Below are positions 1 through 64,000 of a stretch of DNA of 64,000 nucleotides, piece after piece. The notes below the pieces were generated by a model. It made no database searches, was not told where the DNA came from, and saw only the letters and a program-made list of their open reading frames with translations. The DNA is from Candidatus Spechtbacterales bacterium (GTDB lineage Bacteria > Patescibacteriota > Minisyncoccia > Spechtbacterales > 2-12-FULL-38-22). The translations under genes and the position numbers were made by a program. The stretch covers positions 29,256 to 93,255 of the forward strand of contig JBBDKX010000021.1 in assembly GCA_040879145.1 (NCBI GenBank), read 5' to 3'. The stretch's first letter is position 1. Each line of letters opens with the position of its first letter.

Positions 1-839
1 ATACTTGTTGGAAAAGTAGAAACACGAAAATCTATCTGCCTACCGTTAACCTTAGTGCTGAACCTTCCATCTTGAGGAATACGCGACTCGTCAAGGCGCA
101 GATTTGATAATATTTTTATTCTCGCAACTATTGAATTATGTATGGCAGACGGCAAAATCAAGCTCGGATAAAGAATACCATCAACACGAAAACGAACTTT
201 AGTCTCGGTATTCATCGCTTCTATATGAATATCGGAGGCATTACCCTCTATGGCGTGCTTTAAAATAACGGCAACTATCTTTGTGACGGGACTCTCTTTT
301 ATTTCCATCATTCTTTCCTTTATATCTGTTCCAACCTCCTTCTTTTCATCCAAGCTTTTTTCTATCTCATCCAAAGCGCTTTTTACCTCCACTTTTAATC
401 CCGAGTAAAGCGTTGCTATTTTTTTAAAATCACTTTCGCTAATTGCCACTATAGACGGCTGCAAATCACTTCTTAGCAGTATAAACCTCAACGCCTGTTG
501 GCTTTTTATGTTTGTAGGATCCACCATACCCACAGCAAGAACCTCTCCTTTCTTCTCCAATGGAACCATATGATACTGCTCTGCCGCTTCCTGTGGTACA
601 AGGCGAAGTATCTCTTTTGCCGGAGGGTTAGACTCATCATAGTTCCACGCCGGAACCTCGCCGAGCTTTGCCCTTACCTGTAATATATCTTCCTCTGACA
701 CCTTTATTTTGCGAATAAGATACTCCTCAAAACTCAGGGGCGAAGTTCCTGATTTTTCTTTTACTTCATTGAATTGAGCCTCACTGATAATTTTTTTATC
801 AGTGAGTGTCTTCAATATTTTTTCCTCAAATGGTGTCAT
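1..839 (-). CDS. pilB: Type IV pilus assembly ATPase PilB/GspE, N-terminal part (partial, continues past window start)
   Basis: Reverse-strand translation from ATG at 839 gives MTPFEEKILKTLTDKKIISEAQF...; T2SS/GspE N-terminal domain pattern followed by ...GNASDIHIE ATPase N2 start; downstream of pilMNO. Confidence 0.7.
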   Translation of the reverse strand, partial: MTPFEEKILKTLTDKKIISEAQFNEVKEKSGTSPLSFEEYLIRKIKVSEEDILQVRAKLGEVPAWNYDESNPPAKEILRLVPQEAAEQYHMVPLEKKGEVLAVGMVDPTNIKSQQALRFILLRSDLQPSIVAISESDFKKIATLYSGLKVEVKSALDEIEKSLDEKKEVGTDIKERMMEIKESPVTKIVAVILKHAIEGNASDIHIEAMNTETKVRFRVDGILYPSLILPSAIHNSIVARIKILSNLRLDESRIPQDGRFSTKVNGRQIDFRVSTFPTS

Positions 840-855
840 CTATAAATGGTATTTA

Positions 856-1242
856 TTACTCGCTTAAAATTTCTTCTTCCTCTTGAGCTTCAGGTTCTAC
901 ATTAATTATTTCCTGATCTACAAATTCTGCAGGGTCAAAAGGAGAAAATGGGTTCTCTCTTCCCCATTGAGCAGGGGCTTTAATGGGTTCATAGGGTGTA
1001 AACTTCCCTAAAATGTCGCTGCCGAAAAAACCTTCAGGCAAAATAACTTCGTTCTTTATATTCTGAATTTGTCTTCTCAAAAGCTCGGAGGAGGCCTCTG
1101 AGCCTTCAAATCTTTCAGCCCCTTCTCCGCTTGCCTGTGTAGTTATAAGTAAAACAACTCCGCCTAACAAGACGGCGCCAAATATTAGCGGTATAAATTT
1201 CTTAACTTTCTTTTGGCTTTGTAATATAGATATTCCTGCCAT
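856..1242 (-). CDS. Small secreted/membrane protein in pilus operon (PilP-like position); start chosen at internal Met
   Basis: ORF 856..1326 overlaps the upstream gene; internal start MAGISILQSQKKVKKFIPLIFGAVLLGG has a TM/signal segment; operon context. Confidence 0.4.
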   Translation of the reverse strand: MAGISILQSQKKVKKFIPLIFGAVLLGGVVLLITTQASGEGAERFEGSEASSELLRRQIQNIKNEVILPEGFFGSDILGKFTPYEPIKAPAQWGRENPFSPFDPAEFVDQEIINVEPEAQEEEEILSE

Positions 1243-1246
1243 AATT

Positions 1247-1795
1247 TTAGTTACCCGTCTCTGTAAAATATACATTACCCAGTATCTCAACGGAAAGAAG
1301 TCCGGGATTTTCAGCTTCCTCATCATTAGAATTTATGATTACGCGCTCAACATCAAATATTCTTAAACTATTTTCCGCGCGCAAGATAAAGGCCTTTACT
1401 GAAGAATAACTGCCTTCAGCTATAACGGTAACAGATATTTTTCGCAATATCTCACCCTCTGCCACGGGGGAATTTCCAGTTCTTATATCTTCAACCGAAA
1501 GTCCATTTTCCCTTGCAATTCTATCCAAAACAACAACCGCGTTAATCTCGTCTTTAAAGGATGGCGCCGCAAGCTCTATTAACTCCCGCTCATTAGGGCC
1601 CAGTGATGAAAAAAACGAAGCAGCCCGGTGAACTTCCGCGCGCGTTTCTTCTAAAAAGGCGACGTCCTCTCTTTCAAGTTCAATAGCTTTTTTTGCCGCA
1701 TCAATACCCTGCAAAGAGGGCCACACAAAAAACCACGCAAATACAAGCGACACTACTATGGAAACAAAAAAGACTGTTGATCTTGTGTTAGTCAT
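1247..1795 (-). CDS. pilO: Type IV pilus assembly protein PilO-like
   Basis: 182 aa, N-terminal TM helix then coiled-coil; position after pilN in pilMNO. Confidence 0.5.
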   Translation of the reverse strand: MTNTRSTVFFVSIVVSLVFAWFFVWPSLQGIDAAKKAIELEREDVAFLEETRAEVHRAASFFSSLGPNERELIELAAPSFKDEINAVVVLDRIARENGLSVEDIRTGNSPVAEGEILRKISVTVIAEGSYSSVKAFILRAENSLRIFDVERVIINSNDEEAENPGLLSVEILGNVYFTETGN

Positions 1796-1796
1796 T

Positions 1797-2351
1797 TTAT
1801 TTTAAGTAATCTTCTTTAATATCAAAGTCTACACTGAATACAACAATTCCGTCCTCGTCCCTACTAAAAGAGGTGAGTTGAACATCTTTAAACATAATAG
1901 ATTCATCTTTCCATATAACAAACTGCTCTCCCAGAGATTCAAAATCAGGAGCATTCCCCGAAACAGATAACACACTGTCCGAAACAGAAAGCTCCATGCT
2001 TGTTATAAATATTTGAGAATGAATACTGCCCTCTACTGGCCGGAAAACTTTTGAACTAACAACGTGGTTGCTTATAACATTTTCAAGGGCTCGAGCCCTT
2101 GAAACAAGAGAGCCAAATTCCGGTGTTTGAGCTCTTTTTATCTCATTCTCCAAGCTTGTTTTTTGAGCCTGTAAAGAGTCATACTCAGATATTAGACCAT
2201 TAAACCAAATAGATGTTCCTATATATATGCCTATTACTATTCCCAAAACAACAAGCGCGGGGAAAAAGTCTGCCATATATGACTTTACACCCAGCAGCAC
2301 GCCAGCTATTTTCCCTTTATTCTTTTTATTTGGAATTAATGAAATTGACAT
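1797..2351 (-). CDS. pilN: Type IV pilus assembly protein PilN-like
   Basis: 184 aa, single N-terminal TM (AGVLLGVKSYMADFFPALVVLGIVIGIYIG), coiled coil; 9 nt after pilM. Confidence 0.55.
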   Translation of the reverse strand: MSISLIPNKKNKGKIAGVLLGVKSYMADFFPALVVLGIVIGIYIGTSIWFNGLISEYDSLQAQKTSLENEIKRAQTPEFGSLVSRARALENVISNHVVSSKVFRPVEGSIHSQIFITSMELSVSDSVLSVSGNAPDFESLGEQFVIWKDESIMFKDVQLTSFSRDEDGIVVFSVDFDIKEDYLK

Positions 2352-2359
2352 AATCGCGG

Positions 2360-3400
2360 TTATCTTAGCGCAAGTCCTATTGCAACAGCATATTCGGGAG
2401 AATTAACACCCAAAGTGTGCTCCAATTCAGGAGGAATAATTATTTTTTTAAAAGGGTCGCCAACCTCTACATCAACACCTAAAGAACTCTTAAGATATTC
2501 AGTTAATCCGGGCATTCTCGCCTCTCCTCCGGTTAGTATTACGCGAACAACCTTTCTTCCGCCTTCTCTCACATAATCCTCAAACATCTGTTCTACCTCA
2601 AGTATTATCTTATCCATTGAGGGTTTTAACAGTTCGGATACTTCTCCGGCAGACTCCTGCACACCGTTTCTGCGCTTAAGCTCTTCTGCCCGAATGGGAT
2701 CTATTGCCATGCCACGCGCGAGAACCTGTACAAACTTGGAAGAGCCAGTATCTATATTGTGATGCATTACAACCAGCCCTCCATCTACAACACTCACGTC
2801 TGTTGCCCTCGCGCCTATATCTAAAATTGCAACAGGATCAGGGGAAGAGTCTACAAGTGCGCGCGCGCTGCTAAATGTTTCCAACTCTACATTAACAAGC
2901 TCTATTCCAACCATTTCAGCCATCCTGTTATACTTCTCTACTATCTCATTTGGCACCGCCACAGTCAGAACCTTTATTTTTTTGGCGTTTGAAAGATGAT
3001 CTACTTTAATCCAGTCAAATTGCACCTCCCCCATTGGGAGAGGAATATACTTTCTCGCTTCAAATCGGACTGCATTTTCAAGATCTTCATCGGCCATAGC
3101 GGGTAAATCTATTAGTGTAGAAAAGCTGGAAAACACAGGTAGTGATATTGAGGCCTCTTTTCCTCTAAACTTGGCGCTATCAAAAAGCCTATTAATAATA
3201 GTGGCTACCTGCGAATCTAAAATATTATAAGAACCGGCGTGAGCCGTTATATAGTTAGCTTTTGAAAAAAATTGGGCGTAATTAATCAAATAAACATCAT
3301 TGCCTTTTTGCAATAACTCAACCATCTTTAAAGAAGATGTTCCTATGTCAATGCCGAGTTTATATTTATAAGATTTTTTACTAAGCGGATTCCATATCAT
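2360..3400 (-). CDS. pilM: Type IV pilus assembly protein PilM (actin-like ATPase)
   Basis: 346 aa; LGIDIGTSSLKMVEL actin-fold phosphate-1 motif; operon with pilN/pilO/pilB. Confidence 0.8.
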   Translation of the reverse strand: MIWNPLSKKSYKYKLGIDIGTSSLKMVELLQKGNDVYLINYAQFFSKANYITAHAGSYNILDSQVATIINRLFDSAKFRGKEASISLPVFSSFSTLIDLPAMADEDLENAVRFEARKYIPLPMGEVQFDWIKVDHLSNAKKIKVLTVAVPNEIVEKYNRMAEMVGIELVNVELETFSSARALVDSSPDPVAILDIGARATDVSVVDGGLVVMHHNIDTGSSKFVQVLARGMAIDPIRAEELKRRNGVQESAGEVSELLKPSMDKIILEVEQMFEDYVREGGRKVVRVILTGGEARMPGLTEYLKSSLGVDVEVGDPFKKIIIPPELEHTLGVNSPEYAVAIGLALR

Positions 3401-3578
3401 ATTGGAGTATGTTTTTATTTACTTTTCCGTCTCTATCCTCTATTATAACAGTAATATAAAGTAAGAGCTATTGCTATTATCCACACTTAAATAAGCTAAA
3501 TGTTAGTATTTTGAACTCGTGCACACGATTGGATGCGCTTACAAGCAAGTACCTGCAAGATAAAGACGTATCATACAT

Positions 3579-6113
3579 ATGAAAAATATACCCACAAACT
3601 TAGAAAAACACCTGACAAAAAGAGCAAAAAATGCCTTGCGAAAATCTTTTAAGTTAGCCGCGCAATATCCCGATAAAACATCAAAAAACAAAGCAACACC
3701 AGCCCATCTTTTGTATGCCCTGGCGAAAGAGGAGGGTTCTATATCAAAAAACATACTTGAAGCTAATGACGTCAAAGCTACACGAATACTGACGGGGTTG
3801 AAAAAAATATCAGCTAAAAGCAGTTCAACAAACACAACGCCTGTAAGCGAGCTATCTCTTGATTATAAAAAGACCTTAAAAAAAGCGGCTAACTACGCTA
3901 TGAACCAAGGGCACTATTTTATAGGCACCGAACACCTGCTATATGGAACCCTTAACAAATCGCAGGGTGTTGAAGGATTTACACAACAAAAAATGAAAAA
4001 AGTAAAAGAGCATCTTGATGATATGATGGCAAGTTATCTTTCTCTTGAAACAGGGCTAAACCCAAACATGCAAAAACTTAGTTCTCTTGTAAGCGAGCAT
4101 GCAGACCATTCTCTTGAAGATGGCGAGTTGGAAGATGTTATTTTTTCAGATGTAAAGACAAAAACATCAAAAACCCCTGTGCTGGAATCTTTTTGTGAAA
4201 ATCTTTCCCAAAAAGCTGCAGATGGGAACTTAGACCCTTTAGTTGGAAGAGAAGCTGAACTAAACCGCCTGGTAAGAATACTTTCCAGAAAAACAAAGAA
4301 TAATCCCTTACTTGTAGGTGACGCGGGAGTTGGAAAAACAGCGCTTGTGCAGGGTCTCGCGCAAAAAATAAGCGAGGGTTATGTTCCGGCAAATCTTATA
4401 AACAAAACTGTGTATTCGTTAAACCTAAGCTCTCTTGTGGCCGGAACTCTTTATCGCGGGGAATTTGAAGAGAGGGTGCGCGACCTTCTTGAAGAAGCGG
4501 AAAAATCAAGTGTAATTCTTTTTATAGATGAGATACACATACTTCCCGGCGCGGGCTCAGCGCAGGGGTCGCTTGACGCGGCCAACATACTCAAACCGGC
4601 TTTGGTCAACGGAGCGTTTCAGTGTATAGGCGCCACAACATATGATGAGTATAAAAAAACCATAGAAAAAGATACAGCCCTGGACAGGCGTTTTCAAAAA
4701 ATATTTATTAAGGAGCAGACTCCTCAGGAGGCGATAAAAACCCTGGTGCACCTCAAGCCCTTCTATGAACAACATCACAACGTTGCTATATCCGACAAAA
4801 TTATTAACATGTGCGTTGATCTGTCTGTAAAATATATCCCCTCAAGATTCCTTCCCGACAAGGCGCTTGATATTCTTGATGAGGCTTCTTCGCTTACACG
4901 AACAGAAAAGATGATAAAAAAAGAGCATAGAGATATAAAGATACTGCAGGCAGAAATAATAGACGTAATTATGGACAAAGAAGAGGCTCTTAGAAAAGAG
5001 CATTATCAAAAGGCCATGCAACTAAAAAACAAACAGGAAGCGCTTGAGCAAAAAATATACAAGATGCACAAAGACAACCACGACCGCAATGCTTCGCCAA
5101 AAGTAACAGAAAAAGCTGTCTACGAAGTAATATCAGAGATAGCGGGGGTTCCTCTTCGTCAACTAACAAAACAGGACTCAGATGCGCTCTCCTCTATTGA
5201 AGCTCAAATTGGAAAACACCTTTTCGGACAGGATGACGCAATCAAAAAAGTTGCAAAAGCAATCCGCAGAAATCGAACAGGGGTTACCCGCGGAAATCGC
5301 CCCATAGCTTCCATGCTGTTCATGGGACCGAGCGGAGTTGGAAAAACAGAACTTGCAAAAATAATTGCCCACTCGTTTTCGGGCACAAACCCTTCCAGCG
5401 AGGGGGCTCCGGGAGCACTTATAAAACTGGATATGTCAGAATATTCAGAAGCGCATACAATATCACGCCTCATAGGCGCGCCTCCCGGATACGTAGGTTA
5501 TGAAGACGCGGGTCTTTTGACAGACAAGGTACGCAAGCATCCCTACTCAGTGGTGCTGTTTGATGAAATAGAAAAAGCACACCCAAAAATATTCAATGTA
5601 CTCTTACAGATACTGGAAGAGGGAACTCTAACTGATTCACAGGGAAAAAGCGCGAGTTTTAAAAATACATTTATAATACTCACATCCAACGTGGGGGCAA
5701 CTCTTTTCGGTAAAAATTCGGGGTTGGGATTTTCAGGAGCAGATTCCACAAATCGTGAAAAGAGCGCAATGGGAGCTCTTAAAGAGTTGATGAAACCGGA
5801 AATAATAAACCGGCTTGACGGCATAGTTGTATTCAATAATTTAGATTCCGCCACACTGGAGAAAATAGCAGAGGTACAAATTCACGAACTCAAAGAAAGA
5901 CTTAGCGACACAATTGAAATTACTTTCTCCAGTGCTGTCGCAAAATGGCTGGCACACAATACAGACGCGCAAGAAAAAGGAGCGCGTGGAATAAGAAAAG
6001 CAGTAGAAACACATTTAGAAGAGCCTATTTCAGACATCCTACTAAAAGAGAAGGTAAAAAACATAAAAATAGAAGTAAGACAAAATAAGCTTGTTGTTAA
6101 AACAAACAATTGA
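3579..6113 (+). CDS. clpC: ATP-dependent Clp protease ATP-binding subunit ClpC/ClpB-like AAA+ chaperone
   Basis: 844 aa; Clp_N repeats, two AAA modules (GDAGVGKTA... DEIH; FMGPSGVGKTELAK... DMSEYSEAHTISRLIGAPPGYVGY... FDEIEKAH). Confidence 0.85.
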   Translation: MKNIPTNLEKHLTKRAKNALRKSFKLAAQYPDKTSKNKATPAHLLYALAKEEGSISKNILEANDVKATRILTGLKKISAKSSSTNTTPVSELSLDYKKTLKKAANYAMNQGHYFIGTEHLLYGTLNKSQGVEGFTQQKMKKVKEHLDDMMASYLSLETGLNPNMQKLSSLVSEHADHSLEDGELEDVIFSDVKTKTSKTPVLESFCENLSQKAADGNLDPLVGREAELNRLVRILSRKTKNNPLLVGDAGVGKTALVQGLAQKISEGYVPANLINKTVYSLNLSSLVAGTLYRGEFEERVRDLLEEAEKSSVILFIDEIHILPGAGSAQGSLDAANILKPALVNGAFQCIGATTYDEYKKTIEKDTALDRRFQKIFIKEQTPQEAIKTLVHLKPFYEQHHNVAISDKIINMCVDLSVKYIPSRFLPDKALDILDEASSLTRTEKMIKKEHRDIKILQAEIIDVIMDKEEALRKEHYQKAMQLKNKQEALEQKIYKMHKDNHDRNASPKVTEKAVYEVISEIAGVPLRQLTKQDSDALSSIEAQIGKHLFGQDDAIKKVAKAIRRNRTGVTRGNRPIASMLFMGPSGVGKTELAKIIAHSFSGTNPSSEGAPGALIKLDMSEYSEAHTISRLIGAPPGYVGYEDAGLLTDKVRKHPYSVVLFDEIEKAHPKIFNVLLQILEEGTLTDSQGKSASFKNTFIILTSNVGATLFGKNSGLGFSGADSTNREKSAMGALKELMKPEIINRLDGIVVFNNLDSATLEKIAEVQIHELKERLSDTIEITFSSAVAKWLAHNTDAQEKGARGIRKAVETHLEEPISDILLKEKVKNIKIEVRQNKLVVKTNN

Positions 6114-6903
6114 GACATTTTTCCCAAGCCAATGTTACCATTGTAAAGCCCCCGGAAACTACCTTTGCGGGGACTGTTTTTGGGGGTTGGCCGTTATGTA
6201 CGAACCGGCATGCCCCCACTGTGAGACACGCCTTCCTTTCGGAGAACTGCCAAAAGAATGCCGGCAGGAAGTAAAGCTGCACCGCGTTTTTACCAGCGGG
6301 CTTTATTCAGACGCAACACTTAATGGTTTGATAAAAGACCTCAAATACAAAGGCGCCTGGCGCCTTGCGGAACCTCTTGCCCGCTTTGCGTATTGGCAAC
6401 TTGACCAAGGTGGCTACGCCGAAGTTATAAAAGAAAAGGTTGATATTATAATTCCCGTACCCCTTCATAAAAATAAATTAAAAAGACGCGGGTTTAACCA
6501 CACTCAAAAGATTGCGGAACATTTATCTGAATTGCTCGATATTCCCTTAGAGATTGACGCTTTAGTTAAGTCAAAAAAAACCGATTCGCAAGTTGAAACC
6601 GGCTCAAGAGAAGAGCGTGAAAAAAACCTTGCCGGCGCGTTCGCTATCACCAATACACAGGTTCAACCTGTGTATAAAACACCCCACACAGGTTCAACCT
6701 GTGTATCTCCTATTTTTAATAAAACCGTGCTTTTAGTTGACGATGTTATTACCACAGGCTCTACACTGCGCGAATGCGCTCTTGCCTTACGCTTTCCATA
6801 TAAATGCGCAAACGCGAAGCATAAAACATGCGAGCTTGGCAGTAGGTGTTATATGAAACAGTACGTGAGGGAGGTATGGGGGCTAACTGTAGCGAAGGAC
6901 TAA
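6091..6903 (+). CDS. comF: ComF family protein (ComFC-like phosphoribosyltransferase domain, N-terminal 4-Cys zinc finger); atypical C-terminus
   Basis: CYHCKAPGNYLCGDC...CPHCETRL zinc finger; PRTase motif VLLVDDVITTGSTL; contains in-frame palindromic repeat insertion. Confidence 0.7.
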   Translation: MLLKQTIETFFPSQCYHCKAPGNYLCGDCFWGLAVMYEPACPHCETRLPFGELPKECRQEVKLHRVFTSGLYSDATLNGLIKDLKYKGAWRLAEPLARFAYWQLDQGGYAEVIKEKVDIIIPVPLHKNKLKRRGFNHTQKIAEHLSELLDIPLEIDALVKSKKTDSQVETGSREEREKNLAGAFAITNTQVQPVYKTPHTGSTCVSPIFNKTVLLVDDVITTGSTLRECALALRFPYKCANAKHKTCELGSRCYMKQYVREVWGLTVAKD

Positions 6904-6953
6904 ATAAAAAGACACTGAATATTCAGCGTCTTTTTATTTAATCCTTACAATAT

Positions 6954-7421
6954 TTATTCTGACTCTTTCATTTCATCAACTCCTCTATTCCTTTTATTAG
7001 CCCTTTCAACCTCCTGCACTTCAGCTGCAAACGGATTCAAGCCTGTTACTTCCTCAGCTGTCGGGCTATCTTCATAATGTGAATAGGCATTAGCGGAGCC
7101 GAATTTATCCTCTGCTGTTTTGCGCGCATCAGAGACCATTTCCGGAAGGATCTTTGCCAGTCCTTCTGCTTGTTCCGGGGTCAAGTCAAAATGTGTTCGC
7201 GTGCCTTCCATAACCTTTCCATCTTCACCGATCACTCCTAAACTCACATCTAAGTGACCGTGCTTGTTGACATCAACATTAACCCTGTAGCCGTCCCTGG
7301 TTATCAACCCTGTCCTTTCGTGGTGAGCGTGAATTTCCGGCTTTATCCATCCGTTTCCAAGTTTTTCTTTAATGCTTTTTATTTTCTTCTCCCCTTGATT
7401 ATCAAATTTTTCTACAGACAT
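6954..7421 (-). CDS. Hypothetical protein
   Basis: 155-aa ORF, no recognisable motif; C9 homopolymer about 40 nt upstream. Confidence 0.4.
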   Translation of the reverse strand: MSVEKFDNQGEKKIKSIKEKLGNGWIKPEIHAHHERTGLITRDGYRVNVDVNKHGHLDVSLGVIGEDGKVMEGTRTHFDLTPEQAEGLAKILPEMVSDARKTAEDKFGSANAYSHYEDSPTAEEVTGLNPFAAEVQEVERANKRNRGVDEMKESE

Positions 7422-7489
7422 ATTTTTATAATTATTAAATTAATTATACTACCCTCATACTACCCCCCCCCTGCTGTTGATGTCAACAT

Positions 7490-7518
7490 AAAAACACGGT
7501 TTTAACCGTGTTTTTATG
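7490..7518 (-). terminator. Rho-independent terminator hairpin (AAAAACACGGTT/AACCGTGTTTTT)
   Basis: Perfect inverted repeat with T-run, directly downstream of the 7549..7872 gene on the minus strand. Confidence 0.55.
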
Positions 7519-7548
7519 TTTTAGTAAATGAGGTGAGATTCAATATTC

Positions 7549-7872
7549 TTATACATTAACCTCAAATCTCCAATCCATTGGAATTAATGTCAAATTAACC
7601 GGATGATTGAACCCGCTTTCTGTTTTCCACTTTGAAATTCCATCTCGAATATCGTTAAATAATCTGTCTCGGTCATCTGTCTTTGACGCACTCATGCGAA
7701 CAAAGACCTCAATCGGGGCAACACCGACCTTAATGCGCGCGCTATTGGCGTATACAAATACATCTTTTATTTGTGTTGCTTCTGAAACTATTTTCTGAAC
7801 CGCATTTGAAACCGCGATGATATCTTTGTCATCAAGCTTTGTGTCGTCATATTCAATGTGAATCATTGGCAT
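7549..7872 (-). CDS. Hypothetical protein; begins Met-Pro (tautomerase-superfamily-like beta-alpha-beta), weak
   Basis: 107 aa MPMIHIEYDD...; Pro1 start and two repeated beta-alpha-beta halves. Confidence 0.4.
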   Translation of the reverse strand: MPMIHIEYDDTKLDDKDIIAVSNAVQKIVSEATQIKDVFVYANSARIKVGVAPIEVFVRMSASKTDDRDRLFNDIRDGISKWKTESGFNHPVNLTLIPMDWRFEVNV

Positions 7873-7943
7873 AATTGTTTTGATTATTTTATTTTATAAT
7901 TAGTCTGAATTAACACCACGCACAGGTTCAACCTGTGTACCTT

Positions 7944-8552
7944 CTATTTTTTATAAAACGTTGCGATAAAATATGGGTGAATTTTTTTAAGGCGAAGTTT
8001 AAATTGGTTCCCCTCCCTGCTTCCAAAACGATTTTCAAACAAAGCTATATATTCTTCTTCGTTAAACCAGCGTTCAATTTCATTTACTCCGTCTGAATCA
8101 AGTTTTTTAAATACCCAATCAACAATTCCACCAAACACTCCATAACGACTTTTAAGATTGAGGAATGCGGGCTCCATCACAACCACTCGTTCTTTTGCAT
8201 TTGAATACACAAGATCAAATAATTCTTTGAGCTTTTTTTCAGGAATATGATGGACAACATCTACAAGTACTACTGTATCGCTTTTTTTATATGCACCTGG
8301 ATCAAAAATATTCCCTTTCTCAACCTGCCTTCCTCTTTTTTGAGCATATATAATAAATTCTTCATTTAAATCAATTCCTGAGTAAACATTGGAGGAATCA
8401 ATATACTTCTCCATCTGTCCGAAACCACACGCTACATCAAAAACACTAACATTCTTGCCCACCTCCTCGCTAAAAATTTTTAAAACAGATTTGCGATGAA
8501 TTATCGGAATTAATATTTTATATATCCAAGGATACTTATATTGTAGCATCAT
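7944..8552 (-). CDS. Class I SAM-dependent methyltransferase
   Basis: VFDVACGFGQ glycine-rich SAM-binding motif I; 202 aa. Confidence 0.7.
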   Translation of the reverse strand: MMLQYKYPWIYKILIPIIHRKSVLKIFSEEVGKNVSVFDVACGFGQMEKYIDSSNVYSGIDLNEEFIIYAQKRGRQVEKGNIFDPGAYKKSDTVVLVDVVHHIPEKKLKELFDLVYSNAKERVVVMEPAFLNLKSRYGVFGGIVDWVFKKLDSDGVNEIERWFNEEEYIALFENRFGSREGNQFKLRLKKIHPYFIATFYKK

Positions 8553-8618
8553 GTTTTATTATTTAAACGCTTAATAATTGCAGCTTCTGATTTGAAAATT
8601 TCTTCATTAAAATTCATA

Positions 8619-9152
8619 TCATTTGAAGAGTTCAAACATCTCAGTATCGGAGTCAATCTTTTTTGCTTTGTTATGAGCATCATCAACAGACAACTTTTTA
8701 GCAAAAAGATGATAGTAAAAATTCAAAACATAAAAAAGCGAAGCGTTGCCCATGGGATAATCTTTTGGCGCAATATAATTTTTTGCACCGGCATTGAGAA
8801 ACGCATCAGCAAAGTCTTTTATTCCTGTTTTGCAACCAGTGCTAACAACAATCTGCCCGTCAAGTTTCAAAAATTCCGAAAGATTTACTCCAGTAAGAAA
8901 CTTATCGTAGGGTTGTTGTTTCGCAATTTCTTCGCCAAGCTCGGGCAATACTATTCCCTCATCAACGCCATGACACATAAGCAGAATGTGTGGTGACAAT
9001 TTTTGCTTGCCATTCAAAATATCGACCAAATCTTGAGATTTGCCGATAAAAAAAGTTCTTGTAACAACTTGCCACCATTCTGCAGAAGCTCTCGCTGCGA
9101 GAGCTTCCAAGTCGTTGTCGATAACAATAATATCCAAAAAGTTTTTGTTCAT
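8619..9152 (-). CDS. Hypothetical protein with caspase/CHAT-like His...Cys dyad (clan CD peptidase-like mini-domain)
   Basis: HILLMCHG ...44 aa... IVVSTGCKTG followed by AFLNAGAKNYIAP, matching the His-Gly / Cys / AGA strand spacing of clan CD peptidases. Confidence 0.4.
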   Translation of the reverse strand: MNKNFLDIIVIDNDLEALAARASAEWWQVVTRTFFIGKSQDLVDILNGKQKLSPHILLMCHGVDEGIVLPELGEEIAKQQPYDKFLTGVNLSEFLKLDGQIVVSTGCKTGIKDFADAFLNAGAKNYIAPKDYPMGNASLFYVLNFYYHLFAKKLSVDDAHNKAKKIDSDTEMFELFK

Positions 9153-9242
9153 AAGATTAAAAAATTTCTTTTGCCATTACAAAATATGGTTCGAGCCGAT
9201 TTGTTTTCGGGTTCTTTGGCAGAAGATTCTTTATGGAAATTA

Positions 9243-9869
9243 CTAGGCTTTCAAATGCTTTACTATTGCATTACATTGAATCTCAAAATCATTGTCCATA
9301 TTGAAAATTTGAAAATCATATTTTTTAGCTTCTTTCTCAAAGTAGCGAGAATAACCAACAACCATTTTTGCAATCAACTCATACGTACTTTCATCTTTTG
9401 TTTTTCGTATAACCCAGTCATTGGGCGTAGTTGACTTGTGAATATCTTGAATGAATTTCTGTTCGTCATATTTTATGAGGAAAACCGCCTTGACATGTTC
9501 TTTACCAAACTTTTTGAAAATACTATCCACGATCTCAGGAGTAACCTGATATCCCTCAACAATAAAATCGTCTTTATCAGTCAGATACGTTTCTGCCATC
9601 ATGCTGATAGCATCATAAGTGGTTTTCCCTTGGGTGATGTAATTCTCGATAATCTGTTCCGCCGAGTGCTCCGAGTAAAACCCATCATTACTTTCTTCAC
9701 GAAGGTAACTATGAGGAAACAATGTAGAGTGTTTTTCTTTTGGAGTGTACGCCCAAATTATATTTTGAAGCGTATCAGCTGAAATCCAAGGAATCCGAAA
9801 CTCATTAGCCAGTTTTTTCGCTAACGTTGTTTTTCCACATTTCGGAGGACCGCCTATTAGATAAATCAT
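9243..9869 (-). CDS. P-loop NTPase / small-molecule kinase-like protein
   Basis: N-terminal Walker A IYLIGGPPKCGKTTLAKKL; 208 aa. Confidence 0.6.
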   Translation of the reverse strand: MIYLIGGPPKCGKTTLAKKLANEFRIPWISADTLQNIIWAYTPKEKHSTLFPHSYLREESNDGFYSEHSAEQIIENYITQGKTTYDAISMMAETYLTDKDDFIVEGYQVTPEIVDSIFKKFGKEHVKAVFLIKYDEQKFIQDIHKSTTPNDWVIRKTKDESTYELIAKMVVGYSRYFEKEAKKYDFQIFNMDNDFEIQCNAIVKHLKA

Positions 9870-9938
9870 ATTTTCGAAAATGTTTTACTGAAGACCACCT
9901 CCTGCCAAGACACAACGCGCCGAGGCAACCTTATTTAG

Positions 9939-10316
9939 TTAGTCTGAATTTTTTGCTGCAATGACATCTATCTCCAATGTCGCTCCAAGCGGAAGCGATT
10001 GGACACCAACAGCTGTTCTTGCCGGAAGCGGATGTTCAAAGTAATTTCCGTAAACTTTATTTAGCGCAGATAGCTCCCTAAGATCTGTCAGGTATAAATG
10101 AACCCTGATGACATCCGCCAACGTTAGTTCTGCTTCTGCAAGTATCTTTTCAATACGGCGTACCGTAATCTCAAATTTTTCTTCAATTGAGTCGCCGATA
10201 ATATTCCATTCGTCATCGGCATGAATTTGACCAGATATAAATACAAGGCCATTGACTTCAACAGCTCCCGACAACGGGGCTCCTGATTCTTCAGATGATT
10301 GATAAACCTGTTTCAT
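9939..10316 (-). CDS. ridA: RidA/YjgF family reactive-intermediate deaminase
   Basis: 125 aa; YjgF/chorismate-mutase-like pattern (ARTAVGVQSLPLGATLEIDVIA). Confidence 0.85.
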   Translation of the reverse strand: MKQVYQSSEESGAPLSGAVEVNGLVFISGQIHADDEWNIIGDSIEEKFEITVRRIEKILAEAELTLADVIRVHLYLTDLRELSALNKVYGNYFEHPLPARTAVGVQSLPLGATLEIDVIAAKNSD

Positions 10317-10337
10317 GATTTTGTTTAAATCTTATTT

Positions 10338-10729
10338 TGGCGGTGTTTTTTGATTGATGTTCGAACTTTTTTTGAGGAAAACCCCCAATAAGGAAGCCAG
10401 CCCCGCCACGGCTCGGAAACCTCGCCACACCACAGAAAAATACTCTTTGCTCTTTTCATTTTGCGCGCGCCGGATTTCTTTTTCTTCTAATGAAAAGAGT
10501 ATTTTTCTGCGGTGTTCTGCCCTCCAAGTATTCGGGCAGGTGGCGGGGCTGTCCTCAATTTGATTTCGTAAAGAAAAAGCGGAATTCCCCCCAAACCCCC
10601 CTTCCGCTTTTTCTTTTCTCAAACGGAACGGGAACGGAAGCAGTCGGGCAAAAATTCCTTCCCCCCAAACCCCTTCCTTTTTGCCCGCCTGCTTGGGCTT
10701 CGCCCACAAAACTTTTCGGCGGGACGGCG
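10338..10729. repeat. 392-bp inverted repeat, copy 1 (IR-A1); GC-rich, highly self-complementary; partner at 20572-20964
   Basis: Reverse complement matches 20572..20964 with only a few mismatches; ends in TTGGCGGTG. Confidence 0.9.
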
Positions 10730-11467
10730 TTATTTTATCAAATTCCAATTATCGAGGAAATATCCCATTTCGTGATCTTTATTTCCGAGATACACTTTTT
10801 CGTCTCTAAATTTGATATTCACTCGATAGCGTTTTCCATGCCCGACTTCCAAAATGGCTTTTTCGTGGACTTTCTTTTCAACTTCATGAAATGGCAAAAT
10901 CAAAAAATTGTTTTTCTTCTCGCCGTGCAAAACAAAAATATAGTAAATATTTCCGTTGCTGTGGCGTTCAAAAGACACTTTGCGAATATCAAAAACATAA
11001 GTATCAAAACTATTCAAATTTGAGGTTTTAACCTGTATGCCAAACAATTGATTTTCTTTGACCGCCACAATATCCATTCCCACATCTACGCTCATTATAC
11101 TGGCGTTGAAACCACGAAAAAGCAACTCGCTACAAACTAAATACTCGCCAGCTTTTCCGGTAAATCCACCAGCAATAACAATTTTTTCTTCTTCCTCTTT
11201 TTCCGCTTCAATAATCTTTGGCGTTTCTTTGATTTCTTTTTTGTTTGGATTGAGCGCAAAAGTTCCGGGTGCGGTTTTGATAAAATCCGAGCCTTCAACT
11301 TTGGTTTTAATATCTACCGTGATTTGCGCGTTCATTGATGCTTCTGGTGTTGCGCCTTCTGTTTCCAAAATACCAGACTCCAAAGCCAACCGAGTGATTT
11401 CGGTATAATGCAAGGGCGTTTTTGCCTTTTTCAATATTTCAATTGCCGATTGTTTGAATGTGTTCAT
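10730..11467 (-). CDS. HARE-HTH (Mrr_N-like winged helix) + restriction-endonuclease-fold protein; candidate Mrr-like nuclease
   Basis: N-term SAIEILKKAKTPLHYTEITRLALESG...GSDFIKTAPGTFAL (HARE-HTH); middle GEYLVCSELLFRG...DVGMDIVAVKE...IQVKT resembles a PD-(D/E)xK core; translationally coupled to upstream gene. Confidence 0.5.
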   Translation of the reverse strand: MNTFKQSAIEILKKAKTPLHYTEITRLALESGILETEGATPEASMNAQITVDIKTKVEGSDFIKTAPGTFALNPNKKEIKETPKIIEAEKEEEEKIVIAGGFTGKAGEYLVCSELLFRGFNASIMSVDVGMDIVAVKENQLFGIQVKTSNLNSFDTYVFDIRKVSFERHSNGNIYYIFVLHGEKKNNFLILPFHEVEKKVHEKAILEVGHGKRYRVNIKFRDEKVYLGNKDHEMGYFLDNWNLIK

Positions 11468-11468
11468 A

Positions 11469-12755
11469 TTATTCTAAGGTTTTATCGTTATCAGAAAGCT
11501 CTGCAAATTTAGCTTCCATTGTGGGATTTCCGCGCGTTAGTCTTTTGATTGTTAAATCTTCAGCTTTATTATTGGCAAGGCGAAGATTATTTTCAGAAGA
11601 CAAGAGAGCGTCTTTAGTTTTTTGAAGATGATCAATGGTTCTGTCTATTTCTTCAATAGCGGTTTTAAATTTGCGACTAGCAAGATCATAATTTTTGGCA
11701 AAACCTTCTTTAAACTTATTTATATTATCCTCAAAGTTTGTTATATCAACATTTTGGCTTTTAACTAAAGCGAGTTCAGCTTTATATTTCAGTGAGTTCA
11801 TCGCCGCGTTGCGAAGCAAGGTAATAATTGGAATGAAAAATTGTGGACGAACAACATACATTTTGGGGTATTTATGAGCAACATCAACAATTCCGGTGTT
11901 GTATAGCTCATTTTCAGCTTCCAAAAGCGAAACAAGAACGGCATACTCGCATTTCTTTTCAGTACGATCTTTGTCTAGTTCTCGCAAAAAATCGTCGTTT
12001 CGTTTTTTTGTAGCAGTTTCATCTCCCTCATTCTTCATCTCAAACATGATTGAGATAATTTCATTGCCGGTTTCGTCGGTCTCTCGATAAACATAATCAC
12101 CCTTACTTCCTGTTTTTGAATCGTTATCTTTTTCAAAATAAGCGTGTTGAAAAGCAGTCGCGCGAAGTTTGTTAAATTCGGTTTCGCAATGCTGTTCAAG
12201 TGTTTCCCCAACCATTTTGGTTGAGAGCTTGAGCTTCATATCTTTGCGAAGGGCGATCTCATCATCTTTCATCTTTATAATATCGTCTTTGGTTTTAAGA
12301 TCGGCTAAATACTTTTCAAGCAATGATTTTTCCAGCAGTTGTTTTTCGGTTTCTTTGCTTTTTAGGTCATTAGCCAGATCATCACGCTCTTTTTCAATCT
12401 TTTTGACTGCTTCGGTAACACTGAGTTTTTTCTCTACCTCAGATTTATCAATCTTTGATTTCATTTCGGCGAGTTCAGCTTCCTTCTTCGCCAATTGTTC
12501 AGCAAGACTGCGATCCTTCTCGGCTCTTAACTCCACCAGTTCTTTATCTTTCTTCGCGAGTTCGTCTTGTAATGTATTTTTGAGATTGGATTCGGCTAAT
12601 TTAACAGCACTTTCTTTTTCCTTTTCCGCAATATTTAATCGCTCACGCAATTCTTCTTCAAATTTATGATCACGAACCTGTTTGAGGATATCAGCAAAAC
12701 CAGCCTCATCGACTTTGAAAACTTTTTTACAATTTGGACATATAATATCTTGCAT
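11469..12755 (-). CDS. DUF2130-like protein: N-terminal zinc ribbon, long coiled coil, C-terminal globular (RmuC/nuclease-like) domain
   Basis: [20 protein letters not shown], then about 200 aa of Glu/Lys coiled coil, C-terminal [22 protein letters not shown]; 18 nt after hsdR. Confidence 0.5.
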
Positions 12756-12773
12756 ATTGATTATTTTATTTTG

Positions 12774-15700
12774 TTATAACTTACCACCTGAAATATCAAA
12801 GAATCGCTCAAAGAAACTTGTTAGCTTATACAAAACACTTTCTCGTTTCTGTGTTCTTTCACCAGTTGGAGAAAATCGAGACACGGGCGGTAATACTTTT
12901 GATATCGCAGTACCAGTTGTTGCAACGCTTCCGTCTCGAAAAGCATTTTTTATAAATTTATAGGTTGCCTCTTTATCAAGATTTTCATTTTCAATAATTT
13001 TTTCCAATTCCTCAATCTTCTTTTCTTCTACAAATTTTTGCCAATCTTCATCAACAATTGAATGCACATCAAGAGAGGTAATAAATTGATTAATGAGATC
13101 CTTTTTATTTCGGAGTTCAACGCTAGAATCAATCGCTTTATTAATATCAACCAAAAGTTCTTTATTCTTTGTATGATCTTCGTGATATCTTTTTATAAGC
13201 CCTAAAATATAATCAATATTAATCTCGACTTGCTTAATAAGCTCCATTTCAAAGACTAGATCGTCATTAACATTTTCTTGTTCTCCATCAACACCTTTGC
13301 GAAATTCATTATACAAATCAATATACATGCTGTGATAATCCTGCACATCACGCTCGGTCAGAATTTCATTACCTGCGAATTCATCAAAAGTTGTCAGGAT
13401 ATTTCGCACACGCAAAACCGCTCCATATAATTTGATAAAATCTTTTTGGTTCTGTTCTCCAACAATACTTTCACCGACTGGAAATTTCTCTAAAAGTTCG
13501 TCTATTAAACTTTTGTAACCCCGGACTTGTTTTTCGCCGTCTTTATAGCCATTGTAATAATCGGCATAGGCTTTCAGCAGGACAATGCCACATGCTTCTT
13601 TGTCTCCAAAAAGTGCAATAGATTCGTTAGTTGCTTTTTCTAGGTTGCGAAAACAAACAATATTTCCAAAGGTTTTTACACTGTTTAAAATGCGGTTTGT
13701 TCTGGAAAATGCTTGTAACAATCCATGTAAACGAAGATTTTTATCAACCCATAAAGTATTAAGAGTTGTTGCGTCAAATCCGGTCAAAAACATGTTTACC
13801 ACAATCAAAATATCTATTTCTCTTTTTTTAACTCTTTCGCTTACATCTTTATAATAATTTTGAAACTTATCTGACGAAGTATCATAGGAAGTTCCAAACA
13901 TCTTGTTATAATCAACGATAGCTTTTTCCAGAAAATCTCGAGAGCTGACATCAAGTCCGCTCGTATCTTCAGAATTTTCATCAATCATTCCGTCCGCGTC
14001 TTCATCATTGACCCCAAAACTAAAAATCGTAGCTATTTTAAGTCGTTTGTCGCTTGGCTCGTCGGTTAGTTGCTTTTTAAATTCAAGATAATACTTTTTT
14101 GCCACATCAATAGACGAAACGGCAAAAATAGAATTAAATCCCGCCAGTCTGCGATCCTGAATTTTATAAAAACTATTTCGTTTTGTCTTTTGGTCAAAAT
14201 GTTCTCGAATATATCGGACAATATTTTCCAGTCGCTCTGGGGCGCAAAGTATAGCCTCGCGATCAATATCTTTCACTTTTGCATCTTCAATATTTTCCGC
14301 TTCACGAACTGTAGAAACATAATCAACCTTAAACGGCAAAACATTTTTGTCAGCAATTGCATTGACGATTGTGTAAGTGTGCAATTTTTCTCCAAAAGCT
14401 TGTTCGGTAGTTTTGAAATCAATGCGACCGCCAGATGAAGAATTTACCGCAAAAATTGGCGTGCCGGTAAAGCCAAAAAGATGATAATTGTTAAATGCTT
14501 TGACGATACTCGCATGCATATCGCCAAATTGTGAACGATGGCACTCGTCAAAAATCAAAACAATATGTCCGTCAAAAATAGTGTGTCCAGAGTTTCGATT
14601 GATAAATCTGTCTAATTTTTGAATCGTTGTAATAATTATCCGAGAATTAGAATTTTCTAATTGTTTTTTCAAAATAGCGGTACTGGTATTGCTATTCGCC
14701 GCCCCTTTTTCAAATTTGTCATACTCTCGCATTGTTTGATAGTCCAAATCCTTACGATCAACTACAAATAAAACTTTATCTACATAAGGTAATTTGCTGA
14801 CGAGTTGAGCGGTTTTAAAACTGGTCAAAGTCTTTCCCGAACCTGTCGTATGCCAAATATAACCGCCTGCTTCTATTGTCCCTAGTTTTTTATAATTTGT
14901 ACTAACCTCAACTCTGCTCAATATTCGTTCGGTAGCAACTATTTGATATGGTCGCATCGCTAAAAGCTGTTTATCGGTAGTAAACACACAATATTTAGTC
15001 AAAATATTCAAAATCGTATGCTTGGCAAAAAATGTCTTGGCAAAATCCATCAGCTCGGTAATTGGTTTATTTGTCGCGTCTGCCCACCAGCTCGTAAATT
15101 CAAAACTATTGCTCGATCTTTTTCCTTTTTTGATTTTGCCTTCGCTTGCTTCTTTTATGTGCTGTGATCTGGTTGTATTGCTGTAATATTTGGTATGCGT
15201 TCCATTGGAAATAATAAAAAGTTGTACATATTCAAAAAGTCCGCTGGATGCCCAAAAACTTTCTCGTTGGTAACGATTGATTTGATTAAATGCTTCTTGG
15301 ATGGCGACACCACGGCGTTTTAGCTCGATATGAACAAGAGGAAGTCCGTTTACCAGAACTGTCACATCATAACGATTCACTCGCTGTCCGTCCTCGGTCG
15401 CATATTGATTGATCACCTGCAAGCTGTTGTTGTGAATATTTTTCTTGTCTATTAGATCAATATTCTTAAAAGTGCCGTCATCTCGGTCTAATATTTTTGT
15501 GCTATCTTCTTGAATAGTGGCGGTTTTTTCTTCAATGCTTTGATTTGGATTGGCAATAATACTGACAAAAAACTTTCCCCATTCGGTATCGGTAAAAGTA
15601 AAATTATTTAGTTTTTCCAACTGTTGACGCAGATTAAGAACAAGCTCATTTTCAGAAGTGATTTTCAAATATTCGTATGCTTGCGTTTCTAATTGTTTTA

Positions 15701-15827
15701 TAAAAACACTCTCAAGATCGGCTTCACTTTGGTAGTGAGCCACTCTTTTGGTATCTGGAACATACTCGGCAACAACCGTGCTTTGAGTGCTTTCGGCGAC
15801 TAAGTTGTATTTATTCTTATTTGGCAT
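12774..15827 (-). CDS. hsdR: Type I restriction enzyme R subunit (HsdR)
   Basis: 1017 aa; HsdR_N, helicase motif I HTTGSGKTLT, motif II FDECHRSQ, C-terminal HsdR_C; overlaps hsdS by 11 nt. Confidence 0.9.
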   Translation of the reverse strand: MPNKNKYNLVAESTQSTVVAEYVPDTKRVAHYQSEADLESVFIKQLETQAYEYLKITSENELVLNLRQQLEKLNNFTFTDTEWGKFFVSIIANPNQSIEEKTATIQEDSTKILDRDDGTFKNIDLIDKKNIHNNSLQVINQYATEDGQRVNRYDVTVLVNGLPLVHIELKRRGVAIQEAFNQINRYQRESFWASSGLFEYVQLFIISNGTHTKYYSNTTRSQHIKEASEGKIKKGKRSSNSFEFTSWWADATNKPITELMDFAKTFFAKHTILNILTKYCVFTTDKQLLAMRPYQIVATERILSRVEVSTNYKKLGTIEAGGYIWHTTGSGKTLTSFKTAQLVSKLPYVDKVLFVVDRKDLDYQTMREYDKFEKGAANSNTSTAILKKQLENSNSRIIITTIQKLDRFINRNSGHTIFDGHIVLIFDECHRSQFGDMHASIVKAFNNYHLFGFTGTPIFAVNSSSGGRIDFKTTEQAFGEKLHTYTIVNAIADKNVLPFKVDYVSTVREAENIEDAKVKDIDREAILCAPERLENIVRYIREHFDQKTKRNSFYKIQDRRLAGFNSIFAVSSIDVAKKYYLEFKKQLTDEPSDKRLKIATIFSFGVNDEDADGMIDENSEDTSGLDVSSRDFLEKAIVDYNKMFGTSYDTSSDKFQNYYKDVSERVKKREIDILIVVNMFLTGFDATTLNTLWVDKNLRLHGLLQAFSRTNRILNSVKTFGNIVCFRNLEKATNESIALFGDKEACGIVLLKAYADYYNGYKDGEKQVRGYKSLIDELLEKFPVGESIVGEQNQKDFIKLYGAVLRVRNILTTFDEFAGNEILTERDVQDYHSMYIDLYNEFRKGVDGEQENVNDDLVFEMELIKQVEINIDYILGLIKRYHEDHTKNKELLVDINKAIDSSVELRNKKDLINQFITSLDVHSIVDEDWQKFVEEKKIEELEKIIENENLDKEATYKFIKNAFRDGSVATTGTAISKVLPPVSRFSPTGERTQKRESVLYKLTSFFERFFDISGGKL

Positions 15828-16998
15828 ATTCTTTTTCTTTGAAAGTTAGAAGTTTCCCTCGGTAGTATTCATATTGTGATCGACGAGCTTTGAGTTCAGC
15901 CGGTAAGCCAATTGAAATATCATTTACAAGGGCATCAAATTTGTCGAGGATTGAAACAATTCGTTTTTGTTCGGGTAAGAGTGGAATAGGAATTTTAAAC
16001 TCTTTTACCTTGGCATCTGAAATTGATGGATATGCAGAACCTTCTTGCTTCTGTTCAACATAATCATTAAAACGACTAGAAGCAATATTGAAATATATCC
16101 ATTTTGGCAGAACTTTTTTTTCATCTGCTCTTAAAACACAATATCCAGTACTTGCAATCTGCCCGTCATAAACATCATCAATTAGAGTATATCGTCGTAG
16201 GGTTGGACGAGTGGTTGCAAAAATCACATCATCTTTTTGTATAAGTTTTTGCGCTCTACTAGGTGCGTTATTTGAATTAATTTCAACAGTTTCATTTATA
16301 CTATGATCATCACGGCTAACAGATGTTAAATCAATATATTTATAAATTTTGTCTATTTCTTTCCATTTTATATTTTGAGTTGAGAATGTTACTTCCCCCA
16401 AAGTTTTATATTCTACATCTTTTATATTCAACAAATCATCTCGATAATGCTCATACTGCTTCTTCCTCGCCTCCAGCTCTGCCTCCAGCTCTGCCTCCAG
16501 CTCTGTAAAACTATCAAGAATTTTGACGATTTCTTGTTGGACTGGGAGGGGTGGGATGGGGATTTTGATTTTTTCCATTACATTACTCATTATCTTGGGA
16601 TTTCCCATTCCAGCACTAACATATTTTTTAGATAATGTCGCCAAGATATATGAAAGGAACTTCATGTTCACATTCCTATCTTTAGCTTTCAAAAGTCCGC
16701 AAACATTCGTAATACTAAATTTTCCGTTACGATAGAAAATTGAACCAGCATATGCTCCGTCAGTTGTCCAAGTTATATACTCACCGTCATAGTCATAAGT
16801 ATTGATGCGACCAAAAACACCGTTGTCCGCTGTTTGAGATGAATACACTGGATACTCGCCGGCATTTTCATTCAAATAATCTTTTGACATTACTCTCCCG
16901 CGATTGATTTGGCAGATTTCACCAATACTCTTTAACTCAATCCCATTCGGGCAAAGTTCAGCAATTAGTTTTTCGATTTTAGATTGATTAGTTATCAT
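15817..16998 (-). CDS. hsdS: Type I restriction-modification specificity subunit (HsdS), two target-recognition domains
   Basis: 393 aa; conserved central region LPPLPVQQEIVKILDSFTELEAELEAELEARKKQYEHYRDDLL and C-terminal LPEQKRIVSILDKFDALV...LKARRSQYEYYRGKLL. Confidence 0.85.
   Translation of the reverse strand: MITNQSKIEKLIAELCPNGIELKSIGEICQINRGRVMSKDYLNENAGEYPVYSSQTADNGVFGRINTYDYDGEYITWTTDGAYAGSIFYRNGKFSITNVCGLLKAKDRNVNMKFLSYILATLSKKYVSAGMGNPKIMSNVMEKIKIPIPPLPVQQEIVKILDSFTELEAELEAELEARKKQYEHYRDDLLNIKDVEYKTLGEVTFSTQNIKWKEIDKIYKYIDLTSVSRDDHSINETVEINSNNAPSRAQKLIQKDDVIFATTRPTLRRYTLIDDVYDGQIASTGYCVLRADEKKVLPKWIYFNIASSRFNDYVEQKQEGSAYPSISDAKVKEFKIPIPLLPEQKRIVSILDKFDALVNDISIGLPAELKARRSQYEYYRGKLLTFKEKEYAK
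16468..16503. repeat. 12-bp tandem repeat x3 (CGCCTCCAGCTC / TGCCTCCAGCTC x2) encoding (ELEA)n in hsdS central conserved region
   Basis: Directly visible in sequence; in-frame 4-aa repeat ELEAELEAELEA. Confidence 0.9.
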
Positions 16999-18593
16999 AA
17001 TTTTTTAAGTGAATCGACATCGCTTTCTATATATCCTCTTAAGATATCAATTGACTCTTTCAGTTTTTCATCAAAATCACCCTTCTTGTTTGCCGGATAA
17101 TGGATACAATTTCTAATAAATGTTGGCAATGTTACTTTCGCATTTTTTACTTTAGGTTTACTTGTATCAGTACAGTCTTTTTCAGCTTTTTTTATTTGTT
17201 TGAGATATTGTTCATCAAAAGCATTTATACCTATACTTTCAATATGCTTTGATTCATCTTTTTCTTTAGAGTTCTTGTCATTAACAAACCAATCTCTTAA
17301 TTTATCGTAAAGTTCGTTGTGGTATTGTTCATCTAAAATGTCGAAAACTTCATATGACACTTCTGCATAGCTTGTTTGTTTTTTACCTAATTCATCAACC
17401 TCTCGTACATTTGTATATTCTTCATTATTTTGATTTTTTATCTTTTCAACTCGATAATATCTACCCAAATCTTTTTTATCAATCATGTAGTTCGAGTGTG
17501 TGGCGAATAAAACAATATTACTTTTGCTATTGTTTGTAATCTCTACAAGCTGAGCAAGTAAATGCTCTTGTGCTTTTGGATGTAAATGTGTTTCAGGCTC
17601 ATCAAGTAAAATAATTGTATTTTGCAGTTCCTCATTTTTATTTTCTGCAACGACAGTTAATAAAAAAGAAATGAATTGCTTAAAACCATCACTCCGCATG
17701 TCTGATGTCTGAGCTTTTCCTTCTGTATCAATATCTTTAACATGAAAATTAATATGCCCATCCATTATCTTAAATGTAATTTCTATAGGATGTTTGGGCC
17801 AAGCTGTATTAATATGCTCTGTTACATTTTTGCCAAGTCTCTTTTCAAGATATTCACAAGTTGGAGTATCAGCTAAAGCATCCTCTAGTTCCTGTTTTAT
17901 TTTATCTTGAGAAATTGAAGATAGTAAAAAACAGTTTCTCAGAGGTATTGAGGTGTTTGTGTCATTAATAAACTGTTCAATATTTATCGGTTTTGAAATT
18001 AGATAACGATCTTCTGCAGTCCAGAAAATTGTTTTATGTACATTTTCCTCTATAAAGTTATCAAATTCATCTTTGTTATTGATTTCAATTTCTTGATCTC
18101 CTTCAAAAACTGAAGTTGAATATTCAGGATCAGCACTAGCCTTAGAAAAACTAATAACATAATCTGCAATCAAAGAGCTCAAAATTTTATTCTTTGGTTT
18201 TTTAACTTCCTTAATTTTACTATCTTCAACATCTTGCGTCTGCCCACCTTCTATAGCAGAAACTTCTTTTTCTAAATTTGGGACTGGATTATCAACAGAA
18301 TCTTCTTTATTTAAAATCTCGTACAATTCCTTATCCTCTTTCGAAGTAATACTATATCGATAAGTAATTTTTATTTCTTCTTTTAATCTAAAGTCTTTTA
18401 ATAATGGAAGTTTTGTACCAGAGTCGTCAACTAATCCATCTTTTAAGCCAATCGCTTTTAATATAGATGATTTACCAGCTTCATTTATTCCTATTAATCC
18501 GTAAGTGAAACTATTGTCATCTCTTTTGATTATGTTAAAAGGAGTTTCTTTTATACTTCTATAATTTTCAATTGTAATTTTTGTGATTTTCAT
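16995..18593 (-). CDS. ABC/SMC-like AAA ATPase (OLD/AAA_15-like head) with about 130-aa C-terminal domain of unknown function, embedded between hsdM and hsdS
   Basis: Start reassigned to MKITKITIENYRSIK (ATG 18593, 4 nt after hsdM stop); Walker A GINEAGKSSILKAIGL; Walker B ILLDEPETHLHP; ATHSNYMID. Confidence 0.7.
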   Translation of the reverse strand: MKITKITIENYRSIKETPFNIIKRDDNSFTYGLIGINEAGKSSILKAIGLKDGLVDDSGTKLPLLKDFRLKEEIKITYRYSITSKEDKELYEILNKEDSVDNPVPNLEKEVSAIEGGQTQDVEDSKIKEVKKPKNKILSSLIADYVISFSKASADPEYSTSVFEGDQEIEINNKDEFDNFIEENVHKTIFWTAEDRYLISKPINIEQFINDTNTSIPLRNCFLLSSISQDKIKQELEDALADTPTCEYLEKRLGKNVTEHINTAWPKHPIEITFKIMDGHINFHVKDIDTEGKAQTSDMRSDGFKQFISFLLTVVAENKNEELQNTIILLDEPETHLHPKAQEHLLAQLVEITNNSKSNIVLFATHSNYMIDKKDLGRYYRVEKIKNQNNEEYTNVREVDELGKKQTSYAEVSYEVFDILDEQYHNELYDKLRDWFVNDKNSKEKDESKHIESIGINAFDEQYLKQIKKAEKDCTDTSKPKVKNAKVTLPTFIRNCIHYPANKKGDFDEKLKESIDILRGYIESDVDSLKKL

Positions 18594-18597
18594 AAAT

Positions 18598-20178
18598 TTA
18601 TCGTTTAGTATTTTCAATATCCGCCACAATCTCATCAATCGCAGTACGCAGTTCATTTTGTCTTGACACGATCTTGGCAATTTTTTCGTTGAGTTCCGTT
18701 ATATTCACCACCTCGCGTGTATCTTCCGCCATCACATAACTTGAAACCGCAATATTGTAATCATTCTCACCAATAGTTTTATTATCAACTAACTTTGCAA
18801 AATACTCTGCATCTTGTCGTAGCGTAAAAGCATCAAGAATTTTTTTGCGATTTCCTTCGCTCAATTTATTTTTATTTCCGCCCCGTACAAATTCAGCCGA
18901 GGCATCAATAAATAAAGTTTTGTTGTCTTTTTTGCTTTTTTTCAAAACAATAATGCAAGTAGCAATAGTCACCCCAAAAAATAGATCGGGGGGAAGCTGG
19001 ATAACCGTATCAATATAGTTATTATCAACCAAATACTTGCGGATTTTTTGTTCAGCTCCGCCACGATAGAGAACTCCCGGAAATTCAACAATCGCCGCCG
19101 TTCCGCTGGTTGAAAGCCACGCAAGCATGTGCATGGTAAAAGCGAGATCAGCTTTGCTCTTTGGCGCCAACACCCCAGCCGGCGAAAAACGCGGATCATT
19201 AATCATCAAAGGATTGGCATCGCCGTCCCACTTTATCGAATATGGCGGATTAGAAACAATGGCGTCAAACGGTTCATCATCCCAATGTTTTGGATCAGTG
19301 AGTGTGTCGCCGTGAGCAATATCAAAATGATTGTAATTAATATCATGCAAAAACATGTTGATACGGCAAAGATTGTAGGTAGTGAGATTTATTTCTTGAC
19401 CAAAAAATCCCTGCCTGACATTTTCCTTGCCAAGCACTTTTGCAAATTTCAAAAGAAGCGAACCAGATCCACAGGCTGGATCGTAGACTTTATTAACTTC
19501 TGTTTTGCCTGCTGTTGCGATTTCCGCCAAAAGCTCGCTCACTTCTTGAGGTGTATAATATTCTCCGCCAGATTTACCAGCATTAGATGCGAACATCGCC
19601 ATTAAATATTCGTAAGCATCACCAAAAGCGTCGATTGTATTATCTCCATAATTACCAAGACGAAGATCGCCGATGGCTTCTAAAAGTTTTACGAGTTTTT
19701 GATTTCTTTTCTCTACAGTTCCACCGAGCTTATTTGAATTCACATCTAAATCGTCAAATAATCCTTTCAAGTCATCTTCACTATCAAATCCTTTCGCAGA
19801 ATTTTCGATATTATCAAAAACATTTGAAAGTGTTTCGTTAAGTTTTGCATCGTTGCGAGCATTTTTACGAACATTTACAAAAAGAGCACTTGGTAAAATA
19901 TAAAAACCTTTTTCTTTTATAGTGTCGGCTCTTCCAAATTCAGCTTCTTTATCAGAAAGTGAAGCATAATCAAAATCTTTGTTGCCGGTGCGTCGCTCAT
20001 CGGCATTGATGTAATTTGTAAGATTTTCGCTGATGAAACGATAAAAAAGTATTCCAAGAACATATTGCTTGAAATCCCACCCATCAACGGCACCTCGCAA
20101 ATCATTGGCAATCTGCCAAATAGCACGATGAAGTTCGGCTCGTTCTTGTTCTTTGGTTGTATTTAGATTATTTGCCAT
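18598..20178 (-). CDS. hsdM: Type I restriction-modification DNA methyltransferase (HsdM), N6-adenine
   Basis: 526 aa; HsdM_N; SAM motif YDPACGSGSLL; catalytic SNPPYSIKW. Confidence 0.9.
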   Translation of the reverse strand: MANNLNTTKEQERAELHRAIWQIANDLRGAVDGWDFKQYVLGILFYRFISENLTNYINADERRTGNKDFDYASLSDKEAEFGRADTIKEKGFYILPSALFVNVRKNARNDAKLNETLSNVFDNIENSAKGFDSEDDLKGLFDDLDVNSNKLGGTVEKRNQKLVKLLEAIGDLRLGNYGDNTIDAFGDAYEYLMAMFASNAGKSGGEYYTPQEVSELLAEIATAGKTEVNKVYDPACGSGSLLLKFAKVLGKENVRQGFFGQEINLTTYNLCRINMFLHDINYNHFDIAHGDTLTDPKHWDDEPFDAIVSNPPYSIKWDGDANPLMINDPRFSPAGVLAPKSKADLAFTMHMLAWLSTSGTAAIVEFPGVLYRGGAEQKIRKYLVDNNYIDTVIQLPPDLFFGVTIATCIIVLKKSKKDNKTLFIDASAEFVRGGNKNKLSEGNRKKILDAFTLRQDAEYFAKLVDNKTIGENDYNIAVSSYVMAEDTREVVNITELNEKIAKIVSRQNELRTAIDEIVADIENTKR

Positions 20179-20182
20179 AATT

Positions 20183-20392
20183 TTATTTCATTAAATCATC
20201 AAGCGAAACGCCGAGAGCGTCCGCAATTTTTTTGACTGTATCAATAGTAGGGTTGGGAGTAGAGCCAGCTTCAATTTTGGCAATCGTATGAAAAGCCAAA
20301 TCTGCTTTTTTTGAAAGCACATCTTGAGAAATACCGAGCTTGTTTCGGTATTTCTTTATATTCTCGCCAATTGTGGATTTTTCGTTTGACAT
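20183..20392 (-). CDS. XRE-family HTH transcriptional regulator (candidate C-protein/controller of the R-M operon)
   Basis: 69 aa; IKKYRNKLGISQDVLSKKADLAFHTIAKIEAG HTH_XRE; first gene of operon, 4 nt before hsdM. Confidence 0.8.
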   Translation of the reverse strand: MSNEKSTIGENIKKYRNKLGISQDVLSKKADLAFHTIAKIEAGSTPNPTIDTVKKIADALGVSLDDLMK

Positions 20393-20397
20393 ATTCG

Positions 20398-20451
20398 TAT
20401 AGTTTTACTATTATAGTTGTATAGTATTAAAAACATCACTTATTTATAGTT
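20398..20451 (-). promoter_or_regulatory. Putative promoter/operator of XRE-hsdM operon: TATAAT -10 (minus strand, 20410-20415) and 4 copies of ACTATA(A)
   Basis: Minus-strand read: ...ACTATACAACTATAATAGTAAAACTATACGAAT-ATG; repeated half-sites resemble C-box operators. Confidence 0.3.
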
Positions 20452-20571
20452 AGTATATGAAATTTTTAGCATTTAGTCAAACAAAATTAGGGAGTTCTTT
20501 TGACATAACGCGCGCACGGGTGGGTGGGGCAAGCGTTATCCCTCTTTTATCCTCTCTTTTGTTTTCTGTCC

Positions 20572-20964
20572 CGCCGTCCCGCCGAAAAGTTTTGGGGGCG
20601 AAGCCCAAGCAGGCGGGCAAAAAGGAAGGGGGTTGGGGGGAAGGAATTTTTGCCCGACTGCTTCCGTTCCCGTTCCGTTTGAGAAAAGAAAAAGCGGAAG
20701 GGGGGTTTGGGGGGAATTCCGCTTTTTCTTTACGAAATCAAATTGAGGACAGCCCCGCCACCTGCCCGAATACTTGGAGGGCAGAACACCGCAGAAAAAT
20801 ACTCTTTTCATTAGAAGAAAAAGAAATCCGGCGCGCGCAAAATGAAAAGAGCAAAGAGTATTTTTCTGTGGTGTGGCGAGGTTTCCGAGCCGTGGCGGGG
20901 CTGGCTTCCTTATTGGGGGTTTTCCTCAAAAAAAGTTCGAACATCAATCAAAAAACACCGCCAA
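20572..20964. repeat. 392-bp inverted repeat, copy 2 (IR-A2)
   Basis: Near-identical reverse complement of 10338..10729; ends ...CACCGCCAA, overlapping the start of IR-B1. Confidence 0.9.
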
Positions 20965-21091
20965 TTTTCACTTTTTGTGAAATCGTAAGGAATTGCCTCG
21001 GCGCAAAGCGCCTCGGCATGGTATTTTTCCGCAATTTTGAAGGCATTTTTGAAATCCAAAAACAAAGAGCGGTCGGCAATGCGGAAGTTCG
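20958..21091. repeat. About 134-bp inverted repeat IR-B1 (inverted copy of the recombinase 3' coding end plus tRNA-Ser-proximal sequence)
   Basis: Reverse complement identical to 22575..22709. Confidence 0.85.
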
Positions 21092-21205
21092 CAGAGCGAA
21101 GCTCTGGCAAAATGAAATTTTGCAAACCAATCTTTTTTCTTTCGCTTTCAGCGAAAGGTTGAGCGTATTTTTCTTTGATTGCCCAAAAACTAATTTCAAA
21201 ACAAT

Positions 21206-22819
21206 ATGGACAACATAAATTTACAAACCAAAAAGTTTTTCCTCTATGCCCGTAAATCCACGGACGAACCCGAAAGGCAGGTTTTGAGTATTGAAGCGCA
21301 AATTTTCGAGCTGAAAGAATACGCCCGAAAAGAAAATTTGCAGATCGTCCGTGAATTTGTGGAAAGCAAAACCGCCAAAGAACCCGGGCGAGAAATTTTT
21401 AATGAAATGGTGGCGGGCATAGAGAAAAACGAAGCCGAGGGAATTTTAGCGTGGCACCCTGACCGTCTTGCTCGCAATTCCATAGACGGCGGACGAATAA
21501 TCTATCTTGTAGATACTGGAAAGATCACCACGCTAAAATTTCCAACTTTTTGGTTTGATTCAACTCCACAGGGAAAATTTATGTTGTCCATTGCTTTTGG
21601 GCAATCAAAATACTATGTGGATAATCTTTCGGAAAATATAAAGAGGGGTATTCGCCAGAAATTGCGAAATGGAATTTGGCCCGCTTGGGCGCCACTTGGC
21701 TATATAAACGATAAAAACGCTCGCTGTATCGCTGTGGACAAAGAAAAGGCGAAGTATATCAAGCGGGCTTTTGAAATGTATTCAACTGGCGAATATCCCC
21801 TCGCTCAAATCCGAAAGATTATCAATTCCTTGGGCTTGGTTGGCAAGAAAGGCAAAATGCTTTCCGTCTCAAATTATCAATATATGCTCAAGAACAAAAT
21901 ATATTTTGGCATGATTGAATATAACGGCGAATTGTATGACGGAAAGCATGAACCGATTATCACAAAGAAACTTTTTGATTCTGTTCAAGAAGTGATGATG
22001 AAAAAATCCAAACCGAAAACGCCAAAATTGAAACCGTATGTGTATAGAGGATTTTTCCGTTGCGGAGAGTGTGGCTGTTTCATAACTACCGAAACGCAGA
22101 AAGGTCATAACTACCTGCGATGCACTAAACGGAAAAATCCTTGCACGCAAAAATATGTTCGCGAGGAAATCATCACTTCTCAAATAAAAGAGGAAATCAA
22201 AAAAGTTTCTTTGTCTTCCGCTTGGGCAAACGCTTCAATCAATTATTTTGAAAATGAAAAATTGAAAACCGCCCAAGCGGAAAGCTCTTTTGCCCAAAAG
22301 TCGCGAGATGAGCTTGTGGAAACAGAAACAAAACTTGATCGTTTGCTTGATTTACATTTGGAAGGCAGTTTGTCGCAAACGGAATATGCTACTAAAAAGC
22401 ACAAGCTCATTCTCGCAAAAAAGGATTTGGAAGAAAAAATCTCGTCTTTTGGGCGAAAGAGCAATAATCGGTTCGAACTTGCCATAAACTTCATAAAAGA
22501 AGCCAACCAAGCCGAAAAATACGCTCAACAAGAAAATCCCGAAAGGATTCGGGATTTTCTCAAAAAGATTGGTTCGAACTTCCGCATTGCCGACCGCTCT
22601 TTGTTTTTGGATTTCAAAAATGCCTTCAAAATTGCGGAAAAATACCATGCCGAGGCGCTTTGCGCCGAGGCAATTCCTTACGATTTCACAAAAAGTGAAA
22701 ATTGGCGGAGGGGGTGGGACTCGAACCCACATAGGCTTGCGCCTGCCAGTTTTCAAGACTGGTTCCTTAGCCAATTCGGAGCACCCCTCCTTATTTATTT
22801 TTTCTTCTTTTTACCCTGA
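21206..22819 (+). CDS. Large serine recombinase (resolvase N-domain + recombinase domain + zinc ribbon + coiled coil)
   Basis: YARKSTDEPERQ catalytic Ser motif; PLGYIND recombinase domain; CGECGCFITTETQKGHNYLRC zinc ribbon; ORF as predicted runs through IR-B2 and antisense across tRNA-Ser, so true stop is uncertain. Confidence 0.8.
   Translation: MDNINLQTKKFFLYARKSTDEPERQVLSIEAQIFELKEYARKENLQIVREFVESKTAKEPGREIFNEMVAGIEKNEAEGILAWHPDRLARNSIDGGRIIYLVDTGKITTLKFPTFWFDSTPQGKFMLSIAFGQSKYYVDNLSENIKRGIRQKLRNGIWPAWAPLGYINDKNARCIAVDKEKAKYIKRAFEMYSTGEYPLAQIRKIINSLGLVGKKGKMLSVSNYQYMLKNKIYFGMIEYNGELYDGKHEPIITKKLFDSVQEVMMKKSKPKTPKLKPYVYRGFFRCGECGCFITTETQKGHNYLRCTKRKNPCTQKYVREEIITSQIKEEIKKVSLSSAWANASINYFENEKLKTAQAESSFAQKSRDELVETETKLDRLLDLHLEGSLSQTEYATKKHKLILAKKDLEEKISSFGRKSNNRFELAINFIKEANQAEKYAQQENPERIRDFLKKIGSNFRIADRSLFLDFKNAFKIAEKYHAEALCAEAIPYDFTKSENWRRGWDSNPHRLAPASFQDWFLSQFGAPLLIYFFFFLP
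22575..22709. repeat. IR-B2 (partner of 20958-21091), ending in the tRNA-Ser 3' terminus
   Basis: Sequence identity with reverse complement of IR-B1. Confidence 0.85.
22703..22790 (-). tRNA. tRNA-Ser (anticodon UGA), long variable arm, CCA encoded
   Basis: Minus-strand GGAGGGGTGCTCCGAATTGGCTAAGGAACCAGTCTTGAAAACTGGCAGGCGCAAGCCTATGTGGGTTCGAGTCCCACCCCCTCCGCCA; cloverleaf and anticodon loop CTTGAAA. Confidence 0.85.
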
Positions 22820-22998
22820 GTTCGTCGAATGGGCCAATCCTTTATCCTCAATCCTTTTCCAAATTTCTTAACAACCACCTTTTGATGCTCTTGCCATTTC
22901 AGTTCGCGCATTAACTCAATAGGGATGTTTATATGGTACATATCCCCTGACTTTTGTATATTCCTTATATTTTCTTCCTCTATCTTTCTTCTTGGCAT
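22795..22998 (-). CDS. AbrB/SpoVT(MazE)-like small DNA-binding protein
   Basis: 67 aa; YHINIPIELMRELKWQEHQKVVVKKFGKGLRI resembles a swapped-hairpin AbrB fold; Lys-rich tail. Confidence 0.4.
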   Translation of the reverse strand: MPRRKIEEENIRNIQKSGDMYHINIPIELMRELKWQEHQKVVVKKFGKGLRIKDWPIRRTQGKKKKK

Positions 22999-23083
22999 AA
23001 CAAAAAAAATAATATTATAAATAGTACTATTTATAATATTATTTTGGCGGTGTATTCTAAAAATAGCTTACTAAGATAAAAAA

Positions 23084-23500
23084 TTATTTATCTTGCTCCG
23101 CCAATAAATTCCTGACCTTTTTCATTGCTTCGGCTAATTGTCGGCGAGTCTCAACCCTTTCTGGGTTATCGTTTTGTTGTTCTGCGTTTTGAGCATCCTG
23201 CACAAGCCAGTCATGAAGAACTTCATCCAAGTAACCCGGGCCATTGAAGCCCGCATCAACATACAGCATGGTTTTAGCGAGGTTAGTTCGATGTTTTAAT
23301 TCATTGCTTCCTTCAGATCGTTTGTCTTCCTGTGCTTGCCACTTGTCAAAAAGCTCGTTTGCATCTTTTACTTCTGCGTTTTCAAAGTCTAAGTCATCAG
23401 GATTTTTAACGCCTTGCTCAACAAATTTCTTATACGCATTAATGACTTCTTCTCTTGTTATTTCTTTTTCTGATTCTGGCGATGGAAATGATTCCTTCAT
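23084..23500 (-). CDS. Hypothetical acidic protein (start moved to internal Met to avoid tRNA overlap)
   Basis: ORF 23084..23563 overlaps tRNA-Ser(GCT); MKESFPSPESEKEITREEV... Confidence 0.35.
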   Translation of the reverse strand: MKESFPSPESEKEITREEVINAYKKFVEQGVKNPDDLDFENAEVKDANELFDKWQAQEDKRSEGSNELKHRTNLAKTMLYVDAGFNGPGYLDEVLHDWLVQDAQNAEQQNDNPERVETRRQLAEAMKKVRNLLAEQDK

Positions 23501-23538
23501 ATAAAATATTAGCTTGTTCTGTTTAATTATTGCTGATG

Positions 23539-23623
23539 CGGAGGAGGTGGGATTCGAACCCACGGGCCGCTAACGCGGCACGGTTTAGCAAACCGTCCCA
23601 TTTGACCACTCTGGCACTCCTCC
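23539..23623 (-). tRNA. tRNA-Ser (anticodon GCU), long variable arm
   Basis: Minus strand GGAGGAGTGCCAGAGTGGTCAAATGGGACGGTTTGCTAAACCGTGCCGCGTTAGCGGCCCGTGGGTTCGAATCCCACCTCCTCCG. Confidence 0.8.
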
Positions 23624-23643
23624 TATTGTCCCCTGATTATACA

Positions 23644-24660
23644 TTAATTGTTGTATTTTTTCAAATGTTTAGGATTATTACTGCTTATTGTATCAAAATA
23701 AATTTTCATGTCATGCTTACTATCCAAACGCACATCCCGCCCTGCCAGTCTTGGATTTAAGCCAGTATTGCGCATTATTTTGAAAACTGAATTTCTAAGG
23801 GGTTCTGAATAAGATGTAAATGACAGTTTTTTATAAGAGTACTCCTTACTCTTAACTCTATATCTATGAATAAAAATAGAGCCATCTGTGTCAACCAAGC
23901 CCCGCAGGCACGCAATTTCGAAATCTTTATCACCCATTATCCATTTCGGTATATCTACCTGCTTTTTTATTTTATTACCTCTTACTAAACCCAGATTATT
24001 TTCACAAAACCTTACTAACTCTACTCGAGATACCGCATAAATACACGCATTAGCATCTTTTCGTTCGTGAATTCCCACATATACTCCAAACAGATTCTCC
24101 ATTAAATTTTTTACATATACGCCATATTTTTTATCATCTTTACTATGAAGTGTAACTGTAACCTGTTGATTAGATATACCCCCATCCCCTAACATTATTC
24201 CAACAAACTCTGCAAGGCTTTTTGAGTATTTAGGTTTTTTAATTTTTATTGGAGCACTTGTAAGCCCGCTTGACTTAAAACGCCCTTCTTTCTCCCACCA
24301 TTCATACCATTTCTGTTTTCTGTATTTCTCATTTTTTGGCATTTCCCCATACTTACTAATAACAGCCTCCCACCCCAACTTTGCGCCTTCATGCGCATAC
24401 CAATATTTATCTAACATCGTTATATCTTTAGGCCAAGATTGTTTAGATTTCTCACATAAAATTTTCAACGATTTTTCATTTATTAAAAATTTTTCACGTC
24501 GCCAATCTCTAACAGTACGCTCAGACCTACCACACCACTTTGCCATTTGTTCAACTGAAAACTCTTTTTCTATATTTTCTATAAAAGCTTTTTGTTTTCC
24601 TTTTGGAAATCTTATTCTGCTATCTTTAATCTTTTCAGCCATATCTCCATAATACACCAT
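23644..24660 (-). CDS. Free-standing LAGLIDADG homing endonuclease (two motifs) with N-terminal HTH-like region
   Basis: LAEFVGIMLGDGGIS and LRGLVDTDGSIF LAGLIDADG motifs; 338 aa; 21 nt upstream of tRNA-Ser(GCT). Confidence 0.8.
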   Translation of the reverse strand: MVYYGDMAEKIKDSRIRFPKGKQKAFIENIEKEFSVEQMAKWCGRSERTVRDWRREKFLINEKSLKILCEKSKQSWPKDITMLDKYWYAHEGAKLGWEAVISKYGEMPKNEKYRKQKWYEWWEKEGRFKSSGLTSAPIKIKKPKYSKSLAEFVGIMLGDGGISNQQVTVTLHSKDDKKYGVYVKNLMENLFGVYVGIHERKDANACIYAVSRVELVRFCENNLGLVRGNKIKKQVDIPKWIMGDKDFEIACLRGLVDTDGSIFIHRYRVKSKEYSYKKLSFTSYSEPLRNSVFKIMRNTGLNPRLAGRDVRLDSKHDMKIYFDTISSNNPKHLKKYNN

Positions 24661-24719
24661 TCTAACACACTTTTCAATGTGCCCTTATAAATATAGACAA
24701 AATACGCTAAAATAAGTAC

Positions 24720-25160
24720 ATGGAAAACTTTAGATGGCAAATATCTAAAAAGGATAGAGCTACCCCTTGGGGCGTATTAAGTATTTTATTTGTTATATCT
24801 TTGGCCGCCGGAGCGTACCAATTATTAACAGAAAACTATTTTGGAGCAGCTCTCTTTGTTGTAGCTCCCGTTATTATGTTTATGGTATCTACACAAGGGC
24901 AAAAGGAATTTTACTGCGAAATAACTGATGAGGGAATAAAAGCAAACAACAAGTTTTACCCCTTTAAAAAATTGAACTTCTTTGCTATAATAGCGGACAG
25001 TTTAATAGTGAAGGTTAAAAAAGAAAAAGATGTTGTTTATATGCCCATACATTTTGAAGACGCGGAATTAATAAGAGAAGTTTTATCTCCGCAGCTAAAA
25101 GAGAAGGAGTACGAAGAGAACTTTTCAGAGATTGTAAACAGGTTTTTAAGGATACACTAA
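24720..25160 (+). CDS. Hypothetical membrane protein
   Basis: 146 aa, two TM helices near N-terminus. Confidence 0.4.
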   Translation: MENFRWQISKKDRATPWGVLSILFVISLAAGAYQLLTENYFGAALFVVAPVIMFMVSTQGQKEFYCEITDEGIKANNKFYPFKKLNFFAIIADSLIVKVKKEKDVVYMPIHFEDAELIREVLSPQLKEKEYEENFSEIVNRFLRIH

Positions 25161-25199
25161 CTGTCCCCGTGGCTTAACAAGACCCCGCACTAAAAATAT

Positions 25200-25272
25200 G
25201 CGCCCGTAGTTCAGCGGATAGAACGCTTCCTTGCGGAGGAAGAGGCCGCAGGTTCAATTCCTGCCGGGCGCA
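25200..25272 (+). tRNA. tRNA-Arg (anticodon GCG by my fold; anticodon assignment tentative)
   Basis: GCGCCCGTAGTTCAGCGGATAGAACGCTTCCTTGCGGAGGAAGAGGCCGCAGGTTCAATTCCTGCCGGGCGCA; flanked by 18-bp inverted repeat CCGCACTAAAAATATGCG / CGCATATTTTAGTGCGG. Confidence 0.7.
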
Positions 25273-25426
25273 CAAATCGCATATTTTAGTGCGGGACATG
25301 TGCCGCGCAACTACAAAGTCGCAGGCGAAGTCCCGTCACCAAAAAAGTATTTTATTTTTGATTGAGCGAAGCGAAAGATATACTTTTTCTGGTGCGGGAT
25401 TCGACTCCTGTCGGGGACGCCAAAAA

Positions 25427-26290
25427 ATGATTTTTATAGCTACAATTGGCGGACTTGCCGCGTTAATATTTTGGGGCTTAAGTGACTACTTTGGAGGTAA
25501 AAGTAGTCAAAATGCAGGACCGCACTTAACAAATATAGTAATACAATTTTCAAGCGTTATAGCATTACTGCCTATTGTCTTGTTTTCAGGTATAGATTTT
25601 AATTTTAACCTTTCCTTTGTTGTGGTCATGGCTATAGCTGCTCTTTTCACTATTGCGTATGTTTCTTTTCTTAAGTCACTACAAATAGGTCCTTATGGTG
25701 TTGCAGCACCCGTTGCGAACAGTTACGCATTAATTACTTTGATAGTTAGTCTTTTAATTTTTAAAACCCAAATTTCCGGTTTACAACTTATAGCATTGAT
25801 TATAATAATTATAGGAGTAATAATGCTTGCGATTGACAAAACAACATTCCATCATAAAAAAATTAAAGGAACTACCGCCTATCTTGCGGGTATCGCAGCC
25901 ATATTTTGGGGAATAGGATTTGCCTTGATGGATACAGTTTTAGGAGACTTTACATGGTATCAATTATTTTTTCTGATATCTCTTTGGATGGTTATATTTG
26001 GGTCTATTTATTACTTGAAAGAACATAAAAAAATTCCAAAGAAAGAGGAGTTGACCACCGAAAAACTAAGGGAAGCCTGGATCGCCGGAATCCTAATTAC
26101 TGTGGGTTCCTCAATATTTTTTATATCACTTGAAAAAACCTTAAGTGTTGCAGTTCCTGCAGTTATAGCATCCGCATCACCGCTGGTTACTTCGTTTACA
26201 GCCTGGGTAAAAGAACAAGAGCGCCTTTCTGTATATAAAAGAATAGGTGCTGTAATAATAGTTATTGGCTTAATGCTTTTAAACGTTTAG
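25427..26290 (+). CDS. DMT/EamA-family membrane transporter
   Basis: About 10 predicted TM helices, two EamA-like halves; start chosen at MIFIATIGG. Confidence 0.65.
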   Translation: MIFIATIGGLAALIFWGLSDYFGGKSSQNAGPHLTNIVIQFSSVIALLPIVLFSGIDFNFNLSFVVVMAIAALFTIAYVSFLKSLQIGPYGVAAPVANSYALITLIVSLLIFKTQISGLQLIALIIIIIGVIMLAIDKTTFHHKKIKGTTAYLAGIAAIFWGIGFALMDTVLGDFTWYQLFFLISLWMVIFGSIYYLKEHKKIPKKEELTTEKLREAWIAGILITVGSSIFFISLEKTLSVAVPAVIASASPLVTSFTAWVKEQERLSVYKRIGAVIIVIGLMLLNV

Positions 26291-26299
26291 CCCGTTTAT

Positions 26300-28411
26300 A
26301 TGAATCTCTCCACTCCAACAGAAGAAATACAGAGGATAGGCTCAGTTTACGCAAAGCGTCTGAAGAAATTAGGGATTGAGAAGGTCCGGGACCTTCTTTT
26401 TCATTTTCCTTCCCGTTATGAGGACTACTCTAAAATAACGTCCATAGCGAATGTAAACCCAGATGATTTTGTAACCATACAGGGCAAAATAGTGCATATA
26501 TCAGAGAGAAACTCATTTAAGAGAAATTTAAAAATTATAGAAGCCGTAATAGAGGATGAAACAGACACAATAAAGGCAGTCTGGTTTAACCAATCTTATG
26601 TAAAAAATCGGCTTGATACCAACTCCCCAGTGCTTTTGGCGGGAAAAGTAACACACGGCAAAGATGGAATTTATCTGTCTAATCCTGCATCCGAAGTAGT
26701 ACGCTTAGACTCTGTCCCTATACATACAGGGCGCATAGTTCCTATATACCCCGAAACAAGGGGGGTAACTTCCAGATGGCTACGGTATATTATTTATAAA
26801 CTCCTGCCACTTGCCGAAAACATAGAGGACCCTATGCCGGAGGAAATTCTAAAAGCTCACGACCTGCTCCCGCTTAAAGACGCTCTATATACTATACATT
26901 TTCCAGCAAATATGGAGATTGCGCAAAAAGCAAAAAGAAGGTTTGAGTTTGAACAGCTTTTTTATGTTCAACTCTCCGCCTTAAAAACCAAACTAGACCT
27001 GCAAAAAGAAAATTCTCCCAAAATTAAAACGGAGGTAGAACTTACCAAAAAATTTGTAAAATCGCTTCCTTTCACTCTTACAGATTCTCAAAAAAAGGCT
27101 TCATGGCAGATATTAAAAGACATGGAAAGAAAAGTGCCTATGAACAGAATGCTGGAGGGAGACGTGGGAAGCGGCAAAACTATTGTAGCGGCTTTAGCAG
27201 CTTTAAATGTTGCAAAAGCAGGGTTTCAAACAGCTTTAATGGCGCCCACAGAAATACTCGCGGAACAGCATTTTAAATCATTAAGTGAACTTTTTAAAAA
27301 TCAAGATATACAAATTGCTCTTTTTACCCGCAGTCACCAAAAAACTACAATACACGAAAAAAAACTAACAAAAGAAACTATAAAAAAAGAGATAGCAACA
27401 GGCGCGGTAGATTTGATTATAGGCACGCATACTCTCGCGCAAGAAAATGTTAAATTTAAAAATTTAGGACTTGTGGTAATAGATGAACAGCACCGCTTCG
27501 GAGTCTCTTATCGAGCGGCGCTTGCCAAAAAAACAGGGCAATCCTCCTCCGCCAAGGCTTCGGCGAGACACGGAAAATCCTCCCCTATCCCCCATCTTTT
27601 GAGCATGACAGCAACTCCGATACCCAGAAGCTTGGCGCTTACAATATATGGAGATCTTGATATATCCCTGCTAAAAGAGATGCCGGAGGGAAGGAAGGAA
27701 ATAATAACAAAAATAGTTCCGCCATCAAAAAGAAACGAAGCATACAAACTTATACAAAAAGAGCTTGATGTGGGAAGACAGGCCTTTTGCATATTCCCCC
27801 TTATTGAAGTTTCAGAAAAACTGGAGGCAAAAGCGGCAAAAGAAGAGTACGAAAAATTATCAAGCGGACCTTTCAAAAATTACAACGTAGGGCTTTTGCA
27901 TGGAAAAATAAAAGCAAAAGAAAAAGAGGAAATAATGCGCGATATGAAGGAAGGTAAAATAGACTTGCTTGTTGCAACATCGGTTGTAGAGGTTGGTATA
28001 GATATTCCAAACGCCACCATAATGATGGTAGATGGCGCCGAACGTTTTGGATTGGCGCAACTGCACCAGTTCCGGGGAAGAGTAGGGCGTGACAAGCACC
28101 AGTCTTACTGCTTCCTCCTAACAGAATCTAACACAGACAGTACAGCGAAACGCCTCCAAGCCTTGACCAAGGCAAAAAACGGCTTTGAGCTTGCTGAATA
28201 CGACCTGAAGTTCCGTGGCGCGGGAGATCTTTACGGTGTGCGCCAAAGCGGAATGCCAGATATCGCTATGGCATCTTTAAGTAATATGGAGCTTATTGAA
28301 GAGACAAGGGATAGCGCGAACAAAATTCTTGAAAAAGATGGTGATTTAAAAAAATGGACAGTACTAAAAGAAATAGTAGAAGAGATGCAAAAGACTATGC
28401 ACTTTGAGTAA
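26300..28411 (+). CDS. recG: ATP-dependent DNA helicase RecG
   Basis: 703 aa; wedge/OB domain, helicase motif I GDVGSGKT, motif II DEQHRFG, HQFRGRVGR. Confidence 0.85.
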   Translation: MNLSTPTEEIQRIGSVYAKRLKKLGIEKVRDLLFHFPSRYEDYSKITSIANVNPDDFVTIQGKIVHISERNSFKRNLKIIEAVIEDETDTIKAVWFNQSYVKNRLDTNSPVLLAGKVTHGKDGIYLSNPASEVVRLDSVPIHTGRIVPIYPETRGVTSRWLRYIIYKLLPLAENIEDPMPEEILKAHDLLPLKDALYTIHFPANMEIAQKAKRRFEFEQLFYVQLSALKTKLDLQKENSPKIKTEVELTKKFVKSLPFTLTDSQKKASWQILKDMERKVPMNRMLEGDVGSGKTIVAALAALNVAKAGFQTALMAPTEILAEQHFKSLSELFKNQDIQIALFTRSHQKTTIHEKKLTKETIKKEIATGAVDLIIGTHTLAQENVKFKNLGLVVIDEQHRFGVSYRAALAKKTGQSSSAKASARHGKSSPIPHLLSMTATPIPRSLALTIYGDLDISLLKEMPEGRKEIITKIVPPSKRNEAYKLIQKELDVGRQAFCIFPLIEVSEKLEAKAAKEEYEKLSSGPFKNYNVGLLHGKIKAKEKEEIMRDMKEGKIDLLVATSVVEVGIDIPNATIMMVDGAERFGLAQLHQFRGRVGRDKHQSYCFLLTESNTDSTAKRLQALTKAKNGFELAEYDLKFRGAGDLYGVRQSGMPDIAMASLSNMELIEETRDSANKILEKDGDLKKWTVLKEIVEEMQKTMHFE

Positions 28412-28450
28412 ATTGATAAAACTGATAATAGTTGATTCACGCTGAAAACA

Positions 28451-28483
28451 AAAACGATTGAAGTTAAACTTCAATCGTTTTTA
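28451..28483 (+). terminator. Rho-independent terminator hairpin after recG
   Basis: AAAAACGATTGAAGTTAAACTTCAATCGTTTTT. Confidence 0.55.
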
Positions 28484-28560
28484 TAAGTCGTACGCTTTTC
28501 GGCGACTATTGCTAATAAAGTGTGTATATCTCATATATCTTCATTATGAGGTATTGCACT

Positions 28561-29184
28561 TCAAACGAAACTAGAGAGATAAAGCTCTCCCTTTATCTTG
28601 CCCTCTTCTCTCATTTTTATCAGTTTTCCTCTTAAGTCAGGAGTTAGGGATGAGCAGCCTGTAAAATAAGCATCTCCGTTGAATATAATATTGTCGGGTA
28701 TTTCTTTGAGAGATGTGCAGCCTCCAAAATAAGCCCTTCTTTCAAAGGTTGTGTTGTCGGGTATTTCTTTGAGAGATGTGCAGTGCCCAAAATTAGCATC
28801 TCCTTCAAAGGTTGTGTTGTCGGGTATTTCTTTTAATGTTTCCGCATAGGGACTAAAATCTATATTCTTGGACACGATGATCTTCTCTTTTTCTGTATCT
28901 ATTTTAAAATTGGCTTCAATAAATTCTCCCGCCTCCTCTTCGCTGTTACCCAGGTTTTCCCGCGCCCATTGTATGAGTTTTTCTTTTTCTCTTTCTGGGT
29001 TGAACTCCTGTTCTTGAGCGCCACTATCTGCATTATCATATTTTTCTAATTCATCTAGATCTTGAGGATCATCATCCTGAGGCATCGCACCTCCTAGTTT
29101 TTCTATACTCATAATATTAAAATTTAATTCTACTCTTCCATAATACCCCCCCCGACCTAAAAATGCAAGCGTTTTTATACACAA
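28561..29184 (-). CDS. Leucine-rich-repeat (BspA/TpLRR-like) repeat protein; true start uncertain (29184 or 29112)
   Basis: 21-aa repeats IPDNTTFEGDANFGHCTSLKE x3; 63-bp nucleotide tandem repeats. Confidence 0.5.
   Translation of the reverse strand: MCIKTLAFLGRGGYYGRVELNFNIMSIEKLGGAMPQDDDPQDLDELEKYDNADSGAQEQEFNPEREKEKLIQWARENLGNSEEEAGEFIEANFKIDTEKEKIIVSKNIDFSPYAETLKEIPDNTTFEGDANFGHCTSLKEIPDNTTFERRAYFGGCTSLKEIPDNIIFNGDAYFTGCSSLTPDLRGKLIKMREEGKIKGELYLSSFV
28681..28828. repeat. 63-bp tandem repeats (about 2.3 copies plus a degenerate copy upstream) inside LRR gene
   Basis: TTGTCGGGTATTTCTTTGAGAGATGTGCAG... repeated. Confidence 0.85.
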
Positions 29185-29246
29185 AATTAATCTTAGCTCA
29201 TGAAGCTTTTTAATCTATGCACTATCCGTAAGTTAAATACTCGCCA

Positions 29247-29312
29247 TACAACAAGTACAACCTATTAAAAGAGAGACGGCCGTCTCTCTTTTAATAGGTT
29301 GTACTTGTTGTA
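29247..29312. repeat. 66-bp perfect palindrome (33+33, no loop)
   Basis: Checked base-by-base: 29247..29279 is the reverse complement of 29280..29312. Confidence 0.9.
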
Positions 29313-29388
29313 CAAAGCGCGGCACAAAAAAGAATGACCCATACATGTGAGTCATTATTTTTTGTAAGTAATCTAAAATATATTATGC

Positions 29389-29670
29389 TTATAGCACTTT
29401 ATCTTTCTTCTTTTTACTGGAATACTGGTGCAAAAGAGAACTTATAAGCGTTTGGTAAGGCATGCCTTTTTCCACAGCTATTGCCTTTAACTTTTGAAGG
29501 TCGCGCTCAGAAAGGCGAATATTGATGCTCTTGGACTTGCCGAGAGTATTCTTGGCATACTTACCATAGCGCTCCTTTTCTTTTTCAATACCGCGCACAC
29601 GCTTTAATTCCTCTTTGTCAAAATCTTCCAGTATCTTTTTTTCTTCTTTATTTAATTTAATGTTGTCCAT
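29389..29670 (-). CDS. brnA: BrnA-family antitoxin (CopG/RHH-like)
   Basis: 93 aa; INIRLSERDLQKLKAIAVEKGMPYQTLISSLLHQY; immediately downstream of BrnT. Confidence 0.65.
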   Translation of the reverse strand: MDNIKLNKEEKKILEDFDKEELKRVRGIEKEKERYGKYAKNTLGKSKSINIRLSERDLQKLKAIAVEKGMPYQTLISSLLHQYSSKKKKDKVL

Positions 29671-29675
29671 ATGTT

Positions 29676-29951
29676 TTAATTTAAGTTTATGTAATTTTGG
29701 GTTGCCTTGCGGCTGGGAATAATGGTCTTTAAAAATATTTTTTCTTCATCTTCAACAAACGGAACCAGATACGCGTAATCCTCTACACCTACAACAAATA
29801 TTCGCTGCTGAGGATATTTTTCTTTATTATGATGTTCCAAAATATCCAAAAGGCCACCTTCGTTAATAGCCACCAACACCTCCTCAAAACTTATTCTTCT
29901 TTCCTTAATAAGTTGTTCGTTTTTCTCCGGGTCCCAGTCAAAATATTTCAT
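29676..29951 (-). CDS. brnT: BrnT-family toxin (DUF497)
   Basis: 91 aa; MKYFDWDPEKNEQLIKERRISFEEVLVAI pattern typical of BrnT. Confidence 0.65.
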   Translation of the reverse strand: MKYFDWDPEKNEQLIKERRISFEEVLVAINEGGLLDILEHHNKEKYPQQRIFVVGVEDYAYLVPFVEDEEKIFLKTIIPSRKATQNYINLN

Positions 29952-30306
29952 ATTGCTTTATATACATTGTATATACATTATTTATGAGTGTCAAGTGAAA
30001 AATCGGTTTCTGGATTAACTTGTACTTCCTTGTGCGCTACAAGTGATTTTGATATTTGGATGAAGCGCAAGGAAGCGCCGAGCAACGGAACGGAGCTTAG
30101 TTACTGCTAAGTGGAGTGAGTAGCGCAGGTACTGACACAGCGGTTCGCCAAATAGGAAATCGCTACTCCTCGCGATGCTTCGGAGTAACCCATCCCCACG
30201 GTCACTTGATTTTCCCCGACCCCCTTCTTTTAAAACCTTGCGGTTTCAACATTTTGCGCCTACTGGCGCAAAACTACTTCCACCACGGGGAAAATCGGTT
30301 TCTGGC

Positions 30307-31905
30307 TTACTCCTCTCGAAACTTCGGAGTAACCCAGAAACCCATATACTTACCGAACATTAACCTCGTTTGGGCCTCTATGGCGGGGAAAGCGCCGAAT
30401 ATTATTAAGTGAAAAGGAATTAAGAGCCACTGGAGAACCATAATTACATACTTATGCTTTCCGTATTTTGGAGGACGCGGAGGTAAAAGCAAAATACTCA
30501 AATATGCGGACGAGACAAGACCAATCATAGCTATGGTTAAAAGCCAGCGAACAGTAACTAACTGATTATATGACTGTAATGTGCTGTTATACTCATCACC
30601 TCCTAAAACAAGGGGCAACCAACCCATTATAAACAATAGTAAGGCATGTGTTGCCCAGGAGTAAAATCCCTCTATTTTATTAAACGCGTGGCGGAAAAAC
30701 GACCAGAAAGGAATAATATTACCATTATCTCCTGACAACTTAGCGTTTTTGTGCGACTTATAATACCCAAACAGAAGATAAGGAATATTCTCCGCCCCGT
30801 AAGCCCACCTGCGCATTTGTTTATATATATTTTTTAAAGTCTTAAAATAGGAACCTGCAACATTGGCGTCCATTGCCACAGGATAATACAGGCTTGTAAC
30901 CCGGTAATCTCCGCCATATTTTAAAAAGCATTGAAAAAATATCCTAGAATCTTCCGAAACCACATTTGTCTGCCAGAAGCCCACATCTACAAGTGTCTTA
31001 AATGGCATAGAATGAGACGAAAAAGTTGTTTGCTTCTCAGGCCGCTCCTGGCTTAAGGTGTGCCAAAAGGTGGTAGAAAACGCGCTTATCCTGCTTAAAG
31101 CCGGGGCTTGCCATATGTTATTTATAAACATTGGGATTGGCTGATAGCTTGAGCGATAAGGGTTTTCAATTGTGAGAAAATGATAACTTAAGCAGGAAAA
31201 ATATCTAGGGTAAACAACGGTATCCACATCAAATGTAGATACAAGAATATTGTCATAAGGAATATTGTGGGTATCTAGTACCTCCTCTTTAACTCTTTTT
31301 GCGGCCCATGTTTCATTTGAACCCTTACCTGCAACTTCACCGGGCAAACCCTCCGGATGGCGTGTTACAAAAATCTTATAAAATTTATCACCATATTTTT
31401 TCTCAATTCGCGCAGCAACATCTAAAGCATGCTCCCCTGCCCTCTCTTCTGTTGCTAAAACAACTATCATCTTCTCCTTTGGCCAATCTGTATCAAGCAA
31501 AGACTCAAACGAGCCATCCACTATTTCAAATGACTCTGTGTACATAGGCAAAATAACAAGATGCCAGATGTCACTCCAGTCACCAACTTTTGCTTTATAG
31601 CTTTCCCTGGGTAAATGTTTTAATTTTTCTATCCAGTTTATCTTTTCGTGACGAAGCATTATCTTATAAGCGCTTCTTGTGTGAATAGCCAAATAAACAG
31701 ATTTTAAAAGCCAAAAGAAAGCAAACGCGATAATAAGCATGCTCATCCACAAGGGCTTCCGCCATGAAAGAAACACAACAAAAATAAAAGTAAACCAAAC
31801 CAAAAAGCCGGGTATCATCTCAAATGCCCTATATAATCTTCTCTCTTTTTTATCTTTTATGTCGGCGGCACGACCAACAAACAAATGTTTATACGAGTCT
31901 TCCAT
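30307..31905 (-). CDS. Membrane glycosyltransferase family 2 (processive synthase-like)
   Basis: 532 aa; N- and C-terminal TM helices, DVDT, QMRRW (QxxRW) motif. Confidence 0.7.
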   Translation of the reverse strand: MEDSYKHLFVGRAADIKDKKERRLYRAFEMIPGFLVWFTFIFVVFLSWRKPLWMSMLIIAFAFFWLLKSVYLAIHTRSAYKIMLRHEKINWIEKLKHLPRESYKAKVGDWSDIWHLVILPMYTESFEIVDGSFESLLDTDWPKEKMIVVLATEERAGEHALDVAARIEKKYGDKFYKIFVTRHPEGLPGEVAGKGSNETWAAKRVKEEVLDTHNIPYDNILVSTFDVDTVVYPRYFSCLSYHFLTIENPYRSSYQPIPMFINNIWQAPALSRISAFSTTFWHTLSQERPEKQTTFSSHSMPFKTLVDVGFWQTNVVSEDSRIFFQCFLKYGGDYRVTSLYYPVAMDANVAGSYFKTLKNIYKQMRRWAYGAENIPYLLFGYYKSHKNAKLSGDNGNIIPFWSFFRHAFNKIEGFYSWATHALLLFIMGWLPLVLGGDEYNSTLQSYNQLVTVRWLLTIAMIGLVSSAYLSILLLPPRPPKYGKHKYVIMVLQWLLIPFHLIIFGAFPAIEAQTRLMFGKYMGFWVTPKFREE

Positions 31906-31945
31906 TACAGTGTATTAGTGTACACAATTAAACGCTGTTTTGCAA

Positions 31946-31970
31946 TAAAAAAACCCCGTAAATACGGGGT
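31946..31970 (-). terminator. Rho-independent terminator (CCCCGTAAATACGGGG + T-run on minus strand)
   Basis: Hairpin directly downstream of 31971..32444. Confidence 0.6.
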
Positions 31971-32444
31971 TCAATTTCTTGCCAAAATTTTAAAACACCA
32001 TGAAATAGCCTTTTCCTCTGCCTGTATTTCACATGTCCTTTCTTCATAATCTTTGGAGTAATCAATCTTAATTCCCTCGAAACCTTGAAGTGTGTGTGTA
32101 AGTTCATGAAACAGCGTCTCAAGAAAATCGCGCTCATCTTTTATGCTTTTAACAAACACAACAATGTCTCCCCAGGCAAAAGCGTTGCCTTCATCTTCTC
32201 TAAAGGTATGCGAGGCACGCCCCCACACCTTAGATTTTCTAAAAAGTATGGCAACTCTTCGCTCCTTACACAAAGGAAAGCCCTCTTCTTCAAAAAATTT
32301 CTCAATGTATTCAATGAGGCGCTCTTTTGATACGAATTTTTTGGCAAAACCAAAATGTCCCAAAAGAATGTAAGGATGTTCTGATAACTCAAAAAGGTCG
32401 GGGTCGTCATGACCTGTCATTACATAATCCGGGGCATCTTTCAA
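31971..32444 (-). CDS. Putative HExxH zinc metallopeptidase-like protein
   Basis: 157 aa; HELTHTLQ motif. Confidence 0.4.
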   Translation of the reverse strand: MKDAPDYVMTGHDDPDLFELSEHPYILLGHFGFAKKFVSKERLIEYIEKFFEEEGFPLCKERRVAILFRKSKVWGRASHTFREDEGNAFAWGDIVVFVKSIKDERDFLETLFHELTHTLQGFEGIKIDYSKDYEERTCEIQAEEKAISWCFKILARN

Positions 32445-32540
32445 GTTAAACCTCCTTTATTGTATAAAGTAACTGCTTTGTCTATATCACAGAAAAAATT
32501 TTATGTCCAATATTAACGCTTTTAAACTACCTGCAAACCA

Positions 32541-32575
32541 AAATAAAAACCCCCTGCTACCAGGGGGTTAAAAAT
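32541..32575 (-). terminator. Rho-independent terminator (CCCCCTGCTACCAGGGGG)
   Basis: Hairpin plus T-run downstream of spoVR-like gene. Confidence 0.6.
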
Positions 32576-32582
32576 TAAAGTG

Positions 32583-34253
32583 CTAATCATCAGAATCTTC
32601 AACAGTTTTCTCTTTTTCTGTGTGATTTTTTCCATCATAAGAATGTACTATCACGCGCATATTTCTCATTACAACAACTTCAGATTTTCCATGCTTTGGC
32701 TTTACTTCCACCTCTTTTTCATCTAATATCTCTACAGTTTCCAGATGCACGGGCTTGCTCCACATTCTGTAAATGTGCTCAAGAGTTCCCGATTCAAACC
32801 TCGGATCAAGCTCAAATCCTGTGAAATGATGCTTCAGGTAAAGCTCGCCTCTGCGTTTGTAATTTCCATCTTCAACAGTAACCAGAGGGCTGTTGTAAAG
32901 GCCGTGGAAGTTCTTCAACTGTTGTCTTATAACTTCCGGGCGGTCTTCAACAATGACATCCACATATTCGCCATTCCAGTAAACCTGTTCCCAAATATAC
33001 AGCTCCTGTTCTCTTATGAACTCGTCTGTAAAAAATTCCTCTATTGCCATCCTGTCGCTATAAGCAGTTCTTATTTCAAAAAGCTTTTCTCTGCCTTTCA
33101 TAGCTCCCATATCCCAGGTTAAATGCTTACGCGGGTCATTAGAGTCTTCATACTCTATACCGAACTGTCCTTTATTCCATCTATCTTCAACATACCCGTA
33201 CATGGCAACACCAATCCTGTACCAGTTCATAGATTTTTTGTTTTCCGCTAAGACTGCAGAGTTATACTGGTTGAAAACTCCATGCTCTCTTTCAGTTAAA
33301 AGACCTTCTTCAAAAAGTTGTCTGATTATCTTCGTGTGCCAGTAAGTGGCCCAACCTTCGTTAAGAAGTTTTGTTCTCCTTTGTGGAGCAAGATATCTTG
33401 CCTGGTGTCTTACAACCTGCAATACGTCGCGCTCCCAGTCGCGCAAGGGCTTTGGAGAGTGGTCTGTAATGTATTTGAGAACATCGTGCGTTGGCACGGG
33501 GGGTGTTCGGTATTTCAATCTCTTAAGACGGGAGTTTATACTGATTAATTCTTTATCAGTATAATTTTTCAAGTTAAACTCGGAGCTTAATCCGCCTTTT
33601 GCTCTTTCCAGTTTTGCGCGTTCTCTTTCCATAAGATCTTCTCTTACCGCTTCTTCATCAAGATCTTCCGCGAACGGATCAGGATCCTGAATCCACTGAA
33701 TCGTCATAGCGGCATCTATCATCTGCTCTACGGCATCTACACCGTATATTTTTTCATATTCCTGAAAACGCTTTGCGGCATTGCGCGCTTCACGCGCCAT
33801 GTCCGCGATTTCACGACCGCGATTTAGATACCTGCTTCCCAGAAAGAAATCAACATGGCCATAAACATGACACAAGATAACAACATTCAACGCAAACGGG
33901 TTGGTGTCTACAAGAAAGGCGCGCGGAGTATCAAAATTCCACACAACCTCGTAAGGTATTCCCGCACCCGTATGGTCATAAATTGTCCTCTGTCTCTCAA
34001 AGTCGCGTCCGCGACTCCAGTGTGAAAAGTTGGTTGGAAACCCGTAAGCCATGGCTTCTATCATTCTTTTTGGAGGTACAAGTTCAAAAATAATCTCAGT
34101 TGTTATAAGCCCGTTTTCTTGTGCTATCTCATGAACTCTTTTTTCTATGGTTTTTAAGCGTTCTATCTCCTCTCTATTCACTTTGACCACCTCTCTCTGT
34201 AAAGAAATTCGCGAATAACTGCCCATAACTGTTCTTTTTCTTCTATCTTGCAC
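32583..34253 (-). CDS. SpoVR/YcgB family protein
   Basis: 556 aa; third gene of conserved prkA-yeaH-ycgB module. Confidence 0.7.
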   Translation of the reverse strand: MQDRRKRTVMGSYSRISLQREVVKVNREEIERLKTIEKRVHEIAQENGLITTEIIFELVPPKRMIEAMAYGFPTNFSHWSRGRDFERQRTIYDHTGAGIPYEVVWNFDTPRAFLVDTNPFALNVVILCHVYGHVDFFLGSRYLNRGREIADMAREARNAAKRFQEYEKIYGVDAVEQMIDAAMTIQWIQDPDPFAEDLDEEAVREDLMERERAKLERAKGGLSSEFNLKNYTDKELISINSRLKRLKYRTPPVPTHDVLKYITDHSPKPLRDWERDVLQVVRHQARYLAPQRRTKLLNEGWATYWHTKIIRQLFEEGLLTEREHGVFNQYNSAVLAENKKSMNWYRIGVAMYGYVEDRWNKGQFGIEYEDSNDPRKHLTWDMGAMKGREKLFEIRTAYSDRMAIEEFFTDEFIREQELYIWEQVYWNGEYVDVIVEDRPEVIRQQLKNFHGLYNSPLVTVEDGNYKRRGELYLKHHFTGFELDPRFESGTLEHIYRMWSKPVHLETVEILDEKEVEVKPKHGKSEVVVMRNMRVIVHSYDGKNHTEKEKTVEDSDD

Positions 34254-35557
34254 CCTATGAAAGGATATTCTCCCGAACCAACAATCATGTCTTCACCATC
34301 TCCGCCATCAGAACCCACATGGTTAAGAGGCATATTTAGATAAAACTCATTAAAGAGATTGCTCATGCTTTTGAAATATTCATCCACATGAATTTCCGCG
34401 TAACCAAACATGTTTATCTTCAACTTCTCTATCATCATCTTGGCGCCCTCAACAGCTTTTTCAGGGTTGAAGTCCCACCCGTCGGAAAATTGAAAAACAT
34501 AAACATTCCATTGTTTGGTTGGATACTGCGTCTCTATCAGGTCAATGGCCTTTTTATGCGCCTCATAAGCCACAGTACCACCGCTCTCCATGGTGTGAAA
34601 AGCGGTGTGTTCATCTACAATCCTCGCGGTTGAGTGGTAAATTATAAAGCGTATTTCCACATTGTCGTAAATCTTGCGCAAAAACTCCGTGAGCCAAAAC
34701 GCGATAGAACGAGCGAGATACTTCTTTACAGTGGTCATAGACCCCGAAACATCCAGCTCTATAATTATTACAGCATTGGATTCGTGAGTAGTCTGCTCCT
34801 CAAGATTGTGAAATCTTAGGTCTTCTTCTTCAAATATGGGGAAGGGATTGATGTCGTCTTCATCCCAATCATCATCTTCTCCGGCTAAAAATTCCGCATC
34901 CGACAAGAGCTCTCTTGCCTCATTAAGGTTTCCGTTAGAATCCTCAAGGGCTTTAGCGCAAAGGAATTTATTCTTTCCTGTTTCATCTTCCAGTATGTCC
35001 AAAAGCATATAAAAACGCTTGATACCTTCTCTGGCCGTCCTTTTTTTGAAAAGAAGGGCCGGAGGACCGCTCTTTCGCAATCCTGATATCTTAAATCCCA
35101 TATCAATTTCCAGCTGTTCTACATCCTTCTTTTCAATGTTAGGCAGCCCGAGATCTTCAAGCATCATCTCTATAACTTCTTCGATATCAATCTCTGTTTC
35201 AATGAAATCTTCTCCGGGCTCTTCTCCGGCTTCTCCGGGCTCTCCCCCTCCACCGGGAGCGGGTTTGCGACCTATAACATCGCCTTGCTTGCCTTTGCCT
35301 TGGCCTATGCCACCTCCACCGGGATTGGCTCCCGAACCACCACCCTCTTCTTTCTTCCTTTTTCCCGGACGCAAGTCCGGAATAACAACACCTCTAATAG
35401 GTACTTTAACTTTTCTGCCCTTTTTATCGGTAATTATGTTTTCTTCAGAAATTATGTCGGGAAGTTTTTTGCGAATTATCTCTCTCTGCTTGTCTCTATG
35501 GCGCTTAGCGTCTTTTCTGCCGCGCTCACCCTTTGGACTTGAATGCACTATTGGCAT
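34178..35557 (-). CDS. YeaH/YhbH family protein (DUF444, vWA-like)
   Basis: 459 aa; Gly-rich linker, C-terminal vWA-like IIELDVSGSM. Confidence 0.7.
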   Translation of the reverse strand: MPIVHSSPKGERGRKDAKRHRDKQREIIRKKLPDIISEENIITDKKGRKVKVPIRGVVIPDLRPGKRKKEEGGGSGANPGGGGIGQGKGKQGDVIGRKPAPGGGGEPGEAGEEPGEDFIETEIDIEEVIEMMLEDLGLPNIEKKDVEQLEIDMGFKISGLRKSGPPALLFKKRTAREGIKRFYMLLDILEDETGKNKFLCAKALEDSNGNLNEARELLSDAEFLAGEDDDWDEDDINPFPIFEEEDLRFHNLEEQTTHESNAVIIIELDVSGSMTTVKKYLARSIAFWLTEFLRKIYDNVEIRFIIYHSTARIVDEHTAFHTMESGGTVAYEAHKKAIDLIETQYPTKQWNVYVFQFSDGWDFNPEKAVEGAKMMIEKLKINMFGYAEIHVDEYFKSMSNLFNEFYLNMPLNHVGSDGGDGEDMIVGSGEYPFIGCKIEEKEQLWAVIREFLYRERWSK

Positions 35558-35653
35558 TGCACTCCTCCTTTCTTATTGAGTGTCGTGTTAAAAAATAGGC
35601 GGGGTTCCCGACGCTCCCAGAAGGAACGCCGGGAAATCCCCGCCATAAGTACA

Positions 35654-37771
35654 TTACTCATTAAGTATCTCAGAAGCGGTTCGCACCGCCTCTTTCGCGC
35701 CTGTTCTGCAAAATCCGCGCTCTTTAAGGCCATCATACAGATCTTTTGCTCTCTGCTTGATATCAGCGTCCTCTGGACGATCAGATGCCAAGACAAGTGT
35801 AAGAGATGTGCGGGAACGCTCCAAGAGCATTCTTTCCACAGCCCTTCTCAGGGGCTGATAATTGTCGTATCCAAAACCAGGCTGACTGATTCTCTCAAGG
35901 ATTTCTCCCCTGAAAACATCAGCTTGATTCTTGGGTATAGGAATCTGGTCTTCAACCGCGCGCATGAATTTTTCATCAGGCTCGCTCGGCTTACCCGTTA
36001 TAGGGTCACGCCTTATGTTGCTTTTATCTCCGCGTACAAATTTCCTCTTGCGCTCTCTATCGTAAGTTATCTCTTCAACATATTTATCAAAGATCTCTTC
36101 TGCCTGGTCACGATATGCTCCCAGGTAAGCGCGCTGTACCTCGTTAAGGATAAACTCCTTATAGAGCTCAATAACGCTTCCGCCTTCTTCTGAACTTAAA
36201 AGGTCCTGGAAAAACTTAATCTGCTCAGGCTCATAACCCATTCTATGGTTGAACACCTCACGCAGAGAACGAATCGCCTTAAGGGGTGTAAGACACCCAT
36301 TTTCAGCACCTTCCTCTTTTACAAGTCCGTTGTTTAAAGCGGCAAGAATATCTCGACTGGAAACGCCGAACATTCCTTCCCGTTCAGCTATGTCATCGTT
36401 TTTTTGACCCTCTTCAATAAGAGATTCTATGTCAACTGCCTGATTTTCATCATCAACGGCGTCTGTAAAAATCTTTTCGCCGTTATACAGCTGAAGCTTA
36501 GTTATAGGATCAACATTCATGTTGCTCTTAACAAGACGTGACAACACCGCGAACGATGCGGCAAGCTTGAAAGTTCCGGGGCAAATATGGCAACTCTGAA
36601 GCTGATCCAGGTCGCTTTCGCCCTGAATTAGCTTTTCATAAACCCTGATTTCATCCTGCACTCTGAGCGGATAAGGAAAGGGTACAACATAGATTCTGTC
36701 GTGAAGGGCTTCATGAGCCTGATTACTTGAGAACCACTTGTATCCTGTAAGGTTGCAGTGGCCTACTACCACAGTATCCACGGATACATGGCTAAAGTTA
36801 GAACCCTGAACCTTAATTTCCTGCTCTTCAGCAACATTGATGAATACCCAGAGAATGCGCTCGTCAATACCTTTTTTGATAAACTCGCGACCTTCAACTA
36901 TTCCACGGTTTCCTTTTTCTATCTCACCGTTTAAGTGGAAGGAATTTCTGTCTCGATAACCCTTTTTACTGCTTGTAACGCGGAAGTTCTCACGACCGAC
37001 AAGGTCGCTTACATCCTGGCTTTTTTCATCACTTGGCTCAAAAGAGCCGATACCCTGACTTTCCTGCATAGAAAACGAAAAGGTTTCAACTTTAATCTCC
37101 CACCATCTCAAAACTCCGTCTTCATCTGCAAAATCTTCCTTCATCGCGATGCGGCAATGAGGGCAAAGATCTCCCTTGATATCAGAGATACCAAGCTCAT
37201 CTTCAATAGGCTTATCGAGACCCACTTTTAACGCCTTCTCTTTGTCAAAATGACTTCGGCGCATATACCTGGGGAGCGCATGGAGCGGCTCCTCGTTCAT
37301 AGGGCAGTTCATAATCCTGTAAACAGGCCTAATGTTGTAACCCTCAAGTGCTCTTTTGATAATATTAGCAAAAGAGCTCTTGCCGGATGCTGTAGGACCC
37401 ACCAAGAGCAAAATCTGTTTACCTGTAGAAAGGCGATTTGCTCCCGCCTTAAGATATTCAAGCACCTGTTCGGTGGGCTTTTCTACTCCATAAAGAGTAT
37501 CACTAATAAGTTTGCGCCTAACAGTAGAACCAAGCCACTGCTCATCATAAGGAATTTCCTCAAAACCCGCCTCTTCAAACAACTCCAGAAGCCGGGCCGG
37601 AGACACCTGTGAAACCTTCGGATCCTCCCTGACCACATCAAGATACTCACGCAGAGTCATCTCTACGTGGTCTTTCTTTTTGTTGCGCTTAATCTCCGCA
37701 TCTTTTTGTATAATGGCATCAATATCAAAACTTCTTTCATTTGACATAAAGTCCTCCTTCCTTTCGTTCAC
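35654..37771 (-). CDS. prkA: PrkA-family serine protein kinase (AAA+ / Lon-like)
   Basis: 705 aa; Walker A LLLVGPTASGKSSFANIIK; PrkA C-terminal region. Confidence 0.85.
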   Translation of the reverse strand: MNERKEDFMSNERSFDIDAIIQKDAEIKRNKKKDHVEMTLREYLDVVREDPKVSQVSPARLLELFEEAGFEEIPYDEQWLGSTVRRKLISDTLYGVEKPTEQVLEYLKAGANRLSTGKQILLLVGPTASGKSSFANIIKRALEGYNIRPVYRIMNCPMNEEPLHALPRYMRRSHFDKEKALKVGLDKPIEDELGISDIKGDLCPHCRIAMKEDFADEDGVLRWWEIKVETFSFSMQESQGIGSFEPSDEKSQDVSDLVGRENFRVTSSKKGYRDRNSFHLNGEIEKGNRGIVEGREFIKKGIDERILWVFINVAEEQEIKVQGSNFSHVSVDTVVVGHCNLTGYKWFSSNQAHEALHDRIYVVPFPYPLRVQDEIRVYEKLIQGESDLDQLQSCHICPGTFKLAASFAVLSRLVKSNMNVDPITKLQLYNGEKIFTDAVDDENQAVDIESLIEEGQKNDDIAEREGMFGVSSRDILAALNNGLVKEEGAENGCLTPLKAIRSLREVFNHRMGYEPEQIKFFQDLLSSEEGGSVIELYKEFILNEVQRAYLGAYRDQAEEIFDKYVEEITYDRERKRKFVRGDKSNIRRDPITGKPSEPDEKFMRAVEDQIPIPKNQADVFRGEILERISQPGFGYDNYQPLRRAVERMLLERSRTSLTLVLASDRPEDADIKQRAKDLYDGLKERGFCRTGAKEAVRTASEILNE

Positions 37772-37899
37772 CTCTTTAGATTGTTAAGGAACTGAAACTA
37801 TCCCTATCATAGAAAAGAGAGGGTACTACGTCAATCTTGATAAAATTAAATTGTGTTGTATTATAGGTTGCTTTAAATAGAAGAGGGCACATTTTTAAA

Positions 37900-37930
37900 A
37901 TAAAAAAAGACCCCTAAATAGGGGTCTTGG
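37900..37930 (-). terminator. Rho-independent terminator (GACCCCTAAATAGGGGTC)
   Basis: Hairpin plus T-run downstream of 37939..39429. Confidence 0.6.
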
Positions 37931-37938
37931 AACTGTTT

Positions 37939-39429
37939 TTATTCCTCTTCATCAGAATCATCATCATGGTCATATATATCAGAGTCGTCATCTAAATCAT
38001 CAATGTCGTCATCAGAATTATCATCCGAAGAAGGTTTGGGAATTTTTCTCTTTATTCTTTGCCTTGCTTCGTCTTCAAGTATCATCCGATACACATCTCC
38101 AATGTCGCTGAAGAACTCTTTTTCAAGAGATTTTTCATCAACCTCTTTATGTCCTCCGGAAAGGGTATGAAGTTCCATGCCATCCAGACGGGGCATCATC
38201 TTGAGTTTAACCTCTTTATCTACAACGGTAACCAATACAACATCACCTGCCATAAAATCTCCAGAATTTATTCTTTTAGCCAACGGAAGGCGCATATATT
38301 TATCAATTAACCTTGACATCATTCTGGCTCCCTCTACGGAAGAATCCGCCTCTTCAAGAATAAAATCTTTAAACTCCTGTGTTACATGGACAAATAAAAA
38401 GTCTTCGCGAAACTCCTCTCTAACCTCATTTATCTCTTTTTCTACAATATTCTCAAATCCCCGCGCGGATAATTTATGAAACACCACTAAGCCATCATGC
38501 CCTATTCTGCTGTAAAGCTCCGGCGGAAGGTTTTTTTCAACCGCTCGCTTTACTGTTTCATATATACGCTGGTCCATATCCTCCACGGAACGCTTATCTT
38601 TTTTCAAGGAGTGAAAACCTATGGGTTTTTGGTCTATAAATTTTGATATCTCGCCTGTTCCTATATTGCTTGTAAAAATTATAAGACATCCCCTAAAATC
38701 TATAACGCGCGCCCTGTTGCTTCTTAACTGCAGGAAGCCATCATTGAGAATAGTCAAAAACTGCTTTTGCACCTCTTCGTGCATCTTTTCAAACTCATCA
38801 ACACGCAAAACGGAACGATAAGGCATGGAGGTTTTTGATTCCTCTATATCAAGTAGCTTACGCTCAATAAACATCTCTTTAAGATCTTCCAGGGATTCCC
38901 TGTATTCATTGGGTGAGTTTCCGGTATACTCTGACATTTCGCTATTTACCCACTTCTCGCCTATCTCATCCAGAAGATAGTCGTTGCGGTACATATCAAA
39001 TGTACCCAACTTTTCCAAGGGAGACTTGGTTGCCGCCGAACCGGAACCGCCATGTCCTATATATCCTGCAGGTGCGCCAAGCAACGCGGATATGGTATGG
39101 CTCTCTCTAAAGTTTTCACCGGCGATGCTTACAAGAGGACCATCCTCAGCACCTCTTGGTTTTCCAAGCCACGCATAGGCGGCAACTTCTGCAAGATAAC
39201 TCTTTCCGCTACCGGGAGGTCCCGCGAAAAACAACGGCGATGGGCGCTTTTGTTTTCCTGAGTCTATAAGCGCTATGCGCTGTAAAACTTTTCTTATGGC
39301 TCTGTCCTGTTCAAAAACTTCACCGGATATCTTTTCTCGCAGTTTTTCAATATAGGGAGGGTCTCTGTCAGAAAGCTCCACAGTAAAATCCTCAAATCTG
39401 GGATTTGGCAAAACAAGGTCGGAGGACAT
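37939..39429 (-). CDS. Stand-alone Clp-type D2-like AAA+ ATPase with acidic C-terminal tail
   Basis: FFAGPPGSGKSYLAEV; ISALLGAPAGYIGHGGSG; EMSEYTG; RVDEFEKMHEEVQKQFLTILNDG; sensor region FTSNIG; Asp/Glu-rich tail. Confidence 0.6.
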   Translation of the reverse strand: MSSDLVLPNPRFEDFTVELSDRDPPYIEKLREKISGEVFEQDRAIRKVLQRIALIDSGKQKRPSPLFFAGPPGSGKSYLAEVAAYAWLGKPRGAEDGPLVSIAGENFRESHTISALLGAPAGYIGHGGSGSAATKSPLEKLGTFDMYRNDYLLDEIGEKWVNSEMSEYTGNSPNEYRESLEDLKEMFIERKLLDIEESKTSMPYRSVLRVDEFEKMHEEVQKQFLTILNDGFLQLRSNRARVIDFRGCLIIFTSNIGTGEISKFIDQKPIGFHSLKKDKRSVEDMDQRIYETVKRAVEKNLPPELYSRIGHDGLVVFHKLSARGFENIVEKEINEVREEFREDFLFVHVTQEFKDFILEEADSSVEGARMMSRLIDKYMRLPLAKRINSGDFMAGDVVLVTVVDKEVKLKMMPRLDGMELHTLSGGHKEVDEKSLEKEFFSDIGDVYRMILEDEARQRIKRKIPKPSSDDNSDDDIDDLDDDSDIYDHDDDSDEEE

Positions 39430-39543
39430 AATTATCTCCTTTCTTTTTTAAGGTTCTATTTTCTGAACTTATCATACTTTCTATAAACCCCATACGTCAA
39501 CTTGATTTTTTATAAAAACTTGGTAAAATAAATACACGTTACT

Positions 39544-39558
39544 GGTCCCATCGTCTTA
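39544..39558 (+). other. 15-nt 5' fragment of a tRNA-Glu (acceptor 5' strand + D-stem), followed by 31-bp IR arm
   Basis: GGTCCCATCGTCTTA matches the 5' end of tRNA-Glu at 39714. Confidence 0.5.
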
Positions 39559-39559
39559 G

Positions 39560-39939
39560 AGCCCGTTCTTTGCAATCTAAAATCAATTTGACGGAGCGAA
39601 TTTTCAAATGAATGCTAGGCGTGAGGAGCGAAGCGATGCCAGGAGCATCGTGAGCAACGAACAACAACGCAGGCATTGAAAATTCGCCCGCCGACTCATT
39701 TAATTTACATTGCGGTCCCATCGTCTAGTCTGGCCTAGGACGCCAGGTTTTCATCCTGGTAACACGGGTTCGAATCCCGTTGGGACCGCAATGTACGTTA
39801 GTAAAAGGAAACAAAATAGTACGCCATCTGCTTCGTTACGCTTTCCTAGAAGTAATATAAATTACTCCTTCGTCACCGCGCCTACCATATGGCGCACTCT
39901 TTTGTTTTCAAATTGATTTTAGATTGCAAAGAACGGGCT
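39560..39939. repeat. Segment bounded by perfect 31-bp inverted repeat (39560-39590 / 39909-39939) enclosing an intact tRNA-Glu
   Basis: AGCCCGTTCTTTGCAATCTAAAATCAATTTG and its exact reverse complement. Confidence 0.85.
39714..39788 (+). tRNA. tRNA-Glu (anticodon UUC)
   Basis: GGTCCCATCGTCTAGTCTGGCCTAGGACGCCAGGTTTTCATCCTGGTAACACGGGTTCGAATCCCGTTGGGACCG; close to the E. coli tRNA-Glu pattern. Confidence 0.85.
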
Positions 39940-39942
39940 GAA

Positions 39943-39991
39943 GCCTAGGACGCCAGGTTTTCATCCTGGTAACACGGGTTCGAATCCCGTT
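39943..39991 (+). other. 3' two-thirds of a second tRNA-Glu copy (D-loop to CCA), lacking its own 5' end
   Basis: GCCTAGGACGCCAGGTTTTCATCCTGGTAACACGGGTTCGAATCCCGTTGGGACCGCCA identical to intact copy; CCA encoded here but not in intact copy. Confidence 0.6.
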
Positions 39992-40058
39992 GGGACCGCC
40001 ATATAAATTACCAAAAGGAAAACGGCTTATTAAGCCGTTTTCCTTTATAGATCAATTA

Positions 40059-41249
40059 ATGAGAGTGCTTGGCATAGAAACATCATGCGATGACACAGCC
40101 ATCGCCCTGCTTGAAGCCAAAAGAGAACTCCCCTCTCCCGAACTTAAGTTGCTTAAAAATATAGTATCTTCACAGGTAAAAATGCACTCCGAATACGGAG
40201 GAGTTGTGCCGGGATTAGCAAAGAGAGAACATCAAAAGAATTTAATTCCGGTGTTGTTTGAAGCACTGGAATTAAATTCCATGAAACATGAAACAGGAAA
40301 CATGAAACAGGCCCAAAAAATTAAAAACATTGAAAAAATATTAGAAAGATATGATGACCTGCTTGAGGAATTTAAAGAAAAGGTAGTACCGATTGAAAAG
40401 CCTGCTGTAGATTTAATCGCTGTAACTCATGGTCCAGGGCTTGAGCCCGCACTGTGGGTGGGAGTTAATTTTGCCCGCGCTTTGTCCGCTTTATGGGATA
40501 TTCCCATAATTGGAGTGGACCATATGGAAGGCCACATTGCAGTAAATTTACTGCAATGTGGAAATTCAAAATTCAAAATTCAAAATTCGAAATTAGCGAG
40601 AGAAATTGAATTTCCTGCAATTTCTCTCGCTGTATCGGGTGGGCATACCCAGCTTATACTTATTAAAAACTGGATGGATTATGAAATTTTAGGCGAAACT
40701 CTTGACGATGCGGCGGGTGAAGCATTTGATAAAGTAGCCCGCTTAATTGGGCTTGGATTTCCCGGAGGGCCTGAAATTGAAAAAATCGCAAAAAAGGGAG
40801 ACCCTAAGGCCTTTGATTTTCCCCGCCCCATAATGAACAGGCCGGATTATAACTTCAGTTTTTCAGGCTTAAAAACTGCAGTTATGTATAAAGTCAAAGA
40901 AATGACAGAAAAAGAAATAAAAAGCAGGCAAGCCGATATTGCCGCTTCTTTCCAGCAGGCGGCAATTGATACACTTGTTAAAAAATCTATAAAAGCGGCA
41001 AAAGCGCATAATATAAAAACATTTATGCTTGCGGGAGGAGTTGCGGCAAATACAGCGTTGCGCGAACAAATGAAAGAAGCTCTAAAAAAAGAGCTTCCCG
41101 AAGCTCAGTTTATGGTTCCCGAAATAAAACTGGCAACAGACAACGGTGCCATGATAGCGGTTGCCGGTTACATGCGCTATAAAGCGGGACAAAAAAGCAA
41201 CTGGCACACACTTAAAGCAGACAGTTCAAAGTTGATTACAGAGGAATAA
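40059..41249 (+). CDS. tsaD: tRNA N6-adenosine threonylcarbamoyltransferase TsaD (Kae1/Gcp)
   Basis: MRVLGIETSCDDTAIAL...; HMEGH; SGGHTQL; in-frame (AAAATTC)x4 SSR insertion. Confidence 0.85.
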   Translation: MRVLGIETSCDDTAIALLEAKRELPSPELKLLKNIVSSQVKMHSEYGGVVPGLAKREHQKNLIPVLFEALELNSMKHETGNMKQAQKIKNIEKILERYDDLLEEFKEKVVPIEKPAVDLIAVTHGPGLEPALWVGVNFARALSALWDIPIIGVDHMEGHIAVNLLQCGNSKFKIQNSKLAREIEFPAISLAVSGGHTQLILIKNWMDYEILGETLDDAAGEAFDKVARLIGLGFPGGPEIEKIAKKGDPKAFDFPRPIMNRPDYNFSFSGLKTAVMYKVKEMTEKEIKSRQADIAASFQQAAIDTLVKKSIKAAKAHNIKTFMLAGGVAANTALREQMKEALKKELPEAQFMVPEIKLATDNGAMIAVAGYMRYKAGQKSNWHTLKADSSKLITEE

Positions 41250-41257
41250 TTAACTCA

Positions 41258-41335
41258 ATACTATGAGTTAATTATAATAATTAACTCATGCTCATGAGTT
41301 AATTATAATAATCGACTCACAGGCATGAGTCGATT
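41258..41335. terminator. Three consecutive hairpins sharing stem TAACTCA/TGAGTTA (bidirectional terminator cluster)
   Basis: TTAACTCAATACTATGAGTTAA; TTAACTCATGCTCATGAGTTAA; TCGACTCACAGGCATGAGTCGA between convergent genes. Confidence 0.5.
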
Positions 41336-42341
41336 ATTGTTTAACAAGATTTTCAAATATTTTTTCCAACTTGTCTAAATCTTCCTGTAAATCTCCCAGC
41401 TCCGCGTCTTCACTATCAAGCGCTTCAATTATACTGTAAGCGCTTTTTATATTATCCAAAAATTCTTTGTCAGCATTTTCGCTTTGCTCCCCTATTTGCA
41501 AATAAACTTCAAGTTGTTTTTTTATCTGTTTTATAAAAAGCCACCGCGCGGGATGTTTTGTAGCCTCGCTTTTTAATTCCTGCAATTTTTCTATATTTTT
41601 TTCCAGCATTTCATCCTCTACAGAAGATAAAACCTCACCGGCTCTTTTTCTTTGATATAAAGCGCCGGCTATATTTTCAGCTCTCATTATTTCAGCTGTA
41701 GTTTTAAACATATCGCTCGCATTAGGGCCACTCAAAGATACCGCAACAGGTGGAAGATTGGATAGCCCCCCTTTGTACCTGTTTCCGTCTTTATCTTTTA
41801 TGGCAGATTGAAAATAGTCTACCCGTGCAAAGGTGTCGGCATACGGCTTGCCCGTAGCTGTATTTGTCTCGCCCCTCACAGCTTTTGCAAATCTTTCGGC
41901 TTTTTTAGATAGACTGGCAAGACTTTTTCCACTATAAGCATCTATGGCAAGGCCTAATCTTTTTACCTCTTTATCTTCTAAGTCTCCGCCTATGGCGGAA
42001 AACTCTACCACCATGTCTATTCCATGGGCTATGTCGTCATATTCTGAAGTATTTACAGCATGTCCGCCCTCTCCAAGCCAGTGCATGTTTTCAATATAAT
42101 ACGCGGCTAAAATTTCAAGCGCCTTTGCTTTTTTTTCAATAATGTCATTATACTCTTCCATCTTAGCGCGTACTTTTTGAACATAACCTGTATCACGCTT
42201 TATTTTCTCCTCATCGTAAACATCTAAAAAATCTTCGGGGTTTGGCCGTTTTATCATATCTCCACGCGCAATAATAATATCCAGATATTTTTCAATATCC
42301 AAATCTTCACGTTTTTCTTGTTGTGGGAAGGTTTCGGGCAT
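41334..42341 (-). CDS. Hypothetical protein (last gene of 4-gene operon)
   Basis: 335 aa, no recognisable motif. Confidence 0.4.
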   Translation of the reverse strand: MPETFPQQEKREDLDIEKYLDIIIARGDMIKRPNPEDFLDVYDEEKIKRDTGYVQKVRAKMEEYNDIIEKKAKALEILAAYYIENMHWLGEGGHAVNTSEYDDIAHGIDMVVEFSAIGGDLEDKEVKRLGLAIDAYSGKSLASLSKKAERFAKAVRGETNTATGKPYADTFARVDYFQSAIKDKDGNRYKGGLSNLPPVAVSLSGPNASDMFKTTAEIMRAENIAGALYQRKRAGEVLSSVEDEMLEKNIEKLQELKSEATKHPARWLFIKQIKKQLEVYLQIGEQSENADKEFLDNIKSAYSIIEALDSEDAELGDLQEDLDKLEKIFENLVKQ

Positions 42342-42358
42342 GTTGAATTTTAGTTTGA

Positions 42359-44674
42359 TTACGAAATATTAATTCTAAACGGTCTTGTTGTCTGATTGTT
42401 TATTAAAAGTTTAGCATGCGCTTTAAAATTGTCTATGTTGCTTAAATCTTCTTCGGTAAAAGCCGGTTCAAATTGTTCTTTTAAAAATTGGGCATCTTCT
42501 ATCCCCACGCGCAAAGCAAGCATGGAACCCACATTGCCAAACACAGCTTTTTGTATCTTATCTTCCAATTGCGCTATAAACTGATGCGCCATAATAAGAT
42601 TCAGGTGGTACTTTCTCGCTTCAGATAAAATAGTAGCTATGCTGTCTGTAGAAAAATTTTGAAACTCATCCATATACAGATAAAAGTCGTTCCTAGTCTC
42701 CTCTTCTATGTCTACGCGCGAAAGCGATGCAATAAGCAATTTTCCCACAATAACAAGCCCTACAAGGTTGGCGTTAAGTTCGCCAAGTTTTCCTTTGCTC
42801 AGGTTCACCAGTATTATCTTCTTTTCGTCCATCGCAGTCCTAAAATTGAGCGAACTTTGCTTATGGCTTATTATCGGTCGTAGAAACTCATCCGAGACAA
42901 AACCGTTTATCTTGCTTGTAATATATGGCGCTATGTTTGCAAGGGCCGCATCCCCTCCCGCCTTTTCGGCTTCTTTCTCCCAAAAGTTCTTAACTACCTC
43001 GTTGGTTTCCCGGCTCAACTTATCACTTCTAAACTCGGAATCTGTAAGAACACGTGATACATCTAAAAGTGTGGGAATTTCATATTCGTAATCATCTAAT
43101 AGAAGGAGGCAGGCATTTCTAAAATACTGGTCAAACATGGGACCCATTGTCTCTTCATGAAAAAGTTTGCGAAATATTCCCAGGAGTTCGTTCACCACAA
43201 GCGTCTTTTGCTGCGGACGACTTGTGTCATATTCAAGCATATTTAACCCGAAAGGACGGCTGGGGTCGCCCGGGTCAAACCACACAATATCATCCCAGCG
43301 CTCTTTGGGAACTACCTCAAGTATCTTATGCGCCAAATCTCCGTGAGGGTCTAAGAGTGCCACGCCTTCTCCATTAGCTATATCCTGCTTTATCATATTA
43401 TAAATAAGCCTACTCTTACCGGTTCCCGTCTGCCCTATTATATACATGTGTCTGCGCCTGTCATTTTTTGATATTCGTACAAGATGCCTCTCACCCCTGT
43501 AAACATTTTCCCCGAGCACAAGACCTTCAGCAGGCAACGTGGGTGGTGGTGGTGCCGCCTTGCTACGCAAGCTGCGCATCTTTGTCATTTCTGTATCTAC
43601 AACAGGAAAGTGGTAAAAACTTACAACTTCATCAATTGAAAAATTAGACGCGTTTGCCGAACGGGGTATTCTAAATGAATAATCAAAGATAAACTTACGC
43701 ATACTTCTTGCCGGAACTTTTTTAAATACCAGAGAGTTGCCACTGGCTGAATTAAACTGCGCAAAAGCGGCTTCAAGCTCACTCAATACCTGCTCAGCCC
43801 TGCCTTTATCTTCAGCCGCGGAAACAAGGCGCAAATTAACATTAAAGTGCGTCTTATAAGCCTTATCGCGCACCATCTGTACAGTGTGTTCGTCTACCGG
43901 CTTGCGATACATTTCCTGTTGCTCTTCAGGTTTTGGAGGTTTGCTGGTAAACTCTTTAAACACATCCTTTGCCAAACTACCGCTGCCTTCATGCGATGCC
44001 TCGTTAAAGCTTTTACCTTTATACATCTCCTGCACTATCTTTTCCGCCATACTCTGTTGGTTTTTAGAACTTACCGGCTTTAACACTAACTGTACCACAA
44101 CCCCCTCCCCTTCTGCTTTTAACTTGCTCATTGCTGTAGCTATGTTGTTAAGAGGGTCGGCATTCATTTCATGATAAGTTACAAGAGGAAGCACAGAAGG
44201 CCGGCGCAATTGGGCAAAAGATGCCGCTGAAGCGCCTCCGGGATTAAAAATGCTATAATCTTTTACCTGCTCCACCTCTGCGTGAGGGAAAAAACCATGT
44301 ACCTGTTTTTCTAATATATTTTCCATATTGCGAGGCACAGCAATATATGTATGAATATGCTCGCCTTTGTGATGTACCGCCATCTCCAGTGCTATATACG
44401 GCTTACCGTAAAGAGTTTCTCTCAACCAGCCTCCGGCTTCCAGTGTACTAAAAGAGGCAAGGAGCTGTTCCATTAAAGATATCTTTTCTTTTACCGCCTC
44501 GTGACCCTGGCCTCCTTCTGCCTTATTTGCAAGCGGAAGAGTTACCAAAAAAAGACTCATGTTTAAAGAGCGGGTAACTACTCCGCGTTTTGCAAGATGG
44601 CGCATCCAAACTAAAACACCACCCATGAGAGCAAAAAGTAAAACAAGTCCTGAAATTATAAAAAACTGTGTCAT
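42359..44674 (-). CDS. AAA_10/DUF87-type ATPase (VirB4/TraG/HerA-like) with N-terminal TM helix
   Basis: 771 aa; Walker A IIGQTGTGKSRL; ALLDPHGDL; Walker B YLYMDEFQNF. Confidence 0.5.
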   Translation of the reverse strand: MTQFFIISGLVLLFALMGGVLVWMRHLAKRGVVTRSLNMSLFLVTLPLANKAEGGQGHEAVKEKISLMEQLLASFSTLEAGGWLRETLYGKPYIALEMAVHHKGEHIHTYIAVPRNMENILEKQVHGFFPHAEVEQVKDYSIFNPGGASAASFAQLRRPSVLPLVTYHEMNADPLNNIATAMSKLKAEGEGVVVQLVLKPVSSKNQQSMAEKIVQEMYKGKSFNEASHEGSGSLAKDVFKEFTSKPPKPEEQQEMYRKPVDEHTVQMVRDKAYKTHFNVNLRLVSAAEDKGRAEQVLSELEAAFAQFNSASGNSLVFKKVPARSMRKFIFDYSFRIPRSANASNFSIDEVVSFYHFPVVDTEMTKMRSLRSKAAPPPPTLPAEGLVLGENVYRGERHLVRISKNDRRRHMYIIGQTGTGKSRLIYNMIKQDIANGEGVALLDPHGDLAHKILEVVPKERWDDIVWFDPGDPSRPFGLNMLEYDTSRPQQKTLVVNELLGIFRKLFHEETMGPMFDQYFRNACLLLLDDYEYEIPTLLDVSRVLTDSEFRSDKLSRETNEVVKNFWEKEAEKAGGDAALANIAPYITSKINGFVSDEFLRPIISHKQSSLNFRTAMDEKKIILVNLSKGKLGELNANLVGLVIVGKLLIASLSRVDIEEETRNDFYLYMDEFQNFSTDSIATILSEARKYHLNLIMAHQFIAQLEDKIQKAVFGNVGSMLALRVGIEDAQFLKEQFEPAFTEEDLSNIDNFKAHAKLLINNQTTRPFRINIS

Positions 44675-44676
44675 AT

Positions 44677-45096
44677 CTATAATTTTTCCAGTTTTCCCGT
44701 GTTGACTAAGTGGTCATGCAGCTCGTCAACTAAGGCATCGTGAAAAGCATCTATAAGCGCGGCGTCATCAGTTGCCCGCACCTCTTTTACAGCGCTGTCT
44801 AAATCTTTTTCAAATACACTATTAACAAGTTTCTGCACTCTCTCATGAAGCTCCGGTAAGTTGTAGGACTGCTCCTCACCTCCATGGGTGGCCGGCAGCT
44901 CTTCGTGCCTTTCTTCTTCGTGCGGTGAATGTTCGGTTTCACCATACAGTTTTTCACCGACAATATCATGCAGGTGCTCTTTTTCCGGCTTTGGTTCGGA
45001 TTCAATACGGCGTCCATCCACGGGCAACTGCTTTCTCTTTTCTATTTCCTGCGTTAAGGTTTCAAGTTGTTGTTCTAATGTTTGGTTGTCTGCCAT
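44677..45096 (-). CDS. Hypothetical acidic His/Glu-rich protein
   Basis: 139 aa; 2-nt spacing to neighbours. Confidence 0.35.
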   Translation of the reverse strand: MADNQTLEQQLETLTQEIEKRKQLPVDGRRIESEPKPEKEHLHDIVGEKLYGETEHSPHEEERHEELPATHGGEEQSYNLPELHERVQKLVNSVFEKDLDSAVKEVRATDDAALIDAFHDALVDELHDHLVNTGKLEKL

Positions 45097-45097
45097 A

Positions 45098-45748
45098 TTA
45101 ATTTTCTGAGTTTATTTTTTCGTTATATTTTTCTAAAACTTTTTTTGCTTCTTGCTGCACAGCGGGGTCTTGGTCAGATTCGGCTCTTCTTTTTATATTT
45201 TCCAAAATAAAACCCTTGTCTGCACCCTCTGTAACTTCAAATAAAACCTCCGCATAAGCTTCCAGGTTTTTCAGCCTTTTGTTTACTTTTTTATCTTCTT
45301 CTTTAAGCATTTCTTTTATCTGTTTCATTCCTTCGCTCGCTTCTCTTTCCATCCCCTCCTCTGTGTTAGCTTTCAACATCTCCTCTATTTGCTCTATGCC
45401 TTCATTTGCTTCTTTCTTCACCCGCTCTTCTCTTTGTTGTTCTATATTAGCTTCTAATAGTTCCGTGATTCTTTCAGCCTCTTGTCGCACCTGATTATTT
45501 TCACCTTCATCATCCGCTGTTCTCATATAACTCTCTAAAACTTTTTCCTTGTCTGAAAAGGTCGCATCTTCAATCGCCTTCTCTGCAAAAAGACGCATAT
45601 CTCTTATCTTGTTTTTAATATCTTGTTCTTGCTCGCGGGCTTCTTTTTTAAGAATATCTTCTAACTCCTCTATGCCCTGTTTCGCATAGTTTTTAAGATC
45701 TTTGCTTTTGTTTAAATCTTTGTTATTATCAAAATTTTCAAGTCCCAT
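45098..45748 (-). CDS. Hypothetical Glu/Lys-rich coiled-coil protein with internal repeats
   Basis: 216 aa; repeated EG(I/M)EQIEEMLK-like segments. Confidence 0.35.
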   Translation of the reverse strand: MGLENFDNNKDLNKSKDLKNYAKQGIEELEDILKKEAREQEQDIKNKIRDMRLFAEKAIEDATFSDKEKVLESYMRTADDEGENNQVRQEAERITELLEANIEQQREERVKKEANEGIEQIEEMLKANTEEGMEREASEGMKQIKEMLKEEDKKVNKRLKNLEAYAEVLFEVTEGADKGFILENIKRRAESDQDPAVQQEAKKVLEKYNEKINSEN

Positions 45749-46081
45749 ATTTTTGATTAATTAATTTTTTGCCTAATATTATTCTAACATAAAAACAGCT
45801 ACAAAAATTGAAAAATCAGAAAATTAAGCTATAATGTAAAGGTTCGCGCTTTACGCGCTCAACTTTGAAAAATACAAAGCACGAAATCCGATATTCGGAT
45901 TTTGAAATTAATTTTGTTGAGCGTTAGCGCCTGCCTGCCGGCAGGCAGGCCTGCCTGCCGCGCTAGCGTAGCGGCGCAGGTAGGAAATCCCGACGCTATC
46001 AAAATCTTTGATTTTGATAGCGTCGAGGATCCACGATACCGCAAGCGAATCAAAGATTTGGGCGGTATCGGGACAAAAATT

Positions 46082-46582
46082 ATGGAAAAACCTGTTATCC
46101 AAGCGCCGGCAGAGGTTTTGCGCAAAAAAAGTGAACCAATAAAGCAATACAATACCCCCGATTTAAAAGGGTTAATTTCGGATATGATGGACACGGTTAT
46201 AAAAGAAGACGGCGTAGGCCTTGCAGCTCCTCAAATAAATATCTCAAAAAGAATTTTTATAATACCCGAGGATTACGCCCCTGAGATAAAAAACCTAAAC
46301 CCCAAAACATGGTTGCGTCCCAAAACGCAAACTGTATTTATTAATCCTGAAATAATTTTTTACAGCGATGTTAAAGAGGAGACAGAAGAAGGTTGTCTAA
46401 GTGTAAAAGGAGCAAATATGTACCACCCAACAAACCGCTCTTATGAAGTTGTAATACGCGCGCAAAATGAAAAAGGTAAAAAGTTCAAAATACGAGGACG
46501 GGGTTTTTTGGCGCGTATATTCCAACACGAAACAGACCACTTAAACGGAATTCTGTTTATAGACAGAATGCATGAAAAATAG
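46082..46582 (+). CDS. def: Peptide deformylase
   Basis: GLAAPQI, EGCLSV, HETDHLNG motifs; start at ATG 46082. Confidence 0.85.
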   Translation: MEKPVIQAPAEVLRKKSEPIKQYNTPDLKGLISDMMDTVIKEDGVGLAAPQINISKRIFIIPEDYAPEIKNLNPKTWLRPKTQTVFINPEIIFYSDVKEETEEGCLSVKGANMYHPTNRSYEVVIRAQNEKGKKFKIRGRGFLARIFQHETDHLNGILFIDRMHEK

Positions 46583-46714
46583 ACAAGCAAATTAACGATA
46601 TATAAATTTAGACCGTTGCAAGCGCCTACCTTATAACCCAAATTTGTTATTAATGAATTCTAAGATAGAAAAAGTGGGGTCTAAATTTATATATCGTTAA
46701 TTTGCTTTTACATA

Positions 46715-47656
46715 ATGAAAAATAAATCAAAAATTATCTTCTTTGGAACTCCGAAATTCGCTGATATTATCTTAAAAGAGCTTATAGCTGCTGACTATAA
46801 GCCCTGTTTGATTGTAACAGCTCCCGACAAACCCGTGGGTAGAAAACAAGAACTTGTGCCGCCTGCAACCAAAATCACAGCAAAAAAACATGGCATAGAA
46901 GTTTGGCAGCCCGAAAAATTGGAAATTGGAAATTGGAAATTGGAAATTAACAAACTTGGTCATATTGATTTTGCTGTAGTAGCGGCATACGGTAAAATTA
47001 TCCCGAAAGAAATTTTAGATACTTTAAAAAACAGATTTGCAAATATTCACCCCTCTCTTTTGCCTAAATGGCGCGGTCCCTCGCCTGTGCACTCCGCTCT
47101 TTTGCATGGTGATACAACAACAGGAAGTACAATTATTTTACTGGATGAAAAAATGGACCATGGACCAATACTTGCACAGGAGGCATTAAAAATATCGGAA
47201 ACAGACACAACAGAAAGCCTCACAGAAAAACTCGCTATACACGGAGCTAAAGTCTTAATAAAAACTATTCCCGATTGGACAAGCGGTAAAATTAAATCAA
47301 AAGAACAAGACCACAACAGCGCTTCATACACAAAAATAATAACCCGTGAAGATGGGCGAGTAGATTGGCACGAGAGCGCGCCAAGCTTAGAGCGCAGGTT
47401 ACGAGCTTTTACTCCTTGGCCGGGACTATTTACATACTGGGAAGAAAAAAGATTAAAAATACTATCATTAGACACAGAAAAAAACGAACAAAAAATAAAC
47501 CCCGGACAGGTTGTACAACATAAAAATATTTTCGCAATACAAACCGGAAGGGGGCTTGTACTGCCGAGGGAAGTGCAGTTAGAGGGTGGCAAGCCAATGG
47601 AAGTAAAAGAGTTCTTAAAAGGCCACCCCGGCATAATAGGCGTTCAGCTTCTGTAA
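46715..47656 (+). CDS. fmt: Methionyl-tRNA formyltransferase
   Basis: IIFFGTP...; HPSLLPKWRGPSP; C-terminal domain; contains (GGAAATT)x4 SSR. Confidence 0.85.
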   Translation: MKNKSKIIFFGTPKFADIILKELIAADYKPCLIVTAPDKPVGRKQELVPPATKITAKKHGIEVWQPEKLEIGNWKLEINKLGHIDFAVVAAYGKIIPKEILDTLKNRFANIHPSLLPKWRGPSPVHSALLHGDTTTGSTIILLDEKMDHGPILAQEALKISETDTTESLTEKLAIHGAKVLIKTIPDWTSGKIKSKEQDHNSASYTKIITREDGRVDWHESAPSLERRLRAFTPWPGLFTYWEEKRLKILSLDTEKNEQKINPGQVVQHKNIFAIQTGRGLVLPREVQLEGGKPMEVKEFLKGHPGIIGVQLL

Positions 47657-47692
47657 AAAATAAACGGGTCACTGCAGTGACCCGTTTATTTT
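47655..47692. terminator. Bidirectional terminator hairpin (AAACGGGTCACTGCAGTGACCCGTTT)
   Basis: Between convergent fmt and 47693..47884. Confidence 0.6.
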
Positions 47693-47884
47693 TTACATAT
47701 GTTTTTTTAAAAGATTAGTCAGCTCGCTTGTGTGCTCTTCCTTATCTTTTTGCATTTTTTCCCAAAAGGCTTTACAATCCGCGCACTCCCCTGCATCTTT
47801 TAAATAATTGTTTTTAATGCGCCACAAGGCCTTGTTCTCCTGCGTTAACTGCAACATTAAATTGTATAAATGATTATCTAACAT
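47693..47884 (-). CDS. Small hypothetical protein
   Basis: 63 aa. Confidence 0.3.
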   Translation of the reverse strand: MLDNHLYNLMLQLTQENKALWRIKNNYLKDAGECADCKAFWEKMQKDKEEHTSELTNLLKKHM

Positions 47885-47920
47885 AGTGTGTTTTAAATTT
47901 TAATTATATTTTTAATTATA

Positions 47921-48475
47921 TCATTCTATTGGGCAAACTAAAGGATCATTAATCTTTTTAGCTAGTACGTATATTGAAACAAGAAGAAGCATAACCCCCA
48001 AAATGCCAAACTCAGCCCCTTTAAACGGCAAAATAACTAAAAGCCCTGTAGCGCCGAGGGATGCTAAAAGAGGAGTTAAAATAAGCGAGCCGCAAGCCGC
48101 ACAGCCTACTCCCAAAAAACCGCTCATAGTACCGCCTATGCTTGAAAAGACTCCCCTCTTTTGTATTCTCTGTTTAGATAAACGATTTTTACTTATCATA
48201 AACACAAGCATTGGTATATTTACCCCTAAAAGAATTGATATCGCAATGGTGCTAAATGCGGACAAAGGAATAACACTTGTCTGTAAACCTCCCACAAGTC
48301 CCCAAAAAAAGTGAAGTTTATACCAAATACTTACAGTCGGTGCCATTAGTACCTTTCCCACAAGTGTGGCATTTGGCGCCAATACAGAAGTAAAAAAAAC
48401 CAAAAACGAAACAGCCACTCCCATCACAACATAGAGTGGCTGTTTAAAAACCCGTTTTAAAGATTTTAGCAACAT
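47921..48475 (-). CDS. Membrane protein with in-membrane CxxC motif (GVGCAACG); thiol-disulfide-related?
   Basis: 184 aa, 4-5 TM; adjacent to DsbA-like gene. Confidence 0.4.
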   Translation of the reverse strand: MLLKSLKRVFKQPLYVVMGVAVSFLVFFTSVLAPNATLVGKVLMAPTVSIWYKLHFFWGLVGGLQTSVIPLSAFSTIAISILLGVNIPMLVFMISKNRLSKQRIQKRGVFSSIGGTMSGFLGVGCAACGSLILTPLLASLGATGLLVILPFKGAEFGILGVMLLLVSIYVLAKKINDPLVCPIE

Positions 48476-48495
48476 TATTGCTATATTATACCTCC

Positions 48496-49302
48496 TTAAT
48501 TGGCCTGAAGCGCTAAGTCAACAATGGCCTTTATGCTGTCGTAAGGTTGTGCTCCATCTACAGGGTATGTTTCACCGTTAGGTGCTACAACTACACTGTA
48601 AGGAGTGCCCCTCAAGCCCGCGTTAAACGCATCTTCCAGGCTGTCTGCAACCTTATCTGCATACCTGCCACTATCTAAGCAAGTCTGGAAAGCTGACCTG
48701 TTAACACCCGCGTAAACCGCTATTTCCGGCAACTGAGAATCCGCAAGTCCATTATTCATTGGACCTACTTCAAACACTCTGTCAATAAAAGCCCAAAAAG
48801 CATCATTTCCGCCAAGCTCTCCCGCGCATTCCGCGGCCTCTGCCTCCCTCGGTGCTTTTGAATGCAGTTGTTCAAGAGGCGCGTGCCTGTAAACCCATGC
48901 CACCTGCCCGTCGTAATCTTCTACAATCTGGTTAAGTGTTGAATGTATTCTTTGGCAAAATGGACACTCTAAGTCTGAATACTCAACTATCTTTACAGGC
49001 GCGTTTGAATCACCTTTTATCCAGTCGTCAGAAGTTACTTCTTTCATCTCTATCTCAGCGGAAGTTCCGGGAGGTACCGGTTCTGCCGTGTTGCCGGGCT
49101 GGTTATTATTTGCCACCTGGTTAGTTCCTGTAGTAGCCCCTCCCGATAAATAAACAGCGGCTGCAATAAACATGCCCGCTATTATTATGGACAAAGGAAT
49201 AAGAAACTGATTATTGTCTCCGCCTTTATCTTCTTTTTTGAGATCTTTTAACTTTGATTCAAGTTCTTTTATCTCGACTTCTGAAGTTTTTTTCTCTGTC
49301 AT
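48496..49302 (-). CDS. DsbA-family thioredoxin-fold thiol:disulfide oxidoreductase, membrane-anchored
   Basis: N-terminal TM, ECPFCQ CxxC active site. Confidence 0.7.
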   Translation of the reverse strand: MTEKKTSEVEIKELESKLKDLKKEDKGGDNNQFLIPLSIIIAGMFIAAAVYLSGGATTGTNQVANNNQPGNTAEPVPPGTSAEIEMKEVTSDDWIKGDSNAPVKIVEYSDLECPFCQRIHSTLNQIVEDYDGQVAWVYRHAPLEQLHSKAPREAEAAECAGELGGNDAFWAFIDRVFEVGPMNNGLADSQLPEIAVYAGVNRSAFQTCLDSGRYADKVADSLEDAFNAGLRGTPYSVVVAPNGETYPVDGAQPYDSIKAIVDLALQAN

Positions 49303-49443
49303 TGTTTGTTTTTAGGAATAAAATTTTTAAAAAATCCTATATCCAAATTAATTATTTATTTTATATGGCAACTTACCTAATTAAGTATATCACAATTTAA
49401 ATAATTTATAAAAGCAAAAGCACCAGAAAAACTCTGATGCTTT

Positions 49444-50325
49444 TTATGAAGCTATAAATTCTTTCACCACTTTATTAAATTCCTCAGGATTTTCGCGGGC
49501 CGGCCAATGTCCGGCATTTTTGAATATATAAAGTTTGCAATCCTGAAAAAGTGTGGATGCTCTGCGGGCTTGCTCAACAGAAAACAGTGGATCAAGCTCT
49601 CCCCAAATAACAAGAGTTGGCACTTCAATACGATGAAGCTTGTCGTCTCTTCTTATCGCTTTTTTCTGTCCACGCAGGCCAAATCCGTGCCTGAACAGCT
49701 TAAGAAACGTACCCCTGTTCTCCTCTCGGGTATTTTTAAGCCGCGCGGGCTCAGGAGGAGTAAGGGCATATTCAAAAATTGCTCCCAATATCTTACCTAT
49801 CTTCGGGACCGCACTTGCTCTGCTTATCCAGTTCTCCGCGTCTTCAATGCCATGATAGTCCAAATACTTCCATAGCTCCCCAACTCCAGGAAGGGTTAAA
49901 AGACGGTACGCAAACTTAATATCTTTACTAAGTCCCGCGCTACCCATAAGAATAAGTTTAGAAATATTCCCTGAAAACTCAAGGGCATAGTCCAGTGCCG
50001 CCAACCCGCCCAAAGAGCCACCAAGTAGCACGGGATTTTCTATATCAAAATGCCTGCGAAACTGCTCTATAAACACCGTTGCTGAAAATATTGACATCTC
50101 ATGTCTATACAAAGGTTCGGATTGACCGAATCCCGGAAAATCAAAAGCGTAAACAGTGTTTGTTTTAGCAAGCTCAGGAAAATGTTCTTCCCACTGAAAT
50201 AGAGACCTTCCAAGGCCGTGAAGAAGTATTATAGGAGGGCCACTGCCGGCCTTCGCGTAATGTATCCTTCTTCCCGCAATTTCTACAAAATCAGGTACAA
50301 ATTGGAACTCTTCACTCAAGGTCAA
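49444..50325 (-). CDS. Alpha/beta hydrolase fold protein
   Basis: ILLHGLGRS, GGSLGG nucleophile elbow. Confidence 0.7.
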   Translation of the reverse strand: MTLSEEFQFVPDFVEIAGRRIHYAKAGSGPPIILLHGLGRSLFQWEEHFPELAKTNTVYAFDFPGFGQSEPLYRHEMSIFSATVFIEQFRRHFDIENPVLLGGSLGGLAALDYALEFSGNISKLILMGSAGLSKDIKFAYRLLTLPGVGELWKYLDYHGIEDAENWISRASAVPKIGKILGAIFEYALTPPEPARLKNTREENRGTFLKLFRHGFGLRGQKKAIRRDDKLHRIEVPTLVIWGELDPLFSVEQARRASTLFQDCKLYIFKNAGHWPARENPEEFNKVVKEFIAS

Positions 50326-50389
50326 TCACCTCCTTTCTTTTACCCTAAGTTGTGTGATGAATTTTTATGTACTGTGTAATTTATATCAC

Positions 50390-50438
50390 AACTAACTAAA
50401 AAAAACAAGGTTGACACCTTGTTTTTTTTAGTTAGTTG
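50390..50438. terminator. 49-bp palindrome / terminator (AACTAACTAAAAAAAACAAGGTTGACACCTTG...)
   Basis: Extended perfect inverted repeat with A/T runs on both sides. Confidence 0.6.
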
Positions 50439-50454
50439 ATATGTTTATTTGTAT

Positions 50455-51096
50455 TTACTGCGTTATTGAAATTCCTGTTGCATAAGCATCCCTGTCTGTT
50501 GTGTTAATTGTGTATATTGCGTCCCAGTCCCAGTCATTATTTAAAAATACACTCTCACTGGTTATCCATCTCTTTGTTCCTGTGTCTCCCTTAGGAACAA
50601 GCATATACACTTTAGGGTCTCCCGCTGATGTGGCGCGTACAAAATTAGACGTCGTAAAAGAATCAAGAGTAGTCTTATTTACAGTCTGCACATCGTTCCA
50701 GTTAAAGTGCCCGTAGCTATCAAAAACATGGGGACTTAAAATAAGTCTCTTAAACTTCTCATTGCAAACATATTTTACAATGTAAATATCAATATCACCC
50801 TGTGCGCGTATAAGAGCGCCGTCAGTGATTCCTGTGATAGTTGTTGCTGCCTGATTAAACGCGCACACTTGGGAATTAACACCGCCCAAAGTATTGACTC
50901 CCGCAACCGTCCCTCCTGTGCTACCGGATGTGCTACCCCCTCCCGTATTGGGCACCTGATTAGCGCAACGATAAATATATCCGTTACTATCTTTGCAAAG
51001 ATAGTTTGCAAAAACATCGGCGGGTACGATAAAAACACCCGCAATCATAGATATCGCCACCCAGAAAACTACTGTTTTTTTGATGTTTAATGTCAT
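50455..51096 (-). CDS. Secreted hypothetical protein (signal/TM anchor, Gly/Thr-rich linker)
   Basis: 213 aa. Confidence 0.4.
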   Translation of the reverse strand: MTLNIKKTVVFWVAISMIAGVFIVPADVFANYLCKDSNGYIYRCANQVPNTGGGSTSGSTGGTVAGVNTLGGVNSQVCAFNQAATTITGITDGALIRAQGDIDIYIVKYVCNEKFKRLILSPHVFDSYGHFNWNDVQTVNKTTLDSFTTSNFVRATSAGDPKVYMLVPKGDTGTKRWITSESVFLNNDWDWDAIYTINTTDRDAYATGISITQ

Positions 51097-51184
51097 AATA
51101 TTTTATTCTCACTAAGTGGACATATTATAACATGTAACTAATTATTTGTAAATACCTACGTATGCACACAAAACTTCCTTTACC

Positions 51185-51790
51185 CTAAGACAACTTATGC
51201 AATAAGTTTGATAGTATCTTTATATCTTTTTCTGCCTTTTCTTTTGTGGTTTTAGAGTAAAGAGAGGCCGCGGGATGGTACATAGGCACTAAATATGCAT
51301 TTCCATATTCTGTTTTAACCCGTATAGAATGCCCGTGAATTTCCCTCATTGGCGCTAAACTATCTATGAGGCCATATTTTTTCATTAAGTACTCTGCCGA
51401 AAACCTACCAAGCGTTACAATTATAGCAGGTTTTATTATGTTTATCTCTCTGTCTAAAAAGGGGGCGTAAAGCTCTATTTCTTCAGAAGAAGGGTCTCTG
51501 TTTTCAGGGGGTCTGTCTTTAACTATATTTGTTATATAGACATCGCTTCTGCTTATTCCCGCAACAGATAAAAGTTTGTCTAAAACCCTGCCGGAAGCCC
51601 CGCAAAAGGGACTGCCTTGTTCTGCTTCGTTCTTTCCGGGAGCTTCGCCTACAAATACTATTTTTGCATCACAACTACCCTCGCCCATAACGTGAAGGTA
51701 GTCATTCTTTTTTCTATACTCATACAAAAGAGAGGTCCGCAGATTAGCGACCTCTCTTTTTATTTTTTCAAGTTCTTTTGCTTTATTCAT
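51185..51790 (-). CDS. Uracil-DNA glycosylase, family 4
   Basis: VFVGEAPGKNE (GEAPG variant of GEGPG), FCGASGRVL; HPAA near the C-terminus. Confidence 0.75.
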   Translation of the reverse strand: MNKAKELEKIKREVANLRTSLLYEYRKKNDYLHVMGEGSCDAKIVFVGEAPGKNEAEQGSPFCGASGRVLDKLLSVAGISRSDVYITNIVKDRPPENRDPSSEEIELYAPFLDREINIIKPAIIVTLGRFSAEYLMKKYGLIDSLAPMREIHGHSIRVKTEYGNAYLVPMYHPAASLYSKTTKEKAEKDIKILSNLLHKLS

Positions 51791-51889
51791 ATCTCAACGC
51801 TTCAATAGGACTCTTTTGGGCCGCCTGCCGCGCGGGGCAAATACCAAAAACTAATCCAACCAGACTTGATACCACAACTCCAAGAAAAG

Positions 51890-52540
51890 TTAACTTTTAG
51901 AAGCACGAATCATGAAAAGCCCTCCCACAGCAAAGGTGCCTCCAAATCCCATTATTAGAAGACTGATGAAAAAAGCAAATTGCGCCAAATAGTCAGCACT
52001 CACTCCCGCGCTAAGCTCTGCTAATAAGCCATGAACAAGCGGACTCCATGCAAGTTCCCTGACTTGAGAGTCCAGTGGATGCATGCGGTCAAAGTCAGAC
52101 CAGTACCTGCCATCAACAGGAACATCATACTCCCCCGCTTCAAATACTTCTCCCATGTACTCAGCATCTTCTTCAAGAGTAACTGTATGTTCGCCGTGCA
52201 TTACGTGATAACTAATTGTGGAAAACTGCACCATCAACTCATCAGATGTATTTACCAAAGGGTCGCCGGGATCCAAATTCCTTTCATTAAGCGGATATTT
52301 CCAATCATCTTTAAGCAGTGACAGAATTTCATTACCCGTATCCACGCTTCCTCTATCAACAAATTCGCCATTTTCGTTGTAGCTTAATTCTATCCCTTGT
52401 GCCTCATATACTGCACCCAGAGATTCCAGACCGGCCTGCGCTCTTAAAAACACAGCGCCTCCGACAGCCATAAAACCAAGTCCCGCCAACATAAATACAA
52501 CCCCGGCAAGTTTTAGATTTTTTTGCATTTTATTTTGCAT
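51890..52540 (-). CDS. Hypothetical membrane-anchored protein
   Basis: 216 aa, TM at both ends. Confidence 0.35.
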   Translation of the reverse strand: MQNKMQKNLKLAGVVFMLAGLGFMAVGGAVFLRAQAGLESLGAVYEAQGIELSYNENGEFVDRGSVDTGNEILSLLKDDWKYPLNERNLDPGDPLVNTSDELMVQFSTISYHVMHGEHTVTLEEDAEYMGEVFEAGEYDVPVDGRYWSDFDRMHPLDSQVRELAWSPLVHGLLAELSAGVSADYLAQFAFFISLLIMGFGGTFAVGGLFMIRASKS

Positions 52541-53107
52541 ATGAATATTATTTTAATTTTTAACTGTAAATAATAAATTATAGCAAACAAACTTTGCGGC
52601 CTTTTTTATTATACACCCGCCTTAACAAAAGAGGAAATATCAGCGGTATTTTTATGAAACAAGATATTTATTTATAGCTTTCTAAGATACCATCTGAATC
52701 ATGGCATATTGACCATAAGAGAAACCAACAAACATTATAAGAAAGCTGAGCAACAGAGCGTAAAATGCAGTTTCTAAGTATTCGTGTATGGTCTTCATGG
52801 TAATGTGTTAGATATTAAAATTTTTTATAACTTTATTCACATTATACAATCATACAAAATAACACGCAAGTCCTTAGTTACTTGCAACAACACGCCTGTG
52901 TCAGCGCTTTCACTCTTTATCTTCGTCCAAAGTTCCCTATATAGCTTGTTCATTTCTTTTTCATAAAACCAAACCCTTTGAAGAAGTTTTGGATACACCA
53001 AAAAAACAACTAAAACAAACACTACTCCATACAGGTAACGGTTTGGGTCGTCTATGCCAAAAAGAATTCTCAATATGGCCGTTACATATATTTTATAATG
53101 CCTATAC

Positions 53108-53136
53108 TATAAAAACCCCGCAAAACGGGGTTTAAA
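53108..53136 (-). terminator. Terminator hairpin CCCCGCAAAACGGGG
   Basis: Downstream of 53139..53549. Confidence 0.55.
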
Positions 53137-53138
53137 AA

Positions 53139-53549
53139 CTAACATCCGGGAAAACCGTCCTCCCAACTACAGGGTCCTGAGTGGTTTTCATAGTACTCAC
53201 ATATCGCAGAACGTCCGCAACCGCCGAGCTTTATCAATTCCTGAGAAAGCTTCTGTCTTGTGTAATCTGCCTCTTCAGACTGCTTTCTCATTACCTGCAT
53301 AAACGAGCGTATAAGTGCCTTCTTCTTTAAGGGATCTGTCTCCCGCTCAACACTTGTGAACAGTTCGTCGTGCATGGCCTTTTTCATGTCACCTCCTATT
53401 TTCTCCCAATCACCCCTCAGGCGCTCACTGTCTGCTCCGTAATATTCTTCATATTTCCAATCAGCAGGACTCCAAAATGATGGGTAGAAAGAAAATATTT
53501 GGCTCATGCCGCGCAAAACGTTTTTCCATGAAATTCTAAACCTCTTCAA
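53139..53549 (-). CDS. Hypothetical protein
   Basis: 136 aa. Confidence 0.3.
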   Translation of the reverse strand: MKRFRISWKNVLRGMSQIFSFYPSFWSPADWKYEEYYGADSERLRGDWEKIGGDMKKAMHDELFTSVERETDPLKKKALIRSFMQVMRKQSEEADYTRQKLSQELIKLGGCGRSAICEYYENHSGPCSWEDGFPGC

Positions 53550-53624
53550 GTTATTCCTCCTTTTTATGTACTGAACTTAAGATACATTAGCTCCCCTGTT
53601 TTTGCAACTATTGCGTTAACGCGT

Positions 53625-53948
53625 CTAACTTACGGAACTACCGGGCTCTACATCTTTTTCCGGAATCAAAAGAACAGGACCATCCTCAGAGCTTGCGGCA
53701 AGTAGCATTCCCTGAGATTCAAGTCCCATTAATTTACGGGGCTCAAGATTGGCAACTACAACTATCTGTCTGCCGACAATATCTTGAAAATTATATTTTT
53801 TTGCTATTCCGGCAAGTACCTGCCTTTCCTCTTCTTCTCCAACATCTACCACCAGCCTGAGTAGCTTATCAGAACCATCTACATTTTCCGCGCTCTTTAT
53901 CGTGGCTATTTTTAATTCAATTTTTGCAAAATCTTCAAAATTTATCAT
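53625..53948 (-). CDS. tRNA-binding domain protein (CsaA / EMAP-like OB fold)
   Basis: 107 aa; FAKIELKIATIKSAENVDGSDKLLRLVVDVG...VVANLEPRKLMG. Confidence 0.7.
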   Translation of the reverse strand: MINFEDFAKIELKIATIKSAENVDGSDKLLRLVVDVGEEEERQVLAGIAKKYNFQDIVGRQIVVVANLEPRKLMGLESQGMLLAASSEDGPVLLIPEKDVEPGSSVS

Positions 53949-54096
53949 GATTTTATTTATTAAATTATAGATTTTATACTAACACCCAAAACAAAAAAAG
54001 GGAATTTATTATTGACGCCAAAAATCAAAAGTGGTATGCTATGTGCAGTTACTTAAACAAATAAATTTCTGGCACCAATACGAAAGGAGGGAGATA

Positions 54097-54393
54097 GTGA
54101 CAACCATAAAAACAACATGCGACAATTGCAGGAATGTTGAAATCTTGGTCAAAGAAATGAAGGGTATAGTCCAAAACCCTGAAACAGGAAATGGTTTTTA
54201 TATATTCTTGTGTGTGGAGTGTGATACGCACCAAAAAAATCCCGCGAACAAAGAGGTAATCGCAGTTCTCTCAGCTTTAGGTATTTCCATCACTCTTGAA
54301 TTGACAGAAAAAGAAATTGATAATTTCTCCGTACAACTTGATAAATTGGAGGATGTAGTTGGCGCAATGGAAGCTGCCAAAAAAGAAAAATAG
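54097..54393 (+). CDS. Hypothetical zinc-ribbon protein (start GTG after GGAGGG RBS)
   Basis: CDNC...CVEC. Confidence 0.35.
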   Translation: MTTIKTTCDNCRNVEILVKEMKGIVQNPETGNGFYIFLCVECDTHQKNPANKEVIAVLSALGISITLELTEKEIDNFSVQLDKLEDVVGAMEAAKKEK

Positions 54394-54489
54394 CACAAAA
54401 AAAATCCGCATACTAAATGCGGATTTTGTTTTGAAATTAAAAATATTTACCTTACGTCCCCTTCTGTTATATGCGTTTCCGGCATATTT

Positions 54490-57186
54490 TTAATTTATAG
54501 CGGGCTTTATTTCGGGATTTCCACCTGTTGCGCGATGAAATAATCCACCTCTTCGCATAACCCACTTTGTAAGCTCGATAAATAGTAATCTCACAATTCC
54601 CGATCCAAGAGCAAGAGATATGCCAAACATATCCAGAGGAACCGTTGAAAGCAATGTGTTTAACGCAGGTACATAAACTGAAGAAAACATAAGGAGCATA
54701 CCTACAACAATACCCATTATCAGATATTTATTGTTGGTAATGGAGGAATGGAAAATAGACTTATGCAGCCGCTTTACAGAAAATACATATATTAGCGTGT
54801 CTGTTGCTACCGCTGCAAAAATAACTGTCTGAATATACTGGGTCGGGTAGCCGGCCCAAACCAGCCAAAGGAATAAGCCGACTAAAATTAAATTACTAAA
54901 TATTCCAACAATACCGATAATGTACATCCCTAATCTGTCTAAAATAGGCTCTTTGCGCTTAAAAGGCTTTCGTTTCATTATATCTTCCTCTCCCGGTTCA
55001 AACGCAAGCGCTATGGCAGGTAAGCCGTCCTCAACAAGATTTGCCCACAGTATCTGCACTGCTGTAATAGGCAAAGGTAAGCGCAATATTAAAGCGGTTA
55101 AAACAAGCATTATCTCTGTAAACGCGTTTGAAATAACAAATATAGATACTTTGCGTATATTATCAAAAGCGATTCTGCCTTGGCGTATGGCCTCGCTTAT
55201 AGTAGTAAAACTATCATTCATTAAAACCAAGTCAGAAGCTTCCTTTGTTACATCCATGCCTGTACCCAAGGCAACTCCAATATCCGCATTTTTTAAAGCC
55301 GGAGCATCATTTACACCATCGCCGGTCATAGCTACAACTTCTTCCTTCAACCGTAAGGCCTCAATTATCTGCATTTTGTGTTTAGGGCTGGCGCGAGAAA
55401 TTATATCCACGTCCCCTATAATATTAGCCAACTCTTCCGCACTCATCTTGTCCAACTCACTTCCTTCAAGAATTGACTTTTCGGTATTCCTAAAACCGAG
55501 TTTGTCACCTATGGAGAGTGCTGTAAGCTTATGGTCGCCCGTTATCATAATTATCCTTATACCCGCCTCTCTGGCTGTTTGCAGAGATTCTGAAACATCC
55601 GACCTTATCGGATCACCAATAATAGCCGTGCCTGTATAAACAAGATTTTTAATCTCTTTTCGCAAAGATTCTGAATCTTCAAAATCCGTCTTTGCGCTAT
55701 CTTCCAAAACGCGTTCGGCAAGTCCTATTAACCGATAACCACTACTTGCAAGCTCATCAATTTCTCCCTGAATTTTTTTCTTCTCAGCATCGCTTTTTGT
55801 AGATATCTCAAGAAGTTCTTCGGGCGCTCCTGTAACAAAAACCTTAGTACCCCCCTCTGAATTGTGAAAAGACGCTATATATTTAGAATCAGAGTCAAAA
55901 GGAAGTGTTGCAATTCGCGGCATCTCGTCCAATGCTTTTTCTAAATCCCCCCCATTATCTATAAAGTATTGTAATTTGGCTTTATCGGTTGATTCTCCGC
56001 TTATCTCACCACCTTCCATTATCATCGCCTCATTAGCAAAAGCGAGCGCGAAACCTGCATTGTGTGCTTTATCTGTGTGCTTAAGATCTTCAACTTTCAT
56101 CTTGCCCTCTGTTAAAGTTCCGGTCTTATCTGTACAAATAACACTTGTAGAGCCCAAAATTTCCGCTCCAAGAAGTGTTTTTACTAATCCTTTTTTAGAA
56201 AGTATTCGCTGAGAAGCAACAGCAAGAACTACAGACATGGCAGCGGGTAAACCTTCAGGAATAGCGGCAACCGCAACCGCGACTGCAAGAGTAAACATCT
56301 CTGTAACATCCTCGCGCGCCAGCTCAGAAAAACTTCCGGCTCTTTCAAAAAGCCCTACTGCAACTATCACAGCAGCAAAAAATACAACAATCCAAGATAT
56401 TTTCTTACTCAAGCCCTCAAGACGTTTTTGAAGGGGTGTTTTTTCTTCTTCAACACTCGCTGTAAGTTTTGCTATCTCCCCAAGTTCGGTGTGCTCTCCT
56501 GTTGCAACAACAAGTGCCACACCATCGCCCTTTTCTATTACAGTTCCCGCGTGAACCATATTTACGCGTTCCGCCAAGTCTGTTTTCTCATCTAAATCCG
56601 CAACCTCTTTTTTAACAGGCATAAATTCACCTGTAAGTAGGGCCTCGTTAGTCTCTATATTCTTTGCTTCTATAATACGCGCGTCAGCGGGAACTTTTAC
56701 TCCGGCATGTAGTAATATAATATCCCCGGGTACCAATTCTTTAGAATCAACCTCTTTTAATCCGCCACCTCTTTTTACCTGAGCCTTTATGTTTACAAGT
56801 TTTTCAAGTTTCTCAAATAAGTTGTTAGAACGAAACTCCTGCCAAAAACCTATTAAAACGTTTATTAAAACGGCAAGAGTTATTACCAATGTATCTGCGT
56901 AAAGTTCTAAACTCCCGCTATGCCCGGCCTTGGATTCATGCACAGCAATCCACAAGGTAAGGCCGGCAGCTATCAGTAATATAAAAATTAAAGGGTTAAT
57001 AAACTGACTAAAAAACATTTGCCACCAGTGTTTTTCTTTTCCGCGCGGAAGTTCATTCAAACCAAAAGAGACCTGCCTTTCAGCAACCTCTTTTGTGGAG
57101 AGACCTCTTTCTGTGTCCACAGAAAGCTTCTCTTTTATCTCATCAAGAGTTTTTAAGTGCCAAAGCACACTTTCTTGCTTGTCCAT
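54490..57186 (-). CDS. Cation-transporting P-type ATPase (type IIA, Ca2+-type)
   Basis: 898 aa; CTDKTGTLT, MITGDHKLTA, TGDGVNDAPAL. Confidence 0.9.
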   Translation of the reverse strand: MDKQESVLWHLKTLDEIKEKLSVDTERGLSTKEVAERQVSFGLNELPRGKEKHWWQMFFSQFINPLIFILLIAAGLTLWIAVHESKAGHSGSLELYADTLVITLAVLINVLIGFWQEFRSNNLFEKLEKLVNIKAQVKRGGGLKEVDSKELVPGDIILLHAGVKVPADARIIEAKNIETNEALLTGEFMPVKKEVADLDEKTDLAERVNMVHAGTVIEKGDGVALVVATGEHTELGEIAKLTASVEEEKTPLQKRLEGLSKKISWIVVFFAAVIVAVGLFERAGSFSELAREDVTEMFTLAVAVAVAAIPEGLPAAMSVVLAVASQRILSKKGLVKTLLGAEILGSTSVICTDKTGTLTEGKMKVEDLKHTDKAHNAGFALAFANEAMIMEGGEISGESTDKAKLQYFIDNGGDLEKALDEMPRIATLPFDSDSKYIASFHNSEGGTKVFVTGAPEELLEISTKSDAEKKKIQGEIDELASSGYRLIGLAERVLEDSAKTDFEDSESLRKEIKNLVYTGTAIIGDPIRSDVSESLQTAREAGIRIIMITGDHKLTALSIGDKLGFRNTEKSILEGSELDKMSAEELANIIGDVDIISRASPKHKMQIIEALRLKEEVVAMTGDGVNDAPALKNADIGVALGTGMDVTKEASDLVLMNDSFTTISEAIRQGRIAFDNIRKVSIFVISNAFTEIMLVLTALILRLPLPITAVQILWANLVEDGLPAIALAFEPGEEDIMKRKPFKRKEPILDRLGMYIIGIVGIFSNLILVGLFLWLVWAGYPTQYIQTVIFAAVATDTLIYVFSVKRLHKSIFHSSITNNKYLIMGIVVGMLLMFSSVYVPALNTLLSTVPLDMFGISLALGSGIVRLLFIELTKWVMRRGGLFHRATGGNPEIKPAIN

Positions 57187-57194
57187 AAGTTAAA

Positions 57195-58292
57195 TTAAAC
57201 TAATTTTCCCCTGCTCACCCCCTTTTGCCACATCATCGCAACAATCACTGCTAAAGCTAAAAATACTCCGTACGCAAACAGCAATGTACCCAAACTATAC
57301 CCTTTCACGTAATCCATAAAAAACGCGAAATACAAAGATGCCATAACTAACGCGCCGTTTACAAATATTGGCTTCCTTAAACTTGCCAGTACGGACGTTT
57401 TTTCTTTTTCCAAATCACCCGCTTTAAAAGGTACAGCTGTAGCAAGCGGCGCAAAAATTATCATTAAAACTGCCGCAAATCCTGCCGTAAAAAGTAAGGA
57501 TAGTGTTTGTAAAATAAAGGCGGGAGATGATAATGTTGCATCGGCGTTCACAACATAGGATGCGAACTGACCCATGAGGGCAAGTCCCAACCCAACCCAT
57601 ACAATCTCAGCAATGCTCTGTATTGACCACATCTCTCTGTCGTCTAAACTAAAATCTCGCAGTGACCTGAAAAACACAAAAGACGCTATTGTGGTACCAC
57701 CTAAACTAAGCGCAAAACCAAGAGAGTGAATTGAAGACACTAAATCTCCGACGCCCGCAAATGACCCTATATTTATACCGAGACTTTCAAGACTAACCAA
57801 AGACACTATGAATATCAGCATAGAGCACATTGACGCAAACAGACACCATATACACCACTGCCTTAACAAAAACGCCTGCACAAACAAGAGATAGCAGGAA
57901 AAAAGAAAGGCTCCCGCTGTAAATAAAAGCACCAGCCAAATGGCTGTAGTATTAAAGTAATCTAAAAAGAAAACCATAATCCCATATATAAGGAATATCA
58001 AACCATAATAAAGCATTCCCAAATACTCAAGATGTATGCCCATAAATTTTGCGAAGCGACTATTAACAACGGTGTTGCAATTAGAACCCGTAGGACACAC
58101 AAGTTCTTTACCACTTCTTTTCGTTCTAAAAATATAGGTTGCTATACCAAAACCAACGGCCCCCACGGTCGCTACAAACGCGTAAAAACCCGCGGGCTTA
58201 GGCAAAAGAGGTAAAAAAGAAAACCCCACTATAGCAAGTAATAATAGAGAAAAGTATATATAATAGCTCTTGTTTATTTTTATTTTCATCAT
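57195..58292 (-). CDS. Vitamin K epoxide reductase (VKOR) family protein with C-terminal membrane extension
   Basis: Loop cysteines CPTGSNC, active-site CIWC in TM; 365 aa. Confidence 0.65.
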   Translation of the reverse strand: MMKIKINKSYYIYFSLLLLAIVGFSFLPLLPKPAGFYAFVATVGAVGFGIATYIFRTKRSGKELVCPTGSNCNTVVNSRFAKFMGIHLEYLGMLYYGLIFLIYGIMVFFLDYFNTTAIWLVLLFTAGAFLFSCYLLFVQAFLLRQWCIWCLFASMCSMLIFIVSLVSLESLGINIGSFAGVGDLVSSIHSLGFALSLGGTTIASFVFFRSLRDFSLDDREMWSIQSIAEIVWVGLGLALMGQFASYVVNADATLSSPAFILQTLSLLFTAGFAAVLMIIFAPLATAVPFKAGDLEKEKTSVLASLRKPIFVNGALVMASLYFAFFMDYVKGYSLGTLLFAYGVFLALAVIVAMMWQKGVSRGKLV

Positions 58293-58343
58293 TTTAAATT
58301 ATACCATCCATTGTTAATAATATAATATGGACAAAACCTATTT

Positions 58344-58787
58344 TTAAACCTTATCTCTATTCCCACCGACACCATTTTTCGAAGCACGTTTTTTATATAA
58401 TTCCACAATTCCGCCTTCAATATTTTGCACGATATTGCCTGCCCGCAAAAGCCGCGTTAATCTGGCAAATCTCAATATTCTCAATGCCTGGAAAAATCCG
58501 TTTGAAAACGGTATAGAGCCGAAAAAATCCAATAAATTCTGTTTAATATGCCTCCACTTTTTAGGAGCAAAATATACTCCCGCGCTAAAATCAGCAAGGA
58601 ATATATACGCTATTATAAGATCCAGCGCATTCATTCGCCTTAATGTTTCTTCCGTAACATTGTCGCCAAAAAACTCATAAGCAAGCATTCCCCCGCTGAT
58701 AAGTGCTAATGCGGCTATGATTATTATATACCAAAGCTTTTCCCTTAATTCTATTACAAAATATTTTATTTTATTAATGTTTTTCAT
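58344..58787 (-). CDS. Ion-transport family fragment with S4-like voltage-sensor segment
   Basis: RILRFARLTRLLRAG, Arg at every third position; 147 aa, 3 TM. Confidence 0.4.
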   Translation of the reverse strand: MKNINKIKYFVIELREKLWYIIIIAALALISGGMLAYEFFGDNVTEETLRRMNALDLIIAYIFLADFSAGVYFAPKKWRHIKQNLLDFFGSIPFSNGFFQALRILRFARLTRLLRAGNIVQNIEGGIVELYKKRASKNGVGGNRDKV

Positions 58788-58790
58788 ACA

Positions 58791-59777
58791 TTAAAGATTA
58801 ACAAACAGCTGTGAGGCAGCAAAAAGAATATATATAGCAACGAGAACAAAGCCCTCTTTTCTGCTAATAGTGCTTTTTTTCTTGCGTAAGAAAAAAAGCA
58901 CTGTCAAAAATGCTGCCACTGTAAAAATAAGTCCAACAAAAAGGCTTAGTTTGTTCTCTAAATGTATTGGAGAAATTAAACTCACAATACCCAAAATCAA
59001 AGTGGAATTTATAACTCCGGAACCAAAAATATCGCCTAAAGATATGCCGCCCATTTTTCTGCGCACGCTTCTTATGCCTATTGTAAGTTCGGGCAAGCTT
59101 GTGCCCACACCTACTACTAAGACACCTACCAATATCCGGGATAAACCAAAGGCGACAGACAGGTTGCGCACACTATAGACTATAAGTATTGCTGCGGAAA
59201 TTAAAAAGGTAACGCTTGCTAAAAATACGGCTAAATTCTTAAAAAATTCTTTCCTGGTTTCTGCTTTATGGTGCACATGCTCAGCCAGATGCGGGCGGAA
59301 AACTTTTTTGCCCAATATCATATCATCAACATCAAGAAGGCGGATTATATTCCACGTAAAAAGCAGAAGTAAAATAGTTCCGTCTATTCTTGAAAGAGCT
59401 CCATCAAGCATCAAAACAAGAGGCGAGAGAAGCAGTGCCAGCTCAAAAAATCTGTTCTTGCGGAAATGCTCATAGTCTTTGAGGGCAATGTTCCCTCCGA
59501 CAATCGCAACTGTTCCTAAAATAAGAGTAAAATTTATAACATTGGTTCCTAAAATATCCCCGAACGAAAGTTCGGAAATCCCAAGAAGCGCGGAATTTAT
59601 TCCTACAGTGAGCTCAGGCAAAGAAGTTGCAAAGGCGACAAGCACAAACGAAAGCACAAATTCAGATATGCCTAAAAACCGGGCCATAGCTCCCAAAGAG
59701 CCTACAACACGTTTTCCGGATTGGATTAAAAGGAATATTCCAACTACTATAGCTAATACTGAAAACCCTATATGCAT
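58791..59777 (-). CDS. Na+/Ca2+ exchanger (CaCA family, YrbG-like)
   Basis: Two alpha-repeats GTSLPEL; 328 aa. Confidence 0.8.
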   Translation of the reverse strand: MHIGFSVLAIVVGIFLLIQSGKRVVGSLGAMARFLGISEFVLSFVLVAFATSLPELTVGINSALLGISELSFGDILGTNVINFTLILGTVAIVGGNIALKDYEHFRKNRFFELALLLSPLVLMLDGALSRIDGTILLLLFTWNIIRLLDVDDMILGKKVFRPHLAEHVHHKAETRKEFFKNLAVFLASVTFLISAAILIVYSVRNLSVAFGLSRILVGVLVVGVGTSLPELTIGIRSVRRKMGGISLGDIFGSGVINSTLILGIVSLISPIHLENKLSLFVGLIFTVAAFLTVLFFLRKKKSTISRKEGFVLVAIYILFAASQLFVNL

Positions 59778-59897
59778 GTTTTGTAATTATTTTTTATCTC
59801 TATTACTTTTAAATATAAATTTACGCGATATTACTCCCGTAGCTCCCAACACTACAAAAAGATGCTTATCCAAGTATTTAAAAACACAATTTTCATA

Positions 59898-60368
59898 CTA
59901 ATAAAACACTTTCATTATAACTACAACACTCCACCAGCACACAAAAGAAACCGTCGTCGATATGCCGGCTATTACCATAAACTTTTTCACGCGCGGAGTT
60001 TTTTGCTCCCACTCAGGCGCTAATTCGCTGAACTTGGGAGTAACCCACACATTCAGAAATATCCCGTTCAAAAAAAGTCCCAGCACTAAAAGCATTTTAA
60101 GCTTAAAAAGCCAGTACTGCTCTAAGCCCTCCAGGGGAATAAAGAGCAAAAAACCGCTCAAAGATATTAAAATCAAGCCGAGCCAAACTTGTATAGATAA
60201 TATGGGCGCTACTCGTGAAATTACAGAAATAAGCCCGGGCTTAAGTTTAAAAAAAAGTAAAAGCAGGTCTGTCGCAGTAACAGCTCCAATGGCAATAATA
60301 GATCCGGCAATATGAGTGAAAAGTATCCAGTTGCGATACTCTACAGCAAATTCTGTAATAAGTTCCAT
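59898..60368 (-). CDS. Hypothetical membrane protein
   Basis: 156 aa, 4 TM. Confidence 0.35.
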   Translation of the reverse strand: MELITEFAVEYRNWILFTHIAGSIIAIGAVTATDLLLLFFKLKPGLISVISRVAPILSIQVWLGLILISLSGFLLFIPLEGLEQYWLFKLKMLLVLGLFLNGIFLNVWVTPKFSELAPEWEQKTPRVKKFMVIAGISTTVSFVCWWSVVVIMKVFY

Positions 60369-60567
60369 GTTTATTATTATTATTCTTTTTCTTTATCACG
60401 ATTTTCAAACTCGCGATAAATACCCGCGAACGCAAACCACAGCGAAGTTAAAAAAATTACAAGTGCGAATAAAATAATTAACTTGTACATATCTTTATTC
60501 TATCATGTGTAGGTGTTTTTACAGAAAAAAATGGCGCAAAATTGCGCCATTTTAATAAAAGAACTAT

Positions 60568-60813
60568 TTATTCCTGTCCCCCAAAATGGTCAAGCCATTT
60601 TTTCTCTTCCGGATGGAGGACATAACAACCAAGATCTCTGTCATAGACTGTCACAACGTTCACAACAGGCTTAATGCCTACCCCCAAAAACTCTTCTGCC
60701 TGAACCCTTGAAAATCCATCCTCAAGCATTCTCGCTACTTTTTTAGCATGCCGCGCGCGCTTTATTTTCTCTTCCTCCGCTTTGACAAGCTGGAGTCTGA
60801 ATTCGTCCGACAT
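60568..60813 (-). CDS. Small hypothetical protein
   Basis: 81 aa. Confidence 0.3.
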   Translation of the reverse strand: MSDEFRLQLVKAEEEKIKRARHAKKVARMLEDGFSRVQAEEFLGVGIKPVVNVVTVYDRDLGCYVLHPEEKKWLDHFGGQE

Positions 60814-60892
60814 TTACAACCTCCGTATAAGGAACGTAGCGATTATAACATTGTAATTACTGAAAAGAAATACTTACTGTTATAAAAAACAA

Positions 60893-61786
60893 TCAACTGT
60901 TTATCCAAAAATTCCATATATCTCGGGTAACTTCAGGGACCCTGTAATCAAAATCCCACACTCTCCTCTCTGGCCACGAGTGCTCCTGTCCAAAATACAT
61001 GCGGAACAAAACTTTAACCTCATCATTATTTGCATATGTCTTTTCTTTGTACATATCTGTCTCTTTTTCTCCCACCAACTCCGCTTTGTAATGTTCCTGC
61101 CACGCCAAAAGTGTTTCCTCAGCGGAAATAAAATTAAAACCATCTATTGGTGTGTCACTCTTGTTTATTCTTATATATTTATCCATGTCTCCCTGTACAA
61201 GCATTATCGGCGCGCGCGCGTCCGAAATATCCAGTACACCTCCATCTGCTCCAACACCACTCATTAAAGAAGCGCCGGCTCTAAATATGTCCGGAGATTC
61301 GACAAGAAGTTTTTGTGCCAAAAGCCCTCCATTAGAAAACCCTGCTACATAAACTTTTGAATTATCTATTTTATATTTTTGTTTCGCATCCTCTACTACT
61401 TTTAAGATAAAACCCACATCATCTACATTGTTCTGGAAACTATACCCACAACAAAACCCGCCATTCCATGACATTTTCAATCCTTCTGGCAAAAGAAGCG
61501 CAAAACCTTTTTCCTGAGCCAAAATATTAAAGCCTGAATAGGCGCTTATCCACTCTGACCGGTCTTTAAACCCATGTAAAAGCACAAGGAGCGGCTGCGA
61601 CGGACCATCTTCTCTCGCATTGAACACGCGGTATTTTCTAACAGTTCCATCTACTTCTATAGATGTTCGGCTCAACTTCACAACACTCCTGTCCACGGGT
61701 TTTAAAACAAAAAACCAGACATACAAAAGTCCTGCAACCAAAGCAAGTATTATCACCAAAACAAATACAGAAATAAATTTAACCAT
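60893..61786 (-). CDS. Alpha/beta hydrolase (esterase / PHB-depolymerase-like), N-terminal TM anchor
   Basis: LVLLHGFKD, GFSNGG nucleophile elbow. Confidence 0.6.
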   Translation of the reverse strand: MVKFISVFVLVIILALVAGLLYVWFFVLKPVDRSVVKLSRTSIEVDGTVRKYRVFNAREDGPSQPLLVLLHGFKDRSEWISAYSGFNILAQEKGFALLLPEGLKMSWNGGFCCGYSFQNNVDDVGFILKVVEDAKQKYKIDNSKVYVAGFSNGGLLAQKLLVESPDIFRAGASLMSGVGADGGVLDISDARAPIMLVQGDMDKYIRINKSDTPIDGFNFISAEETLLAWQEHYKAELVGEKETDMYKEKTYANNDEVKVLFRMYFGQEHSWPERRVWDFDYRVPEVTRDIWNFWINS

Positions 61787-61818
61787 ATATCCTTAATGTT
61801 ACTATTTCAAAACTTACA

Positions 61819-62784
61819 CTATTCTAATAACTTTAAAAGCTCGTCTCTAAAATTTTTCACTTCCCCATCATCCAAAACAGATAATGCATAAACCTCATCT
61901 GAAAACTCTTTCATTTTTTTAATGTGTTTTTTAACTTCCTTATCATCCATGGCAAGATCAGTCTTTGTTATTAAAATTATCTCCCGCTTTTTTAAAAGAT
62001 TGGGGTCAAACTCTTCAAGTTCTTTTCTTACTGTTTTGTATGTAGCTTCCATATCACTATTCTCACACGATACAAGATGTACGAGTATCTTTGTACGTCT
62101 TATGTGGCGTAAAAATTTATGCCCAAGCCCTTTTCCTTGCGCGGCACCCTCTATAAGCCCGGGGATATCAGAAATTATGTATCCAAAACACTCGCCCAAA
62201 GCCGGCTCAAGCGTAGTAAAAGGATACGCGCCAACTTTTCCCGCGGCGCGCGTTAATTCATTAAGTAAGCTGGTTTTTCCCGCGTTTGGAAGCCCTATAA
62301 GCCCCACGTCTGCTATAAGTTCTACCTCTATATAAAACTCCCCCTCTTCACCAGATTTCCCTGTTGTAAACTTGTCAGGACTTCTATTTTTTGACGATTT
62401 AAAAGATTCATTCCCGCGTCCTCCCCTGCCGCCCTTTAATAGCAAAAACCTATCATCCTCTTTATCCAGTGAAATCTTTCCTCCGGTTTTGGTGTTTGTG
62501 ATACGCGACCCTACAGGCAAAAGAATATCCAAATCTTCCCCGTTAGCGCCTTCCAGGCTGTTTCTGTCACCGTCTTCTCCGCGCTCTGCCGCAAATTCTT
62601 TTTTTGTACGATATTTAGAAAGCAGGTGAACATCGCGAACGGCGTGTACATAAACATCTCCGCCTTTTCCACCATCTCCACCAGTGGGACCTCCATACTC
62701 GGTATTTTTATCATGCCTCCAACGCACAACACCATCTCCCCCGTCTCCGGCCTTTGCATAAATTGTTATCTCATCAACAAACAT
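61819..62784 (-). CDS. obg: GTPase Obg (short form, no TGS domain)
   Basis: MFVDEITIYAKAGDGGDGVV Obg fold; G1 GLPNAGKTSLL; start moved to Met15 of the predicted ORF. Confidence 0.85.
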   Translation of the reverse strand: MFVDEITIYAKAGDGGDGVVRWRHDKNTEYGGPTGGDGGKGGDVYVHAVRDVHLLSKYRTKKEFAAERGEDGDRNSLEGANGEDLDILLPVGSRITNTKTGGKISLDKEDDRFLLLKGGRGGRGNESFKSSKNRSPDKFTTGKSGEEGEFYIEVELIADVGLIGLPNAGKTSLLNELTRAAGKVGAYPFTTLEPALGECFGYIISDIPGLIEGAAQGKGLGHKFLRHIRRTKILVHLVSCENSDMEATYKTVRKELEEFDPNLLKKREIILITKTDLAMDDKEVKKHIKKMKEFSDEVYALSVLDDGEVKNFRDELLKLLE

Positions 62785-62839
62785 ATACATTACAGTACCA
62801 TGTAAAGCAAAATAAAGAAAAACCAAACCTATCCCTGAG

Positions 62840-63400
62840 TTATTCTATGTTTTTGAGTTTTTCACTAAAGAGTTCTTTAATCTTTTCAATTTTTGGATTA
62901 ATAACAATACTACAATAAGGCGCGCTTGTGTTTTTGTTGTAATAATCCTGATGATAGCCCTCCGCGGGATAAAAATTCTTAAATGGCAGAACTTTTGTAA
63001 CTATTGGCTTATCATAAACACTCTCATCTTCAAGATTTTTTTTAGAACTTTCTGCCAAATCTTTTTGTTCATCATTGTGGTAAAGAATAACGGCCTCGTA
63101 CTGCGGGCCCATGTCACTCCCCTGCCCGCCTGCCTGAGTCGGATTATGCGAAGTCCAAAAGATTTCCAGCAAATCGTTATAGCTTACTTCATCCGGATTA
63201 TACTCTATTTGTATCGCCTCAAGATGTCCGGTGTCGCCTCTTGTTACCTGTTCATAGGTTGGGTTTTCTATATCTCCTCCCGAATAACCCGAAGTAACTG
63301 ACTCAACGCCTTTGAGCATACGAAATACGGCATCTTGGCACCAGAAACACCCCCCTGCAAATGTAGCTTTTTGTGAATTATTTTCCATTTTTTTAAACAA
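62840..63400 (-). CDS. msrA: Peptide methionine sulfoxide reductase MsrA
   Basis: ATFAGGCFWC active site. Confidence 0.9.
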   Translation of the reverse strand: MFKKMENNSQKATFAGGCFWCQDAVFRMLKGVESVTSGYSGGDIENPTYEQVTRGDTGHLEAIQIEYNPDEVSYNDLLEIFWTSHNPTQAGGQGSDMGPQYEAVILYHNDEQKDLAESSKKNLEDESVYDKPIVTKVLPFKNFYPAEGYHQDYYNKNTSAPYCSIVINPKIEKIKELFSEKLKNIE

Positions 63401-63407
63401 TACTAAT

Positions 63408-63653
63408 CTACTTTCTGTTTATATCTTGCCAAAGCCATACTACAGCAAGAATGCCTACCACGAGCCATACAAGCCATGTAAGAAGTGCAAAAAATCCAAA
63501 GACTCCTCCTCCCATCATTCCTACTCCGTTACCCATATGCCAGTCCATCATGTGGAATGAACCTCCATCGCTGTAAGTATCCTCTGTGTGTGCCAATGTA
63601 AACATGGGAAATGCCAAAAAAAAGTTAGTTACAAAAATAAATGTTTTTTTCAT
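63408..63653 (-). CDS. Small secreted/membrane His/Met-rich protein (possible metal-binding)
   Basis: HMMDWHMGNGVGMMGGG, signal peptide and C-terminal TM. Confidence 0.35.
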   Translation of the reverse strand: MKKTFIFVTNFFLAFPMFTLAHTEDTYSDGGSFHMMDWHMGNGVGMMGGGVFGFFALLTWLVWLVVGILAVVWLWQDINRK

Positions 63654-63695
63654 GTTTTTTGGTTTTAATTATTAAACTTTTAATCTTTTCTTGCA

Positions 63696-63998
63696 CTATA
63701 AAACCGGGACACTTCCTTCAGGAAGTGTTTCTCTGCCTTCCGAATTCCAATCATGCAAGCCTCCCGTTAACTCATAAACATTAGTATAACCCATATCAGC
63801 CAGTTTCTGAGCCGCAATCTTGCTCATAGAACCCGAGCGGCAATATAAAACAACTTTTGTATTTTTATTCTCAACAACAGACACTATGCTGTCTGTGTCG
63901 TTATAAGAAATAAAATAATCCGTTCCCGGAACATGACGCTGTTCTGGTGTGTGTACATCTATAAAAACAAAATCTTTATCTTCCAGCATAACTTCCAA
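63696..63998 (-). CDS. Rhodanese-domain sulfurtransferase
   Basis: YCRSGSMS active-site Cys loop; 100 aa. Confidence 0.8.
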   Translation of the reverse strand: MEVMLEDKDFVFIDVHTPEQRHVPGTDYFISYNDTDSIVSVVENKNTKVVLYCRSGSMSKIAAQKLADMGYTNVYELTGGLHDWNSEGRETLPEGSVPVL

Positions 63999-64000
63999 TT

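What the first reader, a model, noticed from the sequence alone, without database searches (positions are those of the whole stretch)
39544..39991. Nested tRNA-Glu locus: intact tRNA-Glu inside a 380-bp element bounded by a perfect 31-bp inverted repeat that splits a second tRNA-Glu copy in its D-loop
Seen: GGTCCCATCGTCTTA (39544-39558, 5' acceptor + D-stem) | 31-bp IR arm | about 120 bp with its own nested hairpin | complete tRNA-Glu(UUC) 39714-39788 (no encoded CCA) | about 120 bp | 31-bp IR arm (exact reverse complement) | 3' part GCCTAGGAC...TTGGGACCGCCA (39943-39991, CCA encoded). Removing the IR-bounded segment joins the halves into a plausible tRNA-Glu with a 10-nt D-loop. Possible explanations are: a hairpin-ended mobile insertion carrying a replacement tRNA; an intron-like or RNase III-processed insertion yielding a split tRNA; or a tandem-duplication scar. 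All are unusual for bacteria.
Basis: seen in the sequence. Interest (0 to 1): 0.7.

Follow-up and report, generated by a model that had tools for sequence, protein, structure and literature searches.

The report
tRNA gene split by tRNA-carrying insert
In a tiny-genome (CPR/Patescibacteria) bacterium, the glutamate-tRNA gene is cut in two by a 380-base, hairpin-rich insertion with no protein gene that carries its own intact copy of the same tRNA; related genomes show the insertion is real, keeps its shape and does not follow host ancestry, which is an unusual way for a piece of DNA to sit harmlessly inside an essential gene.

Summary
Window 39544-39991 holds a resident tRNA-Glu(UUC) gene with its own promoter, encoded CCA and terminator. 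Its D-loop is split by a 380-bp non-coding element (39560-39939) bounded by a perfect inverted repeat. Inside are hairpin A, a complete tRNA-Glu on an extended leader/trailer stalk, and hairpin C.

It is not an assembly artefact. A different Spechtbacterales species (L002) has the same architecture at the same site, and three other genomes carry rearranged variants. The sister genomes of both full carriers have a plain tRNA-Glu.

All four helices keep pairing through compensatory changes. Element similarity conflicts with host relatedness, while the outside flanks follow the host.

Best reading (confidence about 0.55): a small, protein-less, structured insertion element specific for tRNA-Glu that carries a replacement tRNA. 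The outer halves are remnants of the disrupted resident gene: U14 in both, a broken acceptor stem in L002, and partner halves missing in the variants.

Rfam finds no group I or II intron or ribozyme, and there is no BHB splice motif. How the element moves is not established, nor whether its fold is selected in RNA or in DNA.

I found no published description.

The parts
39502..39529 (+). Resident sigma-70-like promoter (TTGATT, 16-nt spacer, TAAAAT, with a TG extension) of the outer tRNA-Glu gene
   Evidence: The empty-site relative L001 has the same promoter. Equivalent promoters lie upstream of the outer 5' fragment in L002 and L057. No promoter is predicted directly upstream of the inner tRNA.
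39544..39559 (+). Outer 5' fragment of the resident tRNA-Glu: 13 nt (positions 1-13, acceptor 5' strand and D-stem 5' strand) identical to the inner copy, then the junction nucleotides TAG
   Evidence: Direct repeat D5; BLAST. L002 has the same break point after GTCT, and so does the L004 array.
39560..39591 (+). Left arm of the perfect 32-bp terminal inverted repeat
   Evidence: Pairing is conserved across the two arm types, with 13 pairs changed on both sides.
39592..39693 (+). Hairpin A: a 21-24-bp basal stem, purine-rich conserved internal strands (GAGGAGCGAA and GAGCAACGAA) and a small apical hairpin
   Evidence: Alignments A1 and A4; 11 of 21 basal pairs changed on both sides and 93% of cells paired. 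Covariance model R1 finds it in five genomes. The 23-codon ORF inside it is not conserved.
39701..39713 (+). 5' strand of the stalk (leader) that pairs with the trailer and extends the inner tRNA's acceptor stem
   Evidence: Inverted repeat I2. The stalk is seen only on element-borne tRNA-Glu copies. Six stalk pairs changed on both sides.
39714..39789 (+). Inner, complete tRNA-Glu(UUC) without encoded CCA; presumed to be the working gene
   Evidence: ARAGORN; Rfam RF00005, 61.4 bits, E = 2.8e-12.
39789..39800 (+). 3' strand of the stalk (trailer; begins with the discriminator G, which pairs with position -1)
39802..39907 (+). Hairpin C: a 23-bp basal stem and pyrimidine-rich conserved internal strands (CGCTTTCC and CTCCTTCGTC)
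   Evidence: Alignments A2 and A5; 9 of 23 basal pairs changed on both sides and 95% of cells paired. Covariance model R2 finds it in four genomes.
39908..39939 (+). Right arm of the perfect 32-bp terminal inverted repeat
39940..39991 (+). Junction nucleotides GAA, then the outer 3' fragment of the resident tRNA-Glu (D-loop 3' part to the acceptor end, 39943-39988) and an encoded CCA (39989-39991)
   Evidence: Direct repeat D1. 57 nt (39943-39999) are 100% identical to the inner copy. CCA is also encoded in the empty-site genes of L001 and L061.
40014..40046 (+). 16-bp hairpin after the outer gene, a likely terminator of the whole unit, followed by tsaD (40062-41249)
   Evidence: Inverted repeat I4. 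The simple terminator scan did not call it. TsaD identity.

Best explanation
This is a small (380 bp), protein-less, highly structured insertion element specific for the tRNA-Glu gene of Candidatus Spechtbacterales (CPR/Patescibacteria).

Anatomy. The element sits in the D-loop of the resident tRNA-Glu(UUC) gene and carries a complete tRNA-Glu(UUC) of its own. The outer 5' (13-16 nt) and 3' (49 nt plus CCA) pieces are the remnants of the disrupted resident gene. The inner copy is the working gene.

Expression (inferred). Transcription most likely starts at the resident promoter and runs through left arm, hairpin A, stalk-tRNA-stalk, hairpin C, right arm and the 3' remnant to the resident terminator hairpin. 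The precursor folds into a four-way junction whose helices are all 20-32 bp long. The inner tRNA would then be cut out by RNase P and 3' processing, possibly helped by RNase III cutting the long helices, and CCA would be added enzymatically.

Evolution (inferred). Because the element supplies the essential tRNA it destroyed, the insertion is neutral and hard to lose. The outer remnants stay identical to the inner copy by gene conversion.

Spread (inferred). The element has moved between lineages or been inserted more than once. Either an unknown trans-acting enzyme acts at the start of the D-loop, or incoming DNA recombines using the near-invariant tRNA halves as portable homology arms.

Shown: the anatomy, conservation in other species, covariation of all four helices, empty sites in sister genomes, element/host incongruence, and defects of the outer gene.
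For: Anatomy and significance.

Real and conserved:
- L002, a different MAG and species (TsaD 62% identical), has the same architecture at the same break point, 79% identical over 499 bp. It folds into the same four-way structure.
- L057 and L058 are independent ENA and JGI assemblies of one variant.

Empty sites:
- L001, sister of the window genome (TsaD 72%), has a plain tRNA-Glu with CCA behind the same promoter. So does L061, sister of L002 (TsaD 77%).

Structure under constraint:
- Arms: 13 pairs changed on both sides, 1 on one side.
- Hairpin A basal stem: 11 of 21 pairs changed on both sides. Hairpin C basal stem: 9 of 23. In both, 93-95% of cells are paired, against 30-48% when partners are slid.
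- Stalk: 6 pairs changed on both sides.

The stalk is found only on element-borne tRNA-Glu copies.

Incongruence with host:
- Window-L002 elements are 76% identical (arms 88-94%) with TsaD at 62%. Window-L057 elements are 55% identical with TsaD at 66%.
- L059's hairpin A is closest to the window's. L063's hairpin A is a mosaic.
- The promoter flanks follow the host: W-L001 69%, L002-L061 71%, W-L002 50%.

The outer gene is not maintained as a tRNA:
- U14 in both outer copies; two mismatches plus a G.U pair in the L002 outer acceptor stem.
- L063 lacks the 5' fragment. L059 lacks the right half. The L057 outer pieces lack the anticodon arm.

Other support:
- The promoter lies only upstream of the outer 5' fragment.
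- The break point after position 13 recurs in L004, with a different TIR-bounded 102-nt unit.
- tRNA-Glu is a hot spot for other inserts in this clade (module 2 in L057, L060, L064).
- No intron or ribozyme family matches.
Against: - There is no target-site duplication. Six resident D-loop nucleotides (AGTCCG) are replaced by T-AG...GA-A in the window and T-GC...A-AG in L002.
- No transposase or integrase lies in or next to the element.
- Only one copy is present in the 64-kb window.
- Nothing related was found in the viral, phage or plasmid collections. One metagenome scan gave only an unexplained 28-mer.
- Only five element-bearing genomes are available, and the host tree rests on one protein. 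Ancestral polymorphism followed by repeated precise loss cannot be excluded.
- The L057/L063 variant has the tRNA outside the inverted repeat. 'Element with a tRNA at its centre' is therefore not the only arrangement, and the history is unresolved.
- The antisense strand folds as stably as the sense strand. RNA-level selection is therefore not demonstrated.
- Expression and processing are entirely inferred.
Confidence: 0.55

Rival explanations
1. The arrangement is an in-situ rearrangement, not a mobile element. Hairpins A and C would be a lineage-specific structured leader/trailer RNA, or small RNA genes, co-transcribed with tRNA-Glu. Fold-back or template-switch duplication and gene conversion around the highly transcribed, hairpin-forming tRNA gene would have produced the inverted repeat, the stalk and the partial tRNA copies. 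The patchy distribution would reflect repeated loss by recombination between the direct tRNA repeats.
For: - One copy per locus, no target-site duplication and no transposase.
- The trailer after the inner tRNA resembles the resident 3' flank. Repeat D1 extends 22 nt past the tRNA at reduced identity, and the leader is 87% complementary to the resident 3' flank (inverted repeat I3).
- Covariance models of A and C cross-hit each other's reverse complement. There is weak sequence similarity between A and rc(C) in L057 and L063.
- The direct repeats of 13 nt and 57 nt give a simple route to an empty site.
- A and C covary like functional RNAs.
Against: - Element similarity contradicts host relatedness, while the flanks follow the host.
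- The same break point and junction are seen in two sub-clades whose sister genomes are empty.
- Hairpin A is a mosaic in L063.
- Similarity between A and rc(C) is not significant in the window or in L002 (z = 0.8-1.2).
- Hits to a model's own reverse complement score similarly, so the covariance-model cross-hits are weak evidence.
Confidence: 0.22
2. The insert is an intron-like or intervening-sequence element removed at the RNA level, for example by RNase III cutting the 32-bp stem. This would yield a second functional tRNA-Glu, either religated or working as two base-paired pieces, in addition to the inner tRNA.
For: - The joined halves fold as a tRNA-Glu cloverleaf with encoded CCA.
- The outer pieces are transcribed from a good promoter.
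- The outer 3' fragment is 100% identical to the inner copy.
- The long perfect helix is an ideal RNase III substrate. RNase III cleavage of inverted-repeat hairpins in transcripts is documented for Correia elements (PMC10969869).
- Patescibacteria are rich in tRNA introns (PMC13011429).
Against: - No group I or II intron or self-cleaving ribozyme family matches, even at E <= 10.
- The insertion is in the D-loop, whereas the known Patescibacteria tRNA introns lie in the anticodon loop.
- There is no bulge-helix-bulge motif. The 5' strand runs continuously into the stem and only the 3' strand has a 5-nt bulge.
- Both outer copies have U instead of the near-universal A14. The junction nucleotides differ between the window and L002.
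- The L002 acceptor stem is damaged.
- L063, L059 and L057 lack a complete outer partner.
Confidence: 0.08
3. The locus holds remnants of two separate integrative elements: one that duplicated the 5' end of the tRNA and one that duplicated the 3' part (att-type duplications). Each would since have been eroded to a few hundred bases.
For: - Displaced tRNA fragments are the classic mark of integrase-mediated insertion.
- In the same clade, a different module is followed by a 19-nt 3' fragment starting in the T-loop, which looks like an attR remnant (L057, L060, L064).
- L059 carries only the left half.
- L064 has a phage-like tail-spike chaperone gene next to the locus.
Against: - Two independent events would not leave outer ends that are a perfect 32-bp inverted repeat of each other and that covary across genomes.
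- In L057 and L063 the two halves are contiguous, as one unit.
- There is no integrase.
- A D-loop location is not one of the usual integrase sublocations (anticodon loop, T-loop, 3' end; my own knowledge of Williams 2002).
Confidence: 0.08
4. The locus is an assembly artefact, a chimeric or fold-back mis-join at a repeated tRNA.
For: The window is from a metagenome-assembled genome. Repeats and palindromes can mislead assemblers.
Against: - The same architecture appears in an independent MAG of another species, with 21% sequence divergence and compensatory changes.
- The variant form was assembled identically by two independent pipelines (L057 from ENA, L058 from JGI).
Confidence: 0.02

Closest known systems
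Palindromic MITEs that are co-transcribed and cut by RNase III (Correia/NEMIS elements of Neisseria; PMC2649163, PMC10969869)
   Same: Both are short, protein-less elements bounded by terminal inverted repeats that lie inside transcription units. Their transcripts fold into long hairpins that are natural RNase III substrates.
   Different: - Correia elements are 100-155 bp, are present in tens to hundreds of copies and make target-site duplications.
- This element is single-copy as far as can be seen, has no target-site duplication and sits inside a tRNA gene.
- It has two large covarying internal hairpins and carries a complete tRNA gene.
Integrative elements that target tRNA genes and restore the gene with their own copy of the displaced part (genomic islands and prophages; Reiter 1989 and Williams 2002, from my own knowledge; discussed in PMC3218864)
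   Same: The logic is the same: insert into a conserved tRNA gene, supply the missing sequence so that the cell keeps a working tRNA, and leave a displaced tRNA fragment as a direct repeat.
   Different: - Those elements carry an integrase, are kilobases long and use the anticodon loop, the T-loop or the 3' end.
- They supply only the 3' (rarely the 5') part of the tRNA.
- Here a 380-bp element with no gene other than the tRNA supplies a whole tRNA. It splits the resident gene in the D-loop and leaves both a 5' and a 3' remnant.
Split and intron-containing tRNA genes of Archaea thought to be created by mobile elements (Chan, Cozen and Lowe 2011, PMC3218864)
   Same: - A tRNA gene is broken at a defined position.
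- Long complementary sequences flank the break.
- The distribution is patchy, with closer relatives lacking the split.
- The same position is hit in separate lineages.
   Different: - Archaeal halves are joined by a BHB-dependent endonuclease and a ligase into the only copy of that tRNA.
- Here there is no BHB motif, the organism is a bacterium and the outer halves look degenerate.
- A complete spare tRNA lies inside the insert.
[quoted passage not shown] 2026, PMC13011429)
   Same: The same phylum, the same class of host gene, and a similar size of a few hundred nucleotides of structured, mostly ORF-less RNA.
   Different: - Those introns lie in the anticodon loop and match group I models.
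- This insert lies in the D-loop, matches no intron model, is closed by a 32-bp perfect helix and contains a tRNA.
Intervening sequences (IVS) of bacterial 23S/16S rRNA that RNase III removes without religation (PMC4990558, PMC8708148)
   Same: An extended helix inserted into a loop of a structural RNA, a likely RNase III target, and selfish in character.
   Different: - An IVS leaves a functional fragmented rRNA.
- Here the interrupted tRNA is probably not functional, and the function is supplied by the nested copy.
- No tRNA IVS is known.

Membership tests
MITE (miniature inverted-repeat transposable element) | Terminal inverted repeats | tested here: met
   A 32-bp perfect inverted repeat at the two ends. 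The inverted-repeat relationship is kept across the two arm types.
MITE (miniature inverted-repeat transposable element) | Small size with no transposase or other conserved ORF | tested here: met
   380 bp. The only ORFs are short and not conserved in L002, L057 or L063.
MITE (miniature inverted-repeat transposable element) | Target-site duplication flanking the element | tested here: not met
   The flanks read ...GTCTTAG | element | GAAGCC... with no direct repeat. The resident AGTCCG is replaced rather than duplicated.
MITE (miniature inverted-repeat transposable element) | Several copies per genome and a related autonomous IS with the same ends | tested here: inconclusive
   One copy in the 64-kb window and one per related locus. 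Whole genomes were not available. Nothing with these ends turned up in the viral, phage or plasmid collections.
Group I (or group II) intron in a bacterial tRNA gene | Catalytic core recognisable by the Rfam intron models | tested here: not met
   cmscan of 39530-40000 at E <= 10 returns only tRNA-related and chance hits.
Group I (or group II) intron in a bacterial tRNA gene | Insertion in the anticodon loop, so that splicing restores a canonical tRNA | tested here: not met
   The insertion lies in the D-loop after position 13-16. The joined product has U14, and in L002 a mismatched acceptor stem. The published Patescibacteria cases are at anticodon-loop positions.
Archaeal-type tRNA intron or split tRNA | Bulge-helix-bulge motif at the exon-intron junctions | tested here: not met
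   The predicted folds of the window and L002 show a continuous 5' strand and a single 5-nt bulge on the 3' strand.
Archaeal-type tRNA intron or split tRNA | Splicing endonuclease and ligase encoded by the organism | not testable with these tools
   Only 64 kb of the genome is visible, and none was seen among the ORFs scanned.
tRNA-targeting integrative element (integrase-mediated) | Integrase gene within the element | tested here: not met
   No ORF lies within 39560-39939, and the neighbours are an AAA protein and TsaD. A large serine recombinase exists 17 kb away beside tRNA-Ser, but nothing links it to this locus.
tRNA-targeting integrative element (integrase-mediated) | An intact tRNA at one end and a displaced direct-repeat fragment at the other | tested here: met
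   A 57-nt 3' direct repeat and a 13-nt 5' direct repeat. Fragments on both sides, together with an inverted repeat, are atypical.
RNase III-excised intervening sequence (rRNA IVS type) | A long double-stranded stem at the base of the insert that RNase III cleaves | not testable with these tools
   The stem is present (32 bp perfect). Cleavage needs experiment.
RNase III-excised intervening sequence (rRNA IVS type) | The interrupted host RNA stays functional and conserved | tested here: not met
   The outer halves are defective or incomplete in L002, L057, L059 and L063.

The most novel reading that the evidence does not exclude
The element is a new kind of selfish 'gene-replacing' hitch-hiker. 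It is a protein-less structured module that lives inside a near-invariant essential gene and carries a rescue copy of that gene. It would spread across species because the conserved tRNA halves flanking it act as universal homology arms for recombination after DNA uptake, or because a dedicated trans-acting enzyme recognises the start of the D-loop. Its RNA would be a purpose-built four-way precursor from which host tRNA-processing enzymes and RNase III release the tRNA, and perhaps the conserved, mutually complementary tops of hairpins A (purine-rich) and C (pyrimidine-rich) as small RNAs.
Probability: 0.25. Interest if true: 0.8.

Novelty: new variant of a known kind. Interest (0 to 1): 0.62.

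Why it matters
tRNA genes are classic landing sites for mobile DNA, but known elements either restore only the displaced end of the gene with help from an integrase, or are introns that splice out. Here a 380-bp element with no protein gene breaks an essential tRNA gene in the D-loop and compensates by carrying a whole spare copy. That makes the insertion harmless and effectively irreversible.

If this reading is right, it shows three things:
- a minimal strategy for persistence, and possibly cross-species spread, inside one of the most conserved sequences in biology;
- tRNA loci of CPR bacteria, whose genomes are extremely reduced, are dynamic and host several families of small structured modules;
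- standard annotation reports only 'one tRNA-Glu' and hides the disrupted resident gene and about 300 nt of conserved structured RNA or DNA of unknown function.

It also gives an experimentally tractable precursor for studying tRNA processing in CPR bacteria: a tRNA on a 20-bp continuous helix with the discriminator paired and no encoded CCA.

Tried and rejected
- **Assembly artefact:** rejected. The architecture appears in independent assemblies and species with compensatory changes.
- **Group I/II intron or self-cleaving ribozyme:** two Rfam scans, including a permissive one at E <= 10, gave nothing.
- **BHB splice motif:** absent in the predicted folds.
- **Small protein encoded in hairpin A** (ATG...TGA, 23 codons at 39614-39685): not conserved in L002, L057, L059 or L063.
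- **Multi-copy repeat in the window:** none for the arms, A, C or module 2.
- **More family members:**
  - The single metagenome scan gave two chance 20-mers and one unexplained 28-mer.
  - Three viral-contig scans gave nothing.
  - The phage and plasmid collections gave nothing.
- **Strand test for RNA-level selection:** G.U against A.C counts and sense against antisense MFE were not discriminating. The antisense strand folds as stably as the sense strand.
- **'Whole element is one long degenerate palindrome':** covariance-model cross-hits suggested it. Direct A against rc(C) alignment is weak (z = 0.8-3.4), and hits to a model's own reverse complement score alike. I keep it only as a possibility.
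- **Nearby recombinase as the mobilising enzyme:** none is adjacent. The serine recombinase at 21.2-22.8 kb belongs to a separate island beside tRNA-Ser.
- **Literature:** six full-text searches found no description of a tRNA gene nested in a tRNA gene or of this element.
Full report
**1. What is in the sequence**

Window 39544-39991 reads, on the + strand:
- GGTCCCATCGTCT (tRNA-Glu positions 1-13), then TAG;
- a 32-nt arm (39560-39591);
- hairpin A (39592-39693);
- a 13-nt leader (39701-39713);
- a complete tRNA-Glu(UUC) (39714-39789, no encoded CCA);
- a trailer complementary to the leader (to 39800);
- hairpin C (about 39802-39907);
- the exact reverse complement of the arm (39908-39939), then GAA;
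- the 3' part of tRNA-Glu from the D-loop to the end, with CCA encoded (39943-39991).

The arm is unique in the window, and shuffles never produce a match. The inner tRNA scores 61.4 bits on Rfam's tRNA model. The unit folds with MFE -189.1 kcal/mol, z = -13.2 against shuffles. The fold is a closing stem (extended D-stem plus the 32-bp arms) and three arms: hairpin A, the tRNA on an extended stalk, and hairpin C.

A sigma-70-like promoter (TTGATT-16-TAAAAT) ends 14 nt before the outer 5' fragment. A 16-bp hairpin follows the outer 3' fragment, and tsaD starts at 40062.

**2. Organism and reality of the feature**

The neighbouring TsaD places the window in Candidatus Spechtbacterales, a CPR/Patescibacteria lineage.

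- In the closest genome, L001, the same promoter drives a plain tRNA-Glu with encoded CCA directly upstream of tsaD. This is an 'empty site'.
- In L002, a different species from a different study (TsaD 62% identical), a 499-bp stretch is 79% identical to the whole unit. The parts are in the same order and the break point is the same (GTCT|T...). It folds into the same four-way shape.
- L061, sister of L002, is again an empty site whose leader matches that of L002's outer fragment.

An assembly artefact is therefore excluded.

**3. Variants**

- L057 and L058 (two independent assemblies) and L063 carry arm-A-C-arm as one contiguous 270-bp unit with a different arm sequence. A spacer follows, then the tRNA-Glu on the same kind of stalk, then a 33-nt 3' fragment. 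L057 has a 29-nt 5' fragment upstream and L063 has none.
- L059 has the 5' fragment, left arm, hairpin A and the tRNA, but no right half.
- L057, L060 and L064 also carry an unrelated 'module 2'. It is followed by a 19-nt 3' fragment that starts in the T-loop.
- The more distant L004 has a tandem array of a 102-nt unit bounded by terminal inverted repeats. Each unit is followed by tRNA-Glu positions 1-13.

The tRNA-Glu locus of this clade is thus a hot spot, and position 13/14 is a recurrent break point. More distant relatives have ordinary tRNA-Glu genes.

**4. Structure is conserved by compensatory change**

- Arms: between the two arm types, 13 of 29 comparable pairs changed on both sides and stayed paired. 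Only one changed on one side.
- Hairpin A basal stem: 21 pairs, 11 with changes on both sides, 93% of cells paired. Slid controls give 30-44%, and 0 of 500 shuffles reach the observed covariation score.
- Hairpin C basal stem: 23 pairs, 9 with changes on both sides, 95% of cells paired.
- Stalk under the inner tRNA: it adds about 13 bp to the acceptor stem and pairs the discriminator base. Six pairs changed on both sides. It occurs only on element-borne tRNA-Glu copies, not on empty-site tRNA-Glu genes or on other tRNAs. The one exception is a tRNA-Val in L063.
- Internal strands: those of A are purine-rich and conserved (GAGGAGYGA and RAGYRACGA). Those of C are pyrimidine-rich (GCTCCTCC and CTCCTTCGT), so the two sets are complementary.

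Two tests came out weak or uninformative:
- A as an ancient inverted copy of C is only weakly supported. The covariance models cross-hit. Sequence z-scores are 0.8-3.4, and hits to a model's own reverse complement score the same.
- The antisense strand folds as stably as the sense strand. I cannot say from sequence whether selection acts on RNA or on single-stranded or cruciform DNA.

**5. Is the outer gene a working split or intron-containing tRNA?**

Probably not.
- Rfam finds no intron or ribozyme, even at E <= 10.
- The published Patescibacteria tRNA introns are group I and sit in the anticodon loop (PMC13011429).
- There is no bulge-helix-bulge motif.
- The joined outer halves fold as a cloverleaf, but both genomes have U at position 14.
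- The junction nucleotides differ: TAG/GAA in the window and TGC/AAG in L002.
- The L002 outer acceptor stem has G.U, U.U and C.C pairs.
- L063 has no 5' half and L059 has no 3' half. The L057 outer pieces lack the anticodon arm.

The outer 3' fragments are nevertheless identical to the inner copy in every genome, including a lineage-specific T-loop base. The L002 changes are confined to the last few nucleotides. This is the pattern expected from gene conversion by the inner copy, with tracts ending at the edge of homology. That is inference.

**6. Vertical or mobile?**

- A TsaD tree pairs the window with L001 (72%) and L002 with L061 (77%). L057, L063 and L059 form a third group.
- Element similarity does not follow this tree. 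Window-L002 elements are 76% identical (arms 88-94%), although these are the most distant hosts. Window-L057 elements are 55% identical.
- L059's hairpin A is closest to the window's.
- L063 equals L057 in hairpin C and the arms (97-100%), but its hairpin A is only 75% identical, with an apical part like L002's.
- The 60 nt upstream of the outer gene follow the host: W-L001 69%, L002-L061 71%, W-L002 50%.

The simplest reading is that the element entered the same site in different lineages, or was exchanged between them. Ancestral polymorphism with repeated precise loss, by recombination between the 13-nt and 57-nt direct repeats, cannot be excluded with five carriers and a one-gene tree.

I found nothing that could catalyse movement. 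There is no ORF in the element. The neighbours are PrkA, an AAA protein, TsaD and a coupling-protein-like ATPase. There is no target-site duplication. A large serine recombinase lies 17 kb away in a separate island beside tRNA-Ser. Recombination after DNA uptake, using the conserved tRNA halves as homology arms, is a possible protein-independent route. That is inference.

**7. How it most likely works**

Shown:
- a resident gene is split in the D-loop by a conserved structured element that carries a complete tRNA;
- the only predicted promoter is the resident one.

Inferred:
- the whole unit is one precursor, and the element's self-contained helices keep it from interfering with tRNA folding;
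- RNase P and 3' processing, possibly helped by RNase III on the 20-32-bp helices as documented for Correia elements (PMC10969869), release the inner tRNA, and CCA is added enzymatically;
- the outer halves are by-products;
- the element persists because it replaced the essential gene it broke.

**8. Comparison with known systems and novelty**

The element works like a palindromic MITE combined with the 'restore the tRNA' logic of tRNA-targeting integrative elements. It also echoes the archaeal split tRNAs attributed to mobile elements (PMC3218864).

It fails defining tests for each family:
- MITE: no target-site duplication and apparently one copy;
- integrative element: no integrase and a D-loop site;
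- archaeal split tRNA: no BHB motif and degenerate outer halves;
- group I/II intron: no intron core.

I found no description of a complete tRNA nested in the D-loop of another copy, or of hairpins A and C, in Rfam or in the literature searched. I rate it a new variant of a known kind. It is of real interest to people who study CPR genomes, tRNA biology and mobile DNA, but the mechanism is unproven.

**9. Limits**

- There are five element-bearing genomes.
- There are no expression data.
- Only 64 kb of the host genome is visible.

Noticed in passing
window 21206-22819 (+), with tRNA-Ser(TGA) at 22703-22790 (-) and the region from about 10730 to 20178: A large serine recombinase (Resolvase + Recombinase + Zn-ribbon domains) has a 3' end that overlaps tRNA-Ser(TGA). 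Upstream of it lies a probable integrated defence island: type I R-M HsdR/HsdS/HsdM, an AAA_15/AbiEii-like ATPase, DUF2130 and a HARE-HTH protein. No displaced tRNA-Ser fragment was found in the window.
   Followed up: partly
window 23644-24660 (-): A free-standing ORF with a LAGLIDADG_3 homing-endonuclease domain lies directly upstream of, and co-oriented with, tRNA-Ser(GCT) (23538-23623).
   Followed up: no
L057 2331-2445 (-), L060 141-290 (+), L064 2691-2820 (+): A second conserved structured module of about 115 nt (GGGATTTGAAAGGCGGAG...GAGCTTAGTGAGCTGACGCC) is always followed by a 19-nt tRNA-Glu 3' fragment that starts in the T-loop. Its first 10 nt pair with that fragment. It looks like an attR-type remnant or a small RNA with a tRNA-like 3' end.
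   Followed up: partly
L004 2471-2870 (-): A tandem array of perfect 115-nt units. Each unit is a 102-nt sequence with imperfect terminal inverted repeats of about 14 bp, plus tRNA-Glu positions 1-13. The last unit runs into the full tRNA. This is the same break point (13/14) as in the window. Part of the array is masked with N.
   Followed up: partly
L054 1045-1072 (soil metagenome contig Ga0066652_100318117): An exact 28-nt match to window 39576-39603 (inner end of the left arm plus the start of hairpin A) in a GC-rich, unrelated contig. There is no inverted repeat, no tRNA and no further similarity. It is too long to be chance and is unexplained.
   Followed up: partly
L063 741-817 (-): A tRNA-Val(UAC) in a tRNA cluster also has a 14-bp leader/trailer helix that pairs the discriminator, like the element-borne tRNA-Glu copies. 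Its flanks contain TTCGTCG and CGACGAA-like motifs reminiscent of hairpins C and A.
   Followed up: no
L064 685-2415 (-) and 2830-2990: Next to the tRNA-Glu/module 2 locus there is a gene with a Peptidase_S74 (phage tail-spike chaperone) domain. There is also a block of iteron-like 10-11-nt repeats in inverted arrays. Both suggest remains of a phage or plasmid at this tRNA.
   Followed up: no
window 39614-39685 (+): A 23-codon ORF (MNARREERSDARSIVSNEQQRRH) lies inside hairpin A. It is not conserved in the other genomes, so it is probably not a gene.
   Followed up: yes
window 32583-37771 (-): A conserved SpoVR-like, DUF444 and PrkA gene trio lies upstream of the locus. It is syntenic with the tRNA-Glu/tsaD region in several relatives. 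Such a stress-kinase module is not expected in a genome this reduced.
   Followed up: no
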